Source of the DNA: an uncultured Actinomycetota bacterium
GTDB lineage: Bacteria; Actinomycetota; Actinomycetes; Propionibacteriales; Nocardioidaceae
Length of the DNA stretch: 64,000 bases
NCBI GenBank assembly: GCA_963808855.1
Contig: CAWEHA010000003.1
Location: 55,315-119,314 of the forward strand
Reading direction: 5' to 3'
Positions 1 to 64,000 of the stretch are shown here, piece after piece. Both the position numbers and the translations under genes were made by a program. Under the pieces are notes generated by a model, which saw only the letters and a list, made by a program, of their open reading frames with translations, was not told where the DNA came from and ran no database searches. The stretch's first letter is position 1, and every line of letters begins with the position of its first letter.

Positions 1-617
1 GCGGGATCGTCATGCCGTTGCGCACGTCGCGCAGCCGCGCGCCCGGCCACCGGCACGTCGACGGTGACCAGCAGCGTGTCGTAGCCGGCCCGCGCGGCGC
101 GGTCGACCAGCGCCATCGACCGCTCGCGGTCCTTCCACATGTAGAGCTGGAACCAGCGCCGGGCGCCGGGGGCCGCCGCGGCGACGTCCTCGATGCTCGT
201 GGTGCCCATGGTCGACAGGGAGAAGGGGATGCCGGCCGCCTCGGCTGCCGTGGCGCCGGCGATCTCACCCTCGGCGTGCATCATCCGGGTGAAGCCGGTG
301 GGAGCGATGCCGAACGGCAGCGCGGCCCGCTGCCCGAGCACGTCGCGCCCGGTGTCGACCTCGGAGACGTCGCGCAGCACGCCGGGCGCGAACTCGACGT
401 CGGCGAAGGCCTGCCGCGCCCGGGCCAGCGACACCTCGCCGTCGGCCGCGCCGTCGGTGTAGTCGAACGCCGCCCGCGGGGTGCGCCGCTTCGCCACCCG
501 CCGCAGGTCCTCGATGGTGAGCGCCTTCGCCAGCCGCCGCTCCTTGGCCGACCACACCGGCGTGCGGAACCGCACCAGCGGCGCGAGGTCGTGGCGGCGG
601 GGCAGTCGGCGCTCCAT
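1..617 (-). CDS. lldD: FMN-dependent alpha-hydroxy acid oxidase / L-lactate dehydrogenase (runs off window start)
   Basis: Manual translation from ATG 617: [11 protein letters not shown]...[16 protein letters not shown]...[14 protein letters not shown]...[14 protein letters not shown]...[10 protein letters not shown]...[16 protein letters not shown]. Confidence 0.9.
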
Positions 618-622
618 CGGGC

Positions 623-1624
623 TTACCAGCGGTCGTGCACGAGGTCGCGGATCTTGCGGTCGTAGAGGTCGCGGACGCCGGCGAGGAAGCCGTCGGTGAC
701 GGCGACGTCGTCGGCCGCCGCGTTGCCGCGGGCCTGCTCGGCGCGGCTGGCGCCGGGGATCACGGTGGTGACGCCGGTTTGCGCCAAGCACCACGCGAGG
801 GCGGCCTGCGCGGACGTCACGTCGTCGCCGAGCTCGGCCCGCACCAGCTCCCCGAACTCCGCGGCGGCCTCGATCCCGACGTCGTAGGGCACGCCCGAGA
901 AGGTCTCGCCGACGTCGAACGCGGCGCCGTCGCGGTTGTACTGGCGGTGGTCGTCGGCGGCGAACGTGGTGGACCGGTCGAACTTGCCGGTGAGCAGGCC
1001 GGAGGCGAGCGGCACCCGGGCCAGGATCGCGACGCCGGACGCCCCGGCCGCCGGCAGCACCTCGTCGAGCGGCTTGAGCCGGAAGGCGTTGAGGATGATC
1101 TGGACCGACGCCACGCCCGGTCGCGCGATCGCCGCCAGCGCCTGGTCGCAGGTCTCGACGCTCACGCCGTACGCCGCGATCGACCCGTCCTCCACCAGCG
1201 CCTCGAGCGCGTCGTAGGTGGCGTCGTCGTCGATCACCGCGGACGGCGGGCAGTGCAGCTGCACCAGGTCGACCCGGTCGACGCCGAGGTTCTCCCGCGA
1301 CCGGTCGATCCACGCCCGGAAGTTCTCCGGCGTGTAGTTCTCCGGCACCTGGTCGACCCGGCGGCCCATCTTGGTGGCGACGGTGAACCCGTCGTGCTCG
1401 GCCGCGAAGGCGCCCACGATCCGCTCGCTGCGGCCGTCGCCGTACACGTCGGCGGTGTCGTAGAAGGTGACACCGGACTCGGCGGCCGCCTCGAGCACGG
1501 CGCGGGCGTCGGCCTCGCTCACCTCGCCCCAGTCGGCGCCGAGCTGCCAGGTGCCGAGCCCGACGGTGGACAGGTCGCGGCCGAGGCGCGGCGCCTCGCG
1601 GTGGGTCAGGGAGTTCGAGGTCAC
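623..1624 (-). CDS. Aldo/keto reductase
   Basis: [40 protein letters not shown] motifs; GTG 1624 overlaps upstream stop (the ORF-track extension to 1906 is spurious). Confidence 0.9.
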
Positions 1625-2511
1625 GACCCGACCCTGCCACTCGCATGGTCGCGCCAGCTGTGCTGGGGCTCGTAGCCCAGCACCCGCCGGGCCTTGTCGA
1701 TCGAGAACAGCGTGTCGTTGACGCCGAGCTCGCGCCGCACCTCGACGTCCGGGAACACCTCGGCCACGAGCTCGGCGTTCGGACGCGACATCACCGTGTC
1801 GGCGTTGGCGATGAGGAAGATGTCCACGCCGGTGCCATCGTGGTCGAGTGCCCGGCGCACCGCCTGGGCGCCGTCGCGGGCGTCGATGTAGCTCCACACG
1901 TTCCACTTGCGGAGCCGGGCGTCAGCGTCGAACGACGGGAACCGCTCGTAGTCGTGGGGCTCCATCACGTTGGAGAACCGCAGCCCGATCATCTTGAGGG
2001 CGGGGTCCCAGCGGCAGAGCTGGGCCGCCATCGTCTCCTCGAGCGTCTTGGTGAGCGAGTAGGTGGACTCCGGGCGGGGCGGGTAGTCCTCGTCGACCGG
2101 GAGGTACGGCGGCGGGGTGTCGAACGGCAGACCCTGCACGGTCTCGCTCGACGCCCACACCACGTTGCGGACGCCGGCCCGGCGCGCCGCGGTGAAGACG
2201 TTGAACGTGCTGGTCATGTTGTTGGTGAACGTGAGGTGGTCCGGCGCGAAGCCGGGGGCGGGGATCGCTGCGAGGTGCACGACGGCGTCGACGCCGTCGT
2301 AGTGCTCCTCGAGGCCGAACATCACGTCGACCACCTGCCCGTAGTCGGTGAGCTCGACCGGCACGAACGTCACCCGCGACCACGTCTCCTCGGGGAGGCC
2401 GTCGGGTCGGGCCCGGTCGAGGACCACGACGTCCCATCCGTGCTCGACCAGGTCGGCCACGCAGGCCCGACCCAGCTTGCCGACCCCACCGGTGACGACG
2501 ACCCGTGCCAT
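1621..2511 (-). CDS. NAD-dependent epimerase/dehydratase (extended SDR)
   Basis: [11 protein letters not shown] Rossmann motif, VVHLAA, YSLTK catalytic motif. Confidence 0.9.
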
Positions 2512-2585
2512 GTCGGCAACGTATCCGAGCGCGCGATTGCGCGATTCCCCCTCGGGCCGCGTCTCGGGACGCCTACGGTGAGCCC

Positions 2586-4943
<2,358 letters not shown>

Positions 4944-4986
4944 GCGACCCTTGCACCGCCGTCCAGGGCCGGGCAGGCTGCCGGGC

Positions 4987-6054
4987 ATGCGTCGTCTTCT
5001 CGGGACCCTCGTCGTCGCTGCCTGCGCAGCCCTCCTCGTCACCCCACCCGCCACCGCCGGCCACGACCGCCCGCGGCTGGACGTGCGGCAGACCGTCATC
5101 GACCCGACCGCGGGCTTCCGCGGCCTGGACGCCGTCGACAGCCGCACCGCGTGGGTCTCGGGCGCGAAGGTGGTGGGCACGGCCGTGACGGGCGCGGTGT
5201 ACCGCACCCACGACGGCGGCCGCACCTGGGACGACGTCACGCCGCCCGGCGCCGCGGGCCTGCAGTTCCGCGACGTCGAGGTGCTCGGCCGGCGCACCGT
5301 CGTCGTGCTCGCGATCGGCGAGGGTGAGCTGTCGCGCGTGTACCGCACCACCGACGACGGCCGCACCTGGACCGAGACGTTCCGCAACGTCGACCCGGCC
5401 GCGTTCTACGACTGCGTCGACTTCTACCCCGACGGTCGCACCGGCCTGGTGATGGGCGACCCGGTCGACGGCAAGTTCCAGATCCTGCGCACCGACGACG
5501 GCGGCGCCACCTGGCGGCTGCTGCCGAGCGACCGGATGCCCGACGCCACCGGCGAGTTCGGCTTCGCCGCCAGCGGCGACTGCCTGGTGGTGAACGGGCG
5601 CACCGCCTACTTCGGCACCGGCGGCGAGCGTTCGCGGGTCTTCTCGTCCCGCGACGGCGGCCGGTCCTGGACCGCCACCGACTCCACGATCCCGGCCGGG
5701 GAGGCGGCCGGCGTCTTCGGGTTCGCCTTCGACCGCAGCCACGGCGTCGCCGTCGGCGGCGACTTCAGCGCGCCCGCCGACGGCACCGACGCCTCCGCCG
5801 TCCAGCGAGGCCACCGCTGGAAGAACGGCGGCGACCTCACCCACCTCGCCGAGGACGCCGCCTTCCTGCCGGGCGGCTACCTGGTCGCCACCGGCGAGTC
5901 CGGCGACGTCGCCGGCACCAGCTGGTCGAGCGACGGCGGCCGCTCCTGGCGCCACCTCTCCGACATCGGCTTCCACACCCTCGACTGCACCGGCAATGCC
6001 TGCTGGGCGGCGGGCGGCAAGGGCCGGGTCGCGGTGGTGACCTTCCGGCGGTGA
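4987..6054 (+). CDS. Secreted BNR/Asp-box beta-propeller protein (Ycf48-like)
   Basis: Signal peptide MRRLLGTLVVAACAALL..ATA; repeated S/T-x-D-G-G-x-T/S-W boxes. Confidence 0.85.
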   Translation: MRRLLGTLVVAACAALLVTPPATAGHDRPRLDVRQTVIDPTAGFRGLDAVDSRTAWVSGAKVVGTAVTGAVYRTHDGGRTWDDVTPPGAAGLQFRDVEVLGRRTVVVLAIGEGELSRVYRTTDDGRTWTETFRNVDPAAFYDCVDFYPDGRTGLVMGDPVDGKFQILRTDDGGATWRLLPSDRMPDATGEFGFAASGDCLVVNGRTAYFGTGGERSRVFSSRDGGRSWTATDSTIPAGEAAGVFGFAFDRSHGVAVGGDFSAPADGTDASAVQRGHRWKNGGDLTHLAEDAAFLPGGYLVATGESGDVAGTSWSSDGGRSWRHLSDIGFHTLDCTGNACWAAGGKGRVAVVTFRR

Positions 6055-6082
6055 CCGTTCGCGGGGTGCGTACCGTCGCCCC

Positions 6083-7353
6083 GTGACCAGCCGGAGCGAG
6101 GTCGGCGCCGGGCTCGACCAGGCCCGGCGGACCGCGCTGTACCGCCGCACGCTCGCCGTCGTCGTCGTCTCGCAGGTCTTCGGTGGCGCCGGGCTGGCCG
6201 CGGGGATCACCGTCGGTGCGCTGCTCGCCCAGGACATGCTCGGCGGCGAGGGCGTGGCCGGGCTCCCGACCGCACTGTTCACGCTGGGGTCGGCGGCGGC
6301 CGCGTTCGCGGTCGGTCGCTCCACCCAGCGGGCGGGACGGCGGGTCGGTCTCGCCGGCGGCTTCCTCGCCGGGGCGGTGGGCGCCGTCGGGATCGTGGTG
6401 GCCGCGGTGGTCGACAGTCCGGTGCTGCTCTTCGTGTCCCTCTTCGTCTACGGCTCGGGCACCGCCACGAACCTCCAGGCGCGCTACGCGGGCACGGACC
6501 TGGCGCCCGACGACCAACGCGCCACCGCCGTCTCGGTGGCGCTGGTGTCGACGACGTTCGGCGCGGTGGCGGGGCCCAACCTGGTCGAGCCGCTGGGCCA
6601 CCTGGCCACAGGGCTCGGCCTCCCCGCCCTCACCGGCCCGTTCCTGCTCGCCGCCGCCGCCTACGGCGTGGCCGGGGCGGTGCTGTTCGCGTTCCTGCGC
6701 CCCGACCCGTTGCTCGTGGCCCGCGCGCTCGCCGAGCCCGTGACCGGCACCGACCCCGCCGACACCACCGACACCGCCGCTCCGCGGGACGCCCGACCGC
6801 ACGGCAGCGGCGTGGCGGTGGGCGCGACGATCATGGTGCTCACCCAGATCGCCATGGTCGCGATCATGACGATGACGCCGGTCCACATGCGGCACCACCA
6901 CCACGACCTGGGCGAGGTGGGGTTCGTGATCGGCATGCACGTCGGCGCGATGTTCCTGCCCTCGCTGGTCACCGGCCGCCTCGTCGACCGGCTCGGCCGG
7001 CTCACGATGGCCGGCGCCTCCGCGGCGACGCTCCTGGCCGCGGGTCTCGTCGCCGCCCTCGTCCCCGGTGACTCCTTGGCGCTCCTCACCGTCGCCCTGG
7101 TGCTGCTCGGTCTGGGCTGGAACTTCGGCCTGATCAGCGGCACCGCACTGATCGTCGACTCCACGCCGCTGGCCACTCGGGCCCGCACCCAGGGTGCCGT
7201 CGACGTGCTCATCGCGCTCGCGGGCGCCGGCGGCGGAGCGGCGTCGGGCGTCGTCGTCGGCGCCTCGAGCTTCGCCACACTGTCGCTCGCCGGTGGCTTC
7301 CTGGCCCTCGCGCTCGTCCCGTCGTGGCCTGGCACCGGGCCGCCATCCGGTGA
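6083..7353 (+). CDS. MFS transporter (apparent 1-nt deletion near 7320)
   Basis: 12 hydrophobic segments, GRLVDRLGR motif; restoring one C at gtccc|gtc gives ...LVPVVAWHRAAIR-stop at 7351-7353, overlapping the next GTG. Confidence 0.8.
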
Positions 7354-8531
7354 GGCGGACACCGCTCCTCGTCGCGGGGCTCCTGCTCATCGGGCTCAAC
7401 CTGCGGCCGGCCGTGGCCTCGGTGGGGCCGGTCCTCTCCGAGGTGCAGGCCGACACCGGCCTGGGCTCCATCGGCGCCGGTGTGCTCACCGCGATGCCCG
7501 TGCTCTGCTTCGGCGGCTTCGCGTTCGTGGTGCCGGGCCTCGCCCGGCGGCTCGGCGTGCACCGGCTGCTGGGCGTGGCGCTGACCGTGCTCGCGGCCGG
7601 CCTCCTGGTGCGCCTGCACCCCTCGACCCTCGCCCTGTTCGCCGGCACCGTGCTCGCGGGCGCCGCGATCGCGGTCGGCAACACCACCGTGCCCGCCGTG
7701 GTGAAGACCGACCTCGCCCACCGCACCGGGGCCGTGATGGGGCTCTACTCGATGAGCCTGTCGCTCGGAGCAGCCCTCGCCTCGGGCCTCACGGTGCCGA
7801 TCGCGACCCGGCTCGACGACGACTGGCGGCCGGCGCTCGCCGTCTGGGCGCTGCCGGCGCTGCTCGCGCTGGTCGCGTGGTCGCCGCAGCTGCGGCGCGG
7901 CCCGGCGCCGACGCCGCCCGACGACGCGACGCCGAGGCCGCGGCTGCTCCACGACCGGGCGGCGCTCGCCGTCACCGCGTTCATGGGCGTGCAGAGCCTC
8001 GGCTTCTACGCCACGCTCACCTGGGCCCCGAGCGTGCTCGTGGACGCCGGGCTCTCGGCCGCGGCCGGCGGCTGGCTGCTGGCGCTGTCGACGGTGCCGA
8101 GCATGCTGGCGTCGCTGGTCACGCCGTCGCTGGCCGAGCGGAGCAGACCCGCGTGGCTGCCGGTCGTGCTCTCGGCCGCGGTGTGCGGGGTCGGCTACGT
8201 GGGCCTCGCGGTCGCCCCGCGGGAGGGCGCCGCGGTGTGGATGCTCGCGCTCGGGGCCGGCCAGGGCGCCTCGCTCAGCCTCGCGCTCGGCGCGATCGTG
8301 TGGCGCAGCCCCGACCCGGTGCACGCCGCCCGGCTGTCCACGATGGCGCAGGGCTTCGGCTACCTGATCGCCGCCGCCGGCCCCGCGCTCGTCGGCGTCC
8401 TCCACGCGGCCACCGGCGACTGGACGCTCGCGCTGGCGGTGCTGTTCGCGCTGCTGCTCCCCCAGGTGTGGGCGGGCACGGTGGCCATCCGACCGGCCTC
8501 GCGTGGCACTAGCGATAGGAAGGACCCATGA
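7350..8531 (+). CDS. CynX/NimT-like MFS transporter
   Basis: VRRTPLLVAGLLLIGLNLRPAVASVGP, ARLSTMAQGFGY motifs. Confidence 0.85.
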   Translation: MRRTPLLVAGLLLIGLNLRPAVASVGPVLSEVQADTGLGSIGAGVLTAMPVLCFGGFAFVVPGLARRLGVHRLLGVALTVLAAGLLVRLHPSTLALFAGTVLAGAAIAVGNTTVPAVVKTDLAHRTGAVMGLYSMSLSLGAALASGLTVPIATRLDDDWRPALAVWALPALLALVAWSPQLRRGPAPTPPDDATPRPRLLHDRAALAVTAFMGVQSLGFYATLTWAPSVLVDAGLSAAAGGWLLALSTVPSMLASLVTPSLAERSRPAWLPVVLSAAVCGVGYVGLAVAPREGAAVWMLALGAGQGASLSLALGAIVWRSPDPVHAARLSTMAQGFGYLIAAAGPALVGVLHAATGDWTLALAVLFALLLPQVWAGTVAIRPASRGTSDRKDP

Positions 8532-9787
8532 CCGACGACCCGGACTCAGACCTGGCCTCCGAGCTCGTCGCGCTCCGCCGCCGGCTGCACGCGCATCCGG
8601 AGGTGGGCCTCCAGCTGCCGGTCACGCAGGCCACGGTGCTGGAGGCGCTCGACGGGCTGCCGCTCGAGGTCACCACCGGGTCGGCGCTGACGTCGGTGGT
8701 GGCCGTGCTGCGCGGCGGACGGCCCGGGCCGGCGGTGCTGCTGCGCGGCGACATGGACGCCCTGCCCGTCACCGAGGCCACCGGTCTCGACTTCGCGAGC
8801 ACCGTCGACGGCGCGATGCACGCGTGCGGGCACGACCTGCACACCGCGATGCTCGTCGGGGCGGCGCGGCTGCTGGCTGCGCGTCGCGACGAGCTCGCCG
8901 GCGACGTCGTCCTCATGTTCCAGCCCGGCGAGGAGGGGTGGGACGGCGCCGGGCACATGGTGGCCGAGGGCGTGCTCGACGCCGCCGGCCGCCCGCTCAC
9001 TGCGGCGTACGGCGTGCACGTGGTGGCCGCCCGGTTCGGCCGCGGCGTGTTCACCACCCGGCCCGGCCCGCTGCTGGCGGCGAGCGACAAGCTGCTCGTC
9101 ACCGTGCGCGGCGAGGGCGGCCACGGCTCGGCGCCGCACCGCGGCCGCGACCCCGTCGTCGCCGCGGCCGAGATCGTCACCTCGCTGCAGAGCATGGTCA
9201 CCCGCCGCTTCGACGTCTTCGACCCCGTCGTGCTCACGATCGGCTCGCTGCACGCCGGCACCGCCCACAACGTCATCCCCGACACCGCCGAGCTCGCGGG
9301 CACCGTGCGCTCCTTCTCCCCCGAGGCCCGCGAGCGGATGCGCGCCCTCGCCCCCGAGGTGTGCCGCCAGGTCGGCGCCGCGCACGGCGTCCGGGTCGAC
9401 GTCGACTACGTCGAGGAGTACCCGCTCACCGTCAACGACGAGCAGGAGACGGCGTTCACCGCCGACGTCGTGCGCGACCTGTTCGGCGCCGACCGCTTCG
9501 ACCCGCTCCCCACTCCGATGACCGGCGCCGAGGACTTCTCCCGCGTGCTCGCCGAGGTGCCCGGCTGCTTCGTCTTCCTCGGCGCCCACGCGGGCGGCGG
9601 CGTCGAGGCGGCCGACAACCACAGCCCCCGCGCCGTCTTCGACGACGCCGTCCTCACCGACGGCGCCCTCCTCCTCGCCGAGCTCGCGCTGCGGCGGCTG
9701 GGGCAGGAGCGGCTGAAAGTTCCGGCCCCGGCGATACAACCTGCCCGCCCGGTGGCGGCATCTGTGGTGGTGTGGAGGCCACGATGA
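8528..9787 (+). CDS. M20 family amidohydrolase (hippurate hydrolase-like)
   Basis: LHAHPEVG, RGDMDALP, MHACGHDLH, FQPGEEG, GGHGSAPH, GAEDF. Confidence 0.92.
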   Translation: MTDDPDSDLASELVALRRRLHAHPEVGLQLPVTQATVLEALDGLPLEVTTGSALTSVVAVLRGGRPGPAVLLRGDMDALPVTEATGLDFASTVDGAMHACGHDLHTAMLVGAARLLAARRDELAGDVVLMFQPGEEGWDGAGHMVAEGVLDAAGRPLTAAYGVHVVAARFGRGVFTTRPGPLLAASDKLLVTVRGEGGHGSAPHRGRDPVVAAAEIVTSLQSMVTRRFDVFDPVVLTIGSLHAGTAHNVIPDTAELAGTVRSFSPEARERMRALAPEVCRQVGAAHGVRVDVDYVEEYPLTVNDEQETAFTADVVRDLFGADRFDPLPTPMTGAEDFSRVLAEVPGCFVFLGAHAGGGVEAADNHSPRAVFDDAVLTDGALLLAELALRRLGQERLKVPAPAIQPARPVAASVVVWRPR

Positions 9788-10335
9788 GCGCGGACGAGAC
9801 GCTGGTGACGACGGCCGGCTCGGCCGCCGACCGGGATGCCGAGTTCGCCGAGTTCTTCGCCACGGCCTGGCCGCGGATGTTCCGCACCGCGTTCGCGGTC
9901 AGCGGCGACGCCGGCGCTGCCGAGGACGCCACCCAGAACGCCTTCGCCAAGGCGTACGCGTCGTGGCATCGGGTGCGCGGGGCGGACCACCCGGAGGCGT
10001 ACGTGCGCCGGATGGTGGTCAACGAGGTGCTCGGACTCCGCCGACGTGGGTGGTGGCGGCGGGAACGTGCCCAGGACGACAGCACGCTCGACGCGCTCGC
10101 GGTCGGGTCGCTCGAGGGCGAGGCGGTCGACCGCGCCGCGCTCTGGGCGGCCGTGCAGACGCTCGCGCCACGGCAGCGCGCCGTGATCGTGCTGCGGTAC
10201 TACGAGGACCTCTCGGAGTCGGAGATCGCCGCCGTCCTCGGCTGCCGGCCCGGCACCGTCAAGTCCCAGGCCTCCGCCGCACTCGCCACCTTGCGCAGGC
10301 TGACCGCCGAGTCGGACCAGGAGGACCTGTCATGA
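9784..10335 (+). CDS. ECF sigma-70 factor (SigE-like)
   Basis: AEDATQNAFAKAY region 2; RQRAVIVLRYYEDLSESEIAAVLGCRPGTVKSQ region 4. Confidence 0.92.
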   Translation: MSADETLVTTAGSAADRDAEFAEFFATAWPRMFRTAFAVSGDAGAAEDATQNAFAKAYASWHRVRGADHPEAYVRRMVVNEVLGLRRRGWWRRERAQDDSTLDALAVGSLEGEAVDRAALWAAVQTLAPRQRAVIVLRYYEDLSESEIAAVLGCRPGTVKSQASAALATLRRLTAESDQEDLS

Positions 10336-11438
10336 GCGCCACCCAGCTGCACGACGCCATCGCGGACGTGGTCGACCAGGTCACGCCCCCACCCGGTGAC
10401 CTCACCACGGTGCGGGCGCGCGGCCACCGGATCCGACGCCGCCGGCGCGGGCTCGCCGCCGCGGCTGCCACGACCGCGGTCGTCGCCGTCGGCGCCGTCG
10501 TCGGCGTCGTCGTCGCCACTCCCGACGGAGCCGGGAAGACCGACGGCGGTCAGGTGCTCGACCCGGTCGGCACGCTCGACCTGTCCGCCGGCCTCCGCGC
10601 GGTCGGGACGCCCGACGGCGCCGAGATCCACCTCGGCGGACGCACCTTCTCCGGGGGCGAGCTCCCCTCGGACCTCGACACCGACGCGGTCGTCACCGAC
10701 GCCGGAGTCGTGTTCTACCGCGACTCCTCCCCGTACCTGCTCGACGCCGCCGGCGAGTTCACCCAGCTCGATGCGGCACCGCGCGGGGGCGCTGACGTCC
10801 GCCCGACCGCCAAGGCCGACGGCGCGCTGGTGGCCTACGGGCTGCCCGCCGAGGGCGGGATGGAGGTCGTGGTGCACGACCTCGCGGCCGACCGCGAGCT
10901 GGCCCGCCGGATGGTCGAATGCGACGGCGCCGCGTGCGGCGACCTGGTCATCGACGCCCTCGACGACGGCGCCGTGTTCCTCCGCACGTCGACCGGCACG
11001 GTGTCGTGGGACTACGCGTCCGACGAGATCGAGCCCTTCACGACCGGCGCGACCCGGGTGGCCGACGTCCGCAACGGCGTCGTGCTCTACGACGGTCCGC
11101 AGCCCGCCACCCCGGCCGCCAAGCGGTACCGGCTGGTCCGCGGCGCGATCGACGCACAGCTCACCCTCGACGGGCGCTACGTCGTGTCCTGGTCGAGCCG
11201 GCTGCGGCCCACCACCCCCGGCGACCCGGTGGTCGTCCTCGACCAGCCCGGGGCCGGCGTCGGCTACGCGTTCTGGGCGATCGACACCGACGGTTCGGTC
11301 CTGGTCGCCGTTCCCAGCCCGAGGGGAGCCACGGCGCGGGTGTTCGACTGCCCGGTCTCCGACGGACCGTGCGACGTGGTGGTCGACGAGCTCGACACCA
11401 TGAGCGGCGACCCGGTGTTCATCGGCGTCGACATGTGA
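10332..11438 (+). CDS. Putative membrane anti-sigma factor
   Basis: Coupled (ATGA) to the ECF sigma; RGHRIRRRRR basic patch, one TM helix, extracytoplasmic beta-rich domain. Confidence 0.65.
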   Translation: MSATQLHDAIADVVDQVTPPPGDLTTVRARGHRIRRRRRGLAAAAATTAVVAVGAVVGVVVATPDGAGKTDGGQVLDPVGTLDLSAGLRAVGTPDGAEIHLGGRTFSGGELPSDLDTDAVVTDAGVVFYRDSSPYLLDAAGEFTQLDAAPRGGADVRPTAKADGALVAYGLPAEGGMEVVVHDLAADRELARRMVECDGAACGDLVIDALDDGAVFLRTSTGTVSWDYASDEIEPFTTGATRVADVRNGVVLYDGPQPATPAAKRYRLVRGAIDAQLTLDGRYVVSWSSRLRPTTPGDPVVVLDQPGAGVGYAFWAIDTDGSVLVAVPSPRGATARVFDCPVSDGPCDVVVDELDTMSGDPVFIGVDM

Positions 11439-11441
11439 GGC

Positions 11442-11966
11442 ATGCGGTTGGCTGGACCCATGATCCCGACCGCGGATGTGACGACCAGGGACGAGCTGCT
11501 GCTGTGGCTCGACTCCAAACGGCAGCACGTACGACGGCAGCTCGAGGCGCTCGCCGAGACAGACCGGCGGCGGTCGCAGGTGCCGTCGGGATGGACACCG
11601 CTGGGCGCCGTGCAGCACCTGGCCCTCGACGTCGAGCGGGTCTGGTTCCGCGCCGTGATGGCCGGTGAGCAGGTCGAGCTCCCGCAGGGCTACGAGGGCT
11701 GGACGGTGTCGCCCGATCGCACGAGCGCCGAGGTGCTCGAGGAGTACGAGACCGAGTGCCGGCTCGCCGACGACGCCGTCCGCGACCTCGCGCTCGACGC
11801 CGCACCGGTGTGGTGGTTCGAGGGCGCCGGCACCCCGCCGTACACGACGCTGCGCGAGGTGCTGCTGCACGTGCTCGTCGAGACCGCCACCCATGCCGGT
11901 CACCTCGACATCTGCCGCGAGCTCGCCGACGGCGGGCAGCGGCTGGTGCTCGACCGGCCCGACTAG
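11442..11966 (+). CDS. DinB/DUF664 family protein
   Basis: SGWTPLGAVQHLA and HVLVETATHAGHLDICRELADG; alternative start ATG 11460. Confidence 0.85.
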   Translation: MRLAGPMIPTADVTTRDELLLWLDSKRQHVRRQLEALAETDRRRSQVPSGWTPLGAVQHLALDVERVWFRAVMAGEQVELPQGYEGWTVSPDRTSAEVLEEYETECRLADDAVRDLALDAAPVWWFEGAGTPPYTTLREVLLHVLVETATHAGHLDICRELADGGQRLVLDRPD

Positions 11967-12502
11967 CCGGGCGGCAGGCGAACACCGAGCCACTGCTCGG
12001 CCCCGAACTCCTCGAACCGGTCGACCTCGGTGAAGCCGAGGCGCTGTGCGAGCCGGACCGAAGCCACGTTGGCCACCTGGGTGCAGACCACCACCGGCTG
12101 GCCGGGCAGCACGCTCGTCACCCAGTCCAGCGCGGCGCCGACCGCCTCGGTGGCGTACCCGGCACCCCAGGCCGCGGGCAGGAACAGGTAGCTGACCTCG
12201 ACGTCATGGCCGTCGAGATGCACACGGCCGGGGCGTTCGGGATCGCGTCGGTCGAAGGTGACGGTCCCGACGAACTCACCGTCGCGCTCGACCGCGAAGA
12301 ACCCCGGGCGGTCGCCCGGAAGCGCCGGCACGACGCGCTCGAGCTCGGCGCGATCCCGCGGCCCGCCGAGGTAGCGGTAGACCTCAGCCGATGCGTGCAG
12401 CTCGATCAGCCCGGCACGATCGCCGGACGCGGAGCGGCGCAGCGTCAACCGCTCGGTGTGGATCGGCTCCGGCGGCCACGCGACCGCTCCGAGCCCTGCC
12501 AC
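11963..12502 (-). CDS. GNAT (RimJ/RimL-type) N-acetyltransferase
   Basis: IHTERLTLR, AWGAGYATEA, NVASVRLAQRLGF; start uncertain (12502 or 12526). Confidence 0.88.
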   Translation of the reverse strand: MAGLGAVAWPPEPIHTERLTLRRSASGDRAGLIELHASAEVYRYLGGPRDRAELERVVPALPGDRPGFFAVERDGEFVGTVTFDRRDPERPGRVHLDGHDVEVSYLFLPAAWGAGYATEAVGAALDWVTSVLPGQPVVVCTQVANVASVRLAQRLGFTEVDRFEEFGAEQWLGVRLPPG

Positions 12503-12711
12503 CCGCGCACGATAGCCGGGCGGCACGCTACGAAAGGACCGCTCGAGCTCACGCTCCCGCCGCTGCTCGGGATGGGTCGCGGTGGGCCAGGGTGAGCGAC
12601 GCGAACAGTGTGAGCGCGACGTGATCGAAAGGCCCGCCCATGCCGATGTGCCGACGTGCGTCTCTCCGAGAAACTGGCCGCAGTGTCAGCCCCTGCTGAG
12701 AGAATCAGTGC

Positions 12712-13170
12712 GTGAGCAGCCTCAACCCCGAAGACGTCTATGCCGCAGTCCGCGCCATCCCGGTGGGCGCCGTGCTCACGTACGGCGACCTTGCCGAGCG
12801 CGTGGGCCTCACTCGTAATCACGCCCGCGCGGTCGGCAACGTGCTCGGGAACCGGCCCGACAACGACGCCTGGATGACCACCCCTGCCGAGGACCATGAC
12901 ATTCCTTGGTGGCGAGTCGTGAAGGCTGATGGCACGCTGCTGGCCGATCAGGACGACAACGGGTGGGTTGATTGGGCCAAGTCCGTGCTGGTCAGCGAGG
13001 GTGTGGCCTTCACCGACGATGGACGCGTGGCCAGCCTCGCCACTGCCCGCCGCCACCCGAGCGGCAGTGGTACGCGCACGTCTCAGGCGAAGCCGTACCT
13101 CGCGCCCGAACCCTGCTGGAAGCACGAGACCATTCAGTACTCCTGCCGAGAGTGCGCGCCGAGCTGCTAG
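12712..13170 (+). CDS. Alkyltransferase-like (ATL, MGMT-family) protein
   Basis: IPVGAVLTYGDLA, ARAVGNVL, and PWWRV in place of catalytic PCHRV. Confidence 0.85.
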   Translation: MSSLNPEDVYAAVRAIPVGAVLTYGDLAERVGLTRNHARAVGNVLGNRPDNDAWMTTPAEDHDIPWWRVVKADGTLLADQDDNGWVDWAKSVLVSEGVAFTDDGRVASLATARRHPSGSGTRTSQAKPYLAPEPCWKHETIQYSCRECAPSC

Positions 13171-13267
13171 GCCCACGCAGTGGCCAACCACATCTCAACC
13201 GCACTCACATGCCGCATGGAGCGCGGCCCTGCCGCGAGCGGACGCAACCTGCTGCGAAGATGCCCGC

Positions 13268-13708
13268 GTGGCGATAGACCGTTCAAGGCAGCTGTGGACT
13301 GGGGATGCTCCATCAGACCTTGACGAGTTCGTGACCGCTTTCAGCGGCGAAAGCTACCCAGCACGGAGGGTTGTCCACGCGACCTGCGCGTCATGCGGCA
13401 GCGACGGGTTCACCGTCGCTCTCGATGAGGAGGAAGGCTGCGCCGTCCGTACCTGCGTCTCATGCGGTGACGCCAAGGCACTGCTCGACTCTGAGGAGTA
13501 CGTGGACGATGCCACGTTGGAAGGTGCTGAGTGTCCGTGCGGTGGCACAACGTTCAACACCGCCGTGGGCTTCGCGTTCTACGAGGACAGCAACGACGTG
13601 AAGTGGGTCTACCTGGCCCTGCGTTGCACGCAGGACGGAGTTCTCGGTTGCTACGCCGACTGGAAGATTGGCTACGCCCCATCCGAACACCTGCTGCGCG
13701 CGGTCTAA
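13268..13708 (+). CDS. Cys-rich hypothetical protein (putative double zinc ribbon)
   Basis: CASC, CVSC, CPCG, RC..GC motifs; ends WKIGYAPSEHLLRAV; GTG 13268 in frame with track ORF 12929..13708. Confidence 0.7.
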   Translation: MAIDRSRQLWTGDAPSDLDEFVTAFSGESYPARRVVHATCASCGSDGFTVALDEEEGCAVRTCVSCGDAKALLDSEEYVDDATLEGAECPCGGTTFNTAVGFAFYEDSNDVKWVYLALRCTQDGVLGCYADWKIGYAPSEHLLRAV

Positions 13709-13842
13709 CCGAACGTCCGACCATGGCTCCCCTCTGTGTCAAGCAGGGGTGGCGATTGGTGGTTCTAGGATCGGTGGTGGCGGGTCCGGGAAGTGACTTG
13801 TCCGAAGAGCCGGTGTGGGGATGTGAGCCGGTCGCGCTGGAG

Positions 13843-14955
13843 TCAGAGTCGTTGCCCCGTTGTCCTCCCGGGCCCGTCACCTCGCCCGGTCGTCGGCTGA
13901 GCGCTGATGTCGTTGAGGGCGTCGTCGAGCATGGTGCGGTAGACGATGTCGGACAGTCGGCGTTTCAGGCAGCGCATCGCCTCCATCGAGGACTTCCCGG
14001 CGAGCTTCTTGCGGTCGTAGTAGTCGCGGCCCGGGGACGGGTTGCGCAGCTGGACGACGGCCATGATGTGCAGGACGTGGTTGATCTGCCGGTTCCCGGC
14101 CCGTGACAGCCGGTGGCGCACCGCGTCTCCCGAGGAGGCGTCGATGGGTGCGGTGCCGTTCCAGGACGCGAAGTGGCCGCGGTCGGGGAACCGGGTGATG
14201 TCGCCGACCTCGACCAGGATCCGGGCCGCGCCCGGGGGGCCGATGCCGTTGAGGTCCATCAACGTCGACCCGGTCGCGGCCACGAGCTCACGCAGCTCCT
14301 TGTCGACGGCCTTCTTGCGCGCATAGACCCGCTCGAGGTCCGCGACCAGCTCGGCCGCGACCCGGCGGCGGGTCTTGCCCGCGACGTCGCGGGGCCGCAC
14401 CTTCGCCAGCAGCGCCTTGGCCTGGGCCGCGGAGAGGTCCTTCTTCGCCCCGCCGGGGATCAGCTCGACCAGCAGGCGATGGATCTGCGAGGTCATCCGG
14501 GTGTGGTCCTCACCCAGCGACCGACGCCGGTCGACCAGGACCCGCAGCGCCGCGAGCTGCTCGTCATCCACCACCGGCCGCAGCCCGGCCATCCGGGTCC
14601 CGACCAGCGCGACGGAGTGGGCGTCGGTGGCGTCGGTCTTGCGGCCGTGACCGGTCGCGAACACCCGCGCTCGCGCTGAGAGCTTCGGCGGCACGTCGAC
14701 GACCTGCTCGCCGGCAGCTAGCAGCCGGACCGCGACGTGATGGCCGATCCCGTTGCACCCCTCGACCGCCCACACCCGGTGCTCGAGTGCCGGCTGGATC
14801 TCGTTGACGTAACGCCTCATCGCGGCGAACCCGGCCTTGTCGGTGGCGAACCGACCTTCGCCCAGCTTGATGCCGGACCCGTCGACGGCCTCGATCGTGG
14901 CCGACAACTTGTGCGGATCGACCCCGATGATCACCTGCTGGTTGCTGCTCAACAC
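13843..14955 (-). CDS. IS110 transposase/recombinase
   Basis: IGVDPHK, AVEG, KTDATDA (DEDD RuvC-like), IDASSG...RAGNRQIN C-terminal Tnp domain. Confidence 0.95.
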   Translation of the reverse strand: MLSSNQQVIIGVDPHKLSATIEAVDGSGIKLGEGRFATDKAGFAAMRRYVNEIQPALEHRVWAVEGCNGIGHHVAVRLLAAGEQVVDVPPKLSARARVFATGHGRKTDATDAHSVALVGTRMAGLRPVVDDEQLAALRVLVDRRRSLGEDHTRMTSQIHRLLVELIPGGAKKDLSAAQAKALLAKVRPRDVAGKTRRRVAAELVADLERVYARKKAVDKELRELVAATGSTLMDLNGIGPPGAARILVEVGDITRFPDRGHFASWNGTAPIDASSGDAVRHRLSRAGNRQINHVLHIMAVVQLRNPSPGRDYYDRKKLAGKSSMEAMRCLKRRLSDIVYRTMLDDALNDISAQPTTGRGDGPGRTTGQRL

Positions 14956-14989
14956 CCACCTCCCAAACGGACCGCGTCCTCGAACGAGG

Positions 14990-15193
14990 ACCTGAGGACG
15001 GTCGGGTGGGCAGTGCTACTAAGAGCAGAGCAGTCCCTTCTCGAGCCACACCAGACCAGCGGTGACCAGCCGGTCGCAGACCATGGAAGAGCCACACCGT
15101 GCCGGTGGGCAGCCGCACGCGAGAGCCGCCGACCAGTCGCCTAGACCGCAGTCTGGCCAGACCCCGATCCTGCCGTCGAGTCTCTAGTAGCCG
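14990..15193 (-). ncRNA. Predicted IS110 bridge/seek RNA
   Basis: Segments 15129-35 and 15146-52 match the reconstituted target; 15089-94 and 15111-17 match the donor junction; boundaries approximate. Confidence 0.7.
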
Positions 15194-15307
15194 CACTGCG
15201 GGACCGGTGCTCCGTCCGACGGGTCGCCGGGCGGGTCGGCTAAACCTCGCCGAGCGCCATCATGACCGCCTTCGGGTCTGCGACTGGGACCACACCGGGC
15301 GCGTACT

Positions 15308-15637
15308 TCAGCGGGACGCCGCCGCGTCCGTGACGCAGAGCACCGCCCAGGGCAGTGCCTCGAGCCGACCTCCGGGGATCTCGTCGCCGCACACGTCGCA
15401 GCGCCCGTAGGTGTCGTCGTCCAGCTTCTCGAGCGCTCGGAGGACGTCGCGCCTGACCACCTGCATGTTGTCGTGGACGGCGACCTGGGAGAGCCGGTCG
15501 ACCGCCATCTGGGTGCCGTCGCCGACCCGCTTGCCGAAAGAGATGTTCTCCGAGTCGGTTGGGGGCGCGGACATGATGCCCATCGCGTTGTCGATCTCGG
15601 CGAGCTTGACGGTCAGGGTCGTGCGGACGTCGCCCAT
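15308..15637 (-). CDS. TraR/DksA-type zinc finger protein
   Basis: RALEKLDDDTYGRCDVCGDEIPGGRLEALPWAVLC. Confidence 0.88.
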   Translation of the reverse strand: MGDVRTTLTVKLAEIDNAMGIMSAPPTDSENISFGKRVGDGTQMAVDRLSQVAVHDNMQVVRRDVLRALEKLDDDTYGRCDVCGDEIPGGRLEALPWAVLCVTDAAASR

Positions 15638-15786
15638 CCCGCCAGCATGTCCTACGCCCCACGGAAGAGTCCTCCCTGCGGGTCGACGAGCGCTCGAGAA
15701 TTGACCGCTTGTCCCTGCGCCGAAGGCCGCCAAGTCGTTTGCTCTTGTCGCGACCAGGGCGGTCGTGCCGACGTGCGGGCGGAGGA

Positions 15787-16167
15787 TCAGTCGCCCGCAG
15801 CCCAGCGAGTCACATCGTGACTCTCGTAAGTCCTCGACTCCGTTTCGAGCGCGGTGGTGCATTCGACGGCCAGCATCCCGCGCTTCCCGTGATCAAGACG
15901 CAGTGTTAGTCGCGCAGCGGTCACGGTGCCAGCGGGCACTCCGTCGCGGTCGAATCGATCCCTCAGCCAACGGCTCGTCTCGTCCGCTATCTCAAGCGTG
16001 GGCGACAGTTCAAGGCCCTCGATGGTCGTCGTCCCCGTCAGGAGATCGACGGTGACAACCGAACCAGACGACAAGTCGCGGAGTCGTGGGAGGTCGCCGT
16101 ACAGCCTCCATCCGCACGCGATCTGCGTCGGCGTATTCGCAAGGTCTTTCAGCAGCCCACGACGCAC
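15787..16167 (-). CDS. Hypothetical protein
   Basis: 126 aa ORF with normal globular composition; no recognised motif. Confidence 0.5.
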   Translation of the reverse strand: MRRGLLKDLANTPTQIACGWRLYGDLPRLRDLSSGSVVTVDLLTGTTTIEGLELSPTLEIADETSRWLRDRFDRDGVPAGTVTAARLTLRLDHGKRGMLAVECTTALETESRTYESHDVTRWAAGD

Positions 16168-16301
16168 AAGGCAGGACGATAGCTAGGGCGCTAGAAAGGC
16201 GTGGGTGGAAACACCCGGACATGTCACTGTCGGCTCCGCCCGACCATGCCGCCCTGAGCTCGCGGTCGTGCCGAGAGTCGGTGGGCGGAGTGGTGCTGTC
16301 G

Positions 16302-16586
16302 TCAGCCGGCGACGTGTCCGTCGACCACATGCAGATGCTCGGTGTGACCAGGTGAGAAGGCTGCGATGTGCTGCGGTGTCCCGTGGTGATCGCGGCTCGG
16401 CTTGAAACGCCCACGGGCGACGGCATCGTCAAAGGCCCCAATGCCGACCGGGTACTCAGTGACAAGGCCCGTGAGGCTGTGTCGTTCAACCCACGCGAGC
16501 GCCTGCTCTTTGCTGGCGAAGACGCCGGCAGCGTGGCGCGCCCCATCACCGTGGAAGATCCAGACGGACTCAGGCGCATCGCTCAT
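16302..16586 (-). CDS. Small conserved hypothetical protein (94 aa)
   Basis: MSDAPESVWIFHGDGARHAAGVFASKEQALAWVERHSLTGLVTEYPVG...; hidden at the tail of track ORF 16302..17831. Confidence 0.7.
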   Translation of the reverse strand: MSDAPESVWIFHGDGARHAAGVFASKEQALAWVERHSLTGLVTEYPVGIGAFDDAVARGRFKPSRDHHGTPQHIAAFSPGHTEHLHVVDGHVAG

Positions 16587-16729
16587 CCGAGCGATGCTTG
16601 CAGAAGCCGCTCGACGATGCCGCGCTGCGGGCTCCGCCCGACCTTGCCGCGTTGCGGCCAATCGCCTCGGGCAGTCAAACGGCACCGCGGTAGGACTCGG
16701 CGTTGGCCATGCGGGCATCTGAACCGATC

Positions 16730-17929
16730 TCACGTTCGTCTCGGCGGACTCGGTGGGTCGCGGTGGGCGAGGGTGTGGTGGCGGGGGCAGAGGATGTCGG
16801 CGTCTTTCAGGTTGGTCTTGCCGCCGCGGCTCCAGGGCTTCTTGTGGTGGACGTGGCACAGCCAGGCGGGGACGTCGCAGGTCGGGTGTCTGGCAGTGCT
16901 TCTGGGTGATCGCGAGGGCGAGGCGTTGGGCCTCGGTGTGGAAGCGGCTGAGGCGGCCGAGGTCGAGGACGCGTGAGGGGCCGTCGAGGACGGCGGGCAC
17001 GATCCCGGCCTCGCAGGCCAACCGGCGGACGGCGCCGGCGGAGAGTCGGCTGCCGGTGTCGACGGTGGCGGCCTTGAGGCCGCCGAGCAGGGTGTCGAGG
17101 TCCATGGTGACCACGACGGTGGCGTTGATGCCGCCGGCGTGGGGGAGCTTGTCGGCCGGGTAGCGGGAGACGTACTCGGCGAAGGCCTGGCCGAGGCGGT
17201 GGTGGGTGGGTCGTTCGTGGTCGTAGGTCTCGCCGTTCGCCCGCTGGTGCTTCGGCGCGGCCATGGACATGAGCGCCTTCTTGAGCATCCCGCCCGCCAG
17301 GGCGGGGAGCGTGAACTTGCCCTTGACCTTGCCGTCGCCGGTCTCCCACATCGAGAACGACGTCGCCTTCGCGGCCTCGCGCTCCTCCGTTCCAGCAGCT
17401 CGCCCTCGTGGGCGTCGGCGGCGTCGGGGTCGACCACCTCGAGCACCCGGCGGCCGAAGGTCTTGAGGGCCTTGGCGTCGTGGTGCTCGGCCAGGGCGAC
17501 GAGGTGCTTGGTGCACTGCTCGCGCAGGTCCGGCTGGTCGGGGAGAGCGTCGACGGCTTGGCAGATCACCGTCGCCTGTTCGGGGAGCACGTGGCCGGCG
17601 GCCATCGCCTGCCGCACTGTCTGGTGCTTCTCGAGCGCGGCAGCCAGGCGGGTGTGCTTGTAGGCCGCGGGCCGGGTGGCGTTCGTGGCGTTGGCGTACC
17701 AGCCGGCGACGCCGGCGTCGTCGAGGGTGTCGGCATGGGTGAGGAGCCGGGATTCCAGCTCGGCGGCCCGGTTCATCAGATGGGTCAGCTCGACCAGGGC
17801 GTCGCGGGTCTCGGTCAGGTCCAAGGACCACGCCGGGGCGTCGGCCACTGCAGCCAGCGCGGCCTTCGCGCGCACGATCGCGGCCGGGATCGGGTGTCCC
17901 GGTGTCGGTTCATGCGGCTGGTTGGCCAT
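16730..17929 (-). CDS. DUF222 (13E12-repeat type) + HNH endonuclease; two compensating frameshifts
   Basis: VRRLACEAGIVPAVLDGPSRVLDLGR, C..P.CDVPA..CHVHHKKPWSRGGKTNL...LCPRHH; shifts near 17390 and 16888. Confidence 0.85.
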   Translation of the reverse strand: MANQPHEPTPGHPIPAAIVRAKAALAAVADAPAWSLDLTETRDALVELTHLMNRAAELESRLLTHADTLDDAGVAGWYANATNATRPAAYKHTRLAAALEKHQTVRQAMAAGHVLPEQATVICQAVDALPDQPDLREQCTKHLVALAEHHDAKALKTFGRRVLEVVDPDAADAHEGELLERRSARPRRRRRSRCGRPATARSRASSRSPPWRAGCSRRRSCPWPRRSTSGRTARPTTTNDPPTTASARPSPSTSPATRPTSSPTPAASTPPSWSPWTSTPCSAASRPPPSTPAADSPPAPSAGWPARPGSCPPSSTAPHASSTSAASAASTPRPNASPSRSPRSTARHPTCDVPAWLCHVHHKKPWSRGGKTNLKDADILCPRHHTLAHRDPPSPPRRT

Positions 17930-18151
17930 GGGTCTACTCAAGCACTCGCCACCGACAGTTCTGGGCTCGTATCTGGCTCAACCACAGGGGTTTCGGTCAC
18001 GAGGTGGTAACGATCTCGGCTGCTCGAAATGCCTCCTCGTCCCGGGTTGCCTCGCCGTCGATTGGTGAGCCGAGCGCCGTCACCTCGTCGTCGATCTTGC
18101 GGTCGGATCCGGCCCCGAGCGTCTCCGTCGTCCTTGCGTTGTCGTGGGGTG

Positions 18152-18225
18152 GCATCGACCCGTCACAAACTGCAGAGCCGTCCCTCGAACGGTGCTGTCC
18201 CTGCCAGTTTGTGACGGGTCGATGC
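18152..18225. repeat. Perfect 21-bp inverted repeat, 32-bp spacer
   Basis: gcatcgacccgtcacaaactg (18152-72) / cagtttgtgacgggtcgatgc (18205-25). Confidence 0.9.
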
Positions 18226-18315
18226 GGGTGCGTCTCACCGTCGCCGGCACAGTTCGGTGCAGCGCGGCCGCTCACACTGCCGGTTGACCGTCGGTACGTC
18301 CTGTGGCACGGTCTC

Positions 18316-18346
18316 TGTAATCAATTACGTAATCGATTACAGGAGG
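18316..18346 (+). promoter_or_regulatory. Tandem LacI-type operator plus RBS
   Basis: TGTAATCAATTAC-GTAATCGATTACA followed by AGGAGG. Confidence 0.8.
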
Positions 18347-18351
18347 AGCGG

Positions 18352-19374
18352 ATGGCGGAGCGCGCCACGGTGAGCCGGGTGGCCGAGGCCGCTGGGGTGT
18401 CGGTGGCGTCGGTGTCGCGGGTGCTCAACGGGCTGCCGGCGAGCGACGACGTGCGGCGGCGGGTCGAGACCGCGGCCGCCGACCTCGGTTACCGGCCCAA
18501 CGCGGCCGCCCGCTCGCTCAAGGTGCAGCGCACCCATCAGCTCGCCTTCGCAGTCGCCGACGTCGGCAACCCCGTGTACGTCGAGATGATGCGCGCCGTC
18601 GAGGACGAGACCCGCGCCCGCGGCTACCGGCTGCTCGTGTCCTCCACCGGCGGCCGCACCGCCGACGTGCTCGACCTGCTCGACAGCCTCGGCCACGGCT
18701 ACGCCGACGGCCTGGTGCTCAGCCCATTGCGGGTGGAGCCAGCGCTGCTCGACGCGCTGCGTGCCACCGAGAAGCCGGTGGTGGTGATCGGCACCGTGCC
18801 GAAGGAGGTCGGCGTCGACAACGTGCGCGCCAACTCGGCCGGCGGGGTGCGGCTGGCGCTGGAGCACCTGCACGCGCAGGGACGCCGTCGCATCGCGTTC
18901 GTGAACGGCCCCGCCGACACCGTGCCCGGGTCCGCCCGGCACCGGGCCTTCGAGCGCACCGCCCGCGCCCTCGGCCTGGACGCCGACGACGACCTGCGGG
19001 TCGAGGCCGGCGACTTCACCCTCGTCGAGGGGCGCAAGGCCGCCGCCTCGCTGCTCGACAAGGTCACCCCCGACGCCGTGCTCGGCGGCAACGACCTGCT
19101 CGCCGTCGCCACCATGCAGGTGCTGGCCGACCGGGGCCTCGCCGTGCCGGACGACGTCGCCGTCGTGGGCATGGACGACACCGAGCTGGCCGAGGTCACC
19201 ACCCCGGGCCTCACCAGCGTGGATCTCGGGGCGGCGCAACGTGGCCGGGCCGCGGCCCAGCTCCTGCTCGACCGCCTCGACCACCCCGACCGCGAGGCCC
19301 AGCGCGTCACCGTGGCGCCCCGGCTCACGGTCCGCGGGTCGTCGCAGGGCCCTCAGGGAAGGACCACGACATGA
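18352..19374 (+). CDS. LacI family regulator
   Basis: TVSRVAEAAGVSVASVSRVLNG, LGYRPNAAARSL, PGLTSV. Confidence 0.95.
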   Translation: MAERATVSRVAEAAGVSVASVSRVLNGLPASDDVRRRVETAAADLGYRPNAAARSLKVQRTHQLAFAVADVGNPVYVEMMRAVEDETRARGYRLLVSSTGGRTADVLDLLDSLGHGYADGLVLSPLRVEPALLDALRATEKPVVVIGTVPKEVGVDNVRANSAGGVRLALEHLHAQGRRRIAFVNGPADTVPGSARHRAFERTARALGLDADDDLRVEAGDFTLVEGRKAAASLLDKVTPDAVLGGNDLLAVATMQVLADRGLAVPDDVAVVGMDDTELAEVTTPGLTSVDLGAAQRGRAAAQLLLDRLDHPDREAQRVTVAPRLTVRGSSQGPQGRTTT

Positions 19375-20311
19375 CCACCGCCCAGCTCGACGCGCCGGCC
19401 GAGCCCGCCGCGCCGCGGCGCAAGGACCGCCGGCCCGGCCGCGCGGGCGGCACCGGCGTCCAGGCCTGGCTGCTGCTCCTGCCCGCCCTCGCGCCCGTGG
19501 CGCTGTTCAGCGTCTGGCCGCTGGTGCAGGGCATCTACCTCGGCTTCACCGACTCCCGCGCCGGGCTCAACCAGGTCACCCACTTCACCGGCGTCGAGAA
19601 CTACGTCGACCTGCTGAGCAACGACCTCTTCTGGTCGTCGTTCCGCATCGGCCTGATCTGGGCGGTGTCGGTCACCGCGCTGCAGTTCGTGGCCGCCATG
19701 GGCCTCGCGCTGCTCCTCAACGCCAACCTGCGCTTCAGCTGGCTCGCCCGCACCCTCGCGCTGGTGCCGTGGGCGATGCCGCCGGTGGTGACGGCGGTGA
19801 TGTGGCGGCTGGTCTACGAGCCGCAGGCCGGCCCGGTCAGCGGCGCCAGCCAGGCGCTCGGATTCGGCCAGCTCAACCTGCTCGGCGACTTCACCACCGC
19901 GCTGCCCGCCGTCATCGTCGTGGGCGTCTGGTCCGGCATGCCGCAGACCACGATCGCCCTGCTGGCCGGCCTCCAGGGCATGGACCACACGCTCCACGAG
20001 GCCGGCGCGGTCGACGGCGCCGGCGCGTGGAGCCGGTTCCGGCACCTCACGATGCCCGAGCTCAAGCCGGTGATCATCGCGATCACCACGCTGAACTTCA
20101 TCTGGAACTTCAACACCTTCGACCTCATCTACGTGCTCACCAAGGCGGGCCCGGCGGCCAGACCCGGCTGCCGATGCTGTTCGCCTACAACGAGGCGTTC
20201 CGCTACGGGCAGTTCGGCTCGGCGGCCGCGATGGCCAACGTGATGGTGCTCGTGATCTGCGGGTTCCTCGTCTTCTACCTGCGGTCCCGGCTGAAGGGAG
20301 CCGACCGATGA
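19371..20311 (+). CDS. Carbohydrate ABC permease (apparent 1-nt deletion near 20144)
   Basis: LHEAGAVDGAGAWSRFRHLTMP EAA loop; continues in shifted frame GGPGGQTRLPMLFAYNEAF. Confidence 0.88.
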
Positions 20312-21150
20312 GCATCGGCCTCACGAGCACCCGGGCCCGCGTCGGGCAGTACGTCGCCCTCGCCGCCTACCTCGTCTTCCTCGGCTTCCCGCTGGTGTGG
20401 CTGCTCTCGACGGCGTTCAAGAGCAGCCAGGAGATCGCGCTCGGCGGCTCGGGCCTCATCCCGTCGAACCCCACGCTGAGCAACTTCGCCGACGGCATCG
20501 AGCGCGCCAACCTCTGGGAGGCCGGTCGCAACAGCCTGATCGTCGCCCTCGCGGCCACCGTGCTCACCGTCGCGGTGTCGCTGCCCGCGGCCTACTCGCT
20601 GGCGCGGTTCCGCACCGTGCTGCGGCCGATCACGCTCGGCTGGGTGCTGGTGAGCCAGGTGTTCCCGACGATCCTCGTGATCATCCCGCTGTTCCTGATC
20701 CTGCGGCAGTTCCAGCTCGACGACTCCCTGGTCGGCCTGATCATCGTCTACGTCGTGTTCACGCTGCCGTTCTGCCTGTGGATGCTCATCGGCTTCGTCT
20801 CCGCGATCCCGGTCGACCTCGAGGAGGCCGGCGCGGTCGACGGCGCCAGCCGGTTCCGCGTCCTGGTGAGCATCGTGGTGCCGCTGCTCCGACCCGGCAT
20901 CGTCGCCACCGCGATGTTCGCGTTCATCTCGGCGTGGAACGAGTTCCTCTTCGCGCTGGTGCTGATCCAGACGCCGTCCAAGGTCACGCTGCCGCTGACG
21001 CTGTCGCGCTTCACCGGCGCCGAGGGCCAGGTGCAGCTCGGCGCGCTCGCCGCCGCGGCGCTGCTGGCCACCATCCCCAGCCTGCTGTTCTTCGCGCTGA
21101 TCCAGCGCCGCCTCACCAGCGGCCTGCTCACCGGCGCGGTGAAAGGGTGA
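20308..21150 (+). CDS. Carbohydrate ABC permease
   Basis: LEEAGAVDGASRFRVL EAA loop, AWNEFLFA. Confidence 0.93.
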   Translation: MSIGLTSTRARVGQYVALAAYLVFLGFPLVWLLSTAFKSSQEIALGGSGLIPSNPTLSNFADGIERANLWEAGRNSLIVALAATVLTVAVSLPAAYSLARFRTVLRPITLGWVLVSQVFPTILVIIPLFLILRQFQLDDSLVGLIIVYVVFTLPFCLWMLIGFVSAIPVDLEEAGAVDGASRFRVLVSIVVPLLRPGIVATAMFAFISAWNEFLFALVLIQTPSKVTLPLTLSRFTGAEGQVQLGALAAAALLATIPSLLFFALIQRRLTSGLLTGAVKG

Positions 21151-21158
21151 GAACGACC

Positions 21159-22436
21159 ATGAGATCGAAGCCGATCATCACCAGCGCCGCCGCGGCCCTG
21201 ACCCTGGTCGCCAGCGGCTGCGCCACCGCCACCTACACCGGCGACCCCGACGACGACGGCGGGCCGCTGCGCTTCCAGAGCCTCGCCTTCCAGGAGACCA
21301 CCGTGAAGGTCACGAAGGAGATCGTGGACTCCTGGAACGAGGACAACCCCAACACCCAGGTCGAGCTGGTGCAGGGCAGCTGGGACTCGGTGCAGGACCA
21401 GCTCGTCACCCAGTTCCAGGGCGGCACGGCGCCCGACATCATCCAGTACGAGTCGTCGGCGATGACGACGTTCGCCCAGCAGGGCTACCTCGCCGACCTC
21501 AGCACGAGCCTCAGCCCCGAGACCCGCGACGCCGTCGACGACGACATCTGGGACACGGTCACCGTCGACGGGCAGGTGATCGCCGCGCCCACGCTGCTGC
21601 AGAGCTACGTGGTGTTCGCCAACCGCGACCTGCTCGAGCAGGCCGGCGTCGACGTGCCCGAGGGCGACACCTGGTCGTGGGACGACTTCCAGGAGGCGGC
21701 CCGGCAGACCACGCAGGGCGACGTCACCGGTGTCGGCTGGGGCCTCGCCGACCCCACCGCGGCGATGATGAGCATGAGCCTCAGCTTCGGCGCGGAGTAC
21801 TTCGAGGGAAGCGGCGACGACGCCACGATCGACGTCGGCGACGAGGAGCTCGCCCTGCCCGAGCGGATCCACGAGATGGCCTACGACGACGGCTCGCTCG
21901 ACCCGACCAGCCTCACGCAGGAGAGCTCCGACGTGCTGTCCGGCTTCCTCAACGGCCGCTACGCGATGACCGTGCAGGCCAGCTACCAGGCGCAGACCCT
22001 CACCGACTCGGCGCCGAAGGGCTTCGACTGGGTGGTGCTGCCGATGCTCGAGGACGAGAGCGCCGCGCAGGCCGCGAACCCGCAGACGCTGTCGGTGGCG
22101 GCGCAGAGCTCCGACGTCGAGGGCGCCTCGGCGTTCATCGACTACTACATGCGGGCGCAGAACCTGGGCCGGATCGCCGAGGGCGACTGGCTCATCCCCG
22201 CCACCGCCGGCGCCGCCGAGGAGGTGGAGCAGCGCACCGACGGCGCCAACGGCTGGTCGGAGGTCCTGGCCGGGCAGCAGTTCCTCGCGCCGGCGCCGTA
22301 CCAGTCTGCGACGGCCTACCCGCAGTGGAAGGACCAGATCGCGACGCCGTCGTTCCAGCGCTACCTCGCCGACGAGATCGATGCCGACGAGCTCGACGGC
22401 CAGCTCACCGACGGCTGGGAGGACGTGGCGCCGTGA
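21159..22436 (+). CDS. Sugar ABC substrate-binding lipoprotein
   Basis: Lipobox VASGC; GTAPDII; family 1 SBP layout. Confidence 0.9.
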   Translation: MRSKPIITSAAAALTLVASGCATATYTGDPDDDGGPLRFQSLAFQETTVKVTKEIVDSWNEDNPNTQVELVQGSWDSVQDQLVTQFQGGTAPDIIQYESSAMTTFAQQGYLADLSTSLSPETRDAVDDDIWDTVTVDGQVIAAPTLLQSYVVFANRDLLEQAGVDVPEGDTWSWDDFQEAARQTTQGDVTGVGWGLADPTAAMMSMSLSFGAEYFEGSGDDATIDVGDEELALPERIHEMAYDDGSLDPTSLTQESSDVLSGFLNGRYAMTVQASYQAQTLTDSAPKGFDWVVLPMLEDESAAQAANPQTLSVAAQSSDVEGASAFIDYYMRAQNLGRIAEGDWLIPATAGAAEEVEQRTDGANGWSEVLAGQQFLAPAPYQSATAYPQWKDQIATPSFQRYLADEIDADELDGQLTDGWEDVAP

Positions 22437-23560
22437 GCACCTTCACCGACCGGTCCGTGGCCACCCTCGTCGGTGCCGCCGTCGGCGACGCCCTGGGCGG
22501 CGCCACCGAGGGCTGGACACCCGCCCAGATCCAGGAGCGGTACGGCGGTGTGGTCACCGGCATCGTGCCGCCGTTCAACGACGACTGGCGCAACGCCCGG
22601 CCCATCGCGCCGTACCACAAGGGCGACGGGCACATCACCGACGACACCTTGATGACGCATGCCCTGGTCGACGTGTACGCCGAGGTGCGCGACCACCTCG
22701 ACGCCTACGCGGTGGCCGAGCACCTGGTGCCGTTGCTCATCGGCGAGAAGCGGTGGGTGCCCGAGCTCGAGTCGGAGGCGCTGCTGCTGCACCGGGTGTT
22801 CCTCGCCGAGAAGTGGCTCGTGGCGCGCCTCCACTACGGGCACGTCGACCCGCGCGAGGCCGGCGTCGGCAACATCGTCAACTGCGGTGCTGCGATGTAC
22901 CTCGCACCGGTGGGCGTGGTGAACGCCGGCGACCCGGCGGGCGCCTACGCCGAGGCGATCGACATCGCGTCGGCCCACCAGTCGAGCTACGGCAAGGAGG
23001 CCGCGGGCGTGCTCGCAGCCGCCGTCGCGGCCGCCTTCGCACCCGGCGCGGACGCCCGCAGCGTGGTGGACGCCGCCGTCGGCCTCGCCCACGACGGCAC
23101 CCGCGCCGCCATCGAGGCGGTGGCCGACGTGGCCGCCACCCTCGGCGACTGGGAGGAGGCGATCCCCTTGCTGCGCAAGGCGATCGAGCCCTTCGACACC
23201 GTCGGCGAGCACTACCGCCAGCCCGCGATGGACGCCCGCCGGCCGAGCCGCACCAAGTCCATCGAGGAGCTGCCGGTGGCGCTCGGCATGGTGCTGGTGG
23301 CCGACGGCGACTACGAGGGCGCCGTGCTCGGCGGCGTGAACTACGGGCGCGACACCGACTCCATCGCCAGCATGGCCGGCGCGATCTGCGGCGCCCTCGG
23401 CGGCACCGCTGCGGTGCGCTCGGACTGGGCCGAGCAGGTGGCCGAGGCGAGCCGCACCTCCCTCACCGCCCCCGGCGAGACGCTGGCGGCCGTCGCCCGC
23501 GAGGTCTGGGCCGCCGACGCCGAGCGCGTCGCCGCCCGCGATGCCGCGCGCGCCCGGTGA
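22433..23560 (+). CDS. ADP-ribosylglycohydrolase (DraG/ARH) family protein 1
   Basis: AVGDALG, ITDDT, GRDTDSIASMAG. Confidence 0.92.
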   Translation: MSTFTDRSVATLVGAAVGDALGGATEGWTPAQIQERYGGVVTGIVPPFNDDWRNARPIAPYHKGDGHITDDTLMTHALVDVYAEVRDHLDAYAVAEHLVPLLIGEKRWVPELESEALLLHRVFLAEKWLVARLHYGHVDPREAGVGNIVNCGAAMYLAPVGVVNAGDPAGAYAEAIDIASAHQSSYGKEAAGVLAAAVAAAFAPGADARSVVDAAVGLAHDGTRAAIEAVADVAATLGDWEEAIPLLRKAIEPFDTVGEHYRQPAMDARRPSRTKSIEELPVALGMVLVADGDYEGAVLGGVNYGRDTDSIASMAGAICGALGGTAAVRSDWAEQVAEASRTSLTAPGETLAAVAREVWAADAERVAARDAARAR

Positions 23561-24882
23561 CGCGCCTCACCTGGGTGCAGCCGGCCGACCTGCTGGCGCA
23601 CGAGCTCGTGGCGAGTGAGCACGAGGGCAAGCCGGTCGACGACGTCCGCGAGCGCTGGGCGTCCGCGGGCGGCGTCGTGGAGGCGCCCGTCGGTGGCGCC
23701 GGTCCGGAGCAGGACCACCTCGCGCCACTCGCGCTCGAGCTGCTCGACGAGCTCGACGCCCGGCCGGTCGACGCCGCCCTGGCGGCGCGCGAGCCCGAGG
23801 AGCCGGGAGCCGACGTCGCCCCGATCCCGGTGGCCGACGGGCTCGGCGACCGGCTGCTCGGCGCCTGGACCGGCCGTGCCGCCGGCTGCCTGCTCGGCAA
23901 GCCCGTCGAGAAGATCCCGCGCGCCGGCATCCGGGAGATCCTCGTCAGCCAGGGCCGCTGGCCGCTGGCCCACTACTTCACCGCGCAGGACCTCCCCGAC
24001 GGCGTCGCGGCGCGCTGGCCGTGGAACCGCCGCAGCGCCCCCACCAGCCTGGTCGAGAACATCGACGGCATGCCGATCGACGACGACCTCGAGTACGCGA
24101 TGCTCGGGCTCGCCGTGCTCGAACGCCACGGGCCGGGGTTCACCACCGACGACGTCGCCGACGCCTGGCTGGCCGACCTGCCCGGCGGCCGCGTGTTCAC
24201 CGCCGAGCGGGTGGCCTACCGCAACCTGCTGCTCGGCCTGACGCCGCCCGCCACCGCGCTGCGGCACAACCCGTTCCGGGAGTGGATCGGCGCGATGATC
24301 CGCGCCGACGTGCACGGCTGGACCCACCCCGGCGACCCCGCCGCCGCGGCCGCGCAGGCCGCGAAGGACGCACGGTTGAGCCACGTTCGCTCCGGGGCCT
24401 ACGGCGCGAGGTCGGTGGCGGCGATGTGCGCCGCCGCGGTGGCGGGCGCCGGACTCGATGACGTGCTGGCCGCGGGCCTCGCCGTCGTGCCCGAGGGCAG
24501 CCGCTTTGCCGAGGCGTTCGGCTTCGGCGTCGCGCTGGGCCGCACCGAGCGGGACGACGAGGCCGCCCTCGACGCGCTGCACGAGCGCTACGGCCACCTG
24601 CACTGGGTGCACACGCTCAACAACGCGGCCCTCGCCGGCTACGCGCTCGCGGCGTCGGGCGGCGACTTCGCGCGGGCGGTCTGCCTCGCCGTCACCGGTG
24701 GCTGGGACACCGACTCGGTGGGCGCCACGGTCGGCTCGGTCACCGGCGCCCTCACCGGCGCCGCCGCCCTCCCCGAGCACTGGACGGCGCCGCTGCGCAA
24801 CCGGGTGGCGAGCAGCCTCCCCGGCTTCGACGGCATCGGCCTCGACGAGCTCGCCCGCCGCACCGAGGCGGTGATCGCATGA
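23557..24882 (+). CDS. ADP-ribosylglycohydrolase family protein 2
   Basis: AAGCLLGKPVE, PIDDDLEY, GWDTDSVGATVG. Confidence 0.88.
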   Translation: MTRLTWVQPADLLAHELVASEHEGKPVDDVRERWASAGGVVEAPVGGAGPEQDHLAPLALELLDELDARPVDAALAAREPEEPGADVAPIPVADGLGDRLLGAWTGRAAGCLLGKPVEKIPRAGIREILVSQGRWPLAHYFTAQDLPDGVAARWPWNRRSAPTSLVENIDGMPIDDDLEYAMLGLAVLERHGPGFTTDDVADAWLADLPGGRVFTAERVAYRNLLLGLTPPATALRHNPFREWIGAMIRADVHGWTHPGDPAAAAAQAAKDARLSHVRSGAYGARSVAAMCAAAVAGAGLDDVLAAGLAVVPEGSRFAEAFGFGVALGRTERDDEAALDALHERYGHLHWVHTLNNAALAGYALAASGGDFARAVCLAVTGGWDTDSVGATVGSVTGALTGAAALPEHWTAPLRNRVASSLPGFDGIGLDELARRTEAVIA

Positions 24883-25734
24883 GCGGCGTCGTCGTGGTCG
24901 GGAGCGCCAACCTCGATCTCATCGCCGCGCTCGACGCCATCCCGGCGCCGGGCGAGACCGTGCTCGCGCGCGACGTCGAGCAGCGGGCGGGCGGAAAGGG
25001 GCTCAACCAAGCCGTTGCTGCGGCTCGGGCCGGTGCCGCCACCACGTTCGTGGCCGCCGTCGGCGACGACGACGCGGCCGAGGTGCTGCTCGGCGCGGCC
25101 CGACGACGCGGGTGTCGACACGAGCCTGGTGCGGCGCGAGTCCGGTGCCAGTGGCACCGCGTGGATCATGGTCGGCCGCGACGGCGAGAACGCGATCGTC
25201 GTCACCAGCGCCGCGAACGCCGCGCTCACCGCGCTCACCGATGCCGAGCGCGACGCCGTCACCGAGGCGGCCGTGGTGGTGGCCCAGCTCGAGACTCCGC
25301 TGTCGGCGGTCACCGAGGCGGCCGAGGCAGCCCGGGGCACGTTCGTGCTCAACGCCGCACCGGCCCGCGAGCTGCCCGACGAGCTGCTGCGCCGCGTCGA
25401 CGTGCTCGTGGTCAACGAGGGCGAGGCAGCCGCCCTGTCCGGGGTCGAGGCGCTGCTCGAGCGGGTCGGCGCCGTCGTCGTCACGCTCGGCGCGGCCGGT
25501 GCGCTCGTGGCCGACGAGCACGGACGGCGGGAGGTGGCCGGCGTCCGCGCCGACGTCGTCGACACCACCGGCGCCGGCGACACCTTCACCGGCTACCTGG
25601 CGGCCGGCCTGGCCGCGGGAGCCGGCCTCGACGACGCCGTCGCCCGCGCCGTGGTGGCCGGAGCGATCGCCGTCGAGCGGCCGGGCGCCGTCCCGTCGAT
25701 CCCCACCGCCGCCGAGGTGGACGCGCGAGCATGA
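24879..25734 (+). CDS. rbsK: Ribokinase (apparent frameshift near 25102)
   Basis: GSANLD, GGKGLNQAVAAAR, then in shifted frame LVVNEGEA, DTTGAGDTFTG. Confidence 0.88.
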
Positions 25735-27568
25735 GCATCGCCGCCGAGGCGCCGCGGGACCCCTACGCGCCGCGACCGATCGACCTGCCCACGCCGGTGC
25801 CGCTGGAGCCCGACGCCGACCTGTCGGTGCTCGACGACGCCAAGATCATCGCCGCTCCCGACGACCCCGCCGACCGGCCGGCGCTGGCGGGCCGCCCTGC
25901 ACCGCTGGCGCGAGGAGGCGCGCGCCCGCACGGCGTACGACGGCGCGCCGCTACGACGACCCCGCCACCGCCTGGGCCGCCACCGTGTGGAACGTGGCGA
26001 TCGTCTGGCTGTGGGACGAGGCCGTGCGCGACTGGGAGCGCGACCGCTTCGACGCCGACAGGTTGCTCGCCACCTACGAGCCGTTCGGCGGACTCGACGC
26101 CGTGGTGCTGTGGCACGCCTACCCGGTGATCGGCATCGACGACCGCAACCAGTTCGACTGGTACGACGTGCCCGGCCTGCGGGGGCTCGTCGACGACCTG
26201 CACAGGCGCGGCGTCCGCGTCTTCCTCGACTACAACCCGTGGGACGTGGGCACCCGGCGCACCGAGCGCACGGACGCCGCCCGGCTCGCCGACCTCGTCA
26301 CCCGGCTCGGCGCCGACGGCGTCTTCCTCGACACCCTCAAGGAGGGCGACCCCGACCTGCTCGCCACGCTCGGCGCGATGACGCCGCCGCCGGTGCTGGA
26401 GGGCGAGTCGCGGGTGCCGCTGGAGCGGGTCGGCGACCACCAGGCGTCGTGGGCGCAGTGGTTCGCCGACAGTCCGACGCCCGGCGTGCTGCGGGCGCGG
26501 TGGTTCGAGCAGCGCCACCAGATGCACCACACCCGCCGCTGGAACCGCGACCATGCCGCCGAGCTGCGCTCGGCCTGGGTCAACGGCGCCGGCGTGCTGA
26601 TCTGGGACGTCGTGTTCGGCGTCCGCGTCGACTGGTCGGAGCGCGACCTCGCCGCGCTGCGGCTGATGCGGTCGGTGCACCGCGCGCACGCCGACCTGCT
26701 CACCCACGGCGACTGGGAGCCGCTCACCGACCTGCACCCCGACGCCACCGCCGCGGGGGTCGCCGGATCCCGCTGGCGGCTCGGCGACCGCACCCTGCAC
26801 ACGCTCGCGAACCCCACCGACCGCGCCTACACCGGTCCGCTGCTGCCCGGCGGTCCGGCCGTCGTCGTGCCCGCCGGCGGCATCGTCGGCCTGCTGGACG
26901 GCGCGCCGCTCGAGGTGGCCGAACCGGCGGACGACGAACCGCGCCGCACCCCGCAGCGGATCGTGCCCCAGCCCGCCTTCGGCCCTCCGTCCCCGGACGC
27001 CGTCCGGCCGACGCCCGGTGAGCGCGACCTCGTCGTCCGCTGGCGGCAGCGCGAGACCGGCCTCTACGAGGACGCGCCCTACGTGGAGGACTGGAAGCCG
27101 CTGCCGCCGCGCCTGCACCAGGACCGCGAAGCCGTGCGGCGGGTGCGCATCGGCGCCGTCGCCGTCGACGCGCGTCCGGTGAGCCCCGACGAGTTCGCCG
27201 CCTACCTCGCCGACACCGGCCAGGAGGATCGGTCCGCCGCCGACCTCGACGACGCCCGTGGGTACGCCGCCTGGCGCGGCGCCCGGCTGCCCACCGAGGA
27301 CGAGTGGCAGGCCGCGGCCGCCGAGCCGGGGTTCACCCGCGGCGAGCGGCCGGTGTGGGAGTGGACGGAGAGCGAGCACCGCGACGGCCGCACCCGCTGG
27401 GCCGTCGTCAAGGGCGGCTCCTGGTACACCGCCGAGGGCTCCGACTGGTACTTCGACGGCGGCCCGCGCGAGCCGGAGTGGGCGGCCCGCTTCCTGCTCA
27501 CCCAGGCCGGGACGTCGCGCGCGGAGACGGTCGGCTTCCGGTGCGCCGTCGACCTCCGCGACACGTGA
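25731..27568 (+). CDS. TIM-barrel-like domain + FGE/SUMF1-like C-terminal domain protein (two apparent +1 indels near 25884 and 25948)
   Basis: RLPTEDEWQAAA, VWEWTES, KGGSW, VGFRC FGE-sulfatase motifs; VVLWHAYP..DGVFLDT N-terminal barrel. Confidence 0.8.
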
Positions 27569-27642
27569 CCATTGGATCCAATGGGGTGCTGGACACCGCC
27601 GCGCAGCCCGTGACAGGCTGCTACGGCACCTAGATCGGATCC
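27569..27642 (+). promoter_or_regulatory. Palindromic operator pair upstream of VOC-GntR operon
   Basis: Perfect 16-bp palindrome CCATTGGATCCAATGG (27569-84) and AGATCGGATCC (27632-42). Confidence 0.7.
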
Positions 27643-27666
27643 CACCTGCCTGTGCGGAGAGTGCCC

Positions 27667-28158
27667 ATGCCGATGCCGGGGTTGCGCCGGCTCGACCACG
27701 TCGGGTTCACCGTGCCCGACCTCGACGAGGCGCACCGGTTCCTGGTCGACGTGCTGGGCTGCGAGTACCTCTACACGCTCGGGCCGTTCGGTCCGTTCCC
27801 GGACGACTGGATGACCACCCACCTCGCCGTCCACCCGCGGGCGGTGATGGAGAACCGCTGGTACCGCTGCGGCGAGCAGGCGGTCTTCGAGGTGTTCCGC
27901 TACGACGTGCCGGAGCAGCGCGACACCCCGCCGCGCAACAGCGACGTCGGCGGCCATCACGTGGCGCTCTACGTCGATGACCTCGACGTGGCGATCGAGC
28001 ACCTGCGAGCCCACGACGTCGAGGTGTTCGCCGGCCCGACCGCCAGCCGGGGACCGGCCGAGGGCAACCGCTGGATCTACTTCCGCAGCCCGTGGGGGAT
28101 GCAGTTCGAGCTCGTCTCCTACCCCGAGGGCAAGCGGTGGGACCGGGAGACGGCATGA
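27667..28158 (+). CDS. VOC (glyoxalase/bleomycin resistance) family protein
   Basis: LDHVGFTVPDLD, FEVF, GGHHVALYVDD, YFRSPWGMQFELV. Confidence 0.9.
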   Translation: MPMPGLRRLDHVGFTVPDLDEAHRFLVDVLGCEYLYTLGPFGPFPDDWMTTHLAVHPRAVMENRWYRCGEQAVFEVFRYDVPEQRDTPPRNSDVGGHHVALYVDDLDVAIEHLRAHDVEVFAGPTASRGPAEGNRWIYFRSPWGMQFELVSYPEGKRWDRETA

Positions 28159-28817
28159 GCACCCCCGAGAAGGCGAGCGACGACGTCGGCAGCACCCGCG
28201 TCGCGGCCTATCTGCGCGAGGCGATCCTCAGCGGCGCCCTGCGCCCCGGCGACCGGATCCGGCAGGCCGAGGTGGCCGAGCGGCTCGGCGCCAGCCGGCT
28301 CCCGGTGCGCGAGGCGCTGCGCATGCTCGAGGCCGAGGGGCTCACCGAGAGCGAGGCTCACAAGGGCGCGCGCGTCCCGCGGCTCACCCAGCACGAGGTC
28401 GAGATGATCTACGAGATGCGCGAGCGGCTCGAGCCGCTGGCCCTGGTCGAGAGCCTCGGCCACCTCGACGAGGCCGACCTCGAGCGCCTCGACGAGGTGC
28501 AGCGCCGGATCGAGCAGAACGACGACGTCGAGAAGTTCCTCGACCTCGACCGCGAGTTCCACATGCTCACCTACAGCGCCTGCCACCTCGACACGCTGAT
28601 GTCGATGGTCACCCGCCTGTGGAACGCCACCCAGCACTACCGGCGCGCCTACGTGGCGCTCGGCGGCCGCGACCGGATGTGGGTGGTCAACGTCGAGCAC
28701 CGGCTGATCCTCGACGCGATGATGCGGCACGACGCCGTCGACGCCGAGCGCTACCTGGGCGGCCACATCCGCCGCACCCGCATCGCGCTCGGCCATCACC
28801 CCGGGGTGTTCGAGTGA
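28155..28817 (+). CDS. GntR family regulator (FCD domain)
   Basis: LREAILSGALRPGDRI, LGASRLPVREAL, DREFH. Confidence 0.93.
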   Translation: MSTPEKASDDVGSTRVAAYLREAILSGALRPGDRIRQAEVAERLGASRLPVREALRMLEAEGLTESEAHKGARVPRLTQHEVEMIYEMRERLEPLALVESLGHLDEADLERLDEVQRRIEQNDDVEKFLDLDREFHMLTYSACHLDTLMSMVTRLWNATQHYRRAYVALGGRDRMWVVNVEHRLILDAMMRHDAVDAERYLGGHIRRTRIALGHHPGVFE

Positions 28818-29281
28818 GCGACGCCGGGCCGGCGCTGCGCGTGAACGGCGAGCAGGTCCGACCCACGTCCGACGGCGAGACGCCGCTGCTCACCGTCCTG
28901 CGCGACGAGCTGGGCCTGGTCGGCAGCCGCTTCGGGTGCGGCCAGAGCCTGTGCGGCGCCTGCTTCGTCGACGTCGACGGCACGGTGCTGCCGTCGTGCC
29001 AGACCCCGTTGTGGCAGGTGGCGGACGCCTCGGTGACCACAGTGGAGGGCCTGTCGCGCGACGGTCGCCCGCACCCCGTGCAGCAGGCGATCCTCGACCG
29101 GCAGGCCGCGCAGTGCGGCTTCTGCATCTCCGGCATCGTGGTCGCCGCCGCCGCCCTGCTGCGCGACGAGCCGGACGCCGACGCCGCCCGGGTGGCGGAG
29201 GCGCTCGACCGCAACCTGTGCCGCTGCGGCGCGCAGACCCGCATCATCGACGCCGTGCTCGCGGCCCGGGAGCCGCGGTGA
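28814..29281 (+). CDS. Molybdenum hydroxylase 2x[2Fe-2S] small subunit (NicA/IorA-like)
   Basis: GCGQSLCGAC, QCGFC, NLCRCG. Confidence 0.93.
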   Translation: MSDAGPALRVNGEQVRPTSDGETPLLTVLRDELGLVGSRFGCGQSLCGACFVDVDGTVLPSCQTPLWQVADASVTTVEGLSRDGRPHPVQQAILDRQAAQCGFCISGIVVAAAALLRDEPDADAARVAEALDRNLCRCGAQTRIIDAVLAAREPR

Positions 29282-31293
29282 GCGACGTCCCGGCGCACGT
29301 CGCCGCCAACCCCCGGCTCGGTACCTGGCTGCACGTCGCGGGTGACGTGGTGGAGGTGCGGATCGGCAAGGTCGAGCTCGGCCAGGGGATCCTCACCGCC
29401 TTCGCCCAGCTGGCTGCCGACGCCCTCGGCGTGCCGCTCGCGACCGTGCGCGTGGTGGCTGCGCACACCGGCCTCGGCCCCGACCAGGGCACCACCGCCG
29501 GGAGCATGTCGGTGCTGCACTCGGGCCCGGCGCTGCGCCACGTCGGCGGTGTCGTGCGGGCGCTGGCCGGCCCCACCGACCCCATGCCCGACTACCTGGC
29601 GCGGATCGCGGCCCTCGACCCCGGCACCGACCTCACCGCCGTCGACCCCGCCTCGCCGCTCGCGCCGTCGAGCGTCGGCACGAGCGCCGGTCGGCTCGAC
29701 CTGCCCGACAAGGTGCTCGGCCGACCGCGCTACCTGGCCGACCTGCGCCCCGAGGGTCTGCTGCACGGACGCGTGCTGCGGCCGGCCACGCCGGGCGCCG
29801 CGCTGGTCGGGCTCGACGACGACTGGAAGGCCACCGGCGTCGACCTCGTGCGCGACGGCTCGTTCCTCGGCGTGGTCGGCGAGCGGGAGGTCGACGTCGA
29901 CCGCGCTCTCGAGCGGCTGCGCCACGACGCCTCCTGGTCGCCCGGCCACGAGCTGCCCGACGAGGACGACCTGCCGCGGTGGCTGCGCGACGGGCCGCAG
30001 CAGGAGATCCCGGTGCTCGACGAGCACGACGGCGAGCCGGCGCCCACGCTGACGGCGTCGTACGCCAAGCCGTTCCTGCTCCACGCCTCGATCGCCCCGA
30101 GCGCCGGGCTGGCGCGGTGGGACGCGGACGGGTCGCTGCACGTGTGGAGCCACAGCCAGGGCATCCGGCCGCTGCGCACGGCGATCGCCACCACCCTGGG
30201 CCTCGACCCCGAGCTCGTCGTCGTCGAGCACGTCGAGAACGCCGGATGCTACGGCCACAACGCCGCCGACGACGCCGCCTTCGACGCCGTGCTGCTGGCC
30301 CGGGCGGTGCCGGGGCGACCCGTGCTCGTGCGGTGGACGCGCGAGGACGAGCTCACCTGGGGTCCGCTGTCGCCCGCGATGACCGCGACTGTCTCGGCCA
30401 CCGTCGACGACGGCCGGATCACGTCCTGGAACCACGACGTGTGGAGCCTCGGCCACACCTCGCGCCCCGGCTACCGCGGAACTCCGGGCCTGCTGGCCGG
30501 GGCGCATCTCGCCGCACCGGTGCCGTTGCCGCCGCCCACGGACCCGCCACTGGAGCGAGGCGGCGGCACCACCCGCAACGCGGTGCCGATCTACGACGTC
30601 GGCCCCCGCCGGGTCACCGGTCACCGCCGCGAGGAGACGCCGCTGCGCACCTCGGCCATGCGCGGCCTGGGCGCCTACCTCAACGTCTTCGCCATCGAGA
30701 GCTTCGTCGACGAGCTGGCCGAGCACCTCGGCGTCGACCCGGTGCGGCTGCGCCTCGACCACCTCAGCGACCCACGAGCCGCCCACGTGGTCGAGACCGC
30801 GGCCCGGCTCGGCGGCTACCACGACGCCGTGCCCGACGACATCGGCCGCGGCCTGGGCTTCGCGCGCTACAAGGACAAGGGCGCCTACTGCGCGGTGGTG
30901 GCCGAGGTGTCGGTGCACGCCGAGGTGCGGGTGCGGCGGCTCACGGTGGTGGCCGACGTCGGCACGGTGGTCAACCCCGACGGCGCCCGCAACCAGCTCG
31001 AGGGCGGCGCCACCCAGGCCGCCAGCTGGACCGTCGTCGAGCGGGTGCGCTTCGACCGCACCCGGATCACCAGCTCCGACTGGGAGACCTACCCCGTCCT
31101 GCGGTTCAGCGCGGCGCCCCGGGTCGAGGCGCACCTCGTCGACAGCGACGCGCCGTCCACCGGCGCCGGCGAGGCTGCCCAGGGACCCACCGCCGCCGCG
31201 ATCGCCAACGCCGTGCACCGCGCGCTCGGCGTCCGGGTGCGTGACCTGCCGCTCGACGCCGCCGCCGTCGTCCGCGCCATCGACAAGACCTGA
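29278..31293 (+). CDS. Molybdopterin-binding large subunit (xanthine oxidase family, NicB/IorB-like)
   Basis: GKVELGQGILTAFAQ, SHSQG, AGCYGHNAADD, RTSAMRGLG, NPDGARNQLEGG, GAGEA. Confidence 0.9.
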   Translation: MSDVPAHVAANPRLGTWLHVAGDVVEVRIGKVELGQGILTAFAQLAADALGVPLATVRVVAAHTGLGPDQGTTAGSMSVLHSGPALRHVGGVVRALAGPTDPMPDYLARIAALDPGTDLTAVDPASPLAPSSVGTSAGRLDLPDKVLGRPRYLADLRPEGLLHGRVLRPATPGAALVGLDDDWKATGVDLVRDGSFLGVVGEREVDVDRALERLRHDASWSPGHELPDEDDLPRWLRDGPQQEIPVLDEHDGEPAPTLTASYAKPFLLHASIAPSAGLARWDADGSLHVWSHSQGIRPLRTAIATTLGLDPELVVVEHVENAGCYGHNAADDAAFDAVLLARAVPGRPVLVRWTREDELTWGPLSPAMTATVSATVDDGRITSWNHDVWSLGHTSRPGYRGTPGLLAGAHLAAPVPLPPPTDPPLERGGGTTRNAVPIYDVGPRRVTGHRREETPLRTSAMRGLGAYLNVFAIESFVDELAEHLGVDPVRLRLDHLSDPRAAHVVETAARLGGYHDAVPDDIGRGLGFARYKDKGAYCAVVAEVSVHAEVRVRRLTVVADVGTVVNPDGARNQLEGGATQAASWTVVERVRFDRTRITSSDWETYPVLRFSAAPRVEAHLVDSDAPSTGAGEAAQGPTAAAIANAVHRALGVRVRDLPLDAAAVVRAIDKT

Positions 31294-31330
31294 CCACCAC
31301 CACGACTACGACCACCACAGGAGCAACCAC

Positions 31331-32497
31331 GTGACCCTCGGACCCCTCGACGGCGAGGCCCTGCATCTCACCGGCATCGGCCACCACGACCTCGGCGGCT
31401 TCGGCGACGGGATGCAGGTGCAGCGGGAGGGCGACGCGCTCTACGTCGGCCACTTCGGCCCGAGCGGCGCCGGCACCTCGATCCTCGACGCCTCCGACCC
31501 CACCGACCTGAAGCTCGTGACGCAGTGGATGTCGCCGGGCGGCAGCCACACCCACAAGGTGCAGGTGGCCGACGGCCTGCTGCTGGTGAACCACGAGCAG
31601 TTCCGCGGCGGTGACCCGTACAGCGCCGGCATGGCCGTCTACTCCCTCGCCGACCCGCTGCGCCCCGAGCAGATCGGCTGGTTCGACTCCACCGGCCGCG
31701 GCGTGCACCGGATCGTGTGGATGGGCGGCCGCTACGCCTACGTGTCGGCGATCCCGGAGGGGATGAACGACCGGATCTGGGTGATCGTCGACCTCGCCGA
31801 CCCAGCCAACCCGGTGGAGGCCGGGCGCTGGTGGTGGCCCGGCCAGCTCGAGGGCGAGGAGCCCACCTGGCCCGACGGCCTCCGCTACGCCGCCCACCAC
31901 GCCCTGCTCGACGGCGACACCGCCTACCTCGGCTACGGCGACGCCGGCATGGTCGTGCTCGACCTCTCCGACCCCACCGCCCCGCGCGAGCTCAGCACGA
32001 TCGGCTGGGAGCCCGGCGGCGACACCCACACCTGCCTGCCGCTGCCCGGCCGCGACCTCGTCGTCGTCACCGACGAGGTGGTCGACAGCTCCACCGAGGA
32101 GCACCTGGTGCGCGTCGTCGACGTCTCCGACCCCACCTCCCCGTTCGTGGTCTCGGCCTGCCCCCAGCCGCAGGGCGACTACGCCACCCGCGGCCTGCGC
32201 TTCGGCCCCCACAACACCCACGAGAACCGGCCGGGCAGCTACCGCAGCGCCGAGCTGGTGTTCGTCACCTACTTCAACGCCGGCCTGCGGGTCTACGACG
32301 TCGCCGACGCCGAGCAGCCGGTCGAGATCGCCCACTGGCTGCCGCCGGTGCCCGAGGGCCAGGTGGCCTGCCAGATCAACGACCTCTTCGTCACGGAGGA
32401 CTTCGACGTCTACGTGACGGACCGGGTCAACGGCGGGGTCTACGTCGTCCGCCCCGACGACGAGCTCGCCGAGCGGATGCGCGCGGCGTCGCTCTGA
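31331..32497 (+). CDS. LVIVD-repeat beta-propeller protein
   Basis: HTHKVQV, IWVIVDLADP, MVVLDLSDP, VRVVDVSDP, FGPHN, YFNAGLRVYDV. Confidence 0.85.
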   Translation: MTLGPLDGEALHLTGIGHHDLGGFGDGMQVQREGDALYVGHFGPSGAGTSILDASDPTDLKLVTQWMSPGGSHTHKVQVADGLLLVNHEQFRGGDPYSAGMAVYSLADPLRPEQIGWFDSTGRGVHRIVWMGGRYAYVSAIPEGMNDRIWVIVDLADPANPVEAGRWWWPGQLEGEEPTWPDGLRYAAHHALLDGDTAYLGYGDAGMVVLDLSDPTAPRELSTIGWEPGGDTHTCLPLPGRDLVVVTDEVVDSSTEEHLVRVVDVSDPTSPFVVSACPQPQGDYATRGLRFGPHNTHENRPGSYRSAELVFVTYFNAGLRVYDVADAEQPVEIAHWLPPVPEGQVACQINDLFVTEDFDVYVTDRVNGGVYVVRPDDELAERMRAASL

Positions 32498-32509
32498 GAG
32501 CGGGCCGGA

Positions 32510-32596
32510 GGTTTCGAGACAGGCGCTAGCGCGCCTTCCTCAACCACCGGAAAACCCCGGTGGTTGAGGAGGTTGCGCAGCAACCGTCTCGAAACC
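32510..32596. repeat. Inverted pair of REP-like units (BIME-like) between convergent genes
   Basis: GGTTTCGAGAC-hairpin-CCTCAACCACCGG / CCGGTGGTTGAGG-hairpin-GTCTCGAAACC. Confidence 0.85.
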
Positions 32597-32611
32597 ACCG
32601 GAGCGACACGA

Positions 32612-32878
32612 CTACTCCGGGTCGCGCCCCAGCAGCGCCTGCACCGGCGTGGTGGGCGAGAGCATCTCGTCGGGGAAGACGATCTTGATGGCGTCGGCCG
32701 GGCAGGCCTGCTCGCACAGCCCGCAGTACCAGCACTCGTCGGGGTGCGCGATGACCGGCAGCTGCCGGGTGCGCGGCTGCTGCAGGATCACGTCGCCGGG
32801 GCAGACGAAGTCGCAGATCATGCAGCCGATGCAGGTCTCCGGGTCGATCTTGATCGGGTTGTGGACCGGTTCGGTCAT
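32612..32878 (-). CDS. 2x[4Fe-4S] ferredoxin (AprB-like)
   Basis: CIGCMICDFVCP and CWYCGLCEQACP; ATGA-coupled to upstream flavoprotein. Confidence 0.9.
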   Translation of the reverse strand: MTEPVHNPIKIDPETCIGCMICDFVCPGDVILQQPRTRQLPVIAHPDECWYCGLCEQACPADAIKIVFPDEMLSPTTPVQALLGRDPE

Positions 32879-34614
32879 GGGGTGGCTCCCGTCGGGGCGG
32901 CGTCGCGGACCTGCTCGACCAGGTAGTCGAATCCGACGGCACCATCGGGCCCGCGGCGCAGCACGATGGCCTTGCGCCAGTCGTCGGTGGTGTCGGGGTG
33001 GTCGAGCCGCCGGTGGGCGGCGCCCGACCGGCTCTCCGTGCGGTGCAGCGCCGCCTCGGTCATCAGCTCGGCGGCCAGCCGGATGCTGGTGCTCTCCAGC
33101 GTGCGCATCAGGTGGTGGAAGCTCGACGCGGACAGCCGCCGCTCGTCGTCGGCGAGCCGCGCCAGCACGCCGCGGGCGCGCTGCATCCCGGCGTCGGTGC
33201 GCCGCATGCCGACGTAGTCGGTGACGACGTCGCGCACCTGCTCCTCGAGGTCCTGCCACGCGAGGCCGGCGTCCTGCAGCGGCTCCGCCATCCGGGCCAG
33301 CGCCCGGGACAGCGAGGCGTGGTCGAGGCCCGGGTCGCCGTCGGTGGCCCGCACCCGGACGACGGCACCGCGCCCGGCGACCGCACCCATCGCGGCGGCG
33401 GCGGAGATGCCGCCGCTCACCATCGAGCAGTCACCGGCCGCGAAGAGCCCGGTCACGCTCGACTCTCCGGAGGTGTCGACGACGAGCCCGGAGCCGCGGA
33501 AGTAGGAGCCACCGCGCCGGATCGACATCTCGGAGATGCCGATGGGCAGCAGCTCGGTGCGGATGTCGAGGCCGCGCTGCTCGAAGTAGGACGGCAGTGT
33601 GTAGCGGTCGATGCCGAGGCTCTGCACGAAGTCGTCGAGCCGCTCCTTCGGCAGGTGGCGGATGTCGATGTAGATCGGCTCGTTGCCGGCGAGCACCTCC
33701 TCGATCACGGCGTTCACGAGCACGGTGCGCCGCGCCTTCTCCCCGAGCGGGTCGTAGCGGAACATGAACCGCTCGCCGTGCCTGTTGAGGAAGTGCGCAC
33801 CCTGGCCGGCGTAGGAGTTGGTGCCCTGGGTGGAGAAGCCGAGCGGCGTCAGCGTGGCCTCGACGAGCTCCATGTTCACCAGCGACGCACCGCTGCGGTA
33901 GGCCATCGCGTGGCCGTCGCCGGTGTTGTAGGGGAAGTGCCAGCTGTCGAACGGGAGCCCGGAGATGTTGCGGGAGATCCGGTTGATGTCGCCGGTGGCC
34001 ACGACGACCGCGGCGGCGCGCACCAGGTAGCGCTCGCCGGTGCGGCAGTTGAAGCCGACCGCTCCCACCACCCGCTCCCCGGACGGGTCGGTGACGAGGT
34101 CGGTCATCATCGTGCGCGGCAGGAACCGCGCGCCGTGCCCGACGGTGTAGCGGCCGAGCTGGTGCTTGAAGCGGCTGCCGTCGAAGTTGAGGTGGTACTC
34201 CCCCGGCAGCCCGAACGCGCGGGTGCGGAAGTAGCCGCCGGTCGTGGCGTCCTTGAAGTCGATGCCGATGTCGACCAGTCGCTGGAAGACCCGCGGCAGC
34301 TCGTGCACGGCCCGCTCGGCGACGTCGAGGTCGGTGAGCCCGTCGGTCAGCTTCGGCACGAAGGTCATGAGGTGCTGGGGGGTGTCCCACTCCTCGGTGC
34401 CGTTGAGGGGCGTCATGAACTGGTCGACGCCGCCGGCCACGCTCCCGGCCCGCTCGAGCAGCTTGGCCTTGTCGGCCACGAGCACCGAGACGCCGGCGTC
34501 GCGTGCCTCGATGGCGGCCAGGCAGCCCGCCACGCCGCCGCCGATCACCAGCACGTCGGTCTCGAGCCGGGTCACCTCGTCCGAGGGCCAGGCCAGCGGC
34601 TCGTCCGGCACCAC
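32875..34614 (-). CDS. FAD-dependent oxidoreductase, AprA/SdhA/NadB superfamily (AprA-like)
   Basis: IGGGVAG, NTGDGHAMAYRSGA, GLFAAGD, RTESRSG; no covalent-FAD His motif. Confidence 0.85.
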   Translation of the reverse strand: MVPDEPLAWPSDEVTRLETDVLVIGGGVAGCLAAIEARDAGVSVLVADKAKLLERAGSVAGGVDQFMTPLNGTEEWDTPQHLMTFVPKLTDGLTDLDVAERAVHELPRVFQRLVDIGIDFKDATTGGYFRTRAFGLPGEYHLNFDGSRFKHQLGRYTVGHGARFLPRTMMTDLVTDPSGERVVGAVGFNCRTGERYLVRAAAVVVATGDINRISRNISGLPFDSWHFPYNTGDGHAMAYRSGASLVNMELVEATLTPLGFSTQGTNSYAGQGAHFLNRHGERFMFRYDPLGEKARRTVLVNAVIEEVLAGNEPIYIDIRHLPKERLDDFVQSLGIDRYTLPSYFEQRGLDIRTELLPIGISEMSIRRGGSYFRGSGLVVDTSGESSVTGLFAAGDCSMVSGGISAAAAMGAVAGRGAVVRVRATDGDPGLDHASLSRALARMAEPLQDAGLAWQDLEEQVRDVVTDYVGMRRTDAGMQRARGVLARLADDERRLSASSFHHLMRTLESTSIRLAAELMTEAALHRTESRSGAAHRRLDHPDTTDDWRKAIVLRRGPDGAVGFDYLVEQVRDAAPTGATP

Positions 34615-34626
34615 GGGTCCCCTCTC

Positions 34627-34674
34627 TGCCAAACGTTTGGCATGACTCTAGGGTCGTGACCCGGCCGCCGTCAA
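34627..34674 (-). promoter_or_regulatory. Promoter TTGACG-18-TAGAGT with perfect LacI operator TGCCAAACGTTTGGCA
   Basis: Read directly; operator 34627-42 lies just downstream of the -10. Confidence 0.8.
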
Positions 34675-34695
34675 CGGACCCTTCGCGCCGGCGGG

Positions 34696-35760
34696 TCAGC
34701 CGGCCGCGGCCGGCGGCGCGGTCGACTCGCGCACCTGCAGCGTGGTCGGCAGCAGCACGCTCGACGGCGTGCTGCCGGGCGCGTCGAGCAACGCCAGGAG
34801 CAGCCGCGCCGCGTGGCGGCCGATCTCGTACTTCGGCACGTGGATGCTGGTGAGCGGCGGGTTGAACTCGTCGCACCAGCGCGAGCCGTTGTAGCCCACC
34901 ACCGACACGTCGTCGGGCACCTCGCGCCCGTGCGCCCGCAACGCCCGGTAGCAGCCGAGGGCGATGAGGTCGTTGGCCGCCACGATGGCCGTGAAGTCCG
35001 CGTCGCGCGCGAGCAGCTCCTCGGTGGCCACCGCGCCGTCGTCCTTGGTGAACCACGGCGCGAACACGATGAGGTCGTGGTCGACCTCGAGGCCGAGCGA
35101 CTGCATCCAGGCGAGGAAGTACTGGTAGCGGTTGAAGCCGGTGGACGCCGACATGGCGGCGCCCACGAAGGCGATGCGCCGGTGGCCGAGCCCGACGAGG
35201 TGCTTGACCGAGAGCCCGATGCCCTGGTGGTCGTCGCCGGCCACCACCGAGAGCCGGCTGTCGTCGACGGTGCGGTTCACCAGCACCACCGGGATGTCGG
35301 AGTCGGTGAGCGACTCGACGGACGGCGAGGACCGCAGTGCCGTCGCGACGACCAGCCCGTCGACGCGGCGGTCACGGAACACCTCGAGCAGGTTCTCCTC
35401 GCGGCCGGCGTCCTGGTCGGTGCTGCCGAGGATGATCGCGTAGCCGCGCTCGCGCAGGCTGTCCTCGAGCCCCCGCGCGATCGGCGGGAACAGCGGGTTG
35501 CCCAGGTCGGGCACCAGCATCCCGATGGTCATCGAGCGCTGCACCTTGAGACCCCGCGCGAACGGGTTGGCCCGGTAGCCGAGCGCGTCCGCCGTGGCGA
35601 GCACCCGCTTGACCGTCTCGGGCCGCACCCGGTGCCGCGCCTCGGGCCGCAGTGCCCGCGACACGGTCGAGACGTCGAGCTGGGCCGCCTGCGCGACCTC
35701 GCGCAGGGTGGGAGCCCGGCGCCGGGCGACCGGCTCGGGCGCGCTGCCGGCGTCGGTCAA
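34696..35760 (-). CDS. LacI family regulator
   Basis: PTLREVAQAAQLDVSTVSRAL, LGYRANPFARGL, PPLTSI; TTG start 35760. Confidence 0.93.
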   Translation of the reverse strand: MTDAGSAPEPVARRRAPTLREVAQAAQLDVSTVSRALRPEARHRVRPETVKRVLATADALGYRANPFARGLKVQRSMTIGMLVPDLGNPLFPPIARGLEDSLRERGYAIILGSTDQDAGREENLLEVFRDRRVDGLVVATALRSSPSVESLTDSDIPVVLVNRTVDDSRLSVVAGDDHQGIGLSVKHLVGLGHRRIAFVGAAMSASTGFNRYQYFLAWMQSLGLEVDHDLIVFAPWFTKDDGAVATEELLARDADFTAIVAANDLIALGCYRALRAHGREVPDDVSVVGYNGSRWCDEFNPPLTSIHVPKYEIGRHAARLLLALLDAPGSTPSSVLLPTTLQVRESTAPPAAAG

Positions 35761-35794
35761 CGGGTCCTCCCGACGGCAGGCCAGTGCTGGAGCG

Positions 35795-35837
35795 TGGCAA
35801 TCGTGTGGATTCTGTGATCGTGCCCGATCACTGTCAA
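35795..35837 (-). promoter_or_regulatory. lacI promoter TTGACA-17-CAGAAT with operator-like TCCACACGATTGCCA
   Basis: Read directly (overlaps the end of the MFS region). Confidence 0.7.
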
Positions 35838-35845
35838 GCGGGGCC

Positions 35846-37021
35846 TCACGGCACGCCGTCCATCGGCACCGAGCGCGACGTGGCGGCCGCGCCGGCGAGC
35901 AGGACGGCGGTGAGCCACAGGACGCCGGCCGCACCGAGTCCGGCGGCCACCAGGCCGACGCTGCTGGGGATCACGACCTGGCCGAACCGGTTGCCCACCA
36001 GCCGCAGCGCCACGACGCGACCCTGCAGGCCGCGGGGCGCGATCTCGGCGAGCCAGGCCAGCGTCGCCGGCATGCACACCCCCAGCCCGAAGCCCATCAC
36101 CAGCACCGCGACGGCGACCAGCCAGAGCGGCACGGGCAGCGGCACGGTCGCCGTCGCCACCGCCGAGGCGCCGATGGTGACCGCGAGCAGCCGCCGGCGT
36201 CCGAGCCGCCGGGTGAGCGCACCGGTGGCCAGGCGCGACGCCATGGTGGCGACCGAGCGCGCCGCGAGCAGGGCGCCCACGGTGCCGACCGTCCACCCTT
36301 TCTCGGCGCCGAGCGCCGGCAGGTAGACCAGCGTGATGTCCATGGCCACGATCACGGCGCTGCTCACCACGAGCCCGCGGGCCATCCCAGGCGTGCGCAG
36401 CAGGCTGAGCACCCGCCGGTCGGGGGGATCGGCGACGGCGGCGCGGCGCGGCGTGCTGCGGCAGCACAACGCCAGCAGCAGCATCGCCACGGCTAGCAGC
36501 GCGGCAGCGCGGAACGCGTCCTCGGTGCGCGGCAGCGCCGCCCCGGCGCCGAAGAAGGCGAGGAGCCCCGGTCCCAGCGCCTGCCCGACGCTGCCCGCGA
36601 AGGTGTAGAAGCCGTAGGCGCTGTCGAGCTTCCCGGACGGCGCCAGCCCGGCCACCAGCGCCTGTTGCCCGACCATGCACAGCAGGTGGCCGGTGCCGAG
36701 CACCACCACAGCCAGCAGCAGCGTCGCGAACCGGTCGGCGGTGAACAGGAACAGCCCGATCGCCACAGCCACGAGCAGCGACCCCGCCACGACGAGCCGG
36801 GCCTGCCCGAACCGGTCGGCCAGGTCGCCGGCCGGGATGGCGACCAGCAGCGGCACCAGCGCGAAGCTCGCGCCGAGCACGCCGAACAGCGCCGTGGGCA
36901 CGTCGAGCTCGAGGGCGCGGTAGCTCGCCGTCGGGCGCAGCAGGAACGTGATCGTCTGGAACACCAGCGCGTGCCCGGCGACGACCACCAGGGCCCGGCG
37001 GGCGCGGGGCGGGGCCGTCAC
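35846..37021 (-). CDS. MFS transporter
   Basis: GDLADRFGQ and GALTRRLGRR motifs, about 12 TM segments; GTG overlaps upstream stop. Confidence 0.88.
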   Translation of the reverse strand: MTAPPRARRALVVVAGHALVFQTITFLLRPTASYRALELDVPTALFGVLGASFALVPLLVAIPAGDLADRFGQARLVVAGSLLVAVAIGLFLFTADRFATLLLAVVVLGTGHLLCMVGQQALVAGLAPSGKLDSAYGFYTFAGSVGQALGPGLLAFFGAGAALPRTEDAFRAAALLAVAMLLLALCCRSTPRRAAVADPPDRRVLSLLRTPGMARGLVVSSAVIVAMDITLVYLPALGAEKGWTVGTVGALLAARSVATMASRLATGALTRRLGRRRLLAVTIGASAVATATVPLPVPLWLVAVAVLVMGFGLGVCMPATLAWLAEIAPRGLQGRVVALRLVGNRFGQVVIPSSVGLVAAGLGAAGVLWLTAVLLAGAAATSRSVPMDGVP

Positions 37022-38031
37022 CGCTGGTGGCTCGGGAGCCGCGCCGCGTGCGTCCCGAGCAGCCGGCGCACGTTGTCGTCGGCCACGCGCTGCACCAGCG
37101 CGTCGTCGCCGGCCGCGCGCACCGTGCCGAGCGGGTCGGGGTCGCCCATCTCGAACGGGTGGTCGCTGCCCAGCACCACCTGGCCCGGCCCCACCACGCC
37201 GAGCAGGTGGCGCAGCGCGGCCGGGGAGTGCACCACGGTGTCGAACCAGAGCGAGCGCAGCAGCTCGCCGGGGGCGGTGCGCACCAGCGCCGCGGCACCG
37301 CGGGCGTCGCGGTGGAAGGCGTGGTCCCAGCGGCCCACCTGGTAGGGGGCGAAGCCGCCACCGTGCACGAACACCCAGCGCACGTCGGGATGCCGGTCGA
37401 CGACGCCGCCGAACACGAGGTGGCCGATCGCGATGGTGGTCTCGGCCGGGTTGCCCACCAGGTTGCCGAGGAAGTGACGTCGCACCTCCCGCCCGCGCAG
37501 CGACTCGTAGGGGTGCACGAGCAGCAGGCAGTCGAGCTCGCGTGCGGTCTGCCAGACCACCTCGTAGCCGTCGTCGTCGAGCTCGCGACCGGCCGGGCGG
37601 GTGGCGATCTCGGCGCCCACCATGCCGAGCTCGGTCACCGCGCGGCGCAGCTCGGCGGCGGCGGCCGCCGGGTCGCCGAGCGGCAGGTTGGCGAGGCCGA
37701 GCAGCCGCTCCGGCTCGGCGCGCACGACGTCGGCCAGCGCGTCGTTGTGCACCCGCGCGAAGTCGACGGCGGCCCCCGGCGCCACCGCGCTGGCGGCCAG
37801 GTTCATCCACGGTGAGAGGAGCTGCACGTCCACCCCGCTCGCGTCCATCGCGGCGATCCGGCCGGGCAGGTCGATCAGCCCCGGCGGCACCCGCATCGGC
37901 TCGCGGCCCTCGATCGTCACCTCCACCCGGTCAGCTCCGGGCCGCGCCGTGGCGCCGAGAGCGCCGGAGCCGGCCAGGGCGTCGAGGAAGGCGGCGGGGA
38001 CGCCATGGGCGTGGACGTCGACGGTGAGCAT
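37018..38031 (-). CDS. Amidohydrolase_2 family (ACMSD-like decarboxylase/hydrolase)
   Basis: DVHAH, MDASGVDVQLLS, LLVHP, HGGGF, GSDHPF. Confidence 0.88.
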   Translation of the reverse strand: MLTVDVHAHGVPAAFLDALAGSGALGATARPGADRVEVTIEGREPMRVPPGLIDLPGRIAAMDASGVDVQLLSPWMNLAASAVAPGAAVDFARVHNDALADVVRAEPERLLGLANLPLGDPAAAAAELRRAVTELGMVGAEIATRPAGRELDDDGYEVVWQTARELDCLLLVHPYESLRGREVRRHFLGNLVGNPAETTIAIGHLVFGGVVDRHPDVRWVFVHGGGFAPYQVGRWDHAFHRDARGAAALVRTAPGELLRSLWFDTVVHSPAALRHLLGVVGPGQVVLGSDHPFEMGDPDPLGTVRAAGDDALVQRVADDNVRRLLGTHAARLPSHQR

Positions 38032-38093
38032 CGGGGCTCTCCTGGACACGGTCGGGACGAGGTGCGGACGCCACGAAACTAGTGCAGGACGGC

Positions 38094-38123
38094 TTGACCA
38101 TACAAACGATTGGCAGATACGTT
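38094..38123 (+). promoter_or_regulatory. Promoter TTGACC-18-TACGTT with operator TACAAACGATTGGCA in the spacer
   Basis: Read directly; divergent intergenic region. Confidence 0.75.
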
Positions 38124-38164
38124 CCAGCAGTCGGCCGAACCCCACCCACGTGCAGGAGGATGCG

Positions 38165-39154
38165 TTGAGCGCTCCGCTGGTCGCCGTCCTCGGCACCCGC
38201 TACCGCGACCTGGGGATCGAGGAGGAGGTGCTGGCCCGCTTCTCGCCGCGGATCGTCGCCGACCCCGCCGGGAGCGCCGAGGCGCTGCTGGCCGCGGCCG
38301 CCGAGGCCGACGTCGTGCTCGCGGGTTCGGCCCCGAAGTTCACCGCCGAGGTGCTCGAGGGCCTGCGCTGCCGCGGCGTCGTGCGCTACGGCGTCGGCAC
38401 CGACTCGGTCGACCTCGAGGCCGCCCGGCGGCTCGGCATCGGCGTGGCGCGGGTGTCCGACTACGGCACCGAGGCGGTCGCGTTCCACGCGGTGGCCACG
38501 GTGTGCGCGCTGCTGCGCCGCCTCACCGAGGCCGACCGGACGGTGCGCGAGGGGGGCTGGGGCTTCGCCGACCTCCGCCCGCTGCACCTGCCGAGCACAC
38601 TGACCGCCGGCGTCGTCGGCTTCGGCCGGATCGGCCGCCAGACCGCCACCTACCTCCAGGGCCTGGGCCTGTCGGTCTGCGCGTTCGACGAGTACGTCGA
38701 CGTGCCGGCCGACTCCGGCGTCCGCGCCGTCGACCTCGAGACTCTGCTGCGCACCAGCGACGTCGTCAGCCTCCACGCCCCCGGCAACGCCGACGGCTCC
38801 CCGCTGCTCGACGCCGCCGCGCTCGGCCTCATGAAGCCCGGCAGCCTGCTGGTCAACACCGCCCGCGGCTCACTCATCGACATGCCGGCGCTCGTCGAGG
38901 CGCTGCGCGCCGGAGCACCCGCCCGGGCCGCGCTCGACGTCTTCCCGCGCGAGCCCGTCGACGTCTCGGTGCTCGGCGACGTCGTCGACCGGGTGCTGCT
39001 CACGCCGCACATGTCCTGGTACACCGAGCAGTCCGAGGCGGACATGCGGCGCAAGGCCGCCGAGGAGGCAGCCCGGCTGCTGGCGGGCGAGCCGCTGCGC
39101 GACCCCGTCGTCGAGCCCGCCCGCCCCGCACCGACCGCCGAGGAGCCCGCATGA
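38165..39154 (+). CDS. D-isomer-specific 2-hydroxyacid dehydrogenase
   Basis: RYGVGTDSVD, GVVGFGRIG, SLHAP, LVNTARG, ALDVF..EP, TPHMSW; TTG after AGGAGG. Confidence 0.92.
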   Translation: MSAPLVAVLGTRYRDLGIEEEVLARFSPRIVADPAGSAEALLAAAAEADVVLAGSAPKFTAEVLEGLRCRGVVRYGVGTDSVDLEAARRLGIGVARVSDYGTEAVAFHAVATVCALLRRLTEADRTVREGGWGFADLRPLHLPSTLTAGVVGFGRIGRQTATYLQGLGLSVCAFDEYVDVPADSGVRAVDLETLLRTSDVVSLHAPGNADGSPLLDAAALGLMKPGSLLVNTARGSLIDMPALVEALRAGAPARAALDVFPREPVDVSVLGDVVDRVLLTPHMSWYTEQSEADMRRKAAEEAARLLAGEPLRDPVVEPARPAPTAEEPA

Positions 39155-39948
39155 CCCGCGACCTGGCCCGCATGACCAGCCCGGAGGCGCGGGAGGCGAT
39201 GGCCGCGTCCCGCACCGTCGTGCTGCCGATCGGCAGCATCGAGCAGCACGGCCCGCACCTGCCCAACGGCACCGACACGATGGCCGCCGAGCTCGTGGCC
39301 GCCGAGGTCGCCCGGCGCCTCGACGCCGTCTACGCGCCGTTCTGCCCCTACGGCGTCACGCCGATCCACGCCGGCCACCCCGGCACCGTGACGCTGCGCC
39401 GCTCCACGTTCGAGGCGCTGCTCGAGGACGTGCTCACCGAGCTGGTCGCCGCCGGCGCCGAGACCCTGATCCTGGTCAACTGGCACGAGGGCAACATCGC
39501 GTCGATGAACGCGGTGGCCACCGACATCCAGGAGCGGCACGACGTCACCCTGGTGGCGGCCCAGGCCTGCTACACCGCGCAGCGGCTCTACCGCGAGGAG
39601 GGCGGCGAGCTCACCCACGGCGGCGGCATCGAGACCCTCGCCGTGCTCGCGCTCGACCCGTCGCTGGTGAAGGCCGACCGCGCCGGCGAGCCGACCCGGC
39701 CGCCCGGGGCGCACGAGATGGACGCGATGCGCCGCTCGCCCGAGGTCTACGGCTTCATCACCGACGTCACCGAGCTCGCCGACGACGGCTGGTTCGGCAA
39801 CCCGCAGTGGGCCACCACCGACCGCGCCGGCAGCTTCACCGACGTCGTGGCCACCGGCGTGCTCGAAGGCATCGAGGTCGTCACGAACGCTCGCCGCATC
39901 CGCACCGAGAACCGGCTCAACCACCCCGAGAACGAGGAGAACGCATGA
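39151..39948 (+). CDS. Creatininase family amidohydrolase
   Basis: LPIGSIEQHGPHLPNGTD, VNWHEGN, THGGGIET. Confidence 0.92.
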   Translation: MTRDLARMTSPEAREAMAASRTVVLPIGSIEQHGPHLPNGTDTMAAELVAAEVARRLDAVYAPFCPYGVTPIHAGHPGTVTLRRSTFEALLEDVLTELVAAGAETLILVNWHEGNIASMNAVATDIQERHDVTLVAAQACYTAQRLYREEGGELTHGGGIETLAVLALDPSLVKADRAGEPTRPPGAHEMDAMRRSPEVYGFITDVTELADDGWFGNPQWATTDRAGSFTDVVATGVLEGIEVVTNARRIRTENRLNHPENEENA

Positions 39949-41012
39949 GTGACAAGGTCCGTCTGGCGTCGGTCGGTCTCGGCCGCTGGGCCCGGGTGCT
40001 CGGCCGGGGCGCCCAGCGCGGCGACCAGGTCGAGCTGTACAGCTGCTTCAGCCGCGACGCCGCCAAGCGCGAGGCCTTCCAGGAGGAGTTCGACGTGCCG
40101 AACGCCGCCTCCTCCTACGAGGAGCTGCTGGCCGACCCGGAGGTGGAGGGCGTCGTCATCACCACGCCCAACGACACCCACATGGACGTCGTCAGCCAGG
40201 CGCTGCGGGCCGGCAAGGCCGTCTACACCGACAAGCCGATCGCCCACACCCTCGAGGACGCCAACCAGATCGCCGCGGTGGTGGCCGAGACCGGCGGCGT
40301 GTTCGCCGTCGGGCACAGCTCGCGGCGGCTGTCGGGCCACCGCGAGATGAAGCGCTGGATCGACGACGGCCGGCTCGGCGAGGTGTCGCTGGCCGAGGCC
40401 AACTTCTCCAACGAGCGCGGCCTCGAGCTCACCCCGAACACCTGGCGCTGGTACGCCGACAAGAGCCCGGGCGGCGCGTTCATCCAGCTCGGCGTCCACC
40501 ACGCCGACACGCTCCAGTTCCTGCTCGGCCCGGTGAAGAGCGTGTCCGCGCACGCCCGCAAGCTCTACACCGAGGCCGAGGTGCCGGACGCGATCATGGC
40601 GGTGCTCGAGTTCGAGAGCGGCGCCCTCGGCTACATCGGCACCGGCTGGGCCTCCCCCGGCGTCTACACGATGAACCTGCTGGGCACGAAGGCCAACCTG
40701 ATGTACGACCTCGACTTCACGCACTGGGACGAGTCCCACCTCGCCGACGACTGGTCGACGCTCCGCTCGCAGTTCTACGGCGAGTCGGTGCGACAGAAGG
40801 TCGACCTCCCCCGCACCGACATGTTCCGCGAGCAGCTCGAGGAGTTCGGGCTCGCGGCCCGCGGCGAGGCGCAGGTGGAGGTCGGCGCCACCGAGGCGGT
40901 GCGCGCGCTGGCCGTCGTCCGCGCGGTGATCGAGTCGTCGGCACGCAACGGCGAGGCCGTCAGCCTCGACGAGGTCATCGACTCCGCGCAGGCCACCCCG
41001 GCCAACGCCTGA
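39945..41012 (+). CDS. Gfo/Idh/MocA oxidoreductase
   Basis: VGLGRWA, TTPNDTH, YTDKP, QLGVHHAD. Confidence 0.92.
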   Translation: MSDKVRLASVGLGRWARVLGRGAQRGDQVELYSCFSRDAAKREAFQEEFDVPNAASSYEELLADPEVEGVVITTPNDTHMDVVSQALRAGKAVYTDKPIAHTLEDANQIAAVVAETGGVFAVGHSSRRLSGHREMKRWIDDGRLGEVSLAEANFSNERGLELTPNTWRWYADKSPGGAFIQLGVHHADTLQFLLGPVKSVSAHARKLYTEAEVPDAIMAVLEFESGALGYIGTGWASPGVYTMNLLGTKANLMYDLDFTHWDESHLADDWSTLRSQFYGESVRQKVDLPRTDMFREQLEEFGLAARGEAQVEVGATEAVRALAVVRAVIESSARNGEAVSLDEVIDSAQATPANA

Positions 41013-41014
41013 CC

Positions 41015-41383
41015 GTGCCCGTCGTCCACGCCGCCGGCCTCGACTTCGCCCACCTGCCCGGGCGACGGTCGGCCGATCCGCTGACGGGCTCGTCGGCGGC
41101 CGAGAGCTACGCGGTCCGGGTGGTCCAGGTACCGCCCGGGCCGCGTACACCACATCGCCACCCCCACAGCGACGAGATCACCTACGTCGTCTCGGGACAC
41201 GGCAACGCGTGGGAGGACGACGTCCGCACCCCGGTGGGGCCGGGCGACGTCGTGATCGTGCCGCGCGACGTCCCGCACGCCACCGTCGCCCACGGCGACG
41301 ACGACCTCGTGCTCGTCTGCTTCTTCCCGGAGCCCGACCTGGCGAACAACCTGGTGGAGCTGGACGGCCCGCTCCGCGACTGA
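41015..41383 (+). CDS. Cupin domain protein
   Basis: PHRHPHSDEITYVVSG, GDVVIVPRDVPH. Confidence 0.88.
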   Translation: MPVVHAAGLDFAHLPGRRSADPLTGSSAAESYAVRVVQVPPGPRTPHRHPHSDEITYVVSGHGNAWEDDVRTPVGPGDVVIVPRDVPHATVAHGDDDLVLVCFFPEPDLANNLVELDGPLRD

Positions 41384-41397
41384 ACGAGCACCAATAC

Positions 41398-41461
41398 CGA
41401 GTCGGCGCGTCATTTCACGCCGACTCGAGCCACCTCACCTGACATCTAGCGCCGACTCGAC
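41398..41461. repeat. Three CGCCGACTCG units forming a hairpin (possible bidirectional terminator or REP remnant)
   Basis: 41398-407 (reverse), 41418-27, 41450-59, between convergent genes. Confidence 0.6.
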
Positions 41462-41473
41462 GTTCGATGCCGG

Positions 41474-42259
41474 TCAGGTCATGGTGGTGGTGAGGGCGCC
41501 GAGGCCGTCGATCTCGACGGTGAGCACGTCGCCGGGCACGAGGAAGCGCGGGGGCGTCCGCGCCATGCCGACGCCGGGCGGGGTGCCGGTGACGAGCAGG
41601 TCGCCGGGCTCGAGCGTCATGGTCTCGGTGATGGTGGAGATGAGCTCGGCGACGCCGAACACCATCTGCGAGGTCGAGGAGTCCTGCACCACCTCGTCGT
41701 TGAGGGTGCACCGGATGCCGAGCGCCTGCGGGTCGGGCACCTCGTCGGCGGTGACGAGCCAGGGGCCGAGCGGCAGGAAGCCGTCGATCGCCTTGCCGCG
41801 GGTCCACTGCCCACCGCTGCGCTGGAGGTCGCGCGCGGACAGGTCGTTGGCGCAGGCGTAGCCGGCCACGTGGTCGAGCGCGTCGTCGGCCCGCACCCGG
41901 GTGGCGGTGCGCCCGATCACGACGGCGAGCTCGGCCTCCCAGTCCGCCTCGGCCGTGGCGGCCGGGATCGGCACGGTGGCGGCGTCGCCCACCACCGAGT
42001 TGGCGAACTTGCAGAAGAGCACCGGCTCGGTGGGCACCGGCTTGCCGGTCTCGGCCGCGTGGTCGCGGTAGTTGAGCCCGACGCACACGATCTTGCCCGG
42101 TCGCGGCACGGGCGCGGCCAGCGTGAGACCCGCAAGTGGCACCGGCTCGCCCTCCGCGACCGGCGCTCCCGCCAGGTACCCGACCAGGTCGTCCCCCATC
42201 GGGACGACGGCGTCACCCTCCAGCCGGCCGAAGCCGCCGGCGTACGACACGAGCCTCAT
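41474..42259 (-). CDS. Fumarylacetoacetate hydrolase family protein
   Basis: KIVCVGLNYRDH, DWEAELAVVIG, ANDLSARDLQ, WTRGK, TGTPPGVG. Confidence 0.93.
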   Translation of the reverse strand: MRLVSYAGGFGRLEGDAVVPMGDDLVGYLAGAPVAEGEPVPLAGLTLAAPVPRPGKIVCVGLNYRDHAAETGKPVPTEPVLFCKFANSVVGDAATVPIPAATAEADWEAELAVVIGRTATRVRADDALDHVAGYACANDLSARDLQRSGGQWTRGKAIDGFLPLGPWLVTADEVPDPQALGIRCTLNDEVVQDSSTSQMVFGVAELISTITETMTLEPGDLLVTGTPPGVGMARTPPRFLVPGDVLTVEIDGLGALTTTMT

Positions 42260-42341
42260 CAGCACCTCATGGGTCGAAGAGAGACCGACGGCCGGCCGTG
42301 GCCCCCCAAGGGCACGACCGGCCGCCGGCAGGGAGGGTCTG

Positions 42342-43370
42342 TCAGTCGATCTCGCCCGGCTCGACCTCGACGCCGAGCTTCTCCTGCACCTCGGTGAGGC
42401 AGGTGAAGTCGACGTGCTCACGCCAGTCGAAGCCCTCCGGCACGTTCTCGTTCGCGATCATGTCCTCGTTCCAGGATTCGAACGAGTCCTCGCTCGCGCC
42501 GGCCTCGATCGCGATCTGGGTGGCGAACTCGCCGGTCCAGTCCTCGATCTCGGCGTCGGTGGGCTCGATGTCCTGGGCTTCCTTGACGAGCTCGATCACC
42601 GCCTCGCGGTTGTCGATGTGCTCGTCACCGGCGCCCGCGTAGAGGTTCGACTCGATGCGGCCCTCGATGTAGCCGCACACGGCGTCCTTGTTGTCCTCGA
42701 GGAAGTCGGTGCGGACCACCCAGACCTCCTGAGGGGCCTCCACGAACTCCGTCTCGAACATCGTGCCGCCGGCCTCCTCGAGCGGCGCCTGGTGGCGCGG
42801 CTGCAGCTGCGCGACGTCGATCTGGCCGGCGAGGAGCGCCTGGAGCCGCTCGTCCGAACCGCCGTTGACCGGCACGAACTCCATGTCGTCGGGGTCGACG
42901 CCGCGGTTCTCGAGGATGTTCTTGGCCACCTGGATGTTGCGGTCGCCGGTGGCACCACCGGAGATCTTCAGGCCCTCGAGCTCGTCGGGGTCGACGCCCT
43001 CGCGGGCACCCATCCACCACGCCTCGGCGTCCTTGGCGACACCGACGACGGTCAGGTCGACGCTGCCCTCGGCGATGGCCGACCAGATCACGTCGCTCTC
43101 GCCCTGGGCGATCCACACGTCGCCGCCGATGAGACCAGCGAGGTACTCCGGCGACGCCGTGACCTCCGCGGGCTCGTCGAAGCCGAGCTCGGGCCAGTAC
43201 TTCTCGTCGGCCACGATCCACGACATCTGGTTCATGTAGTCGTCGCCGTCGTAGGACATCCGCACCTGGGTGACCTCGCCGCCGTCGCCGCCACCGTCGT
43301 CACCGCCGCACGCCGAGAGCAGGGCGCTGACCGCGCCCAGGCCGGCCACGACCGCCATTGCCTTCTTCAC
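42342..43370 (-). CDS. NitT/TauT-type ABC substrate-binding lipoprotein
   Basis: Lipobox LSAC; operon with two TauC-like permeases and an ATPase. Confidence 0.8.
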   Translation of the reverse strand: MKKAMAVVAGLGAVSALLSACGGDDGGGDGGEVTQVRMSYDGDDYMNQMSWIVADEKYWPELGFDEPAEVTASPEYLAGLIGGDVWIAQGESDVIWSAIAEGSVDLTVVGVAKDAEAWWMGAREGVDPDELEGLKISGGATGDRNIQVAKNILENRGVDPDDMEFVPVNGGSDERLQALLAGQIDVAQLQPRHQAPLEEAGGTMFETEFVEAPQEVWVVRTDFLEDNKDAVCGYIEGRIESNLYAGAGDEHIDNREAVIELVKEAQDIEPTDAEIEDWTGEFATQIAIEAGASEDSFESWNEDMIANENVPEGFDWREHVDFTCLTEVQEKLGVEVEPGEID

Positions 43371-43488
43371 AGTTCCTCCATTGGAATGCTTGTTCAGGAC
43401 CCGATCGGCCGGGTCTCCGTCCTGCTGTGGTGCCCGAGGGTCCGGTCGGTGGGGAGACGTCGTGCCGTCCGCCCGGACTTCTGGCTGG

Positions 43489-44349
43489 TCAGTCGACCAG
43501 CCGGCGTCCGACCATCACCTTCCTCTCGATCCACTGCGTCAGGCCCACCAGGAGCACGCAGAAGAGGACGAAGATGAGGAGCATCGAGTAGATGCGGGCG
43601 CTGTTGAAGTTCTTCTGGGCCAGCGTCATGATGTAGCCGATCCCGTTGACGCCGGTGAACACCTCGCCGATGAACAGGCCGAGGAGCCCGCGGGTGACGC
43701 CCATCCGCACCCCGATGGCGATGAACGGGACCGTCGAGGGCATCACGATCTTGGTGAACAGCTGCAGGCGCCCGGCGCCGAACGAGCGCCCCGCGGTGAG
43801 CAGGCTGTTGTCGACGGTCTTGACGCCCTCCATGATCACCACGAGCGTGGCCGGCACGGCCGAGAGCACGATGATCCAGATGCGGGCGGCGTCGTTGATG
43901 CCGACCCAGAGCAGCAGCAGCGGCATCAGCACGATGCGCGGCATCGTGTAGAGCGCCCACACATAAGTGCTCAGCGCCTTGTCGAGCCACGGGATGCCGC
44001 CGATGGCGAGACCCAGCGGGATGGCGACCGCGAGCGAGATCACCATGCCGATCGCGTAGATCGACAGGCTGATGCCGAGGTTGTTGAAGAGGATCCCCTG
44101 CTCGTGCATCTCGACGGTCTCGGCCCACACGTCGGTGACCGCCGGCAGGTACAGCGTCGGAACGCTGCCGTACTGGGCGACGAGCTCCCAGATCACGAGG
44201 AACGCGGTGAGGTTCAGGATCGAGATCACGATGCGCTGCCAGCGGTTGAAGCGGCGCCGCGACCGGAAGCGGGGTGCGCGGCGGCGGCGCATCGCGCCGG
44301 GCACGAGCGGACGGCGGCCGGGAGCCTCGGGCTGCAGGGTGGCGGCCAT
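43489..44349 (-). CDS. NitT/TauT-type ABC permease
   Basis: EGVKTVDNSLLTAGRSFGA, GIGY. Confidence 0.9.
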   Translation of the reverse strand: MAATLQPEAPGRRPLVPGAMRRRRAPRFRSRRRFNRWQRIVISILNLTAFLVIWELVAQYGSVPTLYLPAVTDVWAETVEMHEQGILFNNLGISLSIYAIGMVISLAVAIPLGLAIGGIPWLDKALSTYVWALYTMPRIVLMPLLLLWVGINDAARIWIIVLSAVPATLVVIMEGVKTVDNSLLTAGRSFGAGRLQLFTKIVMPSTVPFIAIGVRMGVTRGLLGLFIGEVFTGVNGIGYIMTLAQKNFNSARIYSMLLIFVLFCVLLVGLTQWIERKVMVGRRLVD

Positions 44350-45224
44350 CAGATCACCACCTCCTCACGCCAGCGGCTGGCCCACACCTCGAGGCGGCGC
44401 GAGGCCGTGACGAGGAAGAGGGCGATCGCGATGAGCAGGAGGATGAAGCCGAACATCCGCGCGGTGTCGTACATGCGGGCGGACTTGATGACCTCGCCAC
44501 CGATGCCGGCGGCACCGATGAGCAGCTCGACCGACAGCAGGCCGACGAAGCCGCGCGAGATCGCGTTGCGCACGCCGCTGGCGATGAACGGCATCGCCGC
44601 CGGAAAGACCACCTTGAGGAAGACCGCGGTCCTCCCACCGCCGAAGCACCGGGCGGCCCGGACGAGCGAGGCGTCGACGGTCTGCACGCCCTCCTTGCAG
44701 CTGAGGCAGAGCGGGATGGCCGCCGACAGCACGACCATGTAGACGCTGGTGGTGGTGCTGAACCCGGAGATCAGGATCAGCAGCGGCGCGAAGGCGATGT
44801 TGGGCAGCGCGAAGAAGCCCCACAGGTAGGGCGAGGTGATGAGGTCGATCGTCGGCGAGAGGCCGATGATCAGGCCCACGGGGATCGCCAGGAGCGAGAG
44901 CGCCATGCCGAGCGCCAGCGGGCCGGCGCTGTCCTGCACCGCCTGCCACACCGAGCCGTCCTCGACGGCGTCGGCGAACGCCGTGAAGACCGCGCCGGGC
45001 CCGGGCAGGATCAGCGGCTCGGGATCGGTGATCACCACGGCGAGCTGCCAGACCAGGAAGAACAGCGCCAGGCTGATGAAGGCGGGCAGCTGGCGACGCA
45101 CGGCCTTGCCCCACGACTTCTTGCGGGCGGGCCCGAGGTGGGAGCTCCCGCCGGACTGGTGTCCCCGCACCGTCACCTCCTCGCCGGCGGCGGTGCCGAT
45201 GCTCGGAGTGCTGGAGAAGCTCAT
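44349..45224 (-). CDS. NitT/TauT-type ABC permease
   Basis: EGVQTVDASLVRAARCFGG, GIGG. Confidence 0.9.
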   Translation of the reverse strand: MSFSSTPSIGTAAGEEVTVRGHQSGGSSHLGPARKKSWGKAVRRQLPAFISLALFFLVWQLAVVITDPEPLILPGPGAVFTAFADAVEDGSVWQAVQDSAGPLALGMALSLLAIPVGLIIGLSPTIDLITSPYLWGFFALPNIAFAPLLILISGFSTTTSVYMVVLSAAIPLCLSCKEGVQTVDASLVRAARCFGGGRTAVFLKVVFPAAMPFIASGVRNAISRGFVGLLSVELLIGAAGIGGEVIKSARMYDTARMFGFILLLIAIALFLVTASRRLEVWASRWREEVVI

Positions 45225-46126
45225 CGCAGCGCCTCGGGCGGTGCCGCTGACGGCTCGTTGACGATCGACGGCTCCTCGGGGACGGGCTCCCAGGTCGGCT
45301 CCTCGGCGGCCTTCTCGGCCTGCGGGCCGAGCAGCTCCCAGATCCGGTCGCGCAGGGCCTGGAACTCCGGCAGCTTGCGGCTCTCGCGGCTGCGGGGCCG
45401 CGGGATGCCGACCTCGAGGATCTCGCGGATCCGGCCGGGCCGGTTGGTGACCACCGCGATCCGGTCGGCCAGCGTGATCGCCTCGTCGACGCTGTGGGTG
45501 ATGAAGATGATGGCCTGTCCGGTCTCGGCGACGATGCGCGCGAGCTCGTCCTGCATCACCTCGCGGGTCATGGCGTCGACGGCGGCGAACGGCTCGTCCA
45601 TCAGCAGCAGCCGCGGCTCCGTGACGAGGGCGCGGGCCAGGCCGACGCGCTGCCGCATGCCGCCGGACAGCTCGCGCGGGTAGGCCTTCTCGAAGCCCTC
45701 GAGCCCGACGAGCTTGATGTAGTGCTGGACGAGGTCCTTGGTGGAGGAGTCGACCCGCTTCTGCATCTCGAGACCGAACCGGACGTTCTGCTCGGTGGTG
45801 CGCCACGGCATCAGCGCGTAGTCCTGGAACACGACCGCGCGGTCGGTGCCCGGGCCGGTGACCGGCGTGCCGAGCACCTCGATGGTGCCGTCGGACGGCG
45901 GCATGAGGCCGGCGACGACGTTGAGGAATGTGCTCTTGCCACAGCCGCTCGGGCCGACGACGGCGAGGAACTCACCCTGCGCCAGCTCGATGCTGAAGTC
46001 CCGCAGCGCGATCAGCGTGTCCTTCTCGCGGAGCCGGTCATAGGTGACGGCGACGCCGCGCGCCTCGACAGCGAGCGTCTGCGCGCCCAGTTCGCGTCCG
46101 GTGTCGGCCGGATCCCGGTGCTTCAT
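45221..46126 (-). CDS. NitT/TauT-type ABC ATPase
   Basis: GPSGCGKS, LSGGMRQR, LLMDEPF, FITHSVDEA. Confidence 0.95.
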   Translation of the reverse strand: MKHRDPADTGRELGAQTLAVEARGVAVTYDRLREKDTLIALRDFSIELAQGEFLAVVGPSGCGKSTFLNVVAGLMPPSDGTIEVLGTPVTGPGTDRAVVFQDYALMPWRTTEQNVRFGLEMQKRVDSSTKDLVQHYIKLVGLEGFEKAYPRELSGGMRQRVGLARALVTEPRLLLMDEPFAAVDAMTREVMQDELARIVAETGQAIIFITHSVDEAITLADRIAVVTNRPGRIREILEVGIPRPRSRESRKLPEFQALRDRIWELLGPQAEKAAEEPTWEPVPEEPSIVNEPSAAPPEALR

Positions 46127-46160
46127 GTCAGCCCTTCACTGCGGAGGTGAGGAACGCCAC

Positions 46161-46289
46161 TGCAATCGTTTGTGATCGAACTGCCCAGAATCATCGATGT
46201 CAAGCCCTTCGCACGGTGAAACTGAGGTTGTTTCCCTGTTGTGATCGTTTGCAGGACGCCGCGAGTACAAGTCCAATACAAACGTTGGA
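46161..46289 (-). promoter_or_regulatory. ABC operon promoter TTGACA-17-TTCGAT with three LacI-type boxes
   Basis: TGCAATCGTTTGTGA (46161), GTGATCGTTTGCA (46241), TACAAACGTTGGA (46277). Confidence 0.7.
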
Positions 46290-46344
46290 TGTTAATGTAA
46301 CCCAAGTCAGTAGGGATTGGCGGTCGATCCAGCGAGGCTCACAC

Positions 46345-47505
46345 CTAGGCGCTGCGGTAGAGCTTGGTGAGCGTGAACTCGCGGTGCCCGAGCAGCTCGG
46401 CGGCGGTGAGTCGGCCGTTGATCGTGCGCTCGACCACGTCGATGAGGTGCTCGCCCTGCTCCTCCACCGAGGCGCCGCTGGTGAGGAGCGGCGAGCAGTC
46501 GACGTCGATGTGCTCGCCCATCGACGCCACCGTCTTCGGGTTGGCCGAGATCTTCACGACCGGCTGGATCGGGTTGCCGATCGGGTTGCCCTGACCGGTG
46601 GGGAACAGGTTCACGACGCCGCCGCCGGCGGCCATCAGCGTGACGCACTCGGCGGCCGCCGAGGAGGTGTCCATGAAGTGCAGGCCGTTCGTGGTGGGCG
46701 CCTCGGCCGGCGCCAGGGCGCCGACGACCGGCTGGGTGCCGGTCTTGACGATGTTGCCGAGCGCCTTCTCCTCGATCGTCGACAGTCCGCCGGCGATGTT
46801 GCCCTGGGTCGGCTGGGAGCCGAGCAGGTTGGCGCCGGTCTTCTCGATCATGTCGATGTAGTCGTCGTAGAAGCCCTGGAAGCGCGCCCGCACCTCGTCG
46901 CTCACACACCGCTCGGCGATGAGGTGCTCGCCGCCAGTGAGCTCGCTGGTCTCGCCGAAGATCATGGTGCCGCCGGCGTCGACCCACCGGTCGCTGAGGT
47001 AGGCGGTGACCCGGCACGAGCCGAGCCCGGTGGTGGTGTCCGACTCGCCGTCCTTGGTGGTGAGGAGGATCTCGGAGCGCTGCACCGGCTCGCGGCTGTG
47101 CTCGCTGGCGTCCTGGAGGAACTGCTTGGCCACCTTCGCGGCCCTCGGGATGATGCTGAGGTCACCGAAGCCCTCGAGCCACATGCCCTCCACCGGCTTG
47201 CCGGTCTTGGCGATGCCCTCGACCACCCGGCCCGTCCAGTTCGGCTCCACTCCGATCACGATCACGGCCGCCACGTTCGGGTTGGAGCCGATGCCGATCA
47301 GCGTGCGGAAGGTGAGCTCGAGGTCGTCGCCGAACTGCAGCCGCCCGAACGCGTGAGGCAGCGCCATCACGCCGGGGATCAGGGCCGCCACGCCCTCGGC
47401 GGCCGCATTGGACAGGTCGTCGACCGGGAGGATCGCGACGTGGTTGCGGGTGCCGACGGCACCGTTGGGCCGGCGGAATCCGGTCAGGCCACGCTGTTCT
47501 GCCAC
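46345..47505 (-). CDS. suyB: (2R)-sulfolactate sulfo-lyase beta subunit (UxaA family)
   Basis: RNHVAILPVDDLSNAA, PHAFGRLQFGDDLEL, GESDTTTGLGSC, SQPTQGNIAGGLSTIEEKALGN, MDTSSAAAECVTLMAAGG, HREFTLTKLYRSA, matching remembered SuyB. Confidence 0.85.
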   Translation of the reverse strand: MAEQRGLTGFRRPNGAVGTRNHVAILPVDDLSNAAAEGVAALIPGVMALPHAFGRLQFGDDLELTFRTLIGIGSNPNVAAVIVIGVEPNWTGRVVEGIAKTGKPVEGMWLEGFGDLSIIPRAAKVAKQFLQDASEHSREPVQRSEILLTTKDGESDTTTGLGSCRVTAYLSDRWVDAGGTMIFGETSELTGGEHLIAERCVSDEVRARFQGFYDDYIDMIEKTGANLLGSQPTQGNIAGGLSTIEEKALGNIVKTGTQPVVGALAPAEAPTTNGLHFMDTSSAAAECVTLMAAGGGVVNLFPTGQGNPIGNPIQPVVKISANPKTVASMGEHIDVDCSPLLTSGASVEEQGEHLIDVVERTINGRLTAAELLGHREFTLTKLYRSA

Positions 47506-47786
47506 CGGGCACTCCTCACGTTGTGGATGTGGACGTAGTCGCCGACGGCGATGTCGGCGCTGGCGATCGCGGTGCGGACGCCGTACTCGATGACGTCGTC
47601 GCCGCTCGCCACGTCGTGCAGGGCCACCTTGTGCCCGAGCGGGATCGAGGCGAGCACCTCCACCGTGACCGCGGTCGCGCCGTCGAGGAAACCGATCTGC
47701 GCGGAGCCGGGCTCCACGTCGCGCACGGCGACGGCGACGTGGTCACCGTCCTTGTGCGCCAAGAAGCTGGGGAGGGATTCCGACAT
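47484..47786 (-). CDS. suyA: Sulfolactate sulfo-lyase alpha subunit (SAF domain)
   Basis: FLAHKDGDHVAVAV, IPLGHKVAL, VIEYG, VHIHNVRSARW. Confidence 0.82.
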   Translation of the reverse strand: MSESLPSFLAHKDGDHVAVAVRDVEPGSAQIGFLDGATAVTVEVLASIPLGHKVALHDVASGDDVIEYGVRTAIASADIAVGDYVHIHNVRSARWQNSVA

Positions 47787-47798
47787 CGGGACCCTTTC

Positions 47799-47849
47799 TG
47801 GTCAGTGGTCTGACCTCCGACCCTAGAGAGCGGCTCCAGACGGTGTCAA
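47799..47849 (-). promoter_or_regulatory. suyAB promoter TTGACA-18-TAGGGT with FadR-type box TGGTCTGACC
   Basis: Box at 47806-15, partial second TGGTCAG at 47799. Confidence 0.7.
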
Positions 47850-48964
47850 CGGTCACATCCACGAGGTGAGCCGCACGAGCCTCCTGACCCCTCCGCCGGC
47901 GTGACCAGCAGCGGGAGCGGGATTCCCGCCAGCCCTCGGGTGCGCGCCGGCAGCCGCGCGGCCACGTCGCTGAGCACCGCGGCCGCGGGATGTCCAGGGG
48001 CGGAGATCACCAGCGGGACGCCGGCGTCGCCCGCGGCCCGCACCCCGGCGTCCAGCGGGACGCTGCCGAGCAGGGGTGCCTCGGTGGCGGCCGCGAGCCG
48101 CTCTCCCCCACCGGACCCGAAGACGTCGCCGGCCATGTTCTCCACCACGCCGGCGACGGGCATCCGCGCGTCGCGCGCCATCCGCGAGACCCGCGCCGCC
48201 ACCGACTCCGCGGCGTGCTGCGGCGTGGTCACCACGATCATCGACGCCCCGGGCAGCAGCTCCAGCAGCGAGAGGGTCACGTCGCCGGTGCCCGGGGGCA
48301 GGTCGACGAGCAGCACGTCGAGCTGGCCCCAGGCGACGTCGTCGACGAACTGCTCCAGCGCCTTGTGCAGCATCGGACCGCGCCACACCACCGGCTCGTC
48401 GTCGTCGACGAAGAAGCCGACCGACATCAGGCGCACGCCGTGCGCCTCGAGCGGGAACATCAGGCCGGGCACGGCCACCGGCGATCGGCGCACGCCGAAC
48501 AGGGTGGGCTGCGAGTAGCCCCACACGTCGGCGTCGAGCAGGCCCACCCGCGCGCCGGACGCGGCCAGGGAGGCGGCGAGGTTGGCCGTCACGGTCGACT
48601 TGCCGACCCCGCCCTTGCCGGAGGCGACGGCGAACACCCGGGTCGCGCTGCCGAACCCGCCCGGCCGTCGCTGCAGCGGGCGCAGCAGGGACGCGACGGC
48701 GTGGCGGCGGTCGTCGTCGGCGACCTCCACCTCGACCCGGGCCGAGGGCCCGGCCGCCTCCCGCAGCGCGGCCCCGAGGGCGTCGCGGTAGCCCGGGTCG
48801 TCGTCGAGACCCCAGGCGCGCACGTGCACCGTGCCGTGCCGGTGCTCGCCAGTGTCGAGCAGCCCGAGCTCGCCGAGCGGGCGGCCGCTGAGCGGCTCCA
48901 CGACGCCGGCGACGGCCTCGAGCACGGCCCCGACGTCGGCGCGCGGCCGCAGCACCGACCTCAT
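47846..48964 (-). CDS. mrp: Mrp/NBP35/ApbC Fe-S carrier ATPase
   Basis: ASGKGGVGKS, LLDADVWG, VWRGPM, VDLPPGTGD, GVVENM. Confidence 0.93.
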   Translation of the reverse strand: MRSVLRPRADVGAVLEAVAGVVEPLSGRPLGELGLLDTGEHRHGTVHVRAWGLDDDPGYRDALGAALREAAGPSARVEVEVADDDRRHAVASLLRPLQRRPGGFGSATRVFAVASGKGGVGKSTVTANLAASLAASGARVGLLDADVWGYSQPTLFGVRRSPVAVPGLMFPLEAHGVRLMSVGFFVDDDEPVVWRGPMLHKALEQFVDDVAWGQLDVLLVDLPPGTGDVTLSLLELLPGASMIVVTTPQHAAESVAARVSRMARDARMPVAGVVENMAGDVFGSGGGERLAAATEAPLLGSVPLDAGVRAAGDAGVPLVISAPGHPAAAVLSDVAARLPARTRGLAGIPLPLLVTPAEGSGGSCGSPRGCDR

Positions 48965-51795
48965 GCGCCGGCCCCCGGCACGCGGAAGGCGCGGCGCCGC
49001 GGCTTGACCGGACGCATCATGAACTCCGGCCGGCGCAGGCCCTCGGCGTTGGGGCCGGGCCGGGTCATGGCGAGCCACTCGCGGTAGACCTCGCGCGCCC
49101 GCCCGGTGTCGACCTCGACGTCGCCGTACTGGTCGCCGGGTGCGGCCGGCGCCACGGTGACGAGCTGGTGCCAGCAGTGGGCGCCCGACCACGGGTCGGG
49201 CTGCACCGGGAACGTCAGGTTCTGGTGGACGCCGGGGTCGTCCCAGTTGATCCGGGAGCTGTCGGGGTCGTTGCTGCGGAAGGGCGCCGGGTGCTCGGCG
49301 TACCGCATCCGCCACACCCCCTCGTCGCTGCGGTCGATGTCGACCTTCCCGCTGGCCCAGCGGCTGGCGTGGATGTCGTCGAGCCGCCACCGGCCCATGT
49401 GGTGGCTGAGCGCCACGATGCCGGGGCGGATGCCCTGGTGCGCCCACGCCCGCGCCACGAAGTGGCCGATGCGCGTGGTCACCCGCACCAGGTCGCCGGT
49501 GGCGATGCCGAGTCGCGCGGCGTCGTCGTCGTGCACCCACAGCGGGTGGGTGTTGCTCAGCTCGTTGAGGTACTTGGCGTTGCCCGAGCGGGTGTGGATG
49601 AGGGTGGGCAGCCGGAACGTCGGCACGAGCACCACCTGGCCGGCGTCGAGGTCGACCTTGCGGCGCGACACGTGCGACTCGATGTAGCCGGGGGTGGCGT
49701 GCTCGGGCCAGCCGAACGAGGCCATGGAGTCCGACCAGATCTCGAGCTTGCGGCTCGGCGTGAGCCAGCCCGCCACCTCCGAGCCGTCGTCGAGCCGCAC
49801 CCCCACCGCGCCCGCCTCGCCGATGAGCGGCGGCGTGGAGTCGTCGGTGGTGGGCTTGCGGAGCACGCCGTCGGCGTCGGGCTCGGCGCCGGCGCGCTCC
49901 TCGCGGGTGAGCGCGCGCTCGTCCTGGCGGTAGACGTCCTTGCTGATCTCGACGACGCCGTACTTGCGCATGTAGCCGAGCGCCGTGAGCCCCTCGGCCT
50001 CGGCCTTCTCGGGCAGACCGGGCACCCGGTTCTCGAAGACCCAGCGGTAGTACTCGTCGACGGTGACCTTCTCCCCCGGCCGGTAGGGCGACTCGAAGTA
50101 CCGGCGGATGCCGAGCGAGCCGTCGGGGTCGATGCGCCAGGAGAGGTCGAACCAGAACTCGTTCTCCTCCCACACCTCGCCGGGATTGCTCTCGCGGGTG
50201 TCGCTCACCGGCCGGCCGAGCTTCTCCCGCGCCACCCGCTGCACCGGCTGCCGGAACCCGAGCCAGCGGCCCGCGTGGGTCTCGTAGGAGTGGGTGTCGT
50301 GGCGCTCGGTGGCGTGGCCCATCGGCAGCACGTAGTCGGCGAAGATCGCCGTCTCCGACCAGGTCGGCGTCAGCGCGACGTGCAGGCCGACGGCGTCGGT
50401 GCGGGTGAGGGTCTCGATCCAGCTGAAGCCGTCCGGGTTGGTCCACACCGGGTTGTAGACGCGGGTGAAGTAGACGTCGAGGTCGCCGCGGCCGTCCTGC
50501 AGCAGGTGTGGCAGCAGGAACGACATCTCGTTGGTCGACAGCGGGTACTCCGCGGGCCAGAGCAGCTCGTTCCACTGGTCGTGGCCCTCGGGGACGTCGA
50601 AGCCGTGGGCGATGAACTTGTCCCAGCCGTTGGGGCTGGTGCCGCCGGGGGTGCCGACGCTGCCGGTGAGCACGTTGAGGAAGAACAGCGACCGGGCGAC
50701 CTGCCAGCCGCCGAGGTTGCCCGCCGCGGCCGAGCGCCAGATGTGGGCCGAGAGCTTGCTGCCCGCCCCGGCGACGATCTCGGCGAGCGCCTCGATCCGC
50801 TCCACCGGCACCTGCGCCTCCTCCGCGGCGAACTCGAAGGTGTAGCGGGCGTAGTCGTCGGTCATCGCGTCGACGAACGACTCGAAGTCGCGGGGCCGTT
50901 CGGGGTGGAGGCGGTCGAGATAGGTGCCCCAGTTGACCCAGCGCCGCAGGTAGTCGCGATCGATCCGGTCGGTGCGCAGCAGGTACGAGGCGACCGCGAG
51001 CAGGATCGCCGCCTCGCTGCCGGGCCACGGCGCCAGCCACAGGTCGGCGTGGCTCGCCGTGTTGGACATCCGGACGTCGAGCACGACCAGCTTCGCGTTG
51101 CCCTCGTGCTTGGCCTCCATGATCCGCTGGGCGTGCGGGTTGAAGTAGTGACCCGTCTCCAGGTGCGACGAGAGCAGCAGGATCACGTCGGCGTTCGCGT
51201 AGTCGGGCGCGGGCCGGTCGTAGCCGCCCCAGGTGGTGTAGCCGAGCCGGGCGCCGGAGGAGCAGATGTTGGTGTGGCTGTTGTGGCCGTCGACCCCCCA
51301 CGCCAGCAGGAACCGCTCGGCGAAGCCGTCCTCCCCCGGTCGGCCGACGTGGTAGACCACCCGGTCGCGCCGGTCCTGCTCGATCGCGGCGCGGATCCGG
51401 CCGGCGATGTCGTCCAGCGCCTCGTCCCAGGTGCAGCGCTCCCACCCGCCGGCGCCGCGCTCGCCGACCCGCTTCAGCGGGTGCAGGATCCGCTCCGGGT
51501 CCTCGATCTGGTTGATCGTGGCCGGGCCCTTGGCGCAGTTGCGGCCGCGGGAGCCGGGGTGGGCGGGGTTGCCCTCCAGCTTGGTGATCGACAGGTCGTC
51601 CTTCGCCACGTGCGCGAGCAGGCCGCACGCCGACTCGCAGTTGAAGCACGTGGTGGGGATGAGCATGAACTCGCGCTTCACCTTGCGCGGGTGCGCGCGG
51701 GCGTCGTGCGCCACGTGGTGGTCCCAGGTCTCCGGGGGCGGGTAGTTACGCAGGTGCTCATGGCTCCGCGCGCCGGGCAGTTCGTGGGTGGTCAT
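48961..51795 (-). CDS. Mo-bisPGD (DMSO reductase family) catalytic subunit, Cys-ligated, no Tat signal
   Basis: TTCFNCESACG...NCAKG FS0 cluster; HNSHTNICSSG ligand loop; ADYVLP; C-terminal HTRSGN/molydop-binding domain. Confidence 0.92.
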   Translation of the reverse strand: MTTHELPGARSHEHLRNYPPPETWDHHVAHDARAHPRKVKREFMLIPTTCFNCESACGLLAHVAKDDLSITKLEGNPAHPGSRGRNCAKGPATINQIEDPERILHPLKRVGERGAGGWERCTWDEALDDIAGRIRAAIEQDRRDRVVYHVGRPGEDGFAERFLLAWGVDGHNSHTNICSSGARLGYTTWGGYDRPAPDYANADVILLLSSHLETGHYFNPHAQRIMEAKHEGNAKLVVLDVRMSNTASHADLWLAPWPGSEAAILLAVASYLLRTDRIDRDYLRRWVNWGTYLDRLHPERPRDFESFVDAMTDDYARYTFEFAAEEAQVPVERIEALAEIVAGAGSKLSAHIWRSAAAGNLGGWQVARSLFFLNVLTGSVGTPGGTSPNGWDKFIAHGFDVPEGHDQWNELLWPAEYPLSTNEMSFLLPHLLQDGRGDLDVYFTRVYNPVWTNPDGFSWIETLTRTDAVGLHVALTPTWSETAIFADYVLPMGHATERHDTHSYETHAGRWLGFRQPVQRVAREKLGRPVSDTRESNPGEVWEENEFWFDLSWRIDPDGSLGIRRYFESPYRPGEKVTVDEYYRWVFENRVPGLPEKAEAEGLTALGYMRKYGVVEISKDVYRQDERALTREERAGAEPDADGVLRKPTTDDSTPPLIGEAGAVGVRLDDGSEVAGWLTPSRKLEIWSDSMASFGWPEHATPGYIESHVSRRKVDLDAGQVVLVPTFRLPTLIHTRSGNAKYLNELSNTHPLWVHDDDAARLGIATGDLVRVTTRIGHFVARAWAHQGIRPGIVALSHHMGRWRLDDIHASRWASGKVDIDRSDEGVWRMRYAEHPAPFRSNDPDSSRINWDDPGVHQNLTFPVQPDPWSGAHCWHQLVTVAPAAPGDQYGDVEVDTGRAREVYREWLAMTRPGPNAEGLRRPEFMMRPVKPRRRAFRVPGAGA

Positions 51796-51805
51796 CGGGC
51801 TCCGT

Positions 51806-53320
51806 TCATGACAGGGGCACGTCTTGTCCGGCCCGCACGAAGGCGGTCTCGTAGGCCAGCAGCGCCGGTTGCACGAGCAGGCCGGCGACGGCGAGCAGCC
51901 AGCCGGGCTCGCCCGTCCACGCCACGGCGGCCAGCACCAGCGCGACGACGGTGGGGGCGACCTTGCCGCCCCAGAACAGCGAGCGGTAGCGGCCGCGGAG
52001 GATCGTGCGCGCCGCCACCGCGGCGCCGCGGCTGTGGTGGCGCCCGCCGAGGTCGAGACCCGAGATCAGCAGGTCGAGCACGCAGGCGACGACGAGCACG
52101 CGAGCCGCCAGGGCCATCCCGTCGGCGTCCAGCCCCGCCACGAGCCCGGCGACCGCCACGGCGCCGGCGCCGACCTCGGCCGCCTGCACGAGGAGGTGCG
52201 GCAGCAGCCAGCGGGACTGCCACAGGTCGCGCCCCTCGGCCTGCCGGAAGAGGAACGCGGTGTAGCCGGCGGCCGCGGCCGCGGCGACGATGGCGGGCAC
52301 GGCGAGCCAACGTTGCGCTGTTGCGGCGTCGGCGATGCCGGTGAGGAACCACGCCGTGCAGGCAGCGCCGAACGCCAGCAGGCAGTAGCCGCCGAGCACC
52401 AGCCACGAGCGGTGGTTGCCGCGGGTGAACAGGAACCAGAACCGCTCGGGCCGCTTGAGGTCCCACACCAGCAGTGCGCCGGTGACCGCCGCCCCGACCG
52501 CGCCCACCACCGGAGCCACGACCGCGCCGGTGGCACCGAGGTCGACGCCGAGGAGCACCGCGAGCGCCGCCACGAACAGCGCTCCCGCCCCGAGGCCCTT
52601 GGTCCACAGGTAGGTGATCACCCGCCAGCCCCACGGGCGCGGGTGCGCGGTGTTGAGGGTGGTGGCGGCCGTCGGGTCGGCGCCCTCGAAGTCGGCCGAC
52701 GTCGTGAGCCGGTGGTCGTCGGGCTGCGCCCAGATGTAGGTGTCGCGCACCGGTGCCTCGAGCGGGTCGAGCACCGCCTTCGCGGCGCCGAGGTAGAACA
52801 CGTTGGGCCCGGTGCCCTGGTCGGGCGCCCGGACGGCGGTCTCGTTGCTGGCGATCAACCGCGAGATGCCCGAGCTCTCGTCGTCGAGGTCGCCGACCCA
52901 GATCGAGTGGGTCGGGCACACCACCACGCAGGCGGGCTCGAGCCCGTCGTCCACCCGATGCGCGCAGAAGTTGCACTTGGCCGCGGTGTTGGTGTCGTCG
53001 TCGATGTAGATCGCGTCGTACGGGCACGCCTGCATGCACGACTTGCACCCGATGCAGGAGGAACTGTCGAAGTCGACGATGCCGTCGTCGCGCTTGAACA
53101 GCGCGTTCGTCGGACAGATCTTGATGCACGGCGCGTCGGTGCAGTGGTTGCAGCGCATCACGCCGAAGTCGCGGCGGGAGTCGGGGAAGGTGCCGGAGTC
53201 GACGTACTTGACCCAGGTGCGGAACTGTCCGACCGGCACCCGGTGCTCGGTCTTGCAGGCCACGGTGCACGCGTGGCACCCGATGCAGGTGTTCTGGTCG
53301 ATCGCGAAGCCGTACCTCAC
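51806..53320 (-). CDS. 4x[4Fe-4S] electron-transfer domain fused to NrfD/PsrC membrane anchor
   Basis: CIGCHAC, CNHCTDAPC, CIGCKSC, KCNFC..PACVVVCP, then WGWRVITYLW, DLKRPERF and TM helices. Confidence 0.92.
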   Translation of the reverse strand: MRYGFAIDQNTCIGCHACTVACKTEHRVPVGQFRTWVKYVDSGTFPDSRRDFGVMRCNHCTDAPCIKICPTNALFKRDDGIVDFDSSSCIGCKSCMQACPYDAIYIDDDTNTAAKCNFCAHRVDDGLEPACVVVCPTHSIWVGDLDDESSGISRLIASNETAVRAPDQGTGPNVFYLGAAKAVLDPLEAPVRDTYIWAQPDDHRLTTSADFEGADPTAATTLNTAHPRPWGWRVITYLWTKGLGAGALFVAALAVLLGVDLGATGAVVAPVVGAVGAAVTGALLVWDLKRPERFWFLFTRGNHRSWLVLGGYCLLAFGAACTAWFLTGIADAATAQRWLAVPAIVAAAAAAGYTAFLFRQAEGRDLWQSRWLLPHLLVQAAEVGAGAVAVAGLVAGLDADGMALAARVLVVACVLDLLISGLDLGGRHHSRGAAVAARTILRGRYRSLFWGGKVAPTVVALVLAAVAWTGEPGWLLAVAGLLVQPALLAYETAFVRAGQDVPLS

Positions 53321-53358
53321 GCGGGACCTTCCCTGGTGCTCGAACGCCGGTGGAAAGA

Positions 53359-53375
53359 GGTCTGTCCACTATAGT
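53359..53375. promoter_or_regulatory. FadR-type box GGTCTGTCCA abutting palindromic ACTATAGT (TATAGT -10 on both strands)
   Basis: Divergent intergenic region between the FeS-NrfD gene and fadR. Confidence 0.6.
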
Positions 53376-53419
53376 CATCCCGTCGGTGCCTCCACGCCGA
53401 CGGGACCGAACGGAGTGCG

Positions 53420-54169
53420 ATGACACCCGAGGACATGCTCGCGGGCTGGCAGCCCCTCGGCCAAGGCACCCTGGGCGACCGCATCAAGTCCGAGATCATG
53501 CGCGTGATCCGCGACCAGCGGCTCGGACCGGGCGACCGGCTGCCGTCCGAGCGCGACCTCGCCGCCACCCTCCGGGTCAGCCGGCCCTCGGTGCGCGAGG
53601 CGGTCCGGTCGCTGCAGGCCGAGGGACGCCTCGTCGTCCGGCACGGCCAGGGGGTCTTCGTCGCCGAGCCCGCGATGCAGCGCAACCTGCGCGAGTCGAT
53701 CGCCCAGCTCGACCACAGCCTGAGCGAGCTGTTCGCGATGCGGGAGGTGCTGGAGGTGCCGGCCGCGCGCTGGGCCGCGCAGCGCCAGGACCCCGAGGGC
53801 GTGCAGGCCGTGCAGGCCGCCTTCACCGACCTCGACGACGCGCTGCGGGTGGAGCCGCGCGACTTCGAGCAGCTCCAGCTGCTCGACGCCAACTTCCACC
53901 TCCGCATCGTGCAGGCGGCCGGGAACCGCCTGCTCGTGCAGAGCCAGGGCGTGCTGAACGAGCTCCTGCTCACGGGCATGCAGACCACCCTGGCGATCGA
54001 GGGCCGGGTCGACCAGTCCCGCGAGGAGCACCTGCGGATCCTCAACGCCATCCTCGACGGCGACGCAGCCTCGGCCGCCCGGGCCGCGCAGGCGCACGTC
54101 AACAACACCCGCCGCGCGGCGAACCGACGCATCGCCGAGGCCAACGCCCGGCTCGAGCCGAGTCCCTAG
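53420..54169 (+). CDS. FadR/GntR family regulator
   Basis: GDRLPSERDLA, VSRPSVREA, RHGQGVFV, DANFH, AAGNRLL. Confidence 0.93.
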   Translation: MTPEDMLAGWQPLGQGTLGDRIKSEIMRVIRDQRLGPGDRLPSERDLAATLRVSRPSVREAVRSLQAEGRLVVRHGQGVFVAEPAMQRNLRESIAQLDHSLSELFAMREVLEVPAARWAAQRQDPEGVQAVQAAFTDLDDALRVEPRDFEQLQLLDANFHLRIVQAAGNRLLVQSQGVLNELLLTGMQTTLAIEGRVDQSREEHLRILNAILDGDAASAARAAQAHVNNTRRAANRRIAEANARLEPSP

Positions 54170-54178
54170 GACTCGGGA

Positions 54179-55771
54179 GTGGCCGGGCTCCGTGCGGGGA
54201 GCAACTGGCTGACCCGTCCCTGTCGTGGCGACCTGGTGGCGGGGCTCACGGTCGCGCTCGTGCTCGTGCCCCAGTCGCTCGCCTACGCGGTCGTGGCCGG
54301 GATGCCGCCGGTCAACGGCCTGTACGCCGCCGCCGTCGCACCGCTGCTCGCCGGCCTGATCGGCTCCTCGCCGTACCTCTCCACCGGACCCGCGGCCCTC
54401 ACCAGCCTGCTCGTCCTGGGCTCGCTCGCGCCGTTCCCCGACCTCTCGGCGCCCGAGTACGTCGCCCACGCCGGACTGCTGGCGCTGGTGGTCGGCGCGT
54501 GCCGGGTGACGCTCGGGCTGGTGCGCGGCGGTGGGCTCGCCTACCTGATGAGCCAGCCGGTCGTCGTCGGCTTCACGGTGGCGGCCGCCGTCCTGATCTC
54601 CACCTCCCAGCTGCCTGCTGCGGTCGGCACCTCGGGCTCGTCCGACAGCCCGCTGGTGTCGGCCGTGGGACTCCTCGACGACGTCGGCGCGTGGTCGTGG
54701 GCGGCGATCCTCGTCTCGATCGCCACGTTCGCTGGCACGCTGCTCGCCCGCCGGGTGCACCCGCTGCTGCCCGGCGGCTTCCTGGTCGCCGTCCTCGCGC
54801 TGCTCGTCGTGCGCTCGGGGTGGCTCGACCAGCCCGTCGTCGGCACCATCCCCTCCGGCCTGCCGCCGTTCAGCCTCGACCTGCCGTGGGCGTCGCTCCC
54901 CTCGCTGCTCGTGCCGGGCGTGGTGATCGCGCTCGTCGGATTCGCCGAGCCCGCCGCGATCGCGCGCCGCTACGCCTCCGCCGAGCGCCAGCCGTGGGAC
55001 CCCGACCGCGAGCTGGTCGGCCAGGGCCTCGCGAACCTCGGCGTCGCCGTCACCGGCGGCTTCGCCGTCGGCGGCTCGTTCTCCCGCTCCTCCCTCAACA
55101 GGCTCTCCGGGGCCAAGTCGCGGTGGAGCGGCGTCGTGTCCGGCGCCGTGGTGCTCGCCTTCCTCCCGTTCACGGGCGTGCTGTCGGGCCTGCCCGTCGC
55201 CGTCCTGGCCGGCCTCGTGCTGGCGGCGATGGTCACCCTCCTCGACCCGCGGCCGCTGCTCCGCACGTGGCGGTACTCGCGTCCCCAGTTCGTCGTGGCC
55301 CTGGTGACGGCGGTCGTCTGCCTCGCGGCCGCTCCCGAGGTGCAGTGGGGCGTCGTCGCCGGCGTCGGCCTCGCGCTCGGCATCCACCTGTGGCGCGAGC
55401 GCCGGCTCGACGTCGACGTCTGGGACGAGCACGACCTCCTCCACGTGCGACCCCAGGGCGTCCTCTACTTCGGCTCCGCGCCGGCCCTCGAGACCCGCAT
55501 CCTCCGCGAGCTCGCCGAGCATCCCGGGCTGCGCCGGGTCGAGCTGCATCTGCAGCGGCTCGGCCGGGTCGACCTCACGGGCGCCCTGGTGCTGCGCGAC
55601 ATCTGCCGCGACCTCGCCGCGGCCGACGTCGCGGTGGTGATCAGTGGCGCGCAGCCGCAGAGCCGCCGCCTCATCGGCACGGTGCTCGCCGGCGAGGGCG
55701 TCGACCACACCCACGGGCCCCGCAACACCGTCTCCCCCGCCCACCCCCGCCTGCGGGAGCGCCCGACGTGA
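54179..55771 (+). CDS. SulP family anion transporter with STAS domain
   Basis: DLVAGLTVALVLVPQSLAYA, LSTGPA, RELVGQGLAN, GSFSRS, LYFGSA. Confidence 0.93.
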   Translation: MAGLRAGSNWLTRPCRGDLVAGLTVALVLVPQSLAYAVVAGMPPVNGLYAAAVAPLLAGLIGSSPYLSTGPAALTSLLVLGSLAPFPDLSAPEYVAHAGLLALVVGACRVTLGLVRGGGLAYLMSQPVVVGFTVAAAVLISTSQLPAAVGTSGSSDSPLVSAVGLLDDVGAWSWAAILVSIATFAGTLLARRVHPLLPGGFLVAVLALLVVRSGWLDQPVVGTIPSGLPPFSLDLPWASLPSLLVPGVVIALVGFAEPAAIARRYASAERQPWDPDRELVGQGLANLGVAVTGGFAVGGSFSRSSLNRLSGAKSRWSGVVSGAVVLAFLPFTGVLSGLPVAVLAGLVLAAMVTLLDPRPLLRTWRYSRPQFVVALVTAVVCLAAAPEVQWGVVAGVGLALGIHLWRERRLDVDVWDEHDLLHVRPQGVLYFGSAPALETRILRELAEHPGLRRVELHLQRLGRVDLTGALVLRDICRDLAAADVAVVISGAQPQSRRLIGTVLAGEGVDHTHGPRNTVSPAHPRLRERPT

Positions 55772-55895
55772 ACGCCCGTTGAGCCGTCCCCCCACGGGCC
55801 GGCCCAACGGACGCAGAGTCACAGTTCCCGACCTGGCGAGACTTATCGCAAGGTCCGCTCAAGATCGCCTCAAGAACAACCCGGGCGCCGAGTCG

Positions 55896-57356
55896 CTACC
55901 AGCTGACGGCGACGTACTTCGACTCGAGATAGTCGAGCATGCCCTCGTGGCCGCCCTCGCGGCCGACGCCGGACTGCTTGGTGCCGCCGAAGGGGGCGGC
56001 GGGATCGGAGACGAGGCCGCGGTTGAGGCCGACCATGCCGGAGTCGAGCCGCTCGCTGAGCCGCAGCCCGCGGGCGAGGTCGGCGGTGTAGACGTAGGAC
56101 ACCAGGCCGTACTCGGTGTCGTTGGCCATCGCCACCACCTCGTCCTCCGAGGTGAAGGTGACGATCGGGGCCACCGGGCCGAAGATCTCCTCCGCCAGGA
56201 TGCCGGCGTCGCCGGGCACGTCGGCGAGCACGGTGGGCTCGAAGTAGAAGCCCTCCCGGTCGGGCCGCGCGCCCCCGACGAGCACGCGCGCGCCGGCGTC
56301 GACGGCGCCGCGGACGAGCTCGTCGACCTTGCCGGCCGTCTCGTCGTTGACCAGCGGGCCGACCTCGGTGCCGTCGGCGGTGCCGGGTCCGAGGCGCATC
56401 GCGCCCATCCGGTTCGCCAGTCGCTGGCCGAACTCCTCGGCCACGTCGGCGTGCACGTAGAAGCGGTTGGCGGCGGTGCAGGCCTCACCGGCGTTGCGCA
56501 TCTTGGCCACCATGGCGCCGTCGAGTGCGGCGTCGAGGTCGGCGTCGTCGAGCACGACGAACGGAGCGTTGCCGCCGAGCTCCATCGAGCAGTTGACCAC
56601 CTGGTCGGCGGCTTCGCGCAGCAGCACCCGCCCCACCTCGGTGCTTCCGGTGAACGACAGCTTGCGCACCCGCGGGTCGTGGAGCATCGCCGACACCACC
56701 GCACCCGAGCGCCGGGCCGGCAGCACGTTCACGACGCCGGCCGGCACGCCGGCGTCCTCGAGGATCTTGGCCATCAGCAGCGCGGTGAGGGGCGTGTCGC
56801 TCGCCGGCTTGAGGACGACGGTGCAGCCGGCCGCCAGCGCCGGGCCGATCTTGCGGGTGGCCATCGCCGCCGGGAAGTTCCACGGCGTCACGAGCACGCA
56901 GATGCCCACCGGCTGCCGCAGCACCACGATCTTGTTCGCACCCGACGGCGCGGTCATCACCGAGCCCTCGGCGCGCACCGCCTCCTCGGCGTACCAGCGG
57001 AAGAACTCCGCCGCGTAGGCCACCTCGCCGCGGGCGTCGGGGAGGGCCTTGCCGTTCTCCAGCGAGATCAGGTGCGCGAGGTCGTCGGCCCGCCCGGTCA
57101 TCAGCTCGAAGGCGCGGCGCAGCACCTCGGAGCGCTCGCGCGGTGCGGCGGCGGCCCAGGCCCCGGCCGCGGCGTCGGCGGCGTCGACGGCGGCCATCGC
57201 GTCGTCGACCGTGCCGTCGGCCACCGAGGTGAGCGCCGCGCCGGTGGCGGGGTCGATCACGTCGAAGCGCCCGCCGTCGGAGGCCGGCACCGCCTTGCCG
57301 CCGACGTAGAGGTCGACGGGCAGGTCGGGGAGGTCAGCGAGAGAGAAATCGCCCAT
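55896..57356 (-). CDS. gabD: NAD(P)-dependent succinate-semialdehyde dehydrogenase
   Basis: TPWNFPAAMATRK, SFTGSTEVG, MELGGNAP, AGEACT, EEIFGP. Confidence 0.9.
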   Translation of the reverse strand: MGDFSLADLPDLPVDLYVGGKAVPASDGGRFDVIDPATGAALTSVADGTVDDAMAAVDAADAAAGAWAAAAPRERSEVLRRAFELMTGRADDLAHLISLENGKALPDARGEVAYAAEFFRWYAEEAVRAEGSVMTAPSGANKIVVLRQPVGICVLVTPWNFPAAMATRKIGPALAAGCTVVLKPASDTPLTALLMAKILEDAGVPAGVVNVLPARRSGAVVSAMLHDPRVRKLSFTGSTEVGRVLLREAADQVVNCSMELGGNAPFVVLDDADLDAALDGAMVAKMRNAGEACTAANRFYVHADVAEEFGQRLANRMGAMRLGPGTADGTEVGPLVNDETAGKVDELVRGAVDAGARVLVGGARPDREGFYFEPTVLADVPGDAGILAEEIFGPVAPIVTFTSEDEVVAMANDTEYGLVSYVYTADLARGLRLSERLDSGMVGLNRGLVSDPAAPFGGTKQSGVGREGGHEGMLDYLESKYVAVSW

Positions 57357-57368
57357 GGTCGAGGCCTT

Positions 57369-58613
57369 TCAGTACGGGTTGGTGACGAACAGCTCCTCCG
57401 CGGGGAAGAGCGTGAGCACCCGCGGGCCGTCCTCGGTGATGACGATCTCCTCCTCGATGCGGGCCGCGGAGACACCGTCGCTGGCCGGGCAGTAGGTCTC
57501 GAGCGCGAAGACCATGCCGACCTGGAGCTCCACGGGCTCCTTCATCGAGTTGAGCCGGGAGATGATCGGGCGCTCGTGCAGCCCGAGCCCGAGGCCGTGC
57601 GCGAACTGCAGACCGAACGCCTGCATCTCGGACTCGAAGCCGAACTCCTCGGCCGCCGGCAGCAGCGCGGCCACCTCGTCGGTGCCGACGCCGGCCTTGA
57701 TGCCGTCGATGCCGCGGTCCATCCACTCCCGCGCCGTCTTGTACGCGTCGCGCTGCGCCGGCGTCGACCGGCCCACGGCGAACGTGCGGTAGTAGCAGGT
57801 GCGATAGCCGTTGAAGGAGTGGATGATGTCGAAGAACGCCTGGTCGCCGGGGCGCACCAGCCGGTCGGTGAAGTTGTGCGGGTGCGGGTTGCACCGCTCG
57901 CCGGAGATCGCGTTGATCGCCTCCACCTGGTCGGAGCCCATCTCGTAGAGCCGCTGGTTCGCCAGCGCCACGATCTGGTTCTCCCGCACGCCTGGCTTCA
58001 GCGCCTCGGTGATGTCCTGGTAGACGCCGTCGACCATCGCGACCGCCTGGTTGAGCAGGGTGATCTCGTCGGTGGACTTGATGCAGCGGGCGTCGAGCAT
58101 GTGCTGCTGGGCGTCGACGACGGTGAGCCCCTGCGCCTGCATCTCGAAGAGGAACGGCGGCTCCACGATGTCGACGCCGACCGGCAGGTCGGCCACGCCG
58201 GCCTCGACGAGCAACGACTTGATCTCCTGCACCGCGGACTTCATGAGCCCCACGGTCGGCGCCACGGCGCCGCGGAAGCCGAGGAAGCCCGCGCGGTAGT
58301 TCTCCTCCGGCACCCACTGCGAGTAGATCTTGTGGTGCTTCACCGCCGAGCCGAAGTCCCAGAGCACCGGGTCCTGGCCACGGGTGAGCAGCGCGTAGCG
58401 GATCATCTTGTCGCCGAGAGCGCCGCCGATCCACGTCTGCGTGGTGTAGCGGATGTTGTAGAAGTCGAAGAGCAGGAACGCCCCGCACTCGCTGGCCTCG
58501 AGCGCCTCCTTGGCGCGGCCGATGCGGTAGCGCCGCAGCCGGTCGAAGTCGACCCGCTCCTCGTAGTCGACCCCCATGTGGCCGGGGGCCGCGAGCGGTC
58601 TCCCGGCCGTCAC
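57369..58613 (-). CDS. M24 (pita-bread) family enzyme
   Basis: ARCIKS.DEI, FAHGLGLGLHERP, ALETY, RIEEE. Confidence 0.9.
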   Translation of the reverse strand: MTAGRPLAAPGHMGVDYEERVDFDRLRRYRIGRAKEALEASECGAFLLFDFYNIRYTTQTWIGGALGDKMIRYALLTRGQDPVLWDFGSAVKHHKIYSQWVPEENYRAGFLGFRGAVAPTVGLMKSAVQEIKSLLVEAGVADLPVGVDIVEPPFLFEMQAQGLTVVDAQQHMLDARCIKSTDEITLLNQAVAMVDGVYQDITEALKPGVRENQIVALANQRLYEMGSDQVEAINAISGERCNPHPHNFTDRLVRPGDQAFFDIIHSFNGYRTCYYRTFAVGRSTPAQRDAYKTAREWMDRGIDGIKAGVGTDEVAALLPAAEEFGFESEMQAFGLQFAHGLGLGLHERPIISRLNSMKEPVELQVGMVFALETYCPASDGVSAARIEEEIVITEDGPRVLTLFPAEELFVTNPY

Positions 58614-59572
58614 CCGCCGAGCCCGTCGTCGACGTCGACGTTCTCGGGCTTGAGCGTGAGGCCGGAGGCGTGTGCCTGGAGGTCGAGCAGGATGGCGAAG
58701 TCCTCCTCCACCCGGCCGCTGCTCACGGTGGCCTGGACGGCGGCCGCGGTGGCGGCGGCCACCGGCATCGGCACGTCGTGCTCGTGCGCGGCGGCGAAGC
58801 CCAGCTCGAGGTCCTTGCGGAGCAGCACGGGGGTGAAGGTCGGCGTGTAGTCGAGGTTCACGAATGCCGGCGTCTTGTACCGGGTGAACATCGACCCCAT
58901 CACCGAGTTGTTGAGGAAGTCGAGGAACGCGGCGCGGGTCATGCCGCCCTTCTCGGCCAGCACGGTCACCTCGGCCATGCTCTGGGTGACGACGCCGAGC
59001 ATCACGTTGTGGCAGATCTTGGCCAGGCGCGCGAGGTCGTCCTCGCCCACGTAGGTGGCGGCGCGGCCGAGGTGCGCCAGCAGCGGCGCCACGCGCAGGT
59101 AGGTCTCCTCGGGTCCGGACACCACGAGGCTGAGCTCGCCGGCCTTCACCACCTTGGCGTTGCCGCTCACCGGCGCGGCGAGGAACGCCACGCCGCGCTC
59201 GGCGCAGCGTGCCCGCATCTCGGCGGACGACTCGATCGACACCGTCGAGCAGTCGACGACCACGCCGGGAAGAGAGTCGGGGTCGGCGAGCAGGCCGCCG
59301 TCGCCCACGAGCACCTGCTCGAGGTCGGCCGGCGTCGACACCATCGTGAACACGACGTCGAGCGAGCGGAGGTCACCGATGGTGTCGGCCACGGCGCACC
59401 CCACGTCGGCGAGCGCCTCGGCCTTGGCGCGGGTGCGGTTCCAGACCGTGACGTCCTCCCCCGCGCCGGCGAGCCGGCCGGCCATCGCCGCGCCCATCCG
59501 GCCGGCACCGATCCAGCCGATCCGGAGGGTGCGGTCGGCGGGCGGCTCGGTGGCCGTGGGGGTGTCGGTCAT
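58610..59572 (-). CDS. Beta-hydroxyacid dehydrogenase (6PGD/3-hydroxyisobutyrate DH family)
   Basis: GWIGAGRMG, VDCSTV, AAPVSG, AKICHN. Confidence 0.9.
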   Translation of the reverse strand: MTDTPTATEPPADRTLRIGWIGAGRMGAAMAGRLAGAGEDVTVWNRTRAKAEALADVGCAVADTIGDLRSLDVVFTMVSTPADLEQVLVGDGGLLADPDSLPGVVVDCSTVSIESSAEMRARCAERGVAFLAAPVSGNAKVVKAGELSLVVSGPEETYLRVAPLLAHLGRAATYVGEDDLARLAKICHNVMLGVVTQSMAEVTVLAEKGGMTRAAFLDFLNNSVMGSMFTRYKTPAFVNLDYTPTFTPVLLRKDLELGFAAAHEHDVPMPVAAATAAAVQATVSSGRVEEDFAILLDLQAHASGLTLKPENVDVDDGLGG

Positions 59573-59599
59573 CGGTGGGCCTCCAGCACGGATCAGGAA

Positions 59600-59672
59600 T
59601 GCAAACGAGTGCAGTGTCTCGGCTGCGCAAACCCGGTGTCAAGCCACGCAAGGCCCGATGCAATCGGTTGCA
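59600..59672 (-). promoter_or_regulatory. Internal promoter (TTGACA 59637-42) flanked by two TGCAA-N4-(T/G)TGCA-type boxes
   Basis: TGCAAACGAGTGCA (59600) and TGCAATCGGTTGCA (59659). Confidence 0.6.
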
Positions 59673-59681
59673 GGAAACTGC

Positions 59682-60947
59682 TCAGGCGAGGATCGTGATC
59701 GGGTGCTCGACGACCTCGCGGAACGCGGCGAGCCAGCGTGCGGCCACCGCGCCGTCGACGGGCCGGTGGTCCACCGACAGCGTCACGGTCACGACCCGCC
59801 CGACGGCGAGCACGCCGTCGTCCACCACGGGCTCCTCGCGCACCGCCCCCACGGCCAGGATCGCCGCGTGCGGCGGGTTGATGATCGCCGCGAACTCCTC
59901 GACGCCGTACATGCCGAGGTTGGTGACGCTGATCGAGCCGCCCTCGAGCTCGTCCTGGCGCAGCCGGCCCGCGCGGGCGCGCTCGGCGAGGTCGCGCAGG
60001 CTGGTGGCGAGCCGGGTGAGCGTCAGCGAGCCGACGTCGCGCACCACCGGCGTCACCAGACCCCGGTCCGTGGCCACCGCCACGGCGACGTCGACGGTGT
60101 CGAAGGTGCGCACCGCGTCGGGGGTCCAGACGACGTTCAGCTCCGGCACCCGTCGATGGGCGACGGCCACCGCCTTCACCAGCAGGTCGGTCACCGACAC
60201 CCGCACCTCGGCCGCGCGGTTGACCTCCTCCCGCAGCGCCACCAGCGCGTCCGCCCGCAGCGTGGCGCGCAGGTAGAAGTGCGGCGCCTCCCGCTTGCTC
60301 TCCTGCAGCCGCGCGGCGACGGCGCGCCGCAGCCGGCTGTGCGGCACCTCGCCGGCCGATGCCTCCACCGGCGCCGGCTGCTCCGGCGCGGGGACGGCGG
60401 TGCGGGCGGCGACGGCGCGCTCGACGTCGCGGCGCAGCACCCGGTTGCGGGGGCCGGTGCCGGGGATCTCGTCGATCGGGAGGTTGGCCGCAGCGGCGAG
60501 CTTGCGGGCCAGCGGGCTGCTGAAGACGCGGCCGTTGCGGACCGGCGTCACCGGCACGTCCGACACAGGGGTCTCCACGAGCGGCGCACCCGAGCTCGGG
60601 TCGACGTCGGGGACGCCGGGCTCCGGCACGTCGCGACGCTCCGGCACGGTGGCGGCCACGGGCTCCGCCACCCCGAGCTCGGCGAACAGGGCGTCGCGGT
60701 CGGTCACCTGCTCGCCGGGGTCGCCGAGCACGGCGATCGGGGCGCCGACCTCCACCGCGGAGCCCGGGCCCACCAGCGTGGCGAGCACGGTGCCGGCCAC
60801 CTCGGCCTCGACGTCGACCAGCGCCTTCTCGGTCTCGACGGTGGCGATCACCTCGCCGGCAGCGAAGTCACCGGTCACCAGCCACTCGGCGAGCACCGCC
60901 TCGGTGGCATTGGCCGCCACCTCGGGCATGCGCAGGACCCGGGCCAT
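59682..60947 (-). CDS. 2-oxoacid dehydrogenase E2 (dihydrolipoamide acyltransferase)
   Basis: Lipoyl VETEKA, E3/E1-binding SPLARKLA, catalytic DHRPVDG. Confidence 0.95.
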   Translation of the reverse strand: MARVLRMPEVAANATEAVLAEWLVTGDFAAGEVIATVETEKALVDVEAEVAGTVLATLVGPGSAVEVGAPIAVLGDPGEQVTDRDALFAELGVAEPVAATVPERRDVPEPGVPDVDPSSGAPLVETPVSDVPVTPVRNGRVFSSPLARKLAAAANLPIDEIPGTGPRNRVLRRDVERAVAARTAVPAPEQPAPVEASAGEVPHSRLRRAVAARLQESKREAPHFYLRATLRADALVALREEVNRAAEVRVSVTDLLVKAVAVAHRRVPELNVVWTPDAVRTFDTVDVAVAVATDRGLVTPVVRDVGSLTLTRLATSLRDLAERARAGRLRQDELEGGSISVTNLGMYGVEEFAAIINPPHAAILAVGAVREEPVVDDGVLAVGRVVTVTLSVDHRPVDGAVAARWLAAFREVVEHPITILA

Positions 60948-60950
60948 GGC

Positions 60951-63133
60951 TCAGTACCTCGCGATCTCGTCGAGCGCGGCGGTGACCTCGTCGCGCTGGG
61001 CGATCGCCGCGCGCTCGAGCACCTTGCTGATGCTCGGCGAGGCCTCGCCGCCGGTGACCCGCCACACGGGGGCGTCGAGCAGGTCGAAGAACCGGCGGTG
61101 CAGCTCGTCGGCCAGCCACCCTCCGTAGGAGGTGCCGATCGCGCCCTGCTCGGCGACGAGCACGTGGTTGGTGCGGGTGAGCGACTCCTCGATGGTGTCC
61201 CAGTCGATGCTCGCGCGGTCGAGCCAGCGCAGGTCGATCACCTCGGCGTCCACCTGGTCGTGGGCCTCGGCGGCCTCGAGGGCGTACGGCGTCATGCCGA
61301 GGTAGGTGAGCACGGTGACGTCGGAGCCGGGGCGTCGCACCGCGGCCTTGCCCACGGGGAGGCAGTAGTCCCAGTCGTCCACCGGGCCGGGTCCGGTGCT
61401 GGTGTAGAGGTCGACGTGCTCGAGCACGACCACGGGGTCGTCGAGCCGCAGGGCGGTGTTCATCAGGCCGACGTAGTCGTACGGCGTGGTGGGGGCGACG
61501 ATGCGCCAGCCCGGGTTGGTGGCGAAGACGCCGGCGGGATCCATCGAGTGCTGCGAGCCGTAGCCGGTGCCCATCGCCACCTTGCTGCGCAGCACGAGCG
61601 GCACCGCGCCGCCGCCGCCGTACATGTGGCGGGCCTTGCCGATCTGGTTGAAGAGCTGGTCGGCCGCCACCCACATGAAGTCGGCGTACATGAACTCGAC
61701 GACGGGCCGGTGCCGCCCGTCGATCGCGATGCCGCCGGCCAGGCCGGCGAACGCGTTCTCACTGATCGGCGTGCCGAGGACGCGGCCGGGGAAGCGCGTC
61801 CGGCGAGGCCGCGGGTGGCGCCGTTCGTCCCACCGTTGAGCCGATGCACGTCCTCGCCCATCACCACGACGCCCGGGTCGGTCTCCATCCGGCGACCCAG
61901 CACGGTGGCGATCGCGTCGACCAGCTTGGTGTCCTGCACCTCCACCGCGTGGCCCTCCGGAGCGACGAGCGGGGCGTCGTCGAGCTCGGACAGGTCGCCG
62001 CGCACGCCGACGTCGACCCACGCGGGGTCGGGCCACTCGGTCGGCCGGATCCGGCGCTGGCCGGGCTTGCCGTCGGGGTCGGGCTCGAGGAGCACGTCGC
62101 CGATCTCGGCCATGACGGCGCGCGCCCGGCTGACGGCGTCCGCGGTCTCCTCGGCCGTCATCAGCCCGCGCCGCTCCAGGTGGGCGGCGGTGGTGGTGAG
62201 CGGGTCGCGCTCGCGCCACGCGCGCTCCTCGGCCTTGTCGCGGTAGCCGAACGCACTGCCCGCGAAGCCGCCGTTCTGGTGGAAGAACCGGTAGGTGTCG
62301 ACCTCCACAACGGTGGGCCCGCGACCGCGCCGCATGTGCTCCACCGCCTCGGTCATGGCCAGGTGCACCGCGAGCGGGTCCATCCCGTCGACCCGCCAGC
62401 TCGCGATGCCGAACCCGCCGCCGCGGGCCGACAGCCGCGCCTCGGCGGTGGCCTCGTGCACCGACGTCGAGACGGCGTACTGGTTGTTCTCGACGAAGAA
62501 ACAGACCGGCAGCGACCACGCCGCCGCGAGGTTCATGGTCTCCAGGGTGGAGCCGATGTTGATGGCGCCGTCGCCGAAGTAGGTGACCGACACGGCGTCG
62601 GTGCCGGCCTGCCGGTGCGCCCAGGCGAGGCCGGCGGCCGGGGGCACGCCGCCGCCGACGATGGCGTTGGTGCCCATCGCGCCGGCGTCCTTCCACTGCA
62701 GGTGCATCGAGCCACCGCGGCCGTGGCTCCACCCGCGGTCGAGGCCGCAGATCTCGGCGAGCGTGCGCAGCAGCACCTCGCGCACGTCGTCGGAGGGCGC
62801 GGCCAGCGGGTCCATCCCCTTGGGCTCCACGTGGTGCAGCGCCTTGGCGAGGAACTGGTGGTGCCCGCGGTGCGAGCCACCCACGGAGTCGTGACTGGTG
62901 AGGGCGAGCACGGAGCCGACGGCGCCGCCCTCCTGCCCGATGCTCGAGTGGGCGGGGCCGTGCACGAGACCGGCTCCGGCGAGCTCGAGCACGTACTGCT
63001 CGAACACCCGGATCCACACGAGCTGGGCGTAGGTGGTGCGCAGCAGGTCGGGGTCGGCGGCGTCCCAGTCGGCGTCGGTGACGACGAGCTCGACCCAGGG
63101 TGCGGCCGGCGCGAGGGGATTGTGCTCGGGCAT
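60951..63133 (-). CDS. 2-oxoacid dehydrogenase E1 alpha-beta fusion (apparent frameshift near 61800)
   Basis: HSSIGQE, SHRGH, FGDGA...ENNQYA; beta part GEDV, TPISENAF, VVEFMYADF, GSQHS. Confidence 0.9.
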
Positions 63134-63151
63134 GGGGCACTTTCCCACACG

Positions 63152-63214
63152 ATTGGATCCTAAATCCAGGGTTCGAGCCCTCAGAAGGGTCGCTGCACGG
63201 CAGATCGGATCCGA
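63152..63214. promoter_or_regulatory. Operator pair ATTGGATCC / AGATCGGATCC in the E1-SBP divergent region
   Basis: Same two motifs, in the same order, as at 27571 and 27632. Confidence 0.65.
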
Positions 63215-63228
63215 AATGCAGTACGGTC

Positions 63229-64000
63229 GTGGCTGTGGTCACCACCGATCTCGTCGTCGGGTCGTTCACGCCGTCCGTGGTGCTCGACGTCGCCCGCTCC
63301 ACCGGCCGGCTCGAGGCGGCCGGGCTCGCGGTCACCGAGGAGCCCGTCACCTCCTCCCCCGCCCAGTTCGGCGACCTCCTCGAGGGCCGGCTCGACGTCG
63401 GCCTCACCAGTCCCGACAACGTGCTGGCCTACCGCTTCGACCCCGCCAACCCGCTCGGCCGCACCGCCGACGTGCGCATCGTCGCCGCGATCGACCGGGG
63501 CCTCGGGCTCGGCCTGTACGGCCGCCCCGGCGCCACCCCCGCCGACCTGCGCGGGGCACGGGTCGGCGTCGACGTGCCGACCTCCGGGTTCGCGCTCGCG
63601 CTCTACGCCCTCGCCGACGCGCTCGGGGTCGGGCGCGACGAGTACGAGCTCGTCAAGCTCGGCTCCACCCCGCGCCGGCTCGAGGCGCTGCTCGCCGGCG
63701 AGTGCACCGCCACCATGCTCAACGCCGGCAACGAGCTCGTCGCCGAGGGCCGGGGCTGCGTGCGGCTCGCCGGTGTGGCTGAGCACCTCTCGCCCTATCT
63801 CGGCACCGTCGTGGTGGTCGACGGCGAGCGCCATCTCGACGACGCCGAGCGGCTGTCCGGCGTGATGGTCGACGTCGCGGCGGCGCTGCACGCCGGCCTC
63901 CTCGACGACGTCGCCGCCCGGTCGGCGTCCCAGCGGCTCGGGCTCGACGCCGCACTGGCCGAGCGCTACGTCGCCCGGCTACGCGACCCGCTCGACGGTC
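63229..64000 (+). CDS. NMT1/THI5/TauA-like ABC substrate-binding protein (partial)
   Basis: Open frame from GTG 63229 to window end: VTSSPAQF..LLEGRLDVGLTSPDN..GVDVPTSGFA..GSTPRRLEALLAGEC. Confidence 0.75.
   Translation, partial: MAVVTTDLVVGSFTPSVVLDVARSTGRLEAAGLAVTEEPVTSSPAQFGDLLEGRLDVGLTSPDNVLAYRFDPANPLGRTADVRIVAAIDRGLGLGLYGRPGATPADLRGARVGVDVPTSGFALALYALADALGVGRDEYELVKLGSTPRRLEALLAGECTATMLNAGNELVAEGRGCVRLAGVAEHLSPYLGTVVVVDGERHLDDAERLSGVMVDVAAALHAGLLDDVAARSASQRLGLDAALAERYVARLRDPLDG

What the first reader, a model, noticed from the sequence alone, without database searches (positions are those of the whole stretch)
46345..55771. Candidate new organosulfonate desulfonation + sulfite-oxidation module: suyAB - mrp - Mo enzyme - FeS/NrfD - FadR - SulP
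Seen: suyA/suyB sit directly downstream of, and on the same strand as, a Mo-bisPGD oxidoreductase operon, with FadR and SulP divergent. Established: SuyAB (Paracoccus pantotrophus) cleaves (R)-sulfolactate to pyruvate and toxic sulfite, which proteobacteria remove with SorAB, SoeABC or TauE/CuyZ-type exporters; none is recognisable here. Inference: this actinobacterium oxidises sulfite in the cytoplasm with a Mo enzyme outside the SoeA clade, passes electrons to menaquinone through NrfD, and exports sulfate through SulP. I know of no description of this arrangement.
Basis: partly seen in the sequence, partly recalled or inferred. Interest (0 to 1): 0.85.

Follow-up and report, generated by a model that had tools for sequence, protein, structure and literature searches.

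The report
Sulfolactate lyase beside a candidate sulfite dehydrogenase
A soil actinobacterium has placed genes that split sulfolactate into pyruvate and toxic sulfite next to, and under the same predicted repressor as, an uncharacterised inward-facing molybdenum enzyme that most likely oxidises sulfite to sulfate; the enzyme family is widespread, but its pairing with the lyase is confined to a few relatives.

Summary
The lyase pair is an orthologue of SuyAB: 56-59% identical to the copies in the Cupriavidus hpsNO-suyAB and Paracoccus suyAB-exporter clusters, and ≤40% to other UxaA enzymes.

The 944-aa Mo-bisPGD subunit has no Tat signal and a Cys ligand. It is translationally packed with a 4x[4Fe-4S]-NrfD fusion (8 helices, N-in). 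It lies in its own clade, separate from Roseobacter SoeA, so the "outside SoeA" claim holds.

In 62 loci from other genomes, 74% carry persulfide dioxygenase-rhodanese, DsrE2/TusA, SQR or sHdr/LbpA genes, and 52% carry SulP. This points to sulfite as the substrate.

suyAB was beside the enzyme in none of the 60 sampled loci. The pairing occurs only in a few Nocardioidaceae: here, N. caldifontis, and a differently arranged genome.

One GntR operator type sits before suyA and in the divergent Mo/gntR-sulP promoter, so co-regulation here is likely.

The genome also holds seven TauE and four SUOX-fold genes elsewhere. Ruegeria's xsc-soeABC is a precedent.

Verdict: new variant of a known kind, function unproven.

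The parts
46345..47505 (-). suyB orthologue: large subunit of (2R)-sulfolactate sulfo-lyase (split UxaA family)
   Evidence: Pfam GD_AH_second + GD_AH_C. It is 55.7-59% identical to the large subunits in the Cupriavidus pinatubonensis hpsN-hpsO-suyAB cluster and the Paracoccus versutus GntR<>suyAB-'sulfate exporter' cluster. Identity then drops to <=40% for other UxaA-family proteins. It is 80-92% identical to actinobacterial copies that lie beside TauE, Ldh_2 and 2-Hacid_dh genes.
47484..47786 (-). suyA orthologue: small SAF-domain subunit
   Evidence: Weak SAF hit, and a hit to the N-terminus of the galactarate dehydratase model. It is 39% identical over 87 aa to the Cupriavidus small subunit. 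It overlaps suyB by 22 nt.
47800..47845 (-). suyA promoter-like element (TTGACA-N18-TAGGGT, read by eye) followed by the GntR-type operator AGGTCAGACCACTGACC
   Evidence: The same box lies 10-20 nt before the suyA ribosome-binding site in N. caldifontis, Aeromicrobium, Prauserella and Georgenia. The pattern AGGTNNKDCCWCT has 2 hits in 64 kb against 0.13 expected, both at the two promoters of this locus. The generic sigma-70 scan did not flag the promoter.
47846..48964 (-). Mrp/NBP35 (ApbC-like) P-loop ATPase, an extra copy coupled to the Mo gene
   Evidence: Pfam ParA/NUBPL 266 bits. Its start overlaps the Mo stop codon (ATGA). A second, canonical Mrp lies at C2:1507673-1508800. An Mrp follows the Mo gene in about 20 of 29 class-level loci by tblastn and also in Natrinema. 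This copy lacks the CxxC motif.
48961..51795 (-). Catalytic Mo-bisPGD subunit (944 aa), Tat-less and Cys-ligated; candidate sulfite:quinone oxidoreductase subunit
   Evidence: Three MopB domains. There is no twin-arginine leader in the first 45 residues. The Cys in 'NICSS' aligns with the Mo ligands of NapA and PsrA. All NCBIfam hits are far below their cut-offs. The protein belongs to a monophyletic family (SH-aLRT 99) that is separate from SoeA.
51806..53320 (-). Fusion of a four-cluster ferredoxin (PsrB/SoeB-like) with an 8-helix NrfD/PsrC-type quinone anchor
   Evidence: Fer4_11 + NrfD. Sixteen Cys fall in four CxxCxxCxxxC-type groups. There are eight hydrophobic segments, with Arg/Lys-rich loops on the same side as the N-terminal FeS domain. 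The fusion lies directly upstream of the Mo gene in every other locus examined (tblastn; ORF clustering 56 loci). The FeS domain is 45% identical to the Azoarcus Arx-like FeS subunit and 34% to SoeB.
53321..53419 (.). Divergent promoter region with the operator variant AGGTCTGTCCACTATAG (53358-53374) overlapping a TATAGT element
   Evidence: Pattern hit at 53358-53370. The reverse-complement box TAGAGGTCTGGCCACTATAGTG sits in the equivalent N. caldifontis region. A related box precedes the FeS-NrfD gene in Actinomadura madurae.
53420..54169 (+). GntR/FCD (FadR-subfamily) regulator, SuyR-like
   Evidence: GntR + FCD domains. It is 61% identical to the regulator next to suyAB in Aeromicrobium and 47% to the one in the Actinomadura TauE/Mo cluster.
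54179..55771 (+). SulP-family anion transporter with a STAS domain; proposed sulfate exporter
   Evidence: Sulfate_transp + STAS. A SulP homologue lies within 8.5 kb of the Mo enzyme in 32 of 62 other loci. It is 51% identical to the SulP next to the module in G796. Substrate and direction are not determined.
42342..46126 (-). TauABC-type ABC transporter (binding protein, two permeases, ATPase) directly downstream of suyB; probable sulfonate uptake
   Evidence: NMT1, BPD_transp_1 and ABC_tran domains. The same genes follow suyB in N. caldifontis. Related transporters flank the Mo module in L043, L062 and Actinomadura.

Best explanation
Two units that occur separately in most other genomes lie side by side here under one predicted GntR/FCD repressor.

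Unit 1 is suyAB, a sulfolactate sulfo-lyase that yields pyruvate and sulfite in the cytoplasm. It sits with a TauABC-type uptake system.

Unit 2 is a two-gene, cytoplasm-facing molybdoenzyme: an FeS-NrfD fusion and a Cys-ligated Mo-bisPGD subunit, followed by a dedicated Mrp-type ATPase. It most likely oxidises sulfite to sulfate. Electrons would pass through five [4Fe-4S] clusters to menaquinone in the NrfD domain. The co-regulated SulP protein would then remove the sulfate.

The enzyme works like SoeABC but belongs to a different clade. Elsewhere that clade is usually attached to persulfide-oxidising gene sets.

Shown here: gene content, orthology, phylogenetic separation from SoeA, conserved neighbourhoods and conserved operators.

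Inferred: topology, sulfite as substrate, the quinone acceptor, the direction of SulP transport, and the effector of the regulator.
For: - SuyAB orthology and context.
- No Tat signal on either subunit, 16 Cys in the FeS domain, and 8 helices with a positive-inside pattern that puts the FeS domain in the cytoplasm.
- Cys ligand of the Mo centre.
- Neighbourhood census of 62 loci from other genomes: PDO-rhodanese in 33 of the clustered loci, SulP in 32/62, ArsR 21, DsrE2 19, TusA 15, SQR 9, HdrD-like and LbpA-like 4 each. Any sulfur-oxidation gene was present in 46/62. The annotated R. opacus, RHA1 and T. roseum loci agree.
- Sulfite is the one product shared by PDO, sHdr and SuyAB.
- This genome lacks DsrE2 and TusA of that type, so the enzyme does not need them.
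- Where suyAB lacks the Mo module, it sits beside TauE and/or YeiH-type exporters instead.
- A second, differently ordered cluster in G796 joins SulP, Mrp-Mo-FeSNrfD, GntR, TauE and suyBA.
- Operators of one type occur at both promoters: 2 hits in the window against 0.13 expected.
- The regulator is 61% identical to a suyAB-linked one.
- Precedent: xsc lies directly upstream of soeABC in Ruegeria (PMC4334477).
Against: - No biochemical or expression data exist. No RNA run holds this organism.
- The nearest sequence relatives are Tat-exported Psr/Arx-like reductases, not SoeA.
- In about 20 loci DsrE2-TusA lie in the same operon as the enzyme, which would also fit a sulfane-sulfur or thiosulfate substrate.
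- suyAB and the Mo clade co-occur no more often than chance.
- In three genomes that hold both, the two are unlinked: G567, G764 and RHA1.
- The closest suyB (92% identical, G909) sits in a genome without the enzyme.
- The genome has other possible sulfite outlets: 7 TauE and 4 SUOX-fold genes.
- The local Mrp has lost its CxxC motif.
Confidence: 0.6

Rival explanations
1. The molybdoenzyme handles sulfane sulfur or thiosulfate rather than free sulfite. It might oxidise TusA/DsrE2-bound persulfide or thiosulfonate, or cleave thiosulfate in the manner of Psr/Phs. On this view it lies next to suyAB only because both belong to a broad sulfur-stress regulon.
For: DsrE2 and TusA sit immediately upstream, in the same orientation, in about 20 loci. 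The closest sequence relatives are Psr/Phs/Arx-like enzymes at 270-383 bits, against 115-127 bits for SoeA. PDO-rhodanese fusions can yield thiosulfate (established knowledge of CstB-type enzymes).
Against: This genome and N. caldifontis pair the enzyme with SuyAB, whose only sulfur product is sulfite. This genome has no DsrE2 or TusA of that type. Many loci have PDO or sHdr but no TusA/DsrE2. SulP linkage fits an oxyanion end product.
Confidence: 0.2
2. The adjacency has no functional meaning. An accessory, horizontally mobile respiratory module of unrelated function happened to insert next to a suyAB cluster in one Nocardioides lineage.
For: Co-occurrence is at chance level. suyAB has its own promoter and operator. 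The family is found on plasmids and megaplasmids in Rhodococcus, Thermomicrobium and haloarchaea.
Against: Related operators sit at both promoters, and nowhere else in 64 kb. G796 shows an independent second arrangement. In Actinomadura the module lies beside TauE, a related GntR regulator and a TauABC-type transporter, with a related box upstream. The sulfur context across phyla is consistent.
Confidence: 0.1
3. The SuyAB-like pair is not a sulfolactate lyase. It would be a dehydratase or lyase for another 2-hydroxy acid, sulfonated or not, in the conserved creatininase / GFO-IDH-MocA / cupin / FAH pathway.
For: Actinobacterial copies carry Asp where the proteobacterial SuyB has Cys (TKDGESD against TKCGESD). 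NCBI names them only 'UxaA family hydrolase'. The neighbouring pathway is unassigned.
Against: Identity to SuyB in clusters matching the characterised loci is 56-59%, with a clear gap to all other UxaA proteins. Close homologues sit beside TauE, YeiH, Ldh_2 (ComC-type) and 2-Hacid_dh genes.
Confidence: 0.1

Closest known systems
SoeABC sulfite:quinone oxidoreductase (Allochromatium vinosum, Aquifex aeolicus; R. pomeroyi SPO3559-3557)
   Same: A Tat-less Mo-bisPGD subunit with an N-terminal FeS motif, a four-cluster ferredoxin and an NrfD-type anchor, all predicted to face the cytoplasm. It associates with cytoplasmic sulfite producers, and in Ruegeria lies directly after the desulfonating enzyme Xsc (PMC4334477; PMC8076601).
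   Different: It is a separate clade: only 115-127 bits over residues 48-290. The B and C subunits are fused. Gene order is BC-A, not A-B-C. The NrfD domain shows no significant similarity to SoeC. An Mrp or NarJ-like accessory gene is present. The JGI records cited give these proteins only a generic COG-type name, not a SoeA name.
PsrABC / PhsABC / Arx-type complex iron-sulfur molybdoenzymes (Thermus PsrABC, PDB 2VPZ)
   Same: These are the closest sequence relatives. They share the Cys Mo ligand and the FeS and NrfD partners.
   Different: Those enzymes are Tat-exported and face the periplasm, with separate B and C subunits, and they work as reductases. This enzyme has no signal peptide on either subunit.
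SuyAB (R)-sulfolactate sulfo-lyase of Paracoccus pantotrophus / Cupriavidus pinatubonensis
   Same: A two-subunit split UxaA architecture, 56-59% identity, and a GntR regulator and exporter nearby in Paracoccus.
   Different: Asp replaces the Cys of TKCGESD. The sulfite outlet is a molybdoenzyme plus SulP rather than SuyZ/YeiH or TauE.
cst-type persulfide detoxification operons (CstR-TauE-CstA-CstB-SQR of Staphylococcus aureus)
   Same: The usual home of this Mo family contains a PDO-rhodanese fusion, TusA/DsrE-type sulfurtransferases, SQR and a thiol-sensing repressor.
   Different: In these loci a membrane molybdoenzyme and SulP appear alongside, or instead of, the TauE exporter. In this window that gene set is absent and SuyAB takes its place.

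Membership tests
SuyAB sulfolactate sulfo-lyase | Two subunits: a small SAF subunit and a large UxaA-type subunit encoded by adjacent genes | tested here: met
   Genes of 100 aa and 386 aa overlap by 22 nt, with the expected domains.
SuyAB sulfolactate sulfo-lyase | Orthology to the subunits in loci that match the characterised suy clusters | tested here: met
   55.7-59% identity to Paracoccus and Cupriavidus copies in suyR/suyAB/exporter and hpsNO-suyAB contexts. The next UxaA proteins are <=40% identical. SuyA is 39% identical.
SuyAB sulfolactate sulfo-lyase | Conserved Cys of the TKCGESD motif, as in the proteobacterial enzymes | tested here: not met
   All four actinobacterial sequences have Asp and both proteobacterial sequences have Cys. 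The role of this residue is not known to me.
SuyAB sulfolactate sulfo-lyase | Fe(II)-dependent release of sulfite and pyruvate from (R)-sulfolactate | not testable with these tools
   Requires an enzyme assay.
SoeABC sulfite dehydrogenase | Catalytic and FeS subunits without export signals, facing the cytoplasm | tested here: met
   Neither subunit has a Tat motif. The positive-inside pattern puts the FeS domain and both termini of the anchor inside the cell.
SoeABC sulfite dehydrogenase | Catalytic subunit belongs to the SoeA clade | tested here: not met
   115-127 bits to four Roseobacter-type SoeA sequences, identified by A-B-C synteny and xsc linkage. The tree places SoeA outside the family and its superclade. 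A distant sister relationship is not rejected (AU p = 0.155). No A. vinosum sequence was available.
SoeABC sulfite dehydrogenase | Three separate subunits in the order soeA-soeB-soeC | tested here: not met
   B and C are fused in one 504-aa protein encoded upstream of A.
SoeABC sulfite dehydrogenase | Sulfite-dependent quinone reduction | not testable with these tools
   Requires a membrane or purified-enzyme assay.
Psr/Phs polysulfide/thiosulfate reductases | Tat-dependent export of the AB module to the periplasm | tested here: not met
   No twin-arginine leader is present, whereas the 27-33% identical relatives have one.
Mrp/NBP35 Fe-S cluster carriers | P-loop plus the CxxC cluster-bridging motif between ENM and GGG | tested here: not met
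   The P-loop GKGGVGKS is present. The CxxC stretch is deleted ('ENMAGDVFGSGGG'), as in N. caldifontis. It is kept in the housekeeping paralogue and in most other Mo-linked Mrps.

The most novel reading that the evidence does not exclude
This clade would be a second, independently evolved family of cytoplasm-facing sulfite:menaquinone oxidoreductases. It is encoded by two genes (an FeS-NrfD fusion and the catalytic subunit) and is derived from Psr/Arx-like ancestors rather than from SoeABC.

It would act as a portable sulfite sink in Actinomycetota, Thermomicrobia and haloarchaea. Different sulfite producers would recruit it under different sensors: ArsR/CsoR-type regulators for persulfide oxidation, and a SuyR-like GntR regulator for organosulfonate breakdown, as here.
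Probability: 0.5. Interest if true: 0.7.

Novelty: new variant of a known kind. Interest (0 to 1): 0.6.

Why it matters
Many aerobic heterotrophs make sulfite in the cytoplasm, from persulfides through PDO and from sulfonates through SuyAB, Xsc or CuyA. Many of them lack a recognised SoeABC, SorAB or Apr/Sat route.

If this clade is a sulfite:quinone oxidoreductase, it would fill that gap for a sizeable share of genomes. It is present in about 8-10% of the sampled Actinomycetota and 26% of the sampled Nocardioidaceae, and also in Thermomicrobium and haloarchaea.

It would also couple sulfite detoxification to energy conservation. It may correct annotation too: a soda-lake metagenome survey reported phsA and ttrABC genes in Actinobacteria (PMC6704655), and such calls may include this family, although I did not check that.

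The window adds one specific point. The module can be recruited to an organosulfonate regulon, and this gives a clean experimental handle because sulfolactate yields sulfite only, with no sulfane sulfur.

Tried and rejected
- A housekeeping role for the Mo enzyme. I first suspected this because identity exceeds 70% across orders. I rejected it because only 33/401 class and 39/401 phylum genomes carry the enzyme.
- General suyAB-Mo linkage. Rejected by the 2x2 counts.
- A named SoeA reference. None came from NCBIfam, which has no SoeA model, from the PDB, from the 50%-representative search, whose top 150 were mostly fragments with no SoeA names, or from plasmids. The plasmid candidates turned out to be an Arx-like cluster in Azoarcus and a soluble enzyme in Ralstonia. 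I solved this by finding Roseobacter genomes through a Paracoccus SuyB query and searching them.
- RNA evidence. No run holds this organism; the best run shares only 0.22 of the sampled words.
- Generic promoter and terminator scan. It found nothing useful at 70% G+C.
- Literature. Six searches for a description of this clade found none.
- Python box. It was lost. A planned batch comparison of the FeS and NrfD domains was replaced by single BLASTP comparisons.
- Structure prediction. Not run, because it would not settle substrate or orientation.

Full report
**Observation**

- suyB-like, 46345-47505(-)
- suyA-like, 47484-47786(-)
- mrp, 47846-48964(-)
- a 944-aa Mo-bisPGD gene, 48961-51795(-)
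- a 504-aa FeS-NrfD fusion, 51806-53320(-)
- a divergent GntR/FCD gene, 53420-54169(+)
- SulP-STAS, 54179-55771(+)

The FeS-NrfD, Mo and mrp genes are packed tightly, with a 10-nt gap and then an ATGA overlap. gntR and sulP are 10 nt apart. A TauABC-type ABC transporter follows suyB. Nocardioides caldifontis has the same order over more than 15 kb.

**Is the lyase SuyAB?**

A tblastn search of plasmid records with the large subunit gave a two-step distribution. Identity is 55.7-69.5% to a group that includes Cupriavidus pinatubonensis and four Paracoccus species. Everything else is at or below 40%.

The Cupriavidus copy lies in hpsN-hpsO-MFS-suyA-suyB. This is the DHPS cluster in which the review PMC12890257 places SuyAB. 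The Paracoccus versutus copy lies in GntR<>suyA-suyB-'putative sulfate exporter'.

Actinobacterial homologues 80-84% identical to ours were examined in three genera:
- In Aeromicrobium they sit beside TauE, a GntR/FCD regulator, 2-Hacid_dh and Ldh_2 (ComC-type) genes.
- In Prauserella they sit beside the same genes plus a YeiH-type gene.
- In Georgenia they sit beside TauE, YeiH and GntR/FCD genes.

JGI names these proteins sulfolactate sulfo-lyase beta, and NCBI calls them only 'UxaA family hydrolase'. One difference stands out: all actinobacterial copies read TKDGESD where the proteobacterial ones read TKCGESD. I accept the SuyAB assignment at about 85-90%.

**The molybdoenzyme itself**

- The catalytic subunit has the FS0 motif CFNCESAC...C.
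- A Cys aligns with the Mo ligands of NapA and PsrA.
- There is no twin-arginine leader.
- Every NCBIfam hit is far below its cut-off; the best is PhsA at 173 bits against a cut-off of 694.
- Its partner starts directly with the first ferredoxin motif and carries 16 Cys, enough for four [4Fe-4S] clusters.
- The partner continues into eight hydrophobic helices. Their Arg/Lys-rich loops lie on the side of the N-terminus.
- By the positive-inside rule, the FeS domain, and with it the catalytic subunit, faces the cytoplasm. This is the orientation proposed for SoeABC (PMC8076601). It is an inference, not a measurement.

**Distribution and neighbours**

The enzyme is accessory:
- 33 of 401 genomes of the class carry it.
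- 39 of 401 genomes of the phylum carry it.
- 39 of 151 genomes of the family carry it.

I fetched about 17-20 kb around 60 orthologues and added two annotated loci. I then called and clustered ORFs and annotated the recurrent clusters.
- By tblastn, the FeS-NrfD fusion lies directly upstream of the Mo gene in every other locus examined. ORF clustering recovered it in 56 loci.
- PDO-rhodanese fusions occur in 33 of the clustered loci.
- SulP occurs in 32 of the 62 loci from other genomes.
- An ArsR regulator occurs in 21, DsrE2 in 19, TusA in 15, DUF202 in 13 and SQR in 9.
- A NarJ-like chaperone occurs in 8.
- HdrD-like and LbpA-like genes occur in 4 each.
- 46 of 62 loci (74%) hold at least one sulfur-oxidation or sulfur-relay gene, and 53 of 62 hold one of those or SulP.
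- Mrp follows the Mo gene only in the window's own class and in haloarchaea.

The family also occurs on R. jostii RHA1 pRHL3 as a DsrE-TusA-FeSNrfD-Mo-Mrp operon. It is on the Thermomicrobium roseum megaplasmid after a CsoR-type regulator, and on haloarchaeal plasmids.

**Relation to SoeA**

No named SoeA was directly available. I found Roseobacter genomes through a Paracoccus SuyB query and searched six of them with the window's enzyme.

Four of them carry a Tat-less gene of about 940-960 aa followed by a 249-264-aa FeS gene and a 285-316-aa membrane gene. In Ruegeria this trio is preceded by xsc. That matches soeABC (SPO3559-3557) of R. pomeroyi, which lies beside pta and tauR (PMC4334477).

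The window's enzyme scores as follows:
- 115-127 bits to these SoeA proteins, over residues 48-290 only
- 270-383 bits to Tat-exported Psr/Arx-like proteins
- 976-1482 bits to its own family

In a maximum-likelihood tree the family is monophyletic (SH-aLRT 99). It lies in a superclade (SH-aLRT 100) with six relatives, some of which carry Tat signals. SoeA lies outside on a long branch. An AU test does not reject a distant sister relationship (p = 0.155). The FeS domain is 45% identical to an Arx-like FeS subunit and 34% to SoeB. The NrfD domain shows no significant match to SoeC. 'Outside the SoeA clade' is therefore supported.

**Linkage with suyAB**

- In the class sample, 33 genomes have the Mo enzyme, 18 have a SuyB orthologue, and 3 have both, including this one. 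About 1.5 would be expected by chance. In the other two the genes are on different contigs.
- In the family sample the counts are 39, 4 and 2.
- suyAB lies beside the enzyme in none of the 60 sampled loci.
- The genome with the closest SuyB (92% identical, G909) has no Mo enzyme.
- RHA1 carries the two on different plasmids.

So there is no general module.

Local linkage is nevertheless real. N. caldifontis repeats the arrangement. A genome of another genus, G796, has SulP, Mrp-Mo-FeSNrfD, Lyase_1, GntR, TauE and suyBA in a different order. A 7.4-kb JGI contig probably holds both genes (inferred from equal contig length only).

**Regulation**

The 59-bp gap before suyA holds TTGACA-N18-TAGGGT followed by AGGTCAGACCACTGACC. 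The same box precedes suyA in N. caldifontis, Aeromicrobium, Prauserella and Georgenia.

A variant, AGGTCTGTCCACTATAG, overlaps a TATAGT element in the divergent Mo/gntR-sulP promoter. It is conserved in N. caldifontis. A related box precedes the module in Actinomadura, where TauE, a related GntR regulator and a TauABC-type transporter lie alongside.

The degenerate pattern hits exactly these two sites in 64 kb, against 0.13 expected. The regulator is 61% identical to the suyAB-linked regulator of Aeromicrobium. Co-regulation of both units by a SuyR-like repressor is therefore likely. The effector is inferred to be sulfolactate.

**Synthesis**

Sulfite is the one product shared by PDO, sHdr and SuyAB. 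This genome lacks DsrE2/TusA of the type that often accompanies the enzyme. Where suyAB lacks the enzyme, TauE or YeiH-type exporters stand in its place.

The most economical reading is a SoeABC-like, but not SoeA-clade, sulfite:menaquinone oxidoreductase with SulP removing sulfate. In a few Nocardioidaceae it has been recruited to the sulfolactate regulon. I put this at about 0.6.

The main rival is a sulfane-sulfur or thiosulfate substrate. It is supported by the DsrE2-TusA operon structure elsewhere and by the Psr-like ancestry.

The genome is not short of other outlets. It has seven TauE genes, one of them next to its PDO-rhodanese gene at C2:1836640-1838827, and four SUOX-fold genes.

**Novelty**

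I found no description of this clade in the searchable literature. One metagenome survey reports phsA and ttrABC in Actinobacteria (PMC6704655), which may include it.

Notes from this scan on other genomes reached the same reading for the persulfide context. Those are AI leads, and I re-derived the census independently.

The concept, a desulfonating enzyme next to a cytoplasmic Mo sulfite dehydrogenase, has a precedent in Ruegeria xsc-soeABC. I rate the finding a new variant of a known kind, with interest 0.6.

**Limits**
- There are no expression or activity data.
- The SoeA references are Roseobacter-type only.
- The tree is a quick LG+G4 search with long branches.
- Promoters were read by eye.
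- The script machine was lost.

Noticed in passing
window 47846-48964: The Mo-linked Mrp lacks the CxxC cluster-binding motif ('ENMAGDVFGSGGG'), as does the N. caldifontis copy. The housekeeping paralogue (C2:1507673-1508800) and most other Mo-linked Mrps keep it. The window's copy ends in SCGSPRGC. It may be a degenerate carrier or a pure ATPase chaperone.
   Followed up: partly
window 47030-47060: All four actinobacterial SuyB sequences read TKDGESD, where the Cupriavidus and Paracoccus SuyB read TKCGESD. This is a clade-wide Cys-to-Asp change of unknown consequence.
   Followed up: partly
window 38336-46126: The gene set 2-Hacid_dh / creatininase-family / GFO-IDH-MocA / cupin (plus FAH and a TauABC-type ABC transporter) travels with suyAB in N. 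caldifontis, Georgenia and G909 (52-84% identity). It looks like an unassigned pathway that feeds sulfolactate or sulfopyruvate.
   Followed up: partly
L066 1201-8677; L067 1-4889; L164 11086-18951; L003 229-8345: A second recurrent set lies beside suyAB or the Mo module in Aeromicrobium, Prauserella, G796 and Actinomadura. It comprises an Sdh-like flavoprotein/FeS/cytochrome b trio, a Lyase_1 or class-I fumarase-like hydro-lyase, TauE and a TauABC- or Na/sulfate-type transporter. It is possibly a route for a C4 sulfonate.
   Followed up: no
P0247, P0274, P0321 (representative proteins): Relatives 29-39% identical by BLASTP carry Tat signals but keep the N-terminal 'RYPPFE.W' motif of the Tat-less family. 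The superclade therefore has both periplasmic and cytoplasmic members.
   Followed up: partly
G000 C2:1836640-1838827: The genome's own PDO-rhodanese fusion sits next to a TauE gene, far from the Mo module. The genome has no DsrE2/TusA of the type usually linked to the module.
   Followed up: partly
G523 C3:2750889-2752861; G636 C7:1666279-1669094; G662 C1:663208-665992; G893 C2:1027557-1029817: In several genomes the Mo gene is matched in two or more adjacent pieces, or with internal TGA codons. These may be frameshifted pseudogenes or sequencing errors.
   Followed up: no
L070 8001-11154 (Sulfurovum mangrovi plasmid): A 38%-identical, full-length but unannotated homologue is matched in two pieces between nrfD and a TorD-like gene, near sulfate adenylyltransferase and rhodanese genes.
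   Followed up: no
window 55896-63148: Directly after sulP, on the minus strand, lies an operon of aldehyde dehydrogenase, an M24-family protein, a 3-hydroxyisobutyrate-dehydrogenase-like protein, and E2 and E1 components of a 2-oxoacid dehydrogenase. It is not conserved next to the module in N. caldifontis.
   Followed up: no

What the first reader, a model, noticed from the sequence alone, without database searches (positions are those of the whole stretch)
48961..53320. Tat-less, Cys-ligated Psr-like enzyme with an FeS-NrfD fusion
The N-terminus (MTTHELPGARSHEHLRNYPPPETWDHH) has no twin-arginine motif, so the catalytic face is probably cytoplasmic, as in SoeABC and unlike PsrABC/TtrABC. The ligand loop HNSHTNIC has Cys, not Sec, Ser or Asp. 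The B and C subunits are fused into one 504-aa protein, and a dedicated Mrp Fe-S carrier is co-transcribed. Such proteins are easily mislabelled formate dehydrogenase; the substrate is unknown.
Basis: partly seen in the sequence, partly recalled or inferred. Interest (0 to 1): 0.62.

Follow-up and report, generated by a model that had tools for sequence, protein, structure and literature searches.

The report
Inward-facing molybdoenzyme, probably oxidises sulfite
This soil actinobacterium has a membrane-bound molybdenum enzyme that faces the cell interior and sits beside the enzyme that splits sulfite off sulfolactate. It belongs to a widespread, unstudied enzyme lineage that most likely turns toxic sulfite into sulfate, the job of the known enzyme SoeABC, to which it is only distantly related.

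Summary
On the minus strand lie a 504-aa fusion of a four-cluster ferredoxin and an NrfD membrane anchor (53320-51806), a 944-aa Mo-bisPGD catalytic subunit (51795-48961) and an Mrp-like ATPase (48964-47846). The catalytic subunit has no Tat signal and no possible upstream start. Its Cys178 aligns with the Mo ligand Cys173 of PsrA.

The enzyme belongs to a well-supported clade found in about 10% of sampled Actinomycetota, and also in Thermomicrobium, haloarchaea and Myxococcota. In 40 of 40 sampled loci the fused gene precedes the catalytic gene. Persulfide dioxygenase, DsrE or TusA genes lie nearby in 30 of 40 loci, against 0 of 20 control windows; SulP in 22 of 40 against 0 of 20. The positive-inside charge bias is 18:1 for this anchor but absent or reversed in Tat-exported sister enzymes, so the anchor is inverted.

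Canonical SoeA is only 28% identical over 246 residues, forms a separate clade and uses a DmsC-type anchor.

Best reading (about 0.6): a cytoplasm-facing sulfite:menaquinone oxidoreductase that is a functional analogue of SoeABC, not an orthologue. No activity has been tested.

The parts
51806..53320 (-). Fused electron-transfer and anchor subunit (504 aa). The N-terminal PsrB-like ferredoxin (about residues 1-180) has four [4Fe-4S] clusters, a linker of about 50 aa follows, and an NrfD-type anchor with 8 TM helices (residues 234-494) completes it. Predicted topology is N-in, C-in.
   Evidence: Pfam Fer4_11 (E = 3.2e-26) and NrfD (E = 3e-17). PsrB 2vpw_B, E = 5.8e-50. K+R loop bias 18:1. AF2 gives eight long helices with pLDDT above 90 in the NrfD part. 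GTG is the only possible start, with a GGAAGG Shine-Dalgarno.
48961..51795 (-). Catalytic Mo/W-bisPGD subunit (944 aa) without a Tat signal. FS0 cysteines are C50, C53, C57 and C87. The Mo ligand is Cys178 (codon 51264-51262).
   Evidence: AF2 model: pLDDT 81, pTM 0.86. Best folds are ArrA 6cz7 and PsrA 2vpw, TM 0.71.
47846..48964 (-). Mrp/NBP35/ApbC-family P-loop ATPase (372 aa), translationally coupled to the catalytic gene (ATGA overlap). This copy lacks the CxxC cluster-binding motif.
   Evidence: PF10609, E = 4e-79. NCBIfam MrpORP and ApbC score below their cut-offs. Motif comparison with 11 relatives.
47484..47786 (-). SuyA-like small subunit (100 aa; N-terminal part of the UxaA family).
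   Evidence: Weak match to positions 7-79 of the galactarate dehydratase model. It is paired with SuyB as in the suyAB pair of C. pinatubonensis.
46345..47505 (-). SuyB-like large subunit (386 aa) of (R)-sulfolactate sulfo-lyase, which releases sulfite and pyruvate.
   Evidence: GD_AH_second plus GD_AH_C. It is 58.9% identical over 98% of its length to the SuyB of the C. pinatubonensis hpsRNOUP-suyAB cluster (PMC11382572).
53420..54169 (+). Divergent GntR/FCD (FadR-type) regulator, candidate regulator of the locus.
   Evidence: Pfam GntR plus FCD.
54179..55771 (+). SulP/STAS anion transporter, candidate sulfate exporter (or sulfite transporter).
   Evidence: Pfam Sulfate_transp (E = 3e-74) plus STAS. 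SulP homologues lie beside the enzyme in 22 of 40 other loci against 0 of 20 control windows.
53359..53370 (+). Operator-like box GGTCTGTCCACT in the 99-bp divergent promoter region.
   Evidence: Only two matches to GGTCWGWCCACT with at most one mismatch occur in 64 kb, and both lie in promoter regions of this locus. The pattern was derived from these two sites, so this is suggestive only.
47804..47815 (-). Second copy of the box (GGTCAGACCACT, part of the palindrome GGTCAGACCACTGACC). It lies in the 59-bp gap before suyA, downstream of a TTGACA / TAGGGT promoter-like pair.

Best explanation
The two genes encode a membrane-bound complex iron-sulfur molybdoenzyme whose catalytic and ferredoxin parts sit on the cytoplasmic side.

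Proposed mechanism: sulfite is released in the cytoplasm, here by the sulfolactate lyase SuyAB encoded directly downstream. It is oxidised to sulfate at the Cys178-ligated Mo-bisPGD centre. The two electrons pass through FS0 and the four [4Fe-4S] clusters of the fused ferredoxin domain to menaquinone, which binds in the inverted NrfD domain. Sulfate leaves through the SulP transporter encoded on the other side of the shared promoter region.

What is shown: gene order, domain content, absence of any export signal, the charge bias of the anchor, clade membership and gene neighbourhoods.

What is inferred: sulfite as substrate, the direction of electron flow, menaquinone as acceptor, and sulfate export by SulP.

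The enzyme works like SoeABC but is not a member of that family. It belongs to a separate clade whose nearest relatives are Tat-exported enzymes with the gene order B, NrfD, A, chaperone.
For: Orientation:
- No Tat signal and no upstream start.
- K+R in loops on the ferredoxin side against the other side is 18:1 here and 13:0, 12:2, 10:0, 11:0 and 7:2 in five other fused homologues. In the separate NrfD subunits of Tat-exported sisters it is 4:4, 9:6, 2:4 and 4:9.

Clade:
- SH-aLRT 100 with a stem of 1.47. The clade holds actinobacterial, Thermomicrobium, Natrinema and Myxococcota members plus Tat-bearing P0131, P0205 and P0158.

Sulfite as the common denominator of independent contexts:
- suyAB lies directly downstream in this window.
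- In R. jostii RHA1 plasmid pRHL3 the DsrE-TusA-BC-A-Mrp genes are flanked by three MBL-rhodanese (persulfide dioxygenase type) genes.
- A CsoR/CstR-like regulator sits upstream in T. roseum.
- A PDO-rhodanese gene and YeeE-type transporters lie beside the Myxococcota homologue.
- In 40 sampled loci, PDO, DsrE or TusA lie nearby in 30 of 40, against 0 of 20 control windows 100 kb away (matched 15/20 against 0/20, p = 4e-7). SulP: 22 of 40 against 0 of 20 (matched 13/20 against 0/20, p = 6e-6).
- SulP lies directly downstream of Mrp on the same strand in loci L208 and L209.

Precedent:
- Canonical soeABC also clusters with rhd-tusA-dsrE (PMC6335251) and with organosulfonate genes in R. pomeroyi (PMC4334477).
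Against: - No activity, expression or mutant data exist for any member of the clade that I could find.
- Sequence alone cannot tell an oxidase from a reductase in this superfamily.
- SuyB and the enzyme do not co-occur beyond chance in 301 class genomes (overlap 2, about 1.3 expected). None of 40 other loci has suyAB, so the link in this window is a single case.
- The genome also holds four SUOX-family (PF00174) genes that could oxidise sulfite.
- The neighbourhood counts come from related genomes and are not fully independent.
- PDO-rhodanese fusions also make thiosulfate, so that context alone does not single out sulfite.
- Aquifex SoeA, SreA and TtrA could not be placed in the tree.
Confidence: 0.6

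Rival explanations
1. It is a cytoplasm-facing, menaquinol-dependent reductase of an inorganic sulfur compound (thiosulfate, polysulfide or sulfane sulfur, tetrathionate). It would work like PsrABC or PhsABC but on the inside, for example removing thiosulfate or sulfane sulfur made by the neighbouring PDO-rhodanese enzymes.
For: - The nearest curated and solved relatives are reductases: PhsA is the best NCBIfam hit (173 bits), PsrB matches at E = 5.8e-50, and ArrA and PsrA are the best folds.
- Rhodanese, DsrE and TusA neighbours handle sulfane sulfur.
Against: - SuyAB yields sulfite and pyruvate, not thiosulfate or sulfane sulfur (PMC11382572).
- Reducing these compounds in the cytoplasm would regenerate toxic sulfide beside genes that remove it.
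- The frequent SulP partner fits a fully oxidised anion product.
- All curated reductase models score far below their cut-offs.
Confidence: 0.13
2. It oxidises sulfur bound to a carrier protein (a TusA or DsrE persulfide or thiosulfonate) rather than free sulfite. That would make it a quinone-linked, oxygen-independent cytoplasmic sulfur oxidase.
For: In 10 of 20 class-level loci and on RHA1 pRHL3, DsrE and TusA genes lie directly upstream of the fused B-C gene on the same strand, in the order DsrE, TusA, BC, A.
Against: - This window has no DsrE or TusA within about 10 kb on either side (the 40000-60000 stretch searched) and instead has SuyAB, which gives free sulfite.
- Most such loci also hold an O2-dependent PDO that already makes sulfite.
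- No Mo-bisPGD enzyme is known to act on a protein-bound substrate (own knowledge).
Confidence: 0.1
3. It acts on a non-sulfur substrate: formate (as some database names say), arsenite or arsenate (given the ArsR-family neighbours), or an organic sulfonate or other compound of the local catabolic pathway.
For: - Some sources name homologues 'formate dehydrogenase'.
- ArsR/SmtB-type regulators lie nearby in 23 of 40 loci.
- ArrA is the top structural match.
Against: - Fdh-alpha scores 141 bits against a cut-off of 666, and ArrA 75 bits against 1600.
- The residue after the ligand Cys is Ser, not the His of formate dehydrogenases (own knowledge of the FdhH U140-H141 pair).
- The ArsR-type genes sit among PDO, rhodanese, DsrE and TusA genes, as persulfide-sensing members of that family do. 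No arsenic genes were seen in the annotated loci inspected.
Confidence: 0.07

Closest known systems
SoeABC sulfite:quinone oxidoreductase (Allochromatium vinosum, Ruegeria pomeroyi, Aquifex aeolicus). Reference used here: Sedimenticolaceae SoeABC, P0285-P0287, 81% identical to SoeA of Chromatiaceae.
   Same: - A three-module iron-sulfur molybdoenzyme without a Tat signal, with a catalytic subunit of about 950 aa and a Cys at the ligand position.
- A predicted cytoplasmic active site.
- Linkage to TusA/DsrE genes and to organosulfonate desulfonation genes (PMC6335251, PMC4334477, PMC8076601).
   Different: - Only 28% identity over 246 N-terminal residues, and a separate, long-stemmed clade.
- The anchor is NrfD (PF03916), whereas SoeC is DmsC (PF04976) with no detectable similarity.
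- B and C are fused, the gene order is BC-A rather than A-B-C, and an Mrp gene is often attached.
- NCBI names canonical proteins 'SoeA' but gives this family only a generic name.
Polysulfide / thiosulfate reductase PsrABC / PhsABC (Thermus thermophilus 2VPZ; enterobacterial Phs)
   Same: - The same subunit kinds: an FS0-bearing Mo-bisPGD subunit with a Cys ligand (Cys178 = PsrA Cys173), a four-cluster ferredoxin and an 8-TM NrfD anchor.
- The best sequence and fold matches among solved structures.
   Different: - No Tat signal, and the anchor has the opposite charge bias.
- B and C are fused.
- The catalytic subunit is about 180 aa longer.
- PhsA model: 173 bits against a cut-off of 694.
- The proposed reaction runs the other way (oxidation, quinone reduction).
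Unnamed Tat-exported sister enzymes in the same clade (P0131, P0205, P0158) and the more distant Sulfurovum mangrovi and Azoarcus sp. KH32C pAZKH homologues, which were not placed in the tree
   Same: - For the three clade members, membership of the same clade with up to 47% identity.
- The shared N-terminal 'PP.E.W' motif in P0131, P0205, P0158 and Sulfurovum, and the HTNIC ligand loop in Sulfurovum.
- The order B, then NrfD, then A.
   Different: - They carry a twin-arginine signal and separate B and NrfD genes.
- Those whose downstream genes were seen (P0131, Sulfurovum, Azoarcus) also carry a TorD/NarJ-type chaperone and a polyferredoxin of about 360 aa.
- Their NrfD lacks the charge bias seen here.
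- Their function is also unknown.

Membership tests
SoeABC (canonical sulfite dehydrogenase) | Catalytic subunit orthologous to SoeA of A. vinosum / R. pomeroyi | tested here: not met
   P0001 against bona fide SoeA (P0285, named SoeA by NCBI, 81% identical to Chromatiaceae SoeA): 28% identity over 246 aa, the rest barely alignable. They fall in separate clades, each with SH-aLRT 100. Aquifex SoeA could not be obtained.
SoeABC (canonical sulfite dehydrogenase) | Separate SoeB ferredoxin and DmsC-type SoeC anchor; gene order A-B-C | tested here: not met
   Here B and C are one 504-aa protein with an NrfD (PF03916) anchor, encoded upstream of A. SoeC is PF04976 and shows no BLAST similarity.
SoeABC (canonical sulfite dehydrogenase) | No Tat signal; active site on the cytoplasmic side | tested here: met
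   (prediction from sequence, not experiment).
SoeABC (canonical sulfite dehydrogenase) | Sulfite:quinone oxidoreductase activity | not testable with these tools
   Only gene-context inference is available.
Psr/Phs/Arr-type complex iron-sulfur molybdoenzymes (CISM with NrfD anchor) | Mo-bisPGD subunit with an FS0 Cys4 motif and a Cys Mo ligand | tested here: met
   Three Pfam domains. C50, C53, C57 and C87 form FS0, and Cys178 aligns with PsrA Cys173. Fold TM 0.71 to ArrA and PsrA.
Psr/Phs/Arr-type complex iron-sulfur molybdoenzymes (CISM with NrfD anchor) | Four-cluster ferredoxin subunit and 8-TM NrfD anchor | tested here: met
   16 cysteines in four motifs. PsrB, E = 5.8e-50. NrfD, E = 3e-17. 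Eight confident helices in the AF2 model.
Psr/Phs/Arr-type complex iron-sulfur molybdoenzymes (CISM with NrfD anchor) | Tat export of the A subunit (periplasmic active site) | tested here: not met
   No twin-arginine signal in this protein or in about 120 homologues. Charge bias 18:1 puts the ferredoxin side inside.
Psr/Phs/Arr-type complex iron-sulfur molybdoenzymes (CISM with NrfD anchor) | Reaches the curated cut-off of a named equivalog (PhsA, TtrA, ArrA, QrcB) | tested here: not met
   Scores against cut-offs: PhsA 173/694, TtrA 92/1750, ArrA 75/1600, QrcB 87/440.
Formate dehydrogenase (name given by some sources) | Reaches the Fdh-alpha / FDH-N model cut-off; Sec/Cys-His active-site pair | tested here: not met
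   Fdh-alpha 141 bits against 666; FDH-N 102 bits against 814. The ligand is followed by Ser179.
Mrp/NBP35/ApbC Fe-S carrier | P-loop ATPase fold of the family | tested here: met
   PF10609, E = 4e-79; GKGGVGKS motif present.
Mrp/NBP35/ApbC Fe-S carrier | CxxC motif that holds the transferable cluster | tested here: not met
   The window copy reads ENMAGDVFGSGGG, with the segment deleted. The closest relative (L197) has Ser/Ala there. RHA1, Natrinema and seven other operon-linked copies keep CxxC.
SuyAB (R)-sulfolactate sulfo-lyase | Split UxaA-family pair orthologous to SuyAB of organisms that degrade sulfolactate or DHPS | tested here: met
   A 100-aa plus 386-aa pair. It is 58.9% identical to the C. 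pinatubonensis SuyB in the hpsN-hpsO-...-suyAB cluster and 56% identical to Paracoccus copies. Other UxaA-family proteins reach at most 40%. Activity was not tested.

The most novel reading that the evidence does not exclude
The clade is a third, quinone-linked and oxygen-independent route of cytoplasmic sulfur oxidation. In the common DsrE-TusA-BC-A operons the molybdoenzyme would take sulfane sulfur or thiosulfonate handed over by TusA or DsrE and oxidise it to sulfite or sulfate, alongside free sulfite. That would put it beside rDsr and sHdr as a core sulfur-oxidising machine, and it would be present in aerobic Actinomycetota, Thermomicrobia and haloarchaea.
Probability: 0.1. Interest if true: 0.85.

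Novelty: new variant of a known kind. Interest (0 to 1): 0.6.

Why it matters
- Sulfite is toxic and is released inside the cell by organosulfonate desulfonation and by persulfide dioxygenases. Outside Proteobacteria and Aquificae, the enzyme that removes it in the cytoplasm is mostly unassigned.
- This clade occurs in roughly one in ten sampled Actinomycetota genomes and crosses into Thermomicrobia, Myxococcota and haloarchaea. It is annotated only as 'molybdopterin-dependent oxidoreductase' or wrongly as formate dehydrogenase. Surveys that search for canonical soeABC would probably not count it (inference, not tested here).
- If it is a sulfite:menaquinone oxidoreductase, sulfonate and sulfide sulfur would feed electrons into the respiratory chain of aerobic soil actinobacteria.
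- It is also a clear natural case of a respiratory enzyme turned inside out. Compared with Tat-exported sisters in the same clade it has lost the signal peptide and the chaperone, fused B to C, and reversed the charge bias of the anchor.
- A named, cultivable host with the operon exists (R. jostii RHA1), so the hypothesis can be tested directly.

Tried and rejected
- Finding canonical SoeA took several dead ends. Plasmid tblastn hits in Agrobacterium, Caballeronia and Ralstonia were unrelated 700-760-aa enzymes. The 14 control genomes hold no sulfur oxidiser. 'of' does not accept a locus. It worked by fetching a locus in Sedimenticolaceae and Thiodiazotropha genomes and searching those genomes.
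- NCBIfam has no SoeA HMM, so no model-based membership test was possible.
- A 977-aa hit in the Thiodiazotropha genome turned out to be a Tat-bearing FdnG-like protein, not SoeA.
- My crude Tat regex mislabelled the window protein as 'TAT' in the tree labels. It matched KREFM directly before the first FS0 cysteine. The label is an artefact.
- Co-occurrence of SuyB and the enzyme across 301 class genomes showed no association.
- The in-frame TGA reported for one homologue is just its stop codon, not selenocysteine.
- AF2 of the fused subunit gave a confident NrfD part but a ferredoxin domain with pLDDT below 50, so nothing can be said about docking.
- No usable RNA runs were found for this organism; all listed runs hold at most 0.20 of the words.
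- Consensus scans found no promoter and no terminator inside the operon beyond chance.
- Literature searches found no paper on this clade.
Full report
**What is there**

The window has about 73% G+C and is Nocardioides-like; the best named homologue is from N. caldifontis at 87% identity. On the minus strand five genes run head to tail.

- A 504-aa fusion of a PsrB-like four-cluster ferredoxin and an NrfD anchor (53320-51806).
- A 944-aa Mo-bisPGD catalytic subunit (51795-48961), 10 nt downstream and preceded by a Shine-Dalgarno sequence.
- An Mrp/NBP35-family ATPase (48964-47846), whose ATG overlaps the preceding stop codon.
- After a 59-bp gap, a SuyA-like gene (47786-47484) and a SuyB-like gene (47505-46345).

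A GntR/FCD regulator (53420-54169) and a SulP/STAS transporter (54179-55771) diverge from the fusion gene.

**Checking the observation**

The catalytic subunit has no twin-arginine signal.

- Its first 49 residues are polar.
- They carry a motif (LPG.R.HE.LRNFPP.E.WDHH...KV.REFMLIPTTC) conserved in about 120 homologues. None of these has an RR motif followed by a hydrophobic stretch.
- The 90 in-frame codons upstream contain no ATG, GTG or TTG. They overlap the end of the fusion gene in another frame.
- The fusion gene's GTG lies 16 codons after a stop, with no other start between.

Cys178 in HNSHTNIC aligns with the Mo ligand Cys173 of T. thermophilus PsrA and with the ligand Cys of NapA. The fusion protein has 16 cysteines in four cluster motifs and an NrfD domain. 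AF2 models the NrfD part as eight long helices with pLDDT above 90. In the last protein search the best 120 listed hits were all about 500 aa long and carried both Fer4 and NrfD Pfam domains.

**Orientation**

I placed eight helices at residues 234-494 and counted K+R in the loops.

- The loops on the same side as the N-terminal ferredoxin hold 18 K+R; the other side holds 1.
- Five other fused homologues give 13:0, 12:2, 10:0, 11:0 and 7:2.
- The homologous, well-aligned NrfD subunits of four Tat-exported relatives give 4:4, 9:6, 2:4 and 4:9.

By the positive-inside rule the ferredoxin domain and the catalytic subunit docked on it are cytoplasmic. The anchor is inverted relative to its exported relatives. 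This is a prediction from sequence, not an experiment.

**Which family**

No curated NCBIfam equivalog is reached. The scores against cut-offs are PhsA 173/694, Fdh-alpha 141/666, TtrA 92/1750 and ArrA 75/1600. Among solved structures, PsrB is by far the best match for the ferredoxin part (E = 5.8e-50). The AF2 model of the catalytic subunit (pLDDT 81, pTM 0.86) is closest to ArrA and PsrA, with TM 0.71 at 17-19% identity.

To test membership of SoeABC I needed a true SoeA.

- I obtained one from a Sedimenticolaceae genome: A of 969 aa without a Tat signal, B of 239 aa and C of 331 aa.
- NCBI names it 'sulfite dehydrogenase subunit SoeA', and it is 81% identical to SoeA of Chromatiaceae.
- Against it the window protein shows 28% identity over 246 N-terminal residues and little else.
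- SoeC is a DmsC-family protein (PF04976) with no similarity to the NrfD domain here.
- In a 43-sequence tree the window protein lies in a clade with SH-aLRT 100 and a long stem. Canonical SoeA forms a different clade, also at 100.

The enzyme is therefore not a SoeABC member, although it resembles SoeABC in orientation.

**The clade and its relatives**

Tat-less members:
- Actinomycetota, at 56-87% identity.
- Thermomicrobium roseum megaplasmid, 60%.
- Haloarchaea (Natrinema, Halomarina), about 52%.
- A Myxococcota MAG, 43%.

The clade also holds Tat-bearing proteins: P0131 at 47%, P0205 and P0158. A frameshifted Sulfurovum copy (38%) also bears a Tat signal, but it was not in the tree.

The Tat-bearing relatives share the N-terminal 'PP.E.W' motif. 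They have separate B and NrfD genes in the order B, NrfD, A. The clusters of P0131 and Sulfurovum, and that of the more distant Azoarcus homologue, continue with a TorD/NarJ-type chaperone and a polyferredoxin.

The Tat-less members thus differ from their sisters in four ways: no signal peptide, no chaperone, B fused to C, and a reversed charge bias of the anchor. The direction of change is inferred, because the tree is unrooted within the clade.

Distribution is patchy:
- 30 of 301 genomes in the phylum sample.
- 28 of 301 in the class sample.
- 0 of 15 other genomes of the same genus.

**Function**

I took 40 loci chosen only for holding a homologue: 20 from other classes of the phylum and 20 from class Actinomycetes. 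I searched the 8-10 kb on each side for a fixed set of query proteins. As a control I used 20 windows 100 kb away in 20 of the same genomes. 'Matched' means the 20 loci from those same genomes.

| Neighbour | All loci | Matched loci | Control windows | p (matched) |
|---|---|---|---|---|
| Fused B-C gene directly upstream | 40/40 | 20/20 | 0/20 | 7e-12 |
| MBL-rhodanese (persulfide dioxygenase type) | 27/40 | 14/20 | 0/20 | 2e-6 |
| DsrE | 17/40 | 6/20 | 0/20 | 0.01 |
| TusA | 15/40 | 7/20 | 0/20 | 0.004 |
| PDO, DsrE or TusA (any) | 30/40 | 15/20 | 0/20 | 4e-7 |
| SulP | 22/40 | 13/20 | 0/20 | 6e-6 |
| ArsR-type regulator | 23/40 | 10/20 | 0/20 | 2e-4 |

- In several loci the genes lie in the same orientation in the order DsrE, TusA, BC, A, Mrp, SulP.
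- On R. jostii RHA1 plasmid pRHL3 the same core is flanked by three MBL-rhodanese genes.
- T. roseum has a CsoR/CstR-like regulator upstream.
- The Myxococcota copy sits beside a PDO-rhodanese gene and YeeE-type transporters.

This window is different. It has none of these genes, but it has suyAB. The SuyB is 58.9% identical to the SuyB of the C. pinatubonensis hpsRNOUP-suyAB cluster. It falls in a 55-69% group well separated from other UxaA-family proteins, which reach at most 40%. SuyAB cleaves sulfolactate to pyruvate and sulfite (PMC11382572).

Persulfide dioxygenases and SuyAB share one product, free cytoplasmic sulfite. A cytoplasm-facing, quinone-linked molybdoenzyme next to an anion transporter is what one would expect for oxidising it to sulfate and exporting that. 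Canonical soeABC shows the same two kinds of linkage:
- with rhd-tusA-dsrE in Acidithiobacillus (PMC6335251);
- with taurine genes in R. pomeroyi (PMC4334477).

I therefore put sulfite:menaquinone oxidoreductase at about 0.6.

**Limits**

- Nothing has been measured.
- The superfamily holds both oxidases and reductases, and the nearest characterised relatives are reductases.
- suyAB linkage is unique to this window among the loci examined. SuyB and the enzyme do not co-occur beyond chance (2 observed, about 1.3 expected).
- The genome has four SUOX-family genes.
- The sampled loci are phylogenetically related, so the Fisher tests overstate independence.
- I could not obtain Aquifex SoeA, SreA or TtrA. 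If one of them fell inside this clade, the novelty claim would shrink.

**Regulation and maturation (side findings)**

A box GGTCWGWCCACT occurs exactly twice in 64 kb. One copy is in the divergent promoter region (53359-53370). The other is in the gap before suyA (47804-47815), where it is part of the palindrome GGTCAGACCACTGACC, downstream of TTGACA and TAGGGT. The pattern was derived from these two sites, so this is only suggestive of a common GntR-type regulator.

The operon-linked Mrp occurs in about half of the class Actinomycetes loci, in RHA1 and in Natrinema. The copy here, and that of the nearest relative, has lost the CxxC motif that the others keep. Calling it a dedicated Fe-S carrier is therefore uncertain for this genome.

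**Novelty**

I found no paper on this clade. The review of NrfD-type complexes lists SoeABC as the only inward-facing case and does not mention fusions (PMC8076601). Earlier notes of this scan on other genomes reached a similar reading. I used them as leads and re-tested the main points independently here. I class the finding as a new variant of a known kind, the complex iron-sulfur molybdoenzymes.

Noticed in passing
window 47846-48964 (-); also L197 (G440): The operon-linked Mrp/NBP35 homologue lacks the family's CxxC cluster-binding motif. It reads ENMAGDVFGSGGG, a deletion of about 11 residues. The nearest relative has Ser/Ala at those positions. RHA1, Natrinema and seven other operon-linked copies keep CxxC. 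This copy ends in an unusual SCGSPRGC.
   Followed up: partly
window 53359-53370 (+) and 47804-47815 (-): A shared 12-nt box GGTCWGWCCACT lies in the divergent gntR / BC-A promoter region and in front of suyA. There are no other matches with at most one mismatch in 64 kb. It is a possible common operator of the GntR/FCD regulator.
   Followed up: partly
L219 (P0131), L045 (Sulfurovum mangrovi plasmid), L046 (Azoarcus sp. KH32C pAZKH), L033 (P0158): These are Tat-exported relatives with the order ferredoxin, NrfD, catalytic subunit. In L219, L045 and L046 a TorD/NarJ chaperone and a polyferredoxin of about 360 aa follow. The Azoarcus cluster sits beside a PhnD-like binding protein, a sensor kinase, a sigma-54 regulator and an ACR3 arsenite pump. 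Their function is unknown.
   Followed up: partly
L045:7700-11400 (Sulfurovum mangrovi plasmid NZ_CP087125.1): The catalytic gene of the Sulfurovum homologue is broken by two frameshifts and is not annotated. It is either a pseudogene or a sequencing error.
   Followed up: no
G000 contigs C1:95714, C2:28502, C2:1826901, C2:2315192: The genome holds four SUOX-family (PF00174) molybdoenzyme genes, one with an in-frame TGA. They are possible alternative sulfite oxidases or MsrP-like proteins.
   Followed up: no
class-level genomes of genus g231 (1.3-1.5 Mb): Nine small-genome actinobacteria of one genus carry a SuyB orthologue (66-67% identity) but not this molybdoenzyme. They must handle the released sulfite in another way.
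   Followed up: no
window 43489-46126 (-): Two binding-protein-dependent permease genes and an ABC ATPase gene lie directly downstream of suyB on the same strand. They are a possible sulfonate uptake system.
   Followed up: no

What the first reader, a model, noticed from the sequence alone, without database searches (positions are those of the whole stretch)
55896..63133. Dedicated E1(alpha-beta)/E2 + beta-hydroxyacid DH + M24 + GabD operon: unassigned degradation route ending in succinate
A special-purpose 2-oxoacid dehydrogenase without E3 is clustered with a hydrolase-like M24 protein and SSADH. Together with the co-regulated NicAB-like hydroxylase and VOC protein, this suggests hydroxylation, ring opening and oxidative decarboxylation of an N-heteroaromatic compound to succinate semialdehyde. 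It does not match the maleamate (nicCXDFE) or pyr pathways I know.
Basis: inference. Interest (0 to 1): 0.55.

Follow-up and report, generated by a model that had tools for sequence, protein, structure and literature searches.

The report
Conserved M24 plus E1/E2 catabolic genes
These five genes are this bacterium's rearranged copy of a breakdown pathway found in hundreds of actinobacteria and some marine bacteria. It pairs an unusual peptidase-like enzyme with a pyruvate-dehydrogenase-like complex, and the compound it degrades is still unknown.

Summary
All five genes are at the stated coordinates on the minus strand: a GabD-type aldehyde dehydrogenase, an M24-fold protein, a beta-hydroxyacid dehydrogenase, E2 and a fused E1 alpha-beta.

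Corrections to the observation:
- The fused E1 reading frame is broken at about 61797-61805. This may be an assembly error, because the genome shows about 177 similar breaks.
- The "operon" is two transcription units. E1-E2 carries a TTGGATCCAA box shared only with the VOC-GntR-MoCoBD promoter at 27.6 kb. Dehydrogenase-M24-ALDH has its own promoter with LacI operators.
- E3 is supplied from elsewhere in the genome.

The gene set is real and widely conserved. The M24 protein has relatives at 77-91% identity in at least 590 species. In loci with full flanks, the dehydrogenase is present in 77%, the ALDH in 68% and the fused E1 in 61%. A Roseobacter plasmid carries the same set.

The M24 site Asp/Cys/His/Glu/Glu is invariant, so it is not an ordinary peptidase. 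The E1 is neither an ordinary PDH nor an ordinary BCKDH. The ALDH keeps the arginines that bind a distal anionic group.

The substrate remains unidentified. The N-heteroaromatic reading is possible but unproven. The neighbouring sulfolactate genes are not conserved partners. This scan met the same cluster before in other genomes, also without finding a substrate.

The parts
55896..57356 (-). GabD-type NAD(P)-dependent aldehyde dehydrogenase (SSADH-like), last gene of the LacI-controlled unit
   Evidence: PF00171 537 bits. TIGR01780 SSADH 571 bits, below its 646 cut-off. E. coli GabD 3jz4 502 bits, with the catalytic Cys and both distal-anion Arg retained (MATRK; RNAGEAC). Orthologues of at least 50% identity in 39 of 57 full loci.
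57369..58613 (-). M24 'pita-bread' fold protein with an Asp/Cys/His/Glu/Glu site; non-peptidase hydrolase or lyase of unknown substrate
   Evidence: PF00557 123 bits. DddP model NF043017 only 99 bits against a 600 cut-off, but aligned over the full length. Full-length match to DddP structures 4s01/4b28. D262/C273/H339/E372/E388 invariant in 81 homologues. At least 590 species at 77-91% identity.
58610..59572 (-). Beta-hydroxyacid dehydrogenase family enzyme (HIBADH-like), first gene of the LacI-controlled unit
   Evidence: PF03446 + PF14833. All NCBIfam equivalogs below cut-off. Closest structures are glyoxylate/succinic-semialdehyde reductases, GHB dehydrogenases and 2-(hydroxymethyl)glutarate dehydrogenase. 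Present in 44 of 57 full loci.
59573..59681 (-). Promoter/operator region of the dehydrogenase-M24-ALDH unit: -35 TTGACA (59642-59637), LacI-type palindromes at 59659-59672 and 59600-59613, RBS GGAGG
   Evidence: Sequence read. The motif has 5 hits in the window against 0.72 expected. In relatives the same motif lies upstream of LivK (33), HIBADH (27), SBP (15), the FrsA-like hydrolase (9) and LacI (9), but E1ab only once.
59682..60947 (-). E2 dihydrolipoamide acyltransferase with lipoyl, E3-binding and catalytic domains
   Evidence: PF00364 + PF02817 + PF00198. Lipoyl-Lys context ETEKA and catalytic DHRPVDG are visible in the translation. TIGR01349 380 bits, below its 445 cut-off.
60951..63133 (-). 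Fused E1 alpha-beta (TPP-dependent) gene; reading frame broken at about 61797-61805 in this assembly
   Evidence: E1_dh in the frame of ORF 61463-63148, and Transket_pyr + Transketolase_C in the frame of ORF 60951-63419. Net +2 nt against the intact G017 orthologue. Fused and in frame in 38 of 39 relatives. Flagged by the frame-switch scan.
63134..63234 (.). Divergent promoter region between E1 alpha-beta and the binding-protein-like gene, with boxes TTGGATCCTA (63153-63162) and GATCGGATCC (63203-63212)
   Evidence: The same two boxes occur upstream of VOC at 27572 and 27633 and in the single E1ab|VOC intergenic region of G017.
63235..64000 (+). Periplasmic-binding-protein-fold gene (continues beyond the window), followed by MFS, LacI (frame-split) and a family III CoA-transferase
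   Evidence: Weak PF12974 match. Orthologous SBP-MFS-LacI sits beside the dehydrogenase-M24-ALDH unit in relatives. The LacI hits fall in two frames.
27572..27642 (+). Operator-like boxes TTGGATCCAA (27572-27581) and GATCGGATCC (27633-27642) upstream of VOC
   Evidence: Across 80 loci, nearly all of the 30 intergenic TTGGATCCAA sites lie upstream of E1ab (28) and/or VOC (21).
27652..28158 (+). VOC/glyoxalase-fold protein, orthologue (77%) of the VOC gene that sits next to E1 alpha-beta in relatives
   Evidence: PF13669/PF00903. tblastn 77% identity. Closest structure is methylmalonyl-CoA epimerase, weak at 27.5 bits.
28182..28817 (+). GntR/FCD-family regulator, likely repressor of the E1-E2 and VOC-GntR-MoCoBD units
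   Evidence: PF00392 + PF07729. 77% identical to the GntR that flanks VOC/E1ab in relatives.
28936..31293 (+). Xanthine-oxidase-family molybdopterin-binding subunit (MoCoBD_1 + MoCoBD_2 only)
   Evidence: 73% identical to the MoCoBD gene lying between ALDH and GntR in relatives. Present in 11 of 57 full loci.

Best explanation
The region is a rearranged copy of a widespread, uncharacterised catabolic gene set built from two regulatory modules.

Module A is LacI-controlled. It comprises uptake genes, a GHB-dehydrogenase/SSA-reductase-like beta-hydroxyacid dehydrogenase, an M24-fold non-peptidase enzyme with an invariant Asp/Cys/His/Glu/Glu site, and a GabD-type aldehyde dehydrogenase. Relatives also have a DHPON-hydrolase-like C-C hydrolase, which is lost here.

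Module B is GntR/FCD-controlled through a TTGGATCCAA box. It comprises a VOC protein, a fused TPP-dependent E1 alpha-beta, a lipoyl E2 and, in some genomes, a MoCoBD oxidoreductase.

Inferred mechanism: the M24 enzyme hydrolyses or eliminates a C-N (or C-C/C-S) bond of a small polar substrate. The dehydrogenase and the ALDH oxidise an omega-hydroxy fragment, via a semialdehyde carrying a distal anionic group, to a dicarboxylate (succinate or a close analogue). The E1/E2 pair, with the cell's shared E3, performs an oxidative TPP/lipoyl C-C cleavage, either of a 2-oxoacid or of an acyloin, to give an acyl-CoA.

Shown: gene content, conservation, the two operators, the altered metal site and the rearrangement. 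Inferred: every chemical step and the substrate.

In G000, E1-E2 has moved from beside VOC into the slot of the lost hydrolase gene, and about 24 kb of sulfonate-metabolism genes separate the two modules.
For: - Domains and frames.
- Conservation: at least 590 species carry the M24 protein at 77-91% identity. In 57 loci with full flanks, HIBADH is present in 44, ALDH in 39, E1ab in 35 and E2 in 32. The set is contiguous as HIB>M24>ALDH>E1ab>E2 in L078, L035 and L039.
- An independent copy on Phaeobacter plasmids reads SBP-SDR-M24(62%)-E1a-E1b-lipoyl-SSADH-E2-Lpd. A Streptomyces plasmid carries the same set. In G013 a 55% paralogue is followed by E1a and E1b.
- Regulation: LacI boxes; TTGGATCCAA/GATCGGATCC boxes only at the E1ab and VOC promoters.
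- Dedicated enzymes: housekeeping E1/E2/E3 lie elsewhere. The E1 is below all equivalog cut-offs and equidistant from PDH and BCKDH.
- The M24 site is invariant.
- The ALDH keeps the Arg pair (roles from PMC11681614 and bioRxiv 10.1101/2023.03.13.532361).
- HIBADH is closest to SSA/glyoxylate reductases and Hgd. The accessory hydrolase is closest to DHPON hydrolase, AntI and Ayg1.
Against: - No enzyme was assayed and no paper describing the cluster was found.
- The two modules have different regulators and are separated in many genomes. E1ab is missing from 39% of full loci, so they might serve related but distinct substrates.
- Transporter types differ between lineages (Liv-type, sugar-type CUT2, SBP_bac_1, MFS), so the substrate may not be the same everywhere.
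- In G000 the E1 frame is broken and LacI is split, so this copy may be partly inactive.
Confidence: 0.6

Rival explanations
1. N-heterocycle route. A hydroxylated pyridine/pyridone or cyclic imide is reduced, and the ring is opened hydrolytically by the M24 enzyme, as ectoine hydrolase DoeA opens a cyclic amidine. The chain is then oxidised via a semialdehyde, and a 2-oxo-dicarboxylate is decarboxylated by E1/E2.
For: - Known M24 non-peptidases include C-N hydrolases such as creatinase and DoeA (weak matches).
- Accessory genes in relatives: a MoCoBD hydroxylase subunit, a DHPON-hydrolase-like enzyme (2jbw, 7e-45), an amine oxidase, Amidohydro_1/3, and RidA/amidase in paralogous clusters.
- Liv-type importers.
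- HIBADH is close to Hgd of nicotinate fermentation.
Against: - MoCoBD is present in only 11 of 57 full loci and lacks Fe-S, FAD or cytochrome partners.
- The core shared with Roseobacters has no hydroxylase, amidase or deaminase.
- Variants with an 86-88% identical M24 use sugar-type ABC systems.
- No nic or pyr pathway gene turned up in the loci.
Confidence: 0.2
2. Acyloin-cleaving route (acetoin-dehydrogenase logic). A six-carbon cyclic or linear hydroxy-diketone, for example reduced hydroxyquinol or a deoxy-cyclitol derivative, is opened to a 4-hydroxy-5-oxo acid. E1/E2 then splits this into acetyl-CoA (or another acyl-CoA) plus succinate semialdehyde, which the ALDH oxidises to succinate.
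For: - The carbon arithmetic fits the enzyme set: reductase/dehydrogenase, ring or bond hydrolase, TPP/lipoyl cleavage, SSADH-type ALDH.
- There is a precedent for ring cleavage of hydroxybenzoquinone by bqdLMS in Aromatoleum anaerobium (PMC10084136). That Bqd proteins resemble PDH components is from my memory of Darley et al. 2007, which is not held here.
- Sugar-type ABC systems, LacI regulators and an OYE ene-reductase occur in some loci.
- The retro-Claisen hydrolase relatives AntI and Ayg1 act on polyhydroxy-aromatics.
Against: - The known ring-opening enzyme of reduced phloroglucinol is an isatin-hydrolase-type protein, not M24 (PMC10470551).
- No paper on such intermediates was found.
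- No M24 enzyme is known to cleave C-C bonds.
- I could not test whether the E1 is nearer to AcoA than to PdhA, because no reference sequences were available.
Confidence: 0.2
3. Organosulfonate route specific to this genome. The dehydrogenase and the GabD-like ALDH convert dihydroxypropanesulfonate via sulfolactaldehyde to sulfolactate, feeding the SuyAB lyase 8 kb away.
For: - SuyAB-like genes, a candidate sulfite-oxidising Mo enzyme, SulP and a TauABC-type importer lie at 42-56 kb (earlier notes).
- Sulfolactaldehyde dehydrogenases are GabD-like and use the same Arg pair.
- Sulfolactaldehyde reductase belongs to the HIBADH family (weak match).
Against: - None of 80 related loci has SuyB, the Mo enzyme or SulP within 10 kb.
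- In relatives ALDH is next to CMD/MoCoBD, so the sulfonate block looks like an insertion.
- This route explains neither M24 nor E1/E2.
Confidence: 0.07
4. Decaying remnant. In this strain the cluster is being lost (E1 and LacI frameshifted, hydrolase gene deleted) and has no function.
For: - The E1 frame break and the split LacI.
- No FrsA-like hydrolase and no Liv transporter orthologue in G000.
Against: - The assembly has about 177 same-strand frame switches in about 4,200 ORFs. These include clear breaks inside an acyl-CoA dehydrogenase at a poly-G run and inside a WS/DGAT gene, so indel errors are the simpler explanation.
- All other genes are intact with strong coding signal.
- Promoters and operators are preserved.
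Confidence: 0.15

Closest known systems
Acetoin dehydrogenase enzyme system (AcoA/AcoB/AcoC/AcoL) with butanediol dehydrogenase
   Same: A special-purpose heterotetramer-class TPP E1 plus lipoyl E2, clustered with an alcohol dehydrogenase and an aldehyde-consuming step. E3 is often shared with other complexes.
   Different: - The E1 here is a single alpha-beta fusion.
- The cluster always carries an M24-fold enzyme and usually a VOC protein.
- The ALDH is an SSADH type with arginines for an anionic substrate.
- Control is by LacI and GntR/FCD, not AcoR.
- Membership could not be tested.
Pyruvate / branched-chain 2-oxoacid dehydrogenase complexes (alpha2beta2 E1 class)
   Same: PF00676 + PF02779 + PF02780 domains. 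E2 has lipoyl, PSBD and catalytic domains.
   Different: - Below all NCBIfam equivalog cut-offs.
- Equidistant from PDH and BCKDH structures.
- G000 has separate housekeeping complexes.
DddP (M24-fold DMSP lyase), ectoine hydrolase DoeA/EutD and creatinase
   Same: Pita-bread fold used for a non-peptide substrate. Full-length architecture is alignable with DddP structures 4s01/4rzy/4b28.
   Different: - Only 99 bits against the DddP model (cut-off 600), 55 bits for DoeA, and 37 bits for a creatinase structure.
- The second metal-binding Asp is an invariant Cys.
- The genomic partners are entirely different.
Nicotine/nicotinate catabolic clusters (pAO1 DHPON hydrolase, KDH/NDH, SSADH; E. barkeri Hgd)
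   Same: Relatives combine a DHPON-hydrolase-like C-C hydrolase, a xanthine-oxidase-family subunit, an amine oxidase, an SSADH-type ALDH and an Hgd-like dehydrogenase.
   Different: - No Fe-S or FAD subunits beside MoCoBD.
- No M24 or E1/E2 in the known nicotine/nicotinate routes (my knowledge).
- The hydrolase and MoCoBD genes are accessory, and the hydrolase is absent from G000.
Succinate-semialdehyde dehydrogenase GabD / sulfolactaldehyde dehydrogenase
   Same: About 50% identity to E. coli GabD. The catalytic Cys and both distal-anion arginines are kept.
   Different: - Below the SSADH subfamily cut-off (571 against 646 bits).
- It is a dedicated second copy beside a housekeeping paralogue at C2:259976.
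- The true substrate is untested.

Membership tests
2-oxoacid dehydrogenase E1, heterotetramer (alpha/beta) class | TPP-binding E1_dh alpha domain (PF00676) | tested here: met
   195 bits in the frame of ORF 61463-63148.
2-oxoacid dehydrogenase E1, heterotetramer (alpha/beta) class | Transketolase-like pyrimidine-binding and C-terminal beta domains | tested here: met
   PF02779 86 bits and PF02780 66 bits in the frame of ORF 60951-63419. The first ~36 profile positions lie in the other frame.
2-oxoacid dehydrogenase E1, heterotetramer (alpha/beta) class | Uninterrupted coding sequence | tested here: not met
   Net +2 nt against the intact G017 orthologue at about 61797-61805. This may be an assembly error.
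Pyruvate dehydrogenase / BCKDH (equivalog level) | Score above the curated NCBIfam cut-off | tested here: not met
   TIGR03182 239 against 394; NF006667 195 against 321; E2 TIGR01349 380 against 445.
2-oxoacid dehydrogenase E2 | Lipoyl domain with lipoyl-Lys, E3-binding domain, and catalytic domain with DHRxxDG | tested here: met
   PF00364, PF02817 and PF00198. ETEKA and DHRPVDG are visible in the translation.
Acetoin dehydrogenase enzyme system | E1 grouping with AcoA/AcoB rather than PdhA/BkdA | tested here: inconclusive
   No AcoA-specific model matched. NF011457 matched only the lipoyl domain. The control genomes gave no reference sequences.
M24 metallopeptidases (prolidase / aminopeptidase P) | Canonical Asp-Asp-His-Glu-Glu dinuclear metal site | tested here: not met
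   The second Asp is Cys273. D/C/H/E/E is invariant in 81 homologues.
DddP DMSP lyase | Score above the NF043017 cut-off | tested here: not met
   99 bits against a 600 cut-off.
Succinate-semialdehyde dehydrogenase (GabD) | Catalytic Cys plus the Arg213/Arg334 equivalents that bind the substrate carboxylate | tested here: met
   Alignment to 3jz4. Residue roles from the papers. The Ser498 equivalent is Gly, as in the housekeeping paralogue.
Succinate-semialdehyde dehydrogenase (GabD) | Score above the TIGR01780 / NF008415 cut-offs | tested here: not met
   571 against 646, and 532 against 828.
3-hydroxyisobutyrate dehydrogenase family | NAD_binding_2 + NAD_binding_11 domains; equivalog score | tested here: inconclusive
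   The domains are met. All equivalogs are below cut-off: HIBADH 146 against 292, tartronate semialdehyde reductase 145 against 341.
NicAB-type nicotinate hydroxylase | 2Fe-2S small subunit plus a large subunit with MoCo and cytochrome c domains | tested here: not met
   Only MoCoBD_1 and MoCoBD_2 are present. No Fe-S or cytochrome gene was found adjacent.
SuyAB-linked organosulfonate pathway | Conserved co-location of the cluster with SuyAB or sulfite-handling genes | tested here: not met
   None of 80 related loci.

The most novel reading that the evidence does not exclude
The invariant Asp/Cys/His/Glu/Glu M24 branch is a new enzyme activity: a ring-opening or bond-cleaving hydrolase or lyase on a non-peptide substrate. 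It feeds a dedicated PDH-like complex that splits a roughly six-carbon intermediate into an acyl-CoA and a succinate-semialdehyde-type aldehyde. That would make this a widespread, undescribed catabolic pathway of Actinomycetota (including freshwater acI lineages) and marine Roseobacters for an abundant but unrecognised natural compound.
Probability: 0.3. Interest if true: 0.75.

Novelty: new variant of a known kind. Interest (0 to 1): 0.55.

Why it matters
The gene set is one of the more widespread "pathway holes" in Actinomycetota. It occurs in at least 590 species, in soil, freshwater and marine lineages, and has no assigned substrate. It contains two biochemical oddities: an M24-fold enzyme whose metal site always carries Cys in place of Asp, and a fused E1 alpha-beta with a dedicated E2.

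Two operators are now defined (the LacI palindrome and the TTGGATCCAA box), and many cultured carriers are listed. That makes the question directly testable with reporter or binding-protein ligand screens. Solving it would assign function to thousands of genes now mislabelled "Xaa-Pro aminopeptidase" and "alpha-ketoacid dehydrogenase".

Tried and rejected
Context came from the search for related loci, the genome search and annotated plasmids instead.
- **Literature searches** found nothing on this cluster. I tried the gene combination, acetoin + Xaa-Pro + SSADH, hydroxyhydroquinone reductase and 4-hydroxy-5-oxohexanoate.
- **Aromatoleum resorcinol cluster**: only a secondary paper was readable. 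Darley 2007 and Pacheco-Sanchez 2017 are not held. I could not check whether that cluster contains an M24 gene.
- **AcoA versus PdhA placement of the E1**: the control genomes are only tallied, with no sequences returned.
- **The protein atlas** gave only generic peptidase names.
- **Distant M24 paralogues** (Haloferax pHV4 at 35%, a Paenarthrobacter plasmid at 53%) sit in different contexts and were not informative.
- **The ALDH Ser-to-Gly change** as a specificity marker is rejected, because the housekeeping paralogue has it too.
- **My first E1-beta query** was one base out of frame and matched a shadow frame. It was corrected.
- **The first frame-switch scan** could include antisense shadows. 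A stricter version gave the same count. Only two cases were verified by eye, so the true number of frameshifts is uncertain.

Full report
**Observation**

The window is about 73% GC, so I used GC3 frame plots to separate real genes from shadow ORFs. On the minus strand between 55896 and 63133 lie five genes:
- a GabD-type aldehyde dehydrogenase (55896-57356);
- an M24-fold protein (57369-58613);
- a beta-hydroxyacid dehydrogenase family enzyme (58610-59572);
- an E2 acyltransferase with lipoyl, E3-binding and catalytic domains (59682-60947);
- a fused E1 alpha-beta gene (60951-63133).

The fused E1 is not one open frame here. The E1_dh alpha domain reads in the frame of ORF 61463-63148. The transketolase-like beta domains read in the frame of ORF 60951-63419. 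Aligned with the intact 742-aa orthologue of relative G017, G000 has a net +2 nt at about 61797-61805, at the start of the beta module. No start codon nearby would allow a separate beta subunit.

In 38 of 39 related loci the two modules form one continuous frame. The assembly as a whole shows about 177 same-strand frame switches among about 4,200 ORFs. At least two are unmistakable breaks inside single genes: an acyl-CoA dehydrogenase at a poly-G run and a WS/DGAT gene. The cluster's LacI gene is also split. I therefore cannot tell a pseudogene from an assembly indel, and error is the simpler reading.

**Transcription units and regulation**

The 110-bp gap between E2 and the dehydrogenase holds, in order, a LacI-type palindrome (TGCAACCGATTGCA), a TTGACA -35 box and a second palindrome (TGCACTCGTTTGCA), followed by GGAGG and the ATG. 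Across 80 related loci this motif lies upstream of the Liv-type binding-protein gene (33 sites), the dehydrogenase (27), the SBP-like gene (15), an FrsA-like hydrolase (9) and LacI itself (9). It lies upstream of E1 alpha-beta only once.

The E1 promoter region carries two GGATCC-centred boxes instead. TTGGATCCAA (one mismatch or fewer) occurs only twice in the 64-kb window, at 63153 upstream of E1 and at 27572 upstream of a VOC gene. The expected count is 0.21, and none of 100 shuffles reached two. Exact GATCGGATCC occurs only at 63203 and 27633. In the related loci, nearly all of the 30 intergenic TTGGATCCAA sites lie upstream of E1 alpha-beta (28) and/or VOC (21).

The "operon" is therefore two units: E1-E2 in a regulon with VOC-GntR-MoCoBD, and dehydrogenase-M24-ALDH in a LacI regulon.

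**Conservation**

- The M24 protein has close relatives (77-91% identity) in at least 590 species of Actinomycetota. These include Nocardioides, Blastococcus, Mycolicibacterium, Streptomyces, Actinoplanes, Microbacteriaceae and freshwater Nanopelagicaceae/Planktophila. All carry only generic peptidase names.
- In the 57 loci with full 10-kb flanks, the dehydrogenase is present in 44, the GabD-type ALDH in 39, fused E1 in 35, E2 in 32 and LacI in 34. In several loci the five genes are contiguous (L078, L035, L039).
- Unbiased clustering of neighbours found further recurrent partners:
  - a Liv-type ABC importer;
  - an FrsA-like hydrolase directly upstream of the dehydrogenase;
  - VOC and GntR/FCD genes tightly paired with E1;
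  - a MoCoBD subunit with a CMD-family protein;
  - an amine oxidase and amidohydrolases;
  - in one sub-lineage, E3, an SDR and a sugar-type ABC system.
- The same core occurs on Roseobacter plasmids. In Phaeobacter it reads SBP-SDR-M24 (62%)-E1a-E1b-lipoyl protein-SSADH-E2-Lpd. It also occurs on a Streptomyces plasmid.
- A 55% paralogue in relative G013 is followed by separate E1a and E1b genes.

**What is special about G000**

In close relatives the order is E2<E1ab< | VOC>GntR>MoCoBD>CMD> | ALDH<M24<HIB<hydrolase< | SBP>MFS>LacI>. In G000:
- The VOC, GntR and MoCoBD orthologues (77, 77 and 73% identity) lie at 27652-31293.
- E1-E2 now sits where relatives have the hydrolase gene, which G000 lacks.
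- About 24 kb separates the two modules. This block includes an AprAB-like pair, a LacI regulon, a TauABC-type importer, SuyAB-like genes, a bis-MGD molybdoenzyme with an FeS-NrfD partner, GntR and SulP.
- Both GGATCC boxes are present at both separated promoters, as if the ancestral divergent intergenic region had been duplicated in the rearrangement.

None of the 80 related loci has SuyB, the molybdoenzyme or SulP nearby. The sulfonate neighbourhood is therefore not a conserved partner.

**The enzymes**

- **E1.** It scores below every PDH equivalog cut-off. Its alpha module is about equally far from PDH (125 bits) and BCKDH (89 bits) structures. G000 has a separate E1a/E1b/E2 operon, a SucA-type E1 and Lpd elsewhere. 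The acetoin type could not be tested.
- **E2.** It has the lipoyl-lysine context and the DHRxxDG motif.
- **M24.** The protein aligns over its whole length with DddP structures but scores only 99 bits on the DddP model. Its ligand set Asp262/Cys273/His339/Glu372/Glu388 is invariant in 81 homologues, including the Roseobacter, Paenarthrobacter and Haloferax copies.
- **ALDH.** It is about 50% identical to E. coli GabD and keeps the catalytic Cys and both arginines that bind the distal carboxylate of succinate semialdehyde. The third residue (Ser) is Gly, but also in the housekeeping paralogue. Sulfolactaldehyde dehydrogenases use the same arginines for a sulfonate. The residues therefore indicate an aldehyde with a distal anion, not specifically succinate semialdehyde.
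- **Dehydrogenase.** Its closest structures are glyoxylate/succinic-semialdehyde reductases, GHB dehydrogenases and 2-(hydroxymethyl)glutarate dehydrogenase.
- **Accessory hydrolase.** The closest solved relative is DHPON hydrolase (7e-45), then AntI and Ayg1. All are retro-Claisen C-C hydrolases.
- **VOC.** It weakly resembles methylmalonyl-CoA epimerase.

**Interpretation**

The data establish a dedicated, two-regulon catabolic gene set of unknown substrate. The most economical chemistry is this:
1. The M24 enzyme cleaves a bond of a small polar compound.
2. The dehydrogenase and the ALDH oxidise an omega-hydroxy fragment, via a semialdehyde, to a dicarboxylate.
3. E1/E2, with the shared E3, performs an oxidative TPP/lipoyl cleavage to an acyl-CoA.

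Two more specific readings remain open at about 0.2 each. The second is an acetoin-type cleavage of a C6 hydroxy-oxo acid into acyl-CoA plus succinate semialdehyde. A sulfonate role and a decayed remnant are less likely. No paper describing the cluster was found. The phloroglucinol ring-opening enzyme belongs to a different family.

**Earlier work in this scan**

The same M24/dehydrogenase/E1 cluster was noted and followed up on other genomes, and no substrate was identified there either.
- the two operators and the two-regulon structure;
- the quantified synteny across 80 loci;
- the rearrangement and frame break specific to this genome;
- the invariance of the Cys site;
- the assignment of the accessory hydrolase to the DHPON-hydrolase/AntI/Ayg1 group.

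Noticed in passing
G000:C3:120646-121657 (just beyond the window end; L016 about 2650-3660): The cluster's LacI gene matches its orthologue in two different frames, with the junction at about C3:121289. This is a second apparent frameshift 4 kb from the E1 break.
   Followed up: partly
whole genome G000: About 177 same-strand frame switches with coding signature on both sides, among about 4,200 ORFs. Clear examples are at C2:324607 (acyl-CoA dehydrogenase, poly-G run) and C1:409281 (WS/DGAT). The assembly looks indel-prone, so 'pseudogenes' in it need read-level checks.
   Followed up: partly
window 63235-64000 and L016:415-1464: The 'substrate-binding protein' next to E1 starts without an obvious signal peptide (N-terminus V-V-T-T-D-L-V-V-G-S-F-T-P...). 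It is followed by an MFS gene, not ABC permeases, so it may be a cytoplasmic PBP-fold protein and not a transport component.
   Followed up: no
window 31300-55800 compared with relatives L011, L012, L017-L021: About 24 kb (AprAB-like pair, LacI regulon, TauABC-type importer, SuyAB-like lyase, Mo enzyme, SulP) sits in G000 between MoCoBD and ALDH. In relatives those two genes are only a CMD gene apart. The block looks like an insertion into the conserved cluster.
   Followed up: partly
window 46161-46174 and 46240-46253: Near-copies of the LacI-type palindrome seen at 59600 and 59659 also lie in the ABC-transporter/SuyB intergenic region. Two LacI paralogues (the one at 34.7 kb is 46% identical to the cluster LacI) may cross-regulate.
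   Followed up: no
L012:14512-15690, also L022, L030, L031, L033, L042, L091: A second, creatinase-like M24 gene (Creatinase_N + Peptidase_M24), about 26% identical to the main one, recurs next to LacI or MFS in relatives. It is absent from G000.
   Followed up: no
L016:3708-4895: A family III CoA-transferase follows LacI in G000. It is not conserved in the related loci (one weak hit in 80).
   Followed up: partly
L099 (Haloferax volcanii pHV4, 527715-546932): A 35% M24 homologue with the same Asp/Cys/His/Glu/Glu site lies near a TPP-binding protein, a HIBADH-like oxidoreductase, a cupin, EthD proteins and hydantoinase A/B. This is a possible archaeal analogue of the pathway.
   Followed up: no
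L048:20274-21230 and other Mycolicibacterium loci: An Old-Yellow-Enzyme ene-reductase follows E2, and a different ALDH (35-37% identical) replaces the GabD-type one beside GntR-VOC in Mycolicibacterium and Microbacteriaceae.
   Followed up: no
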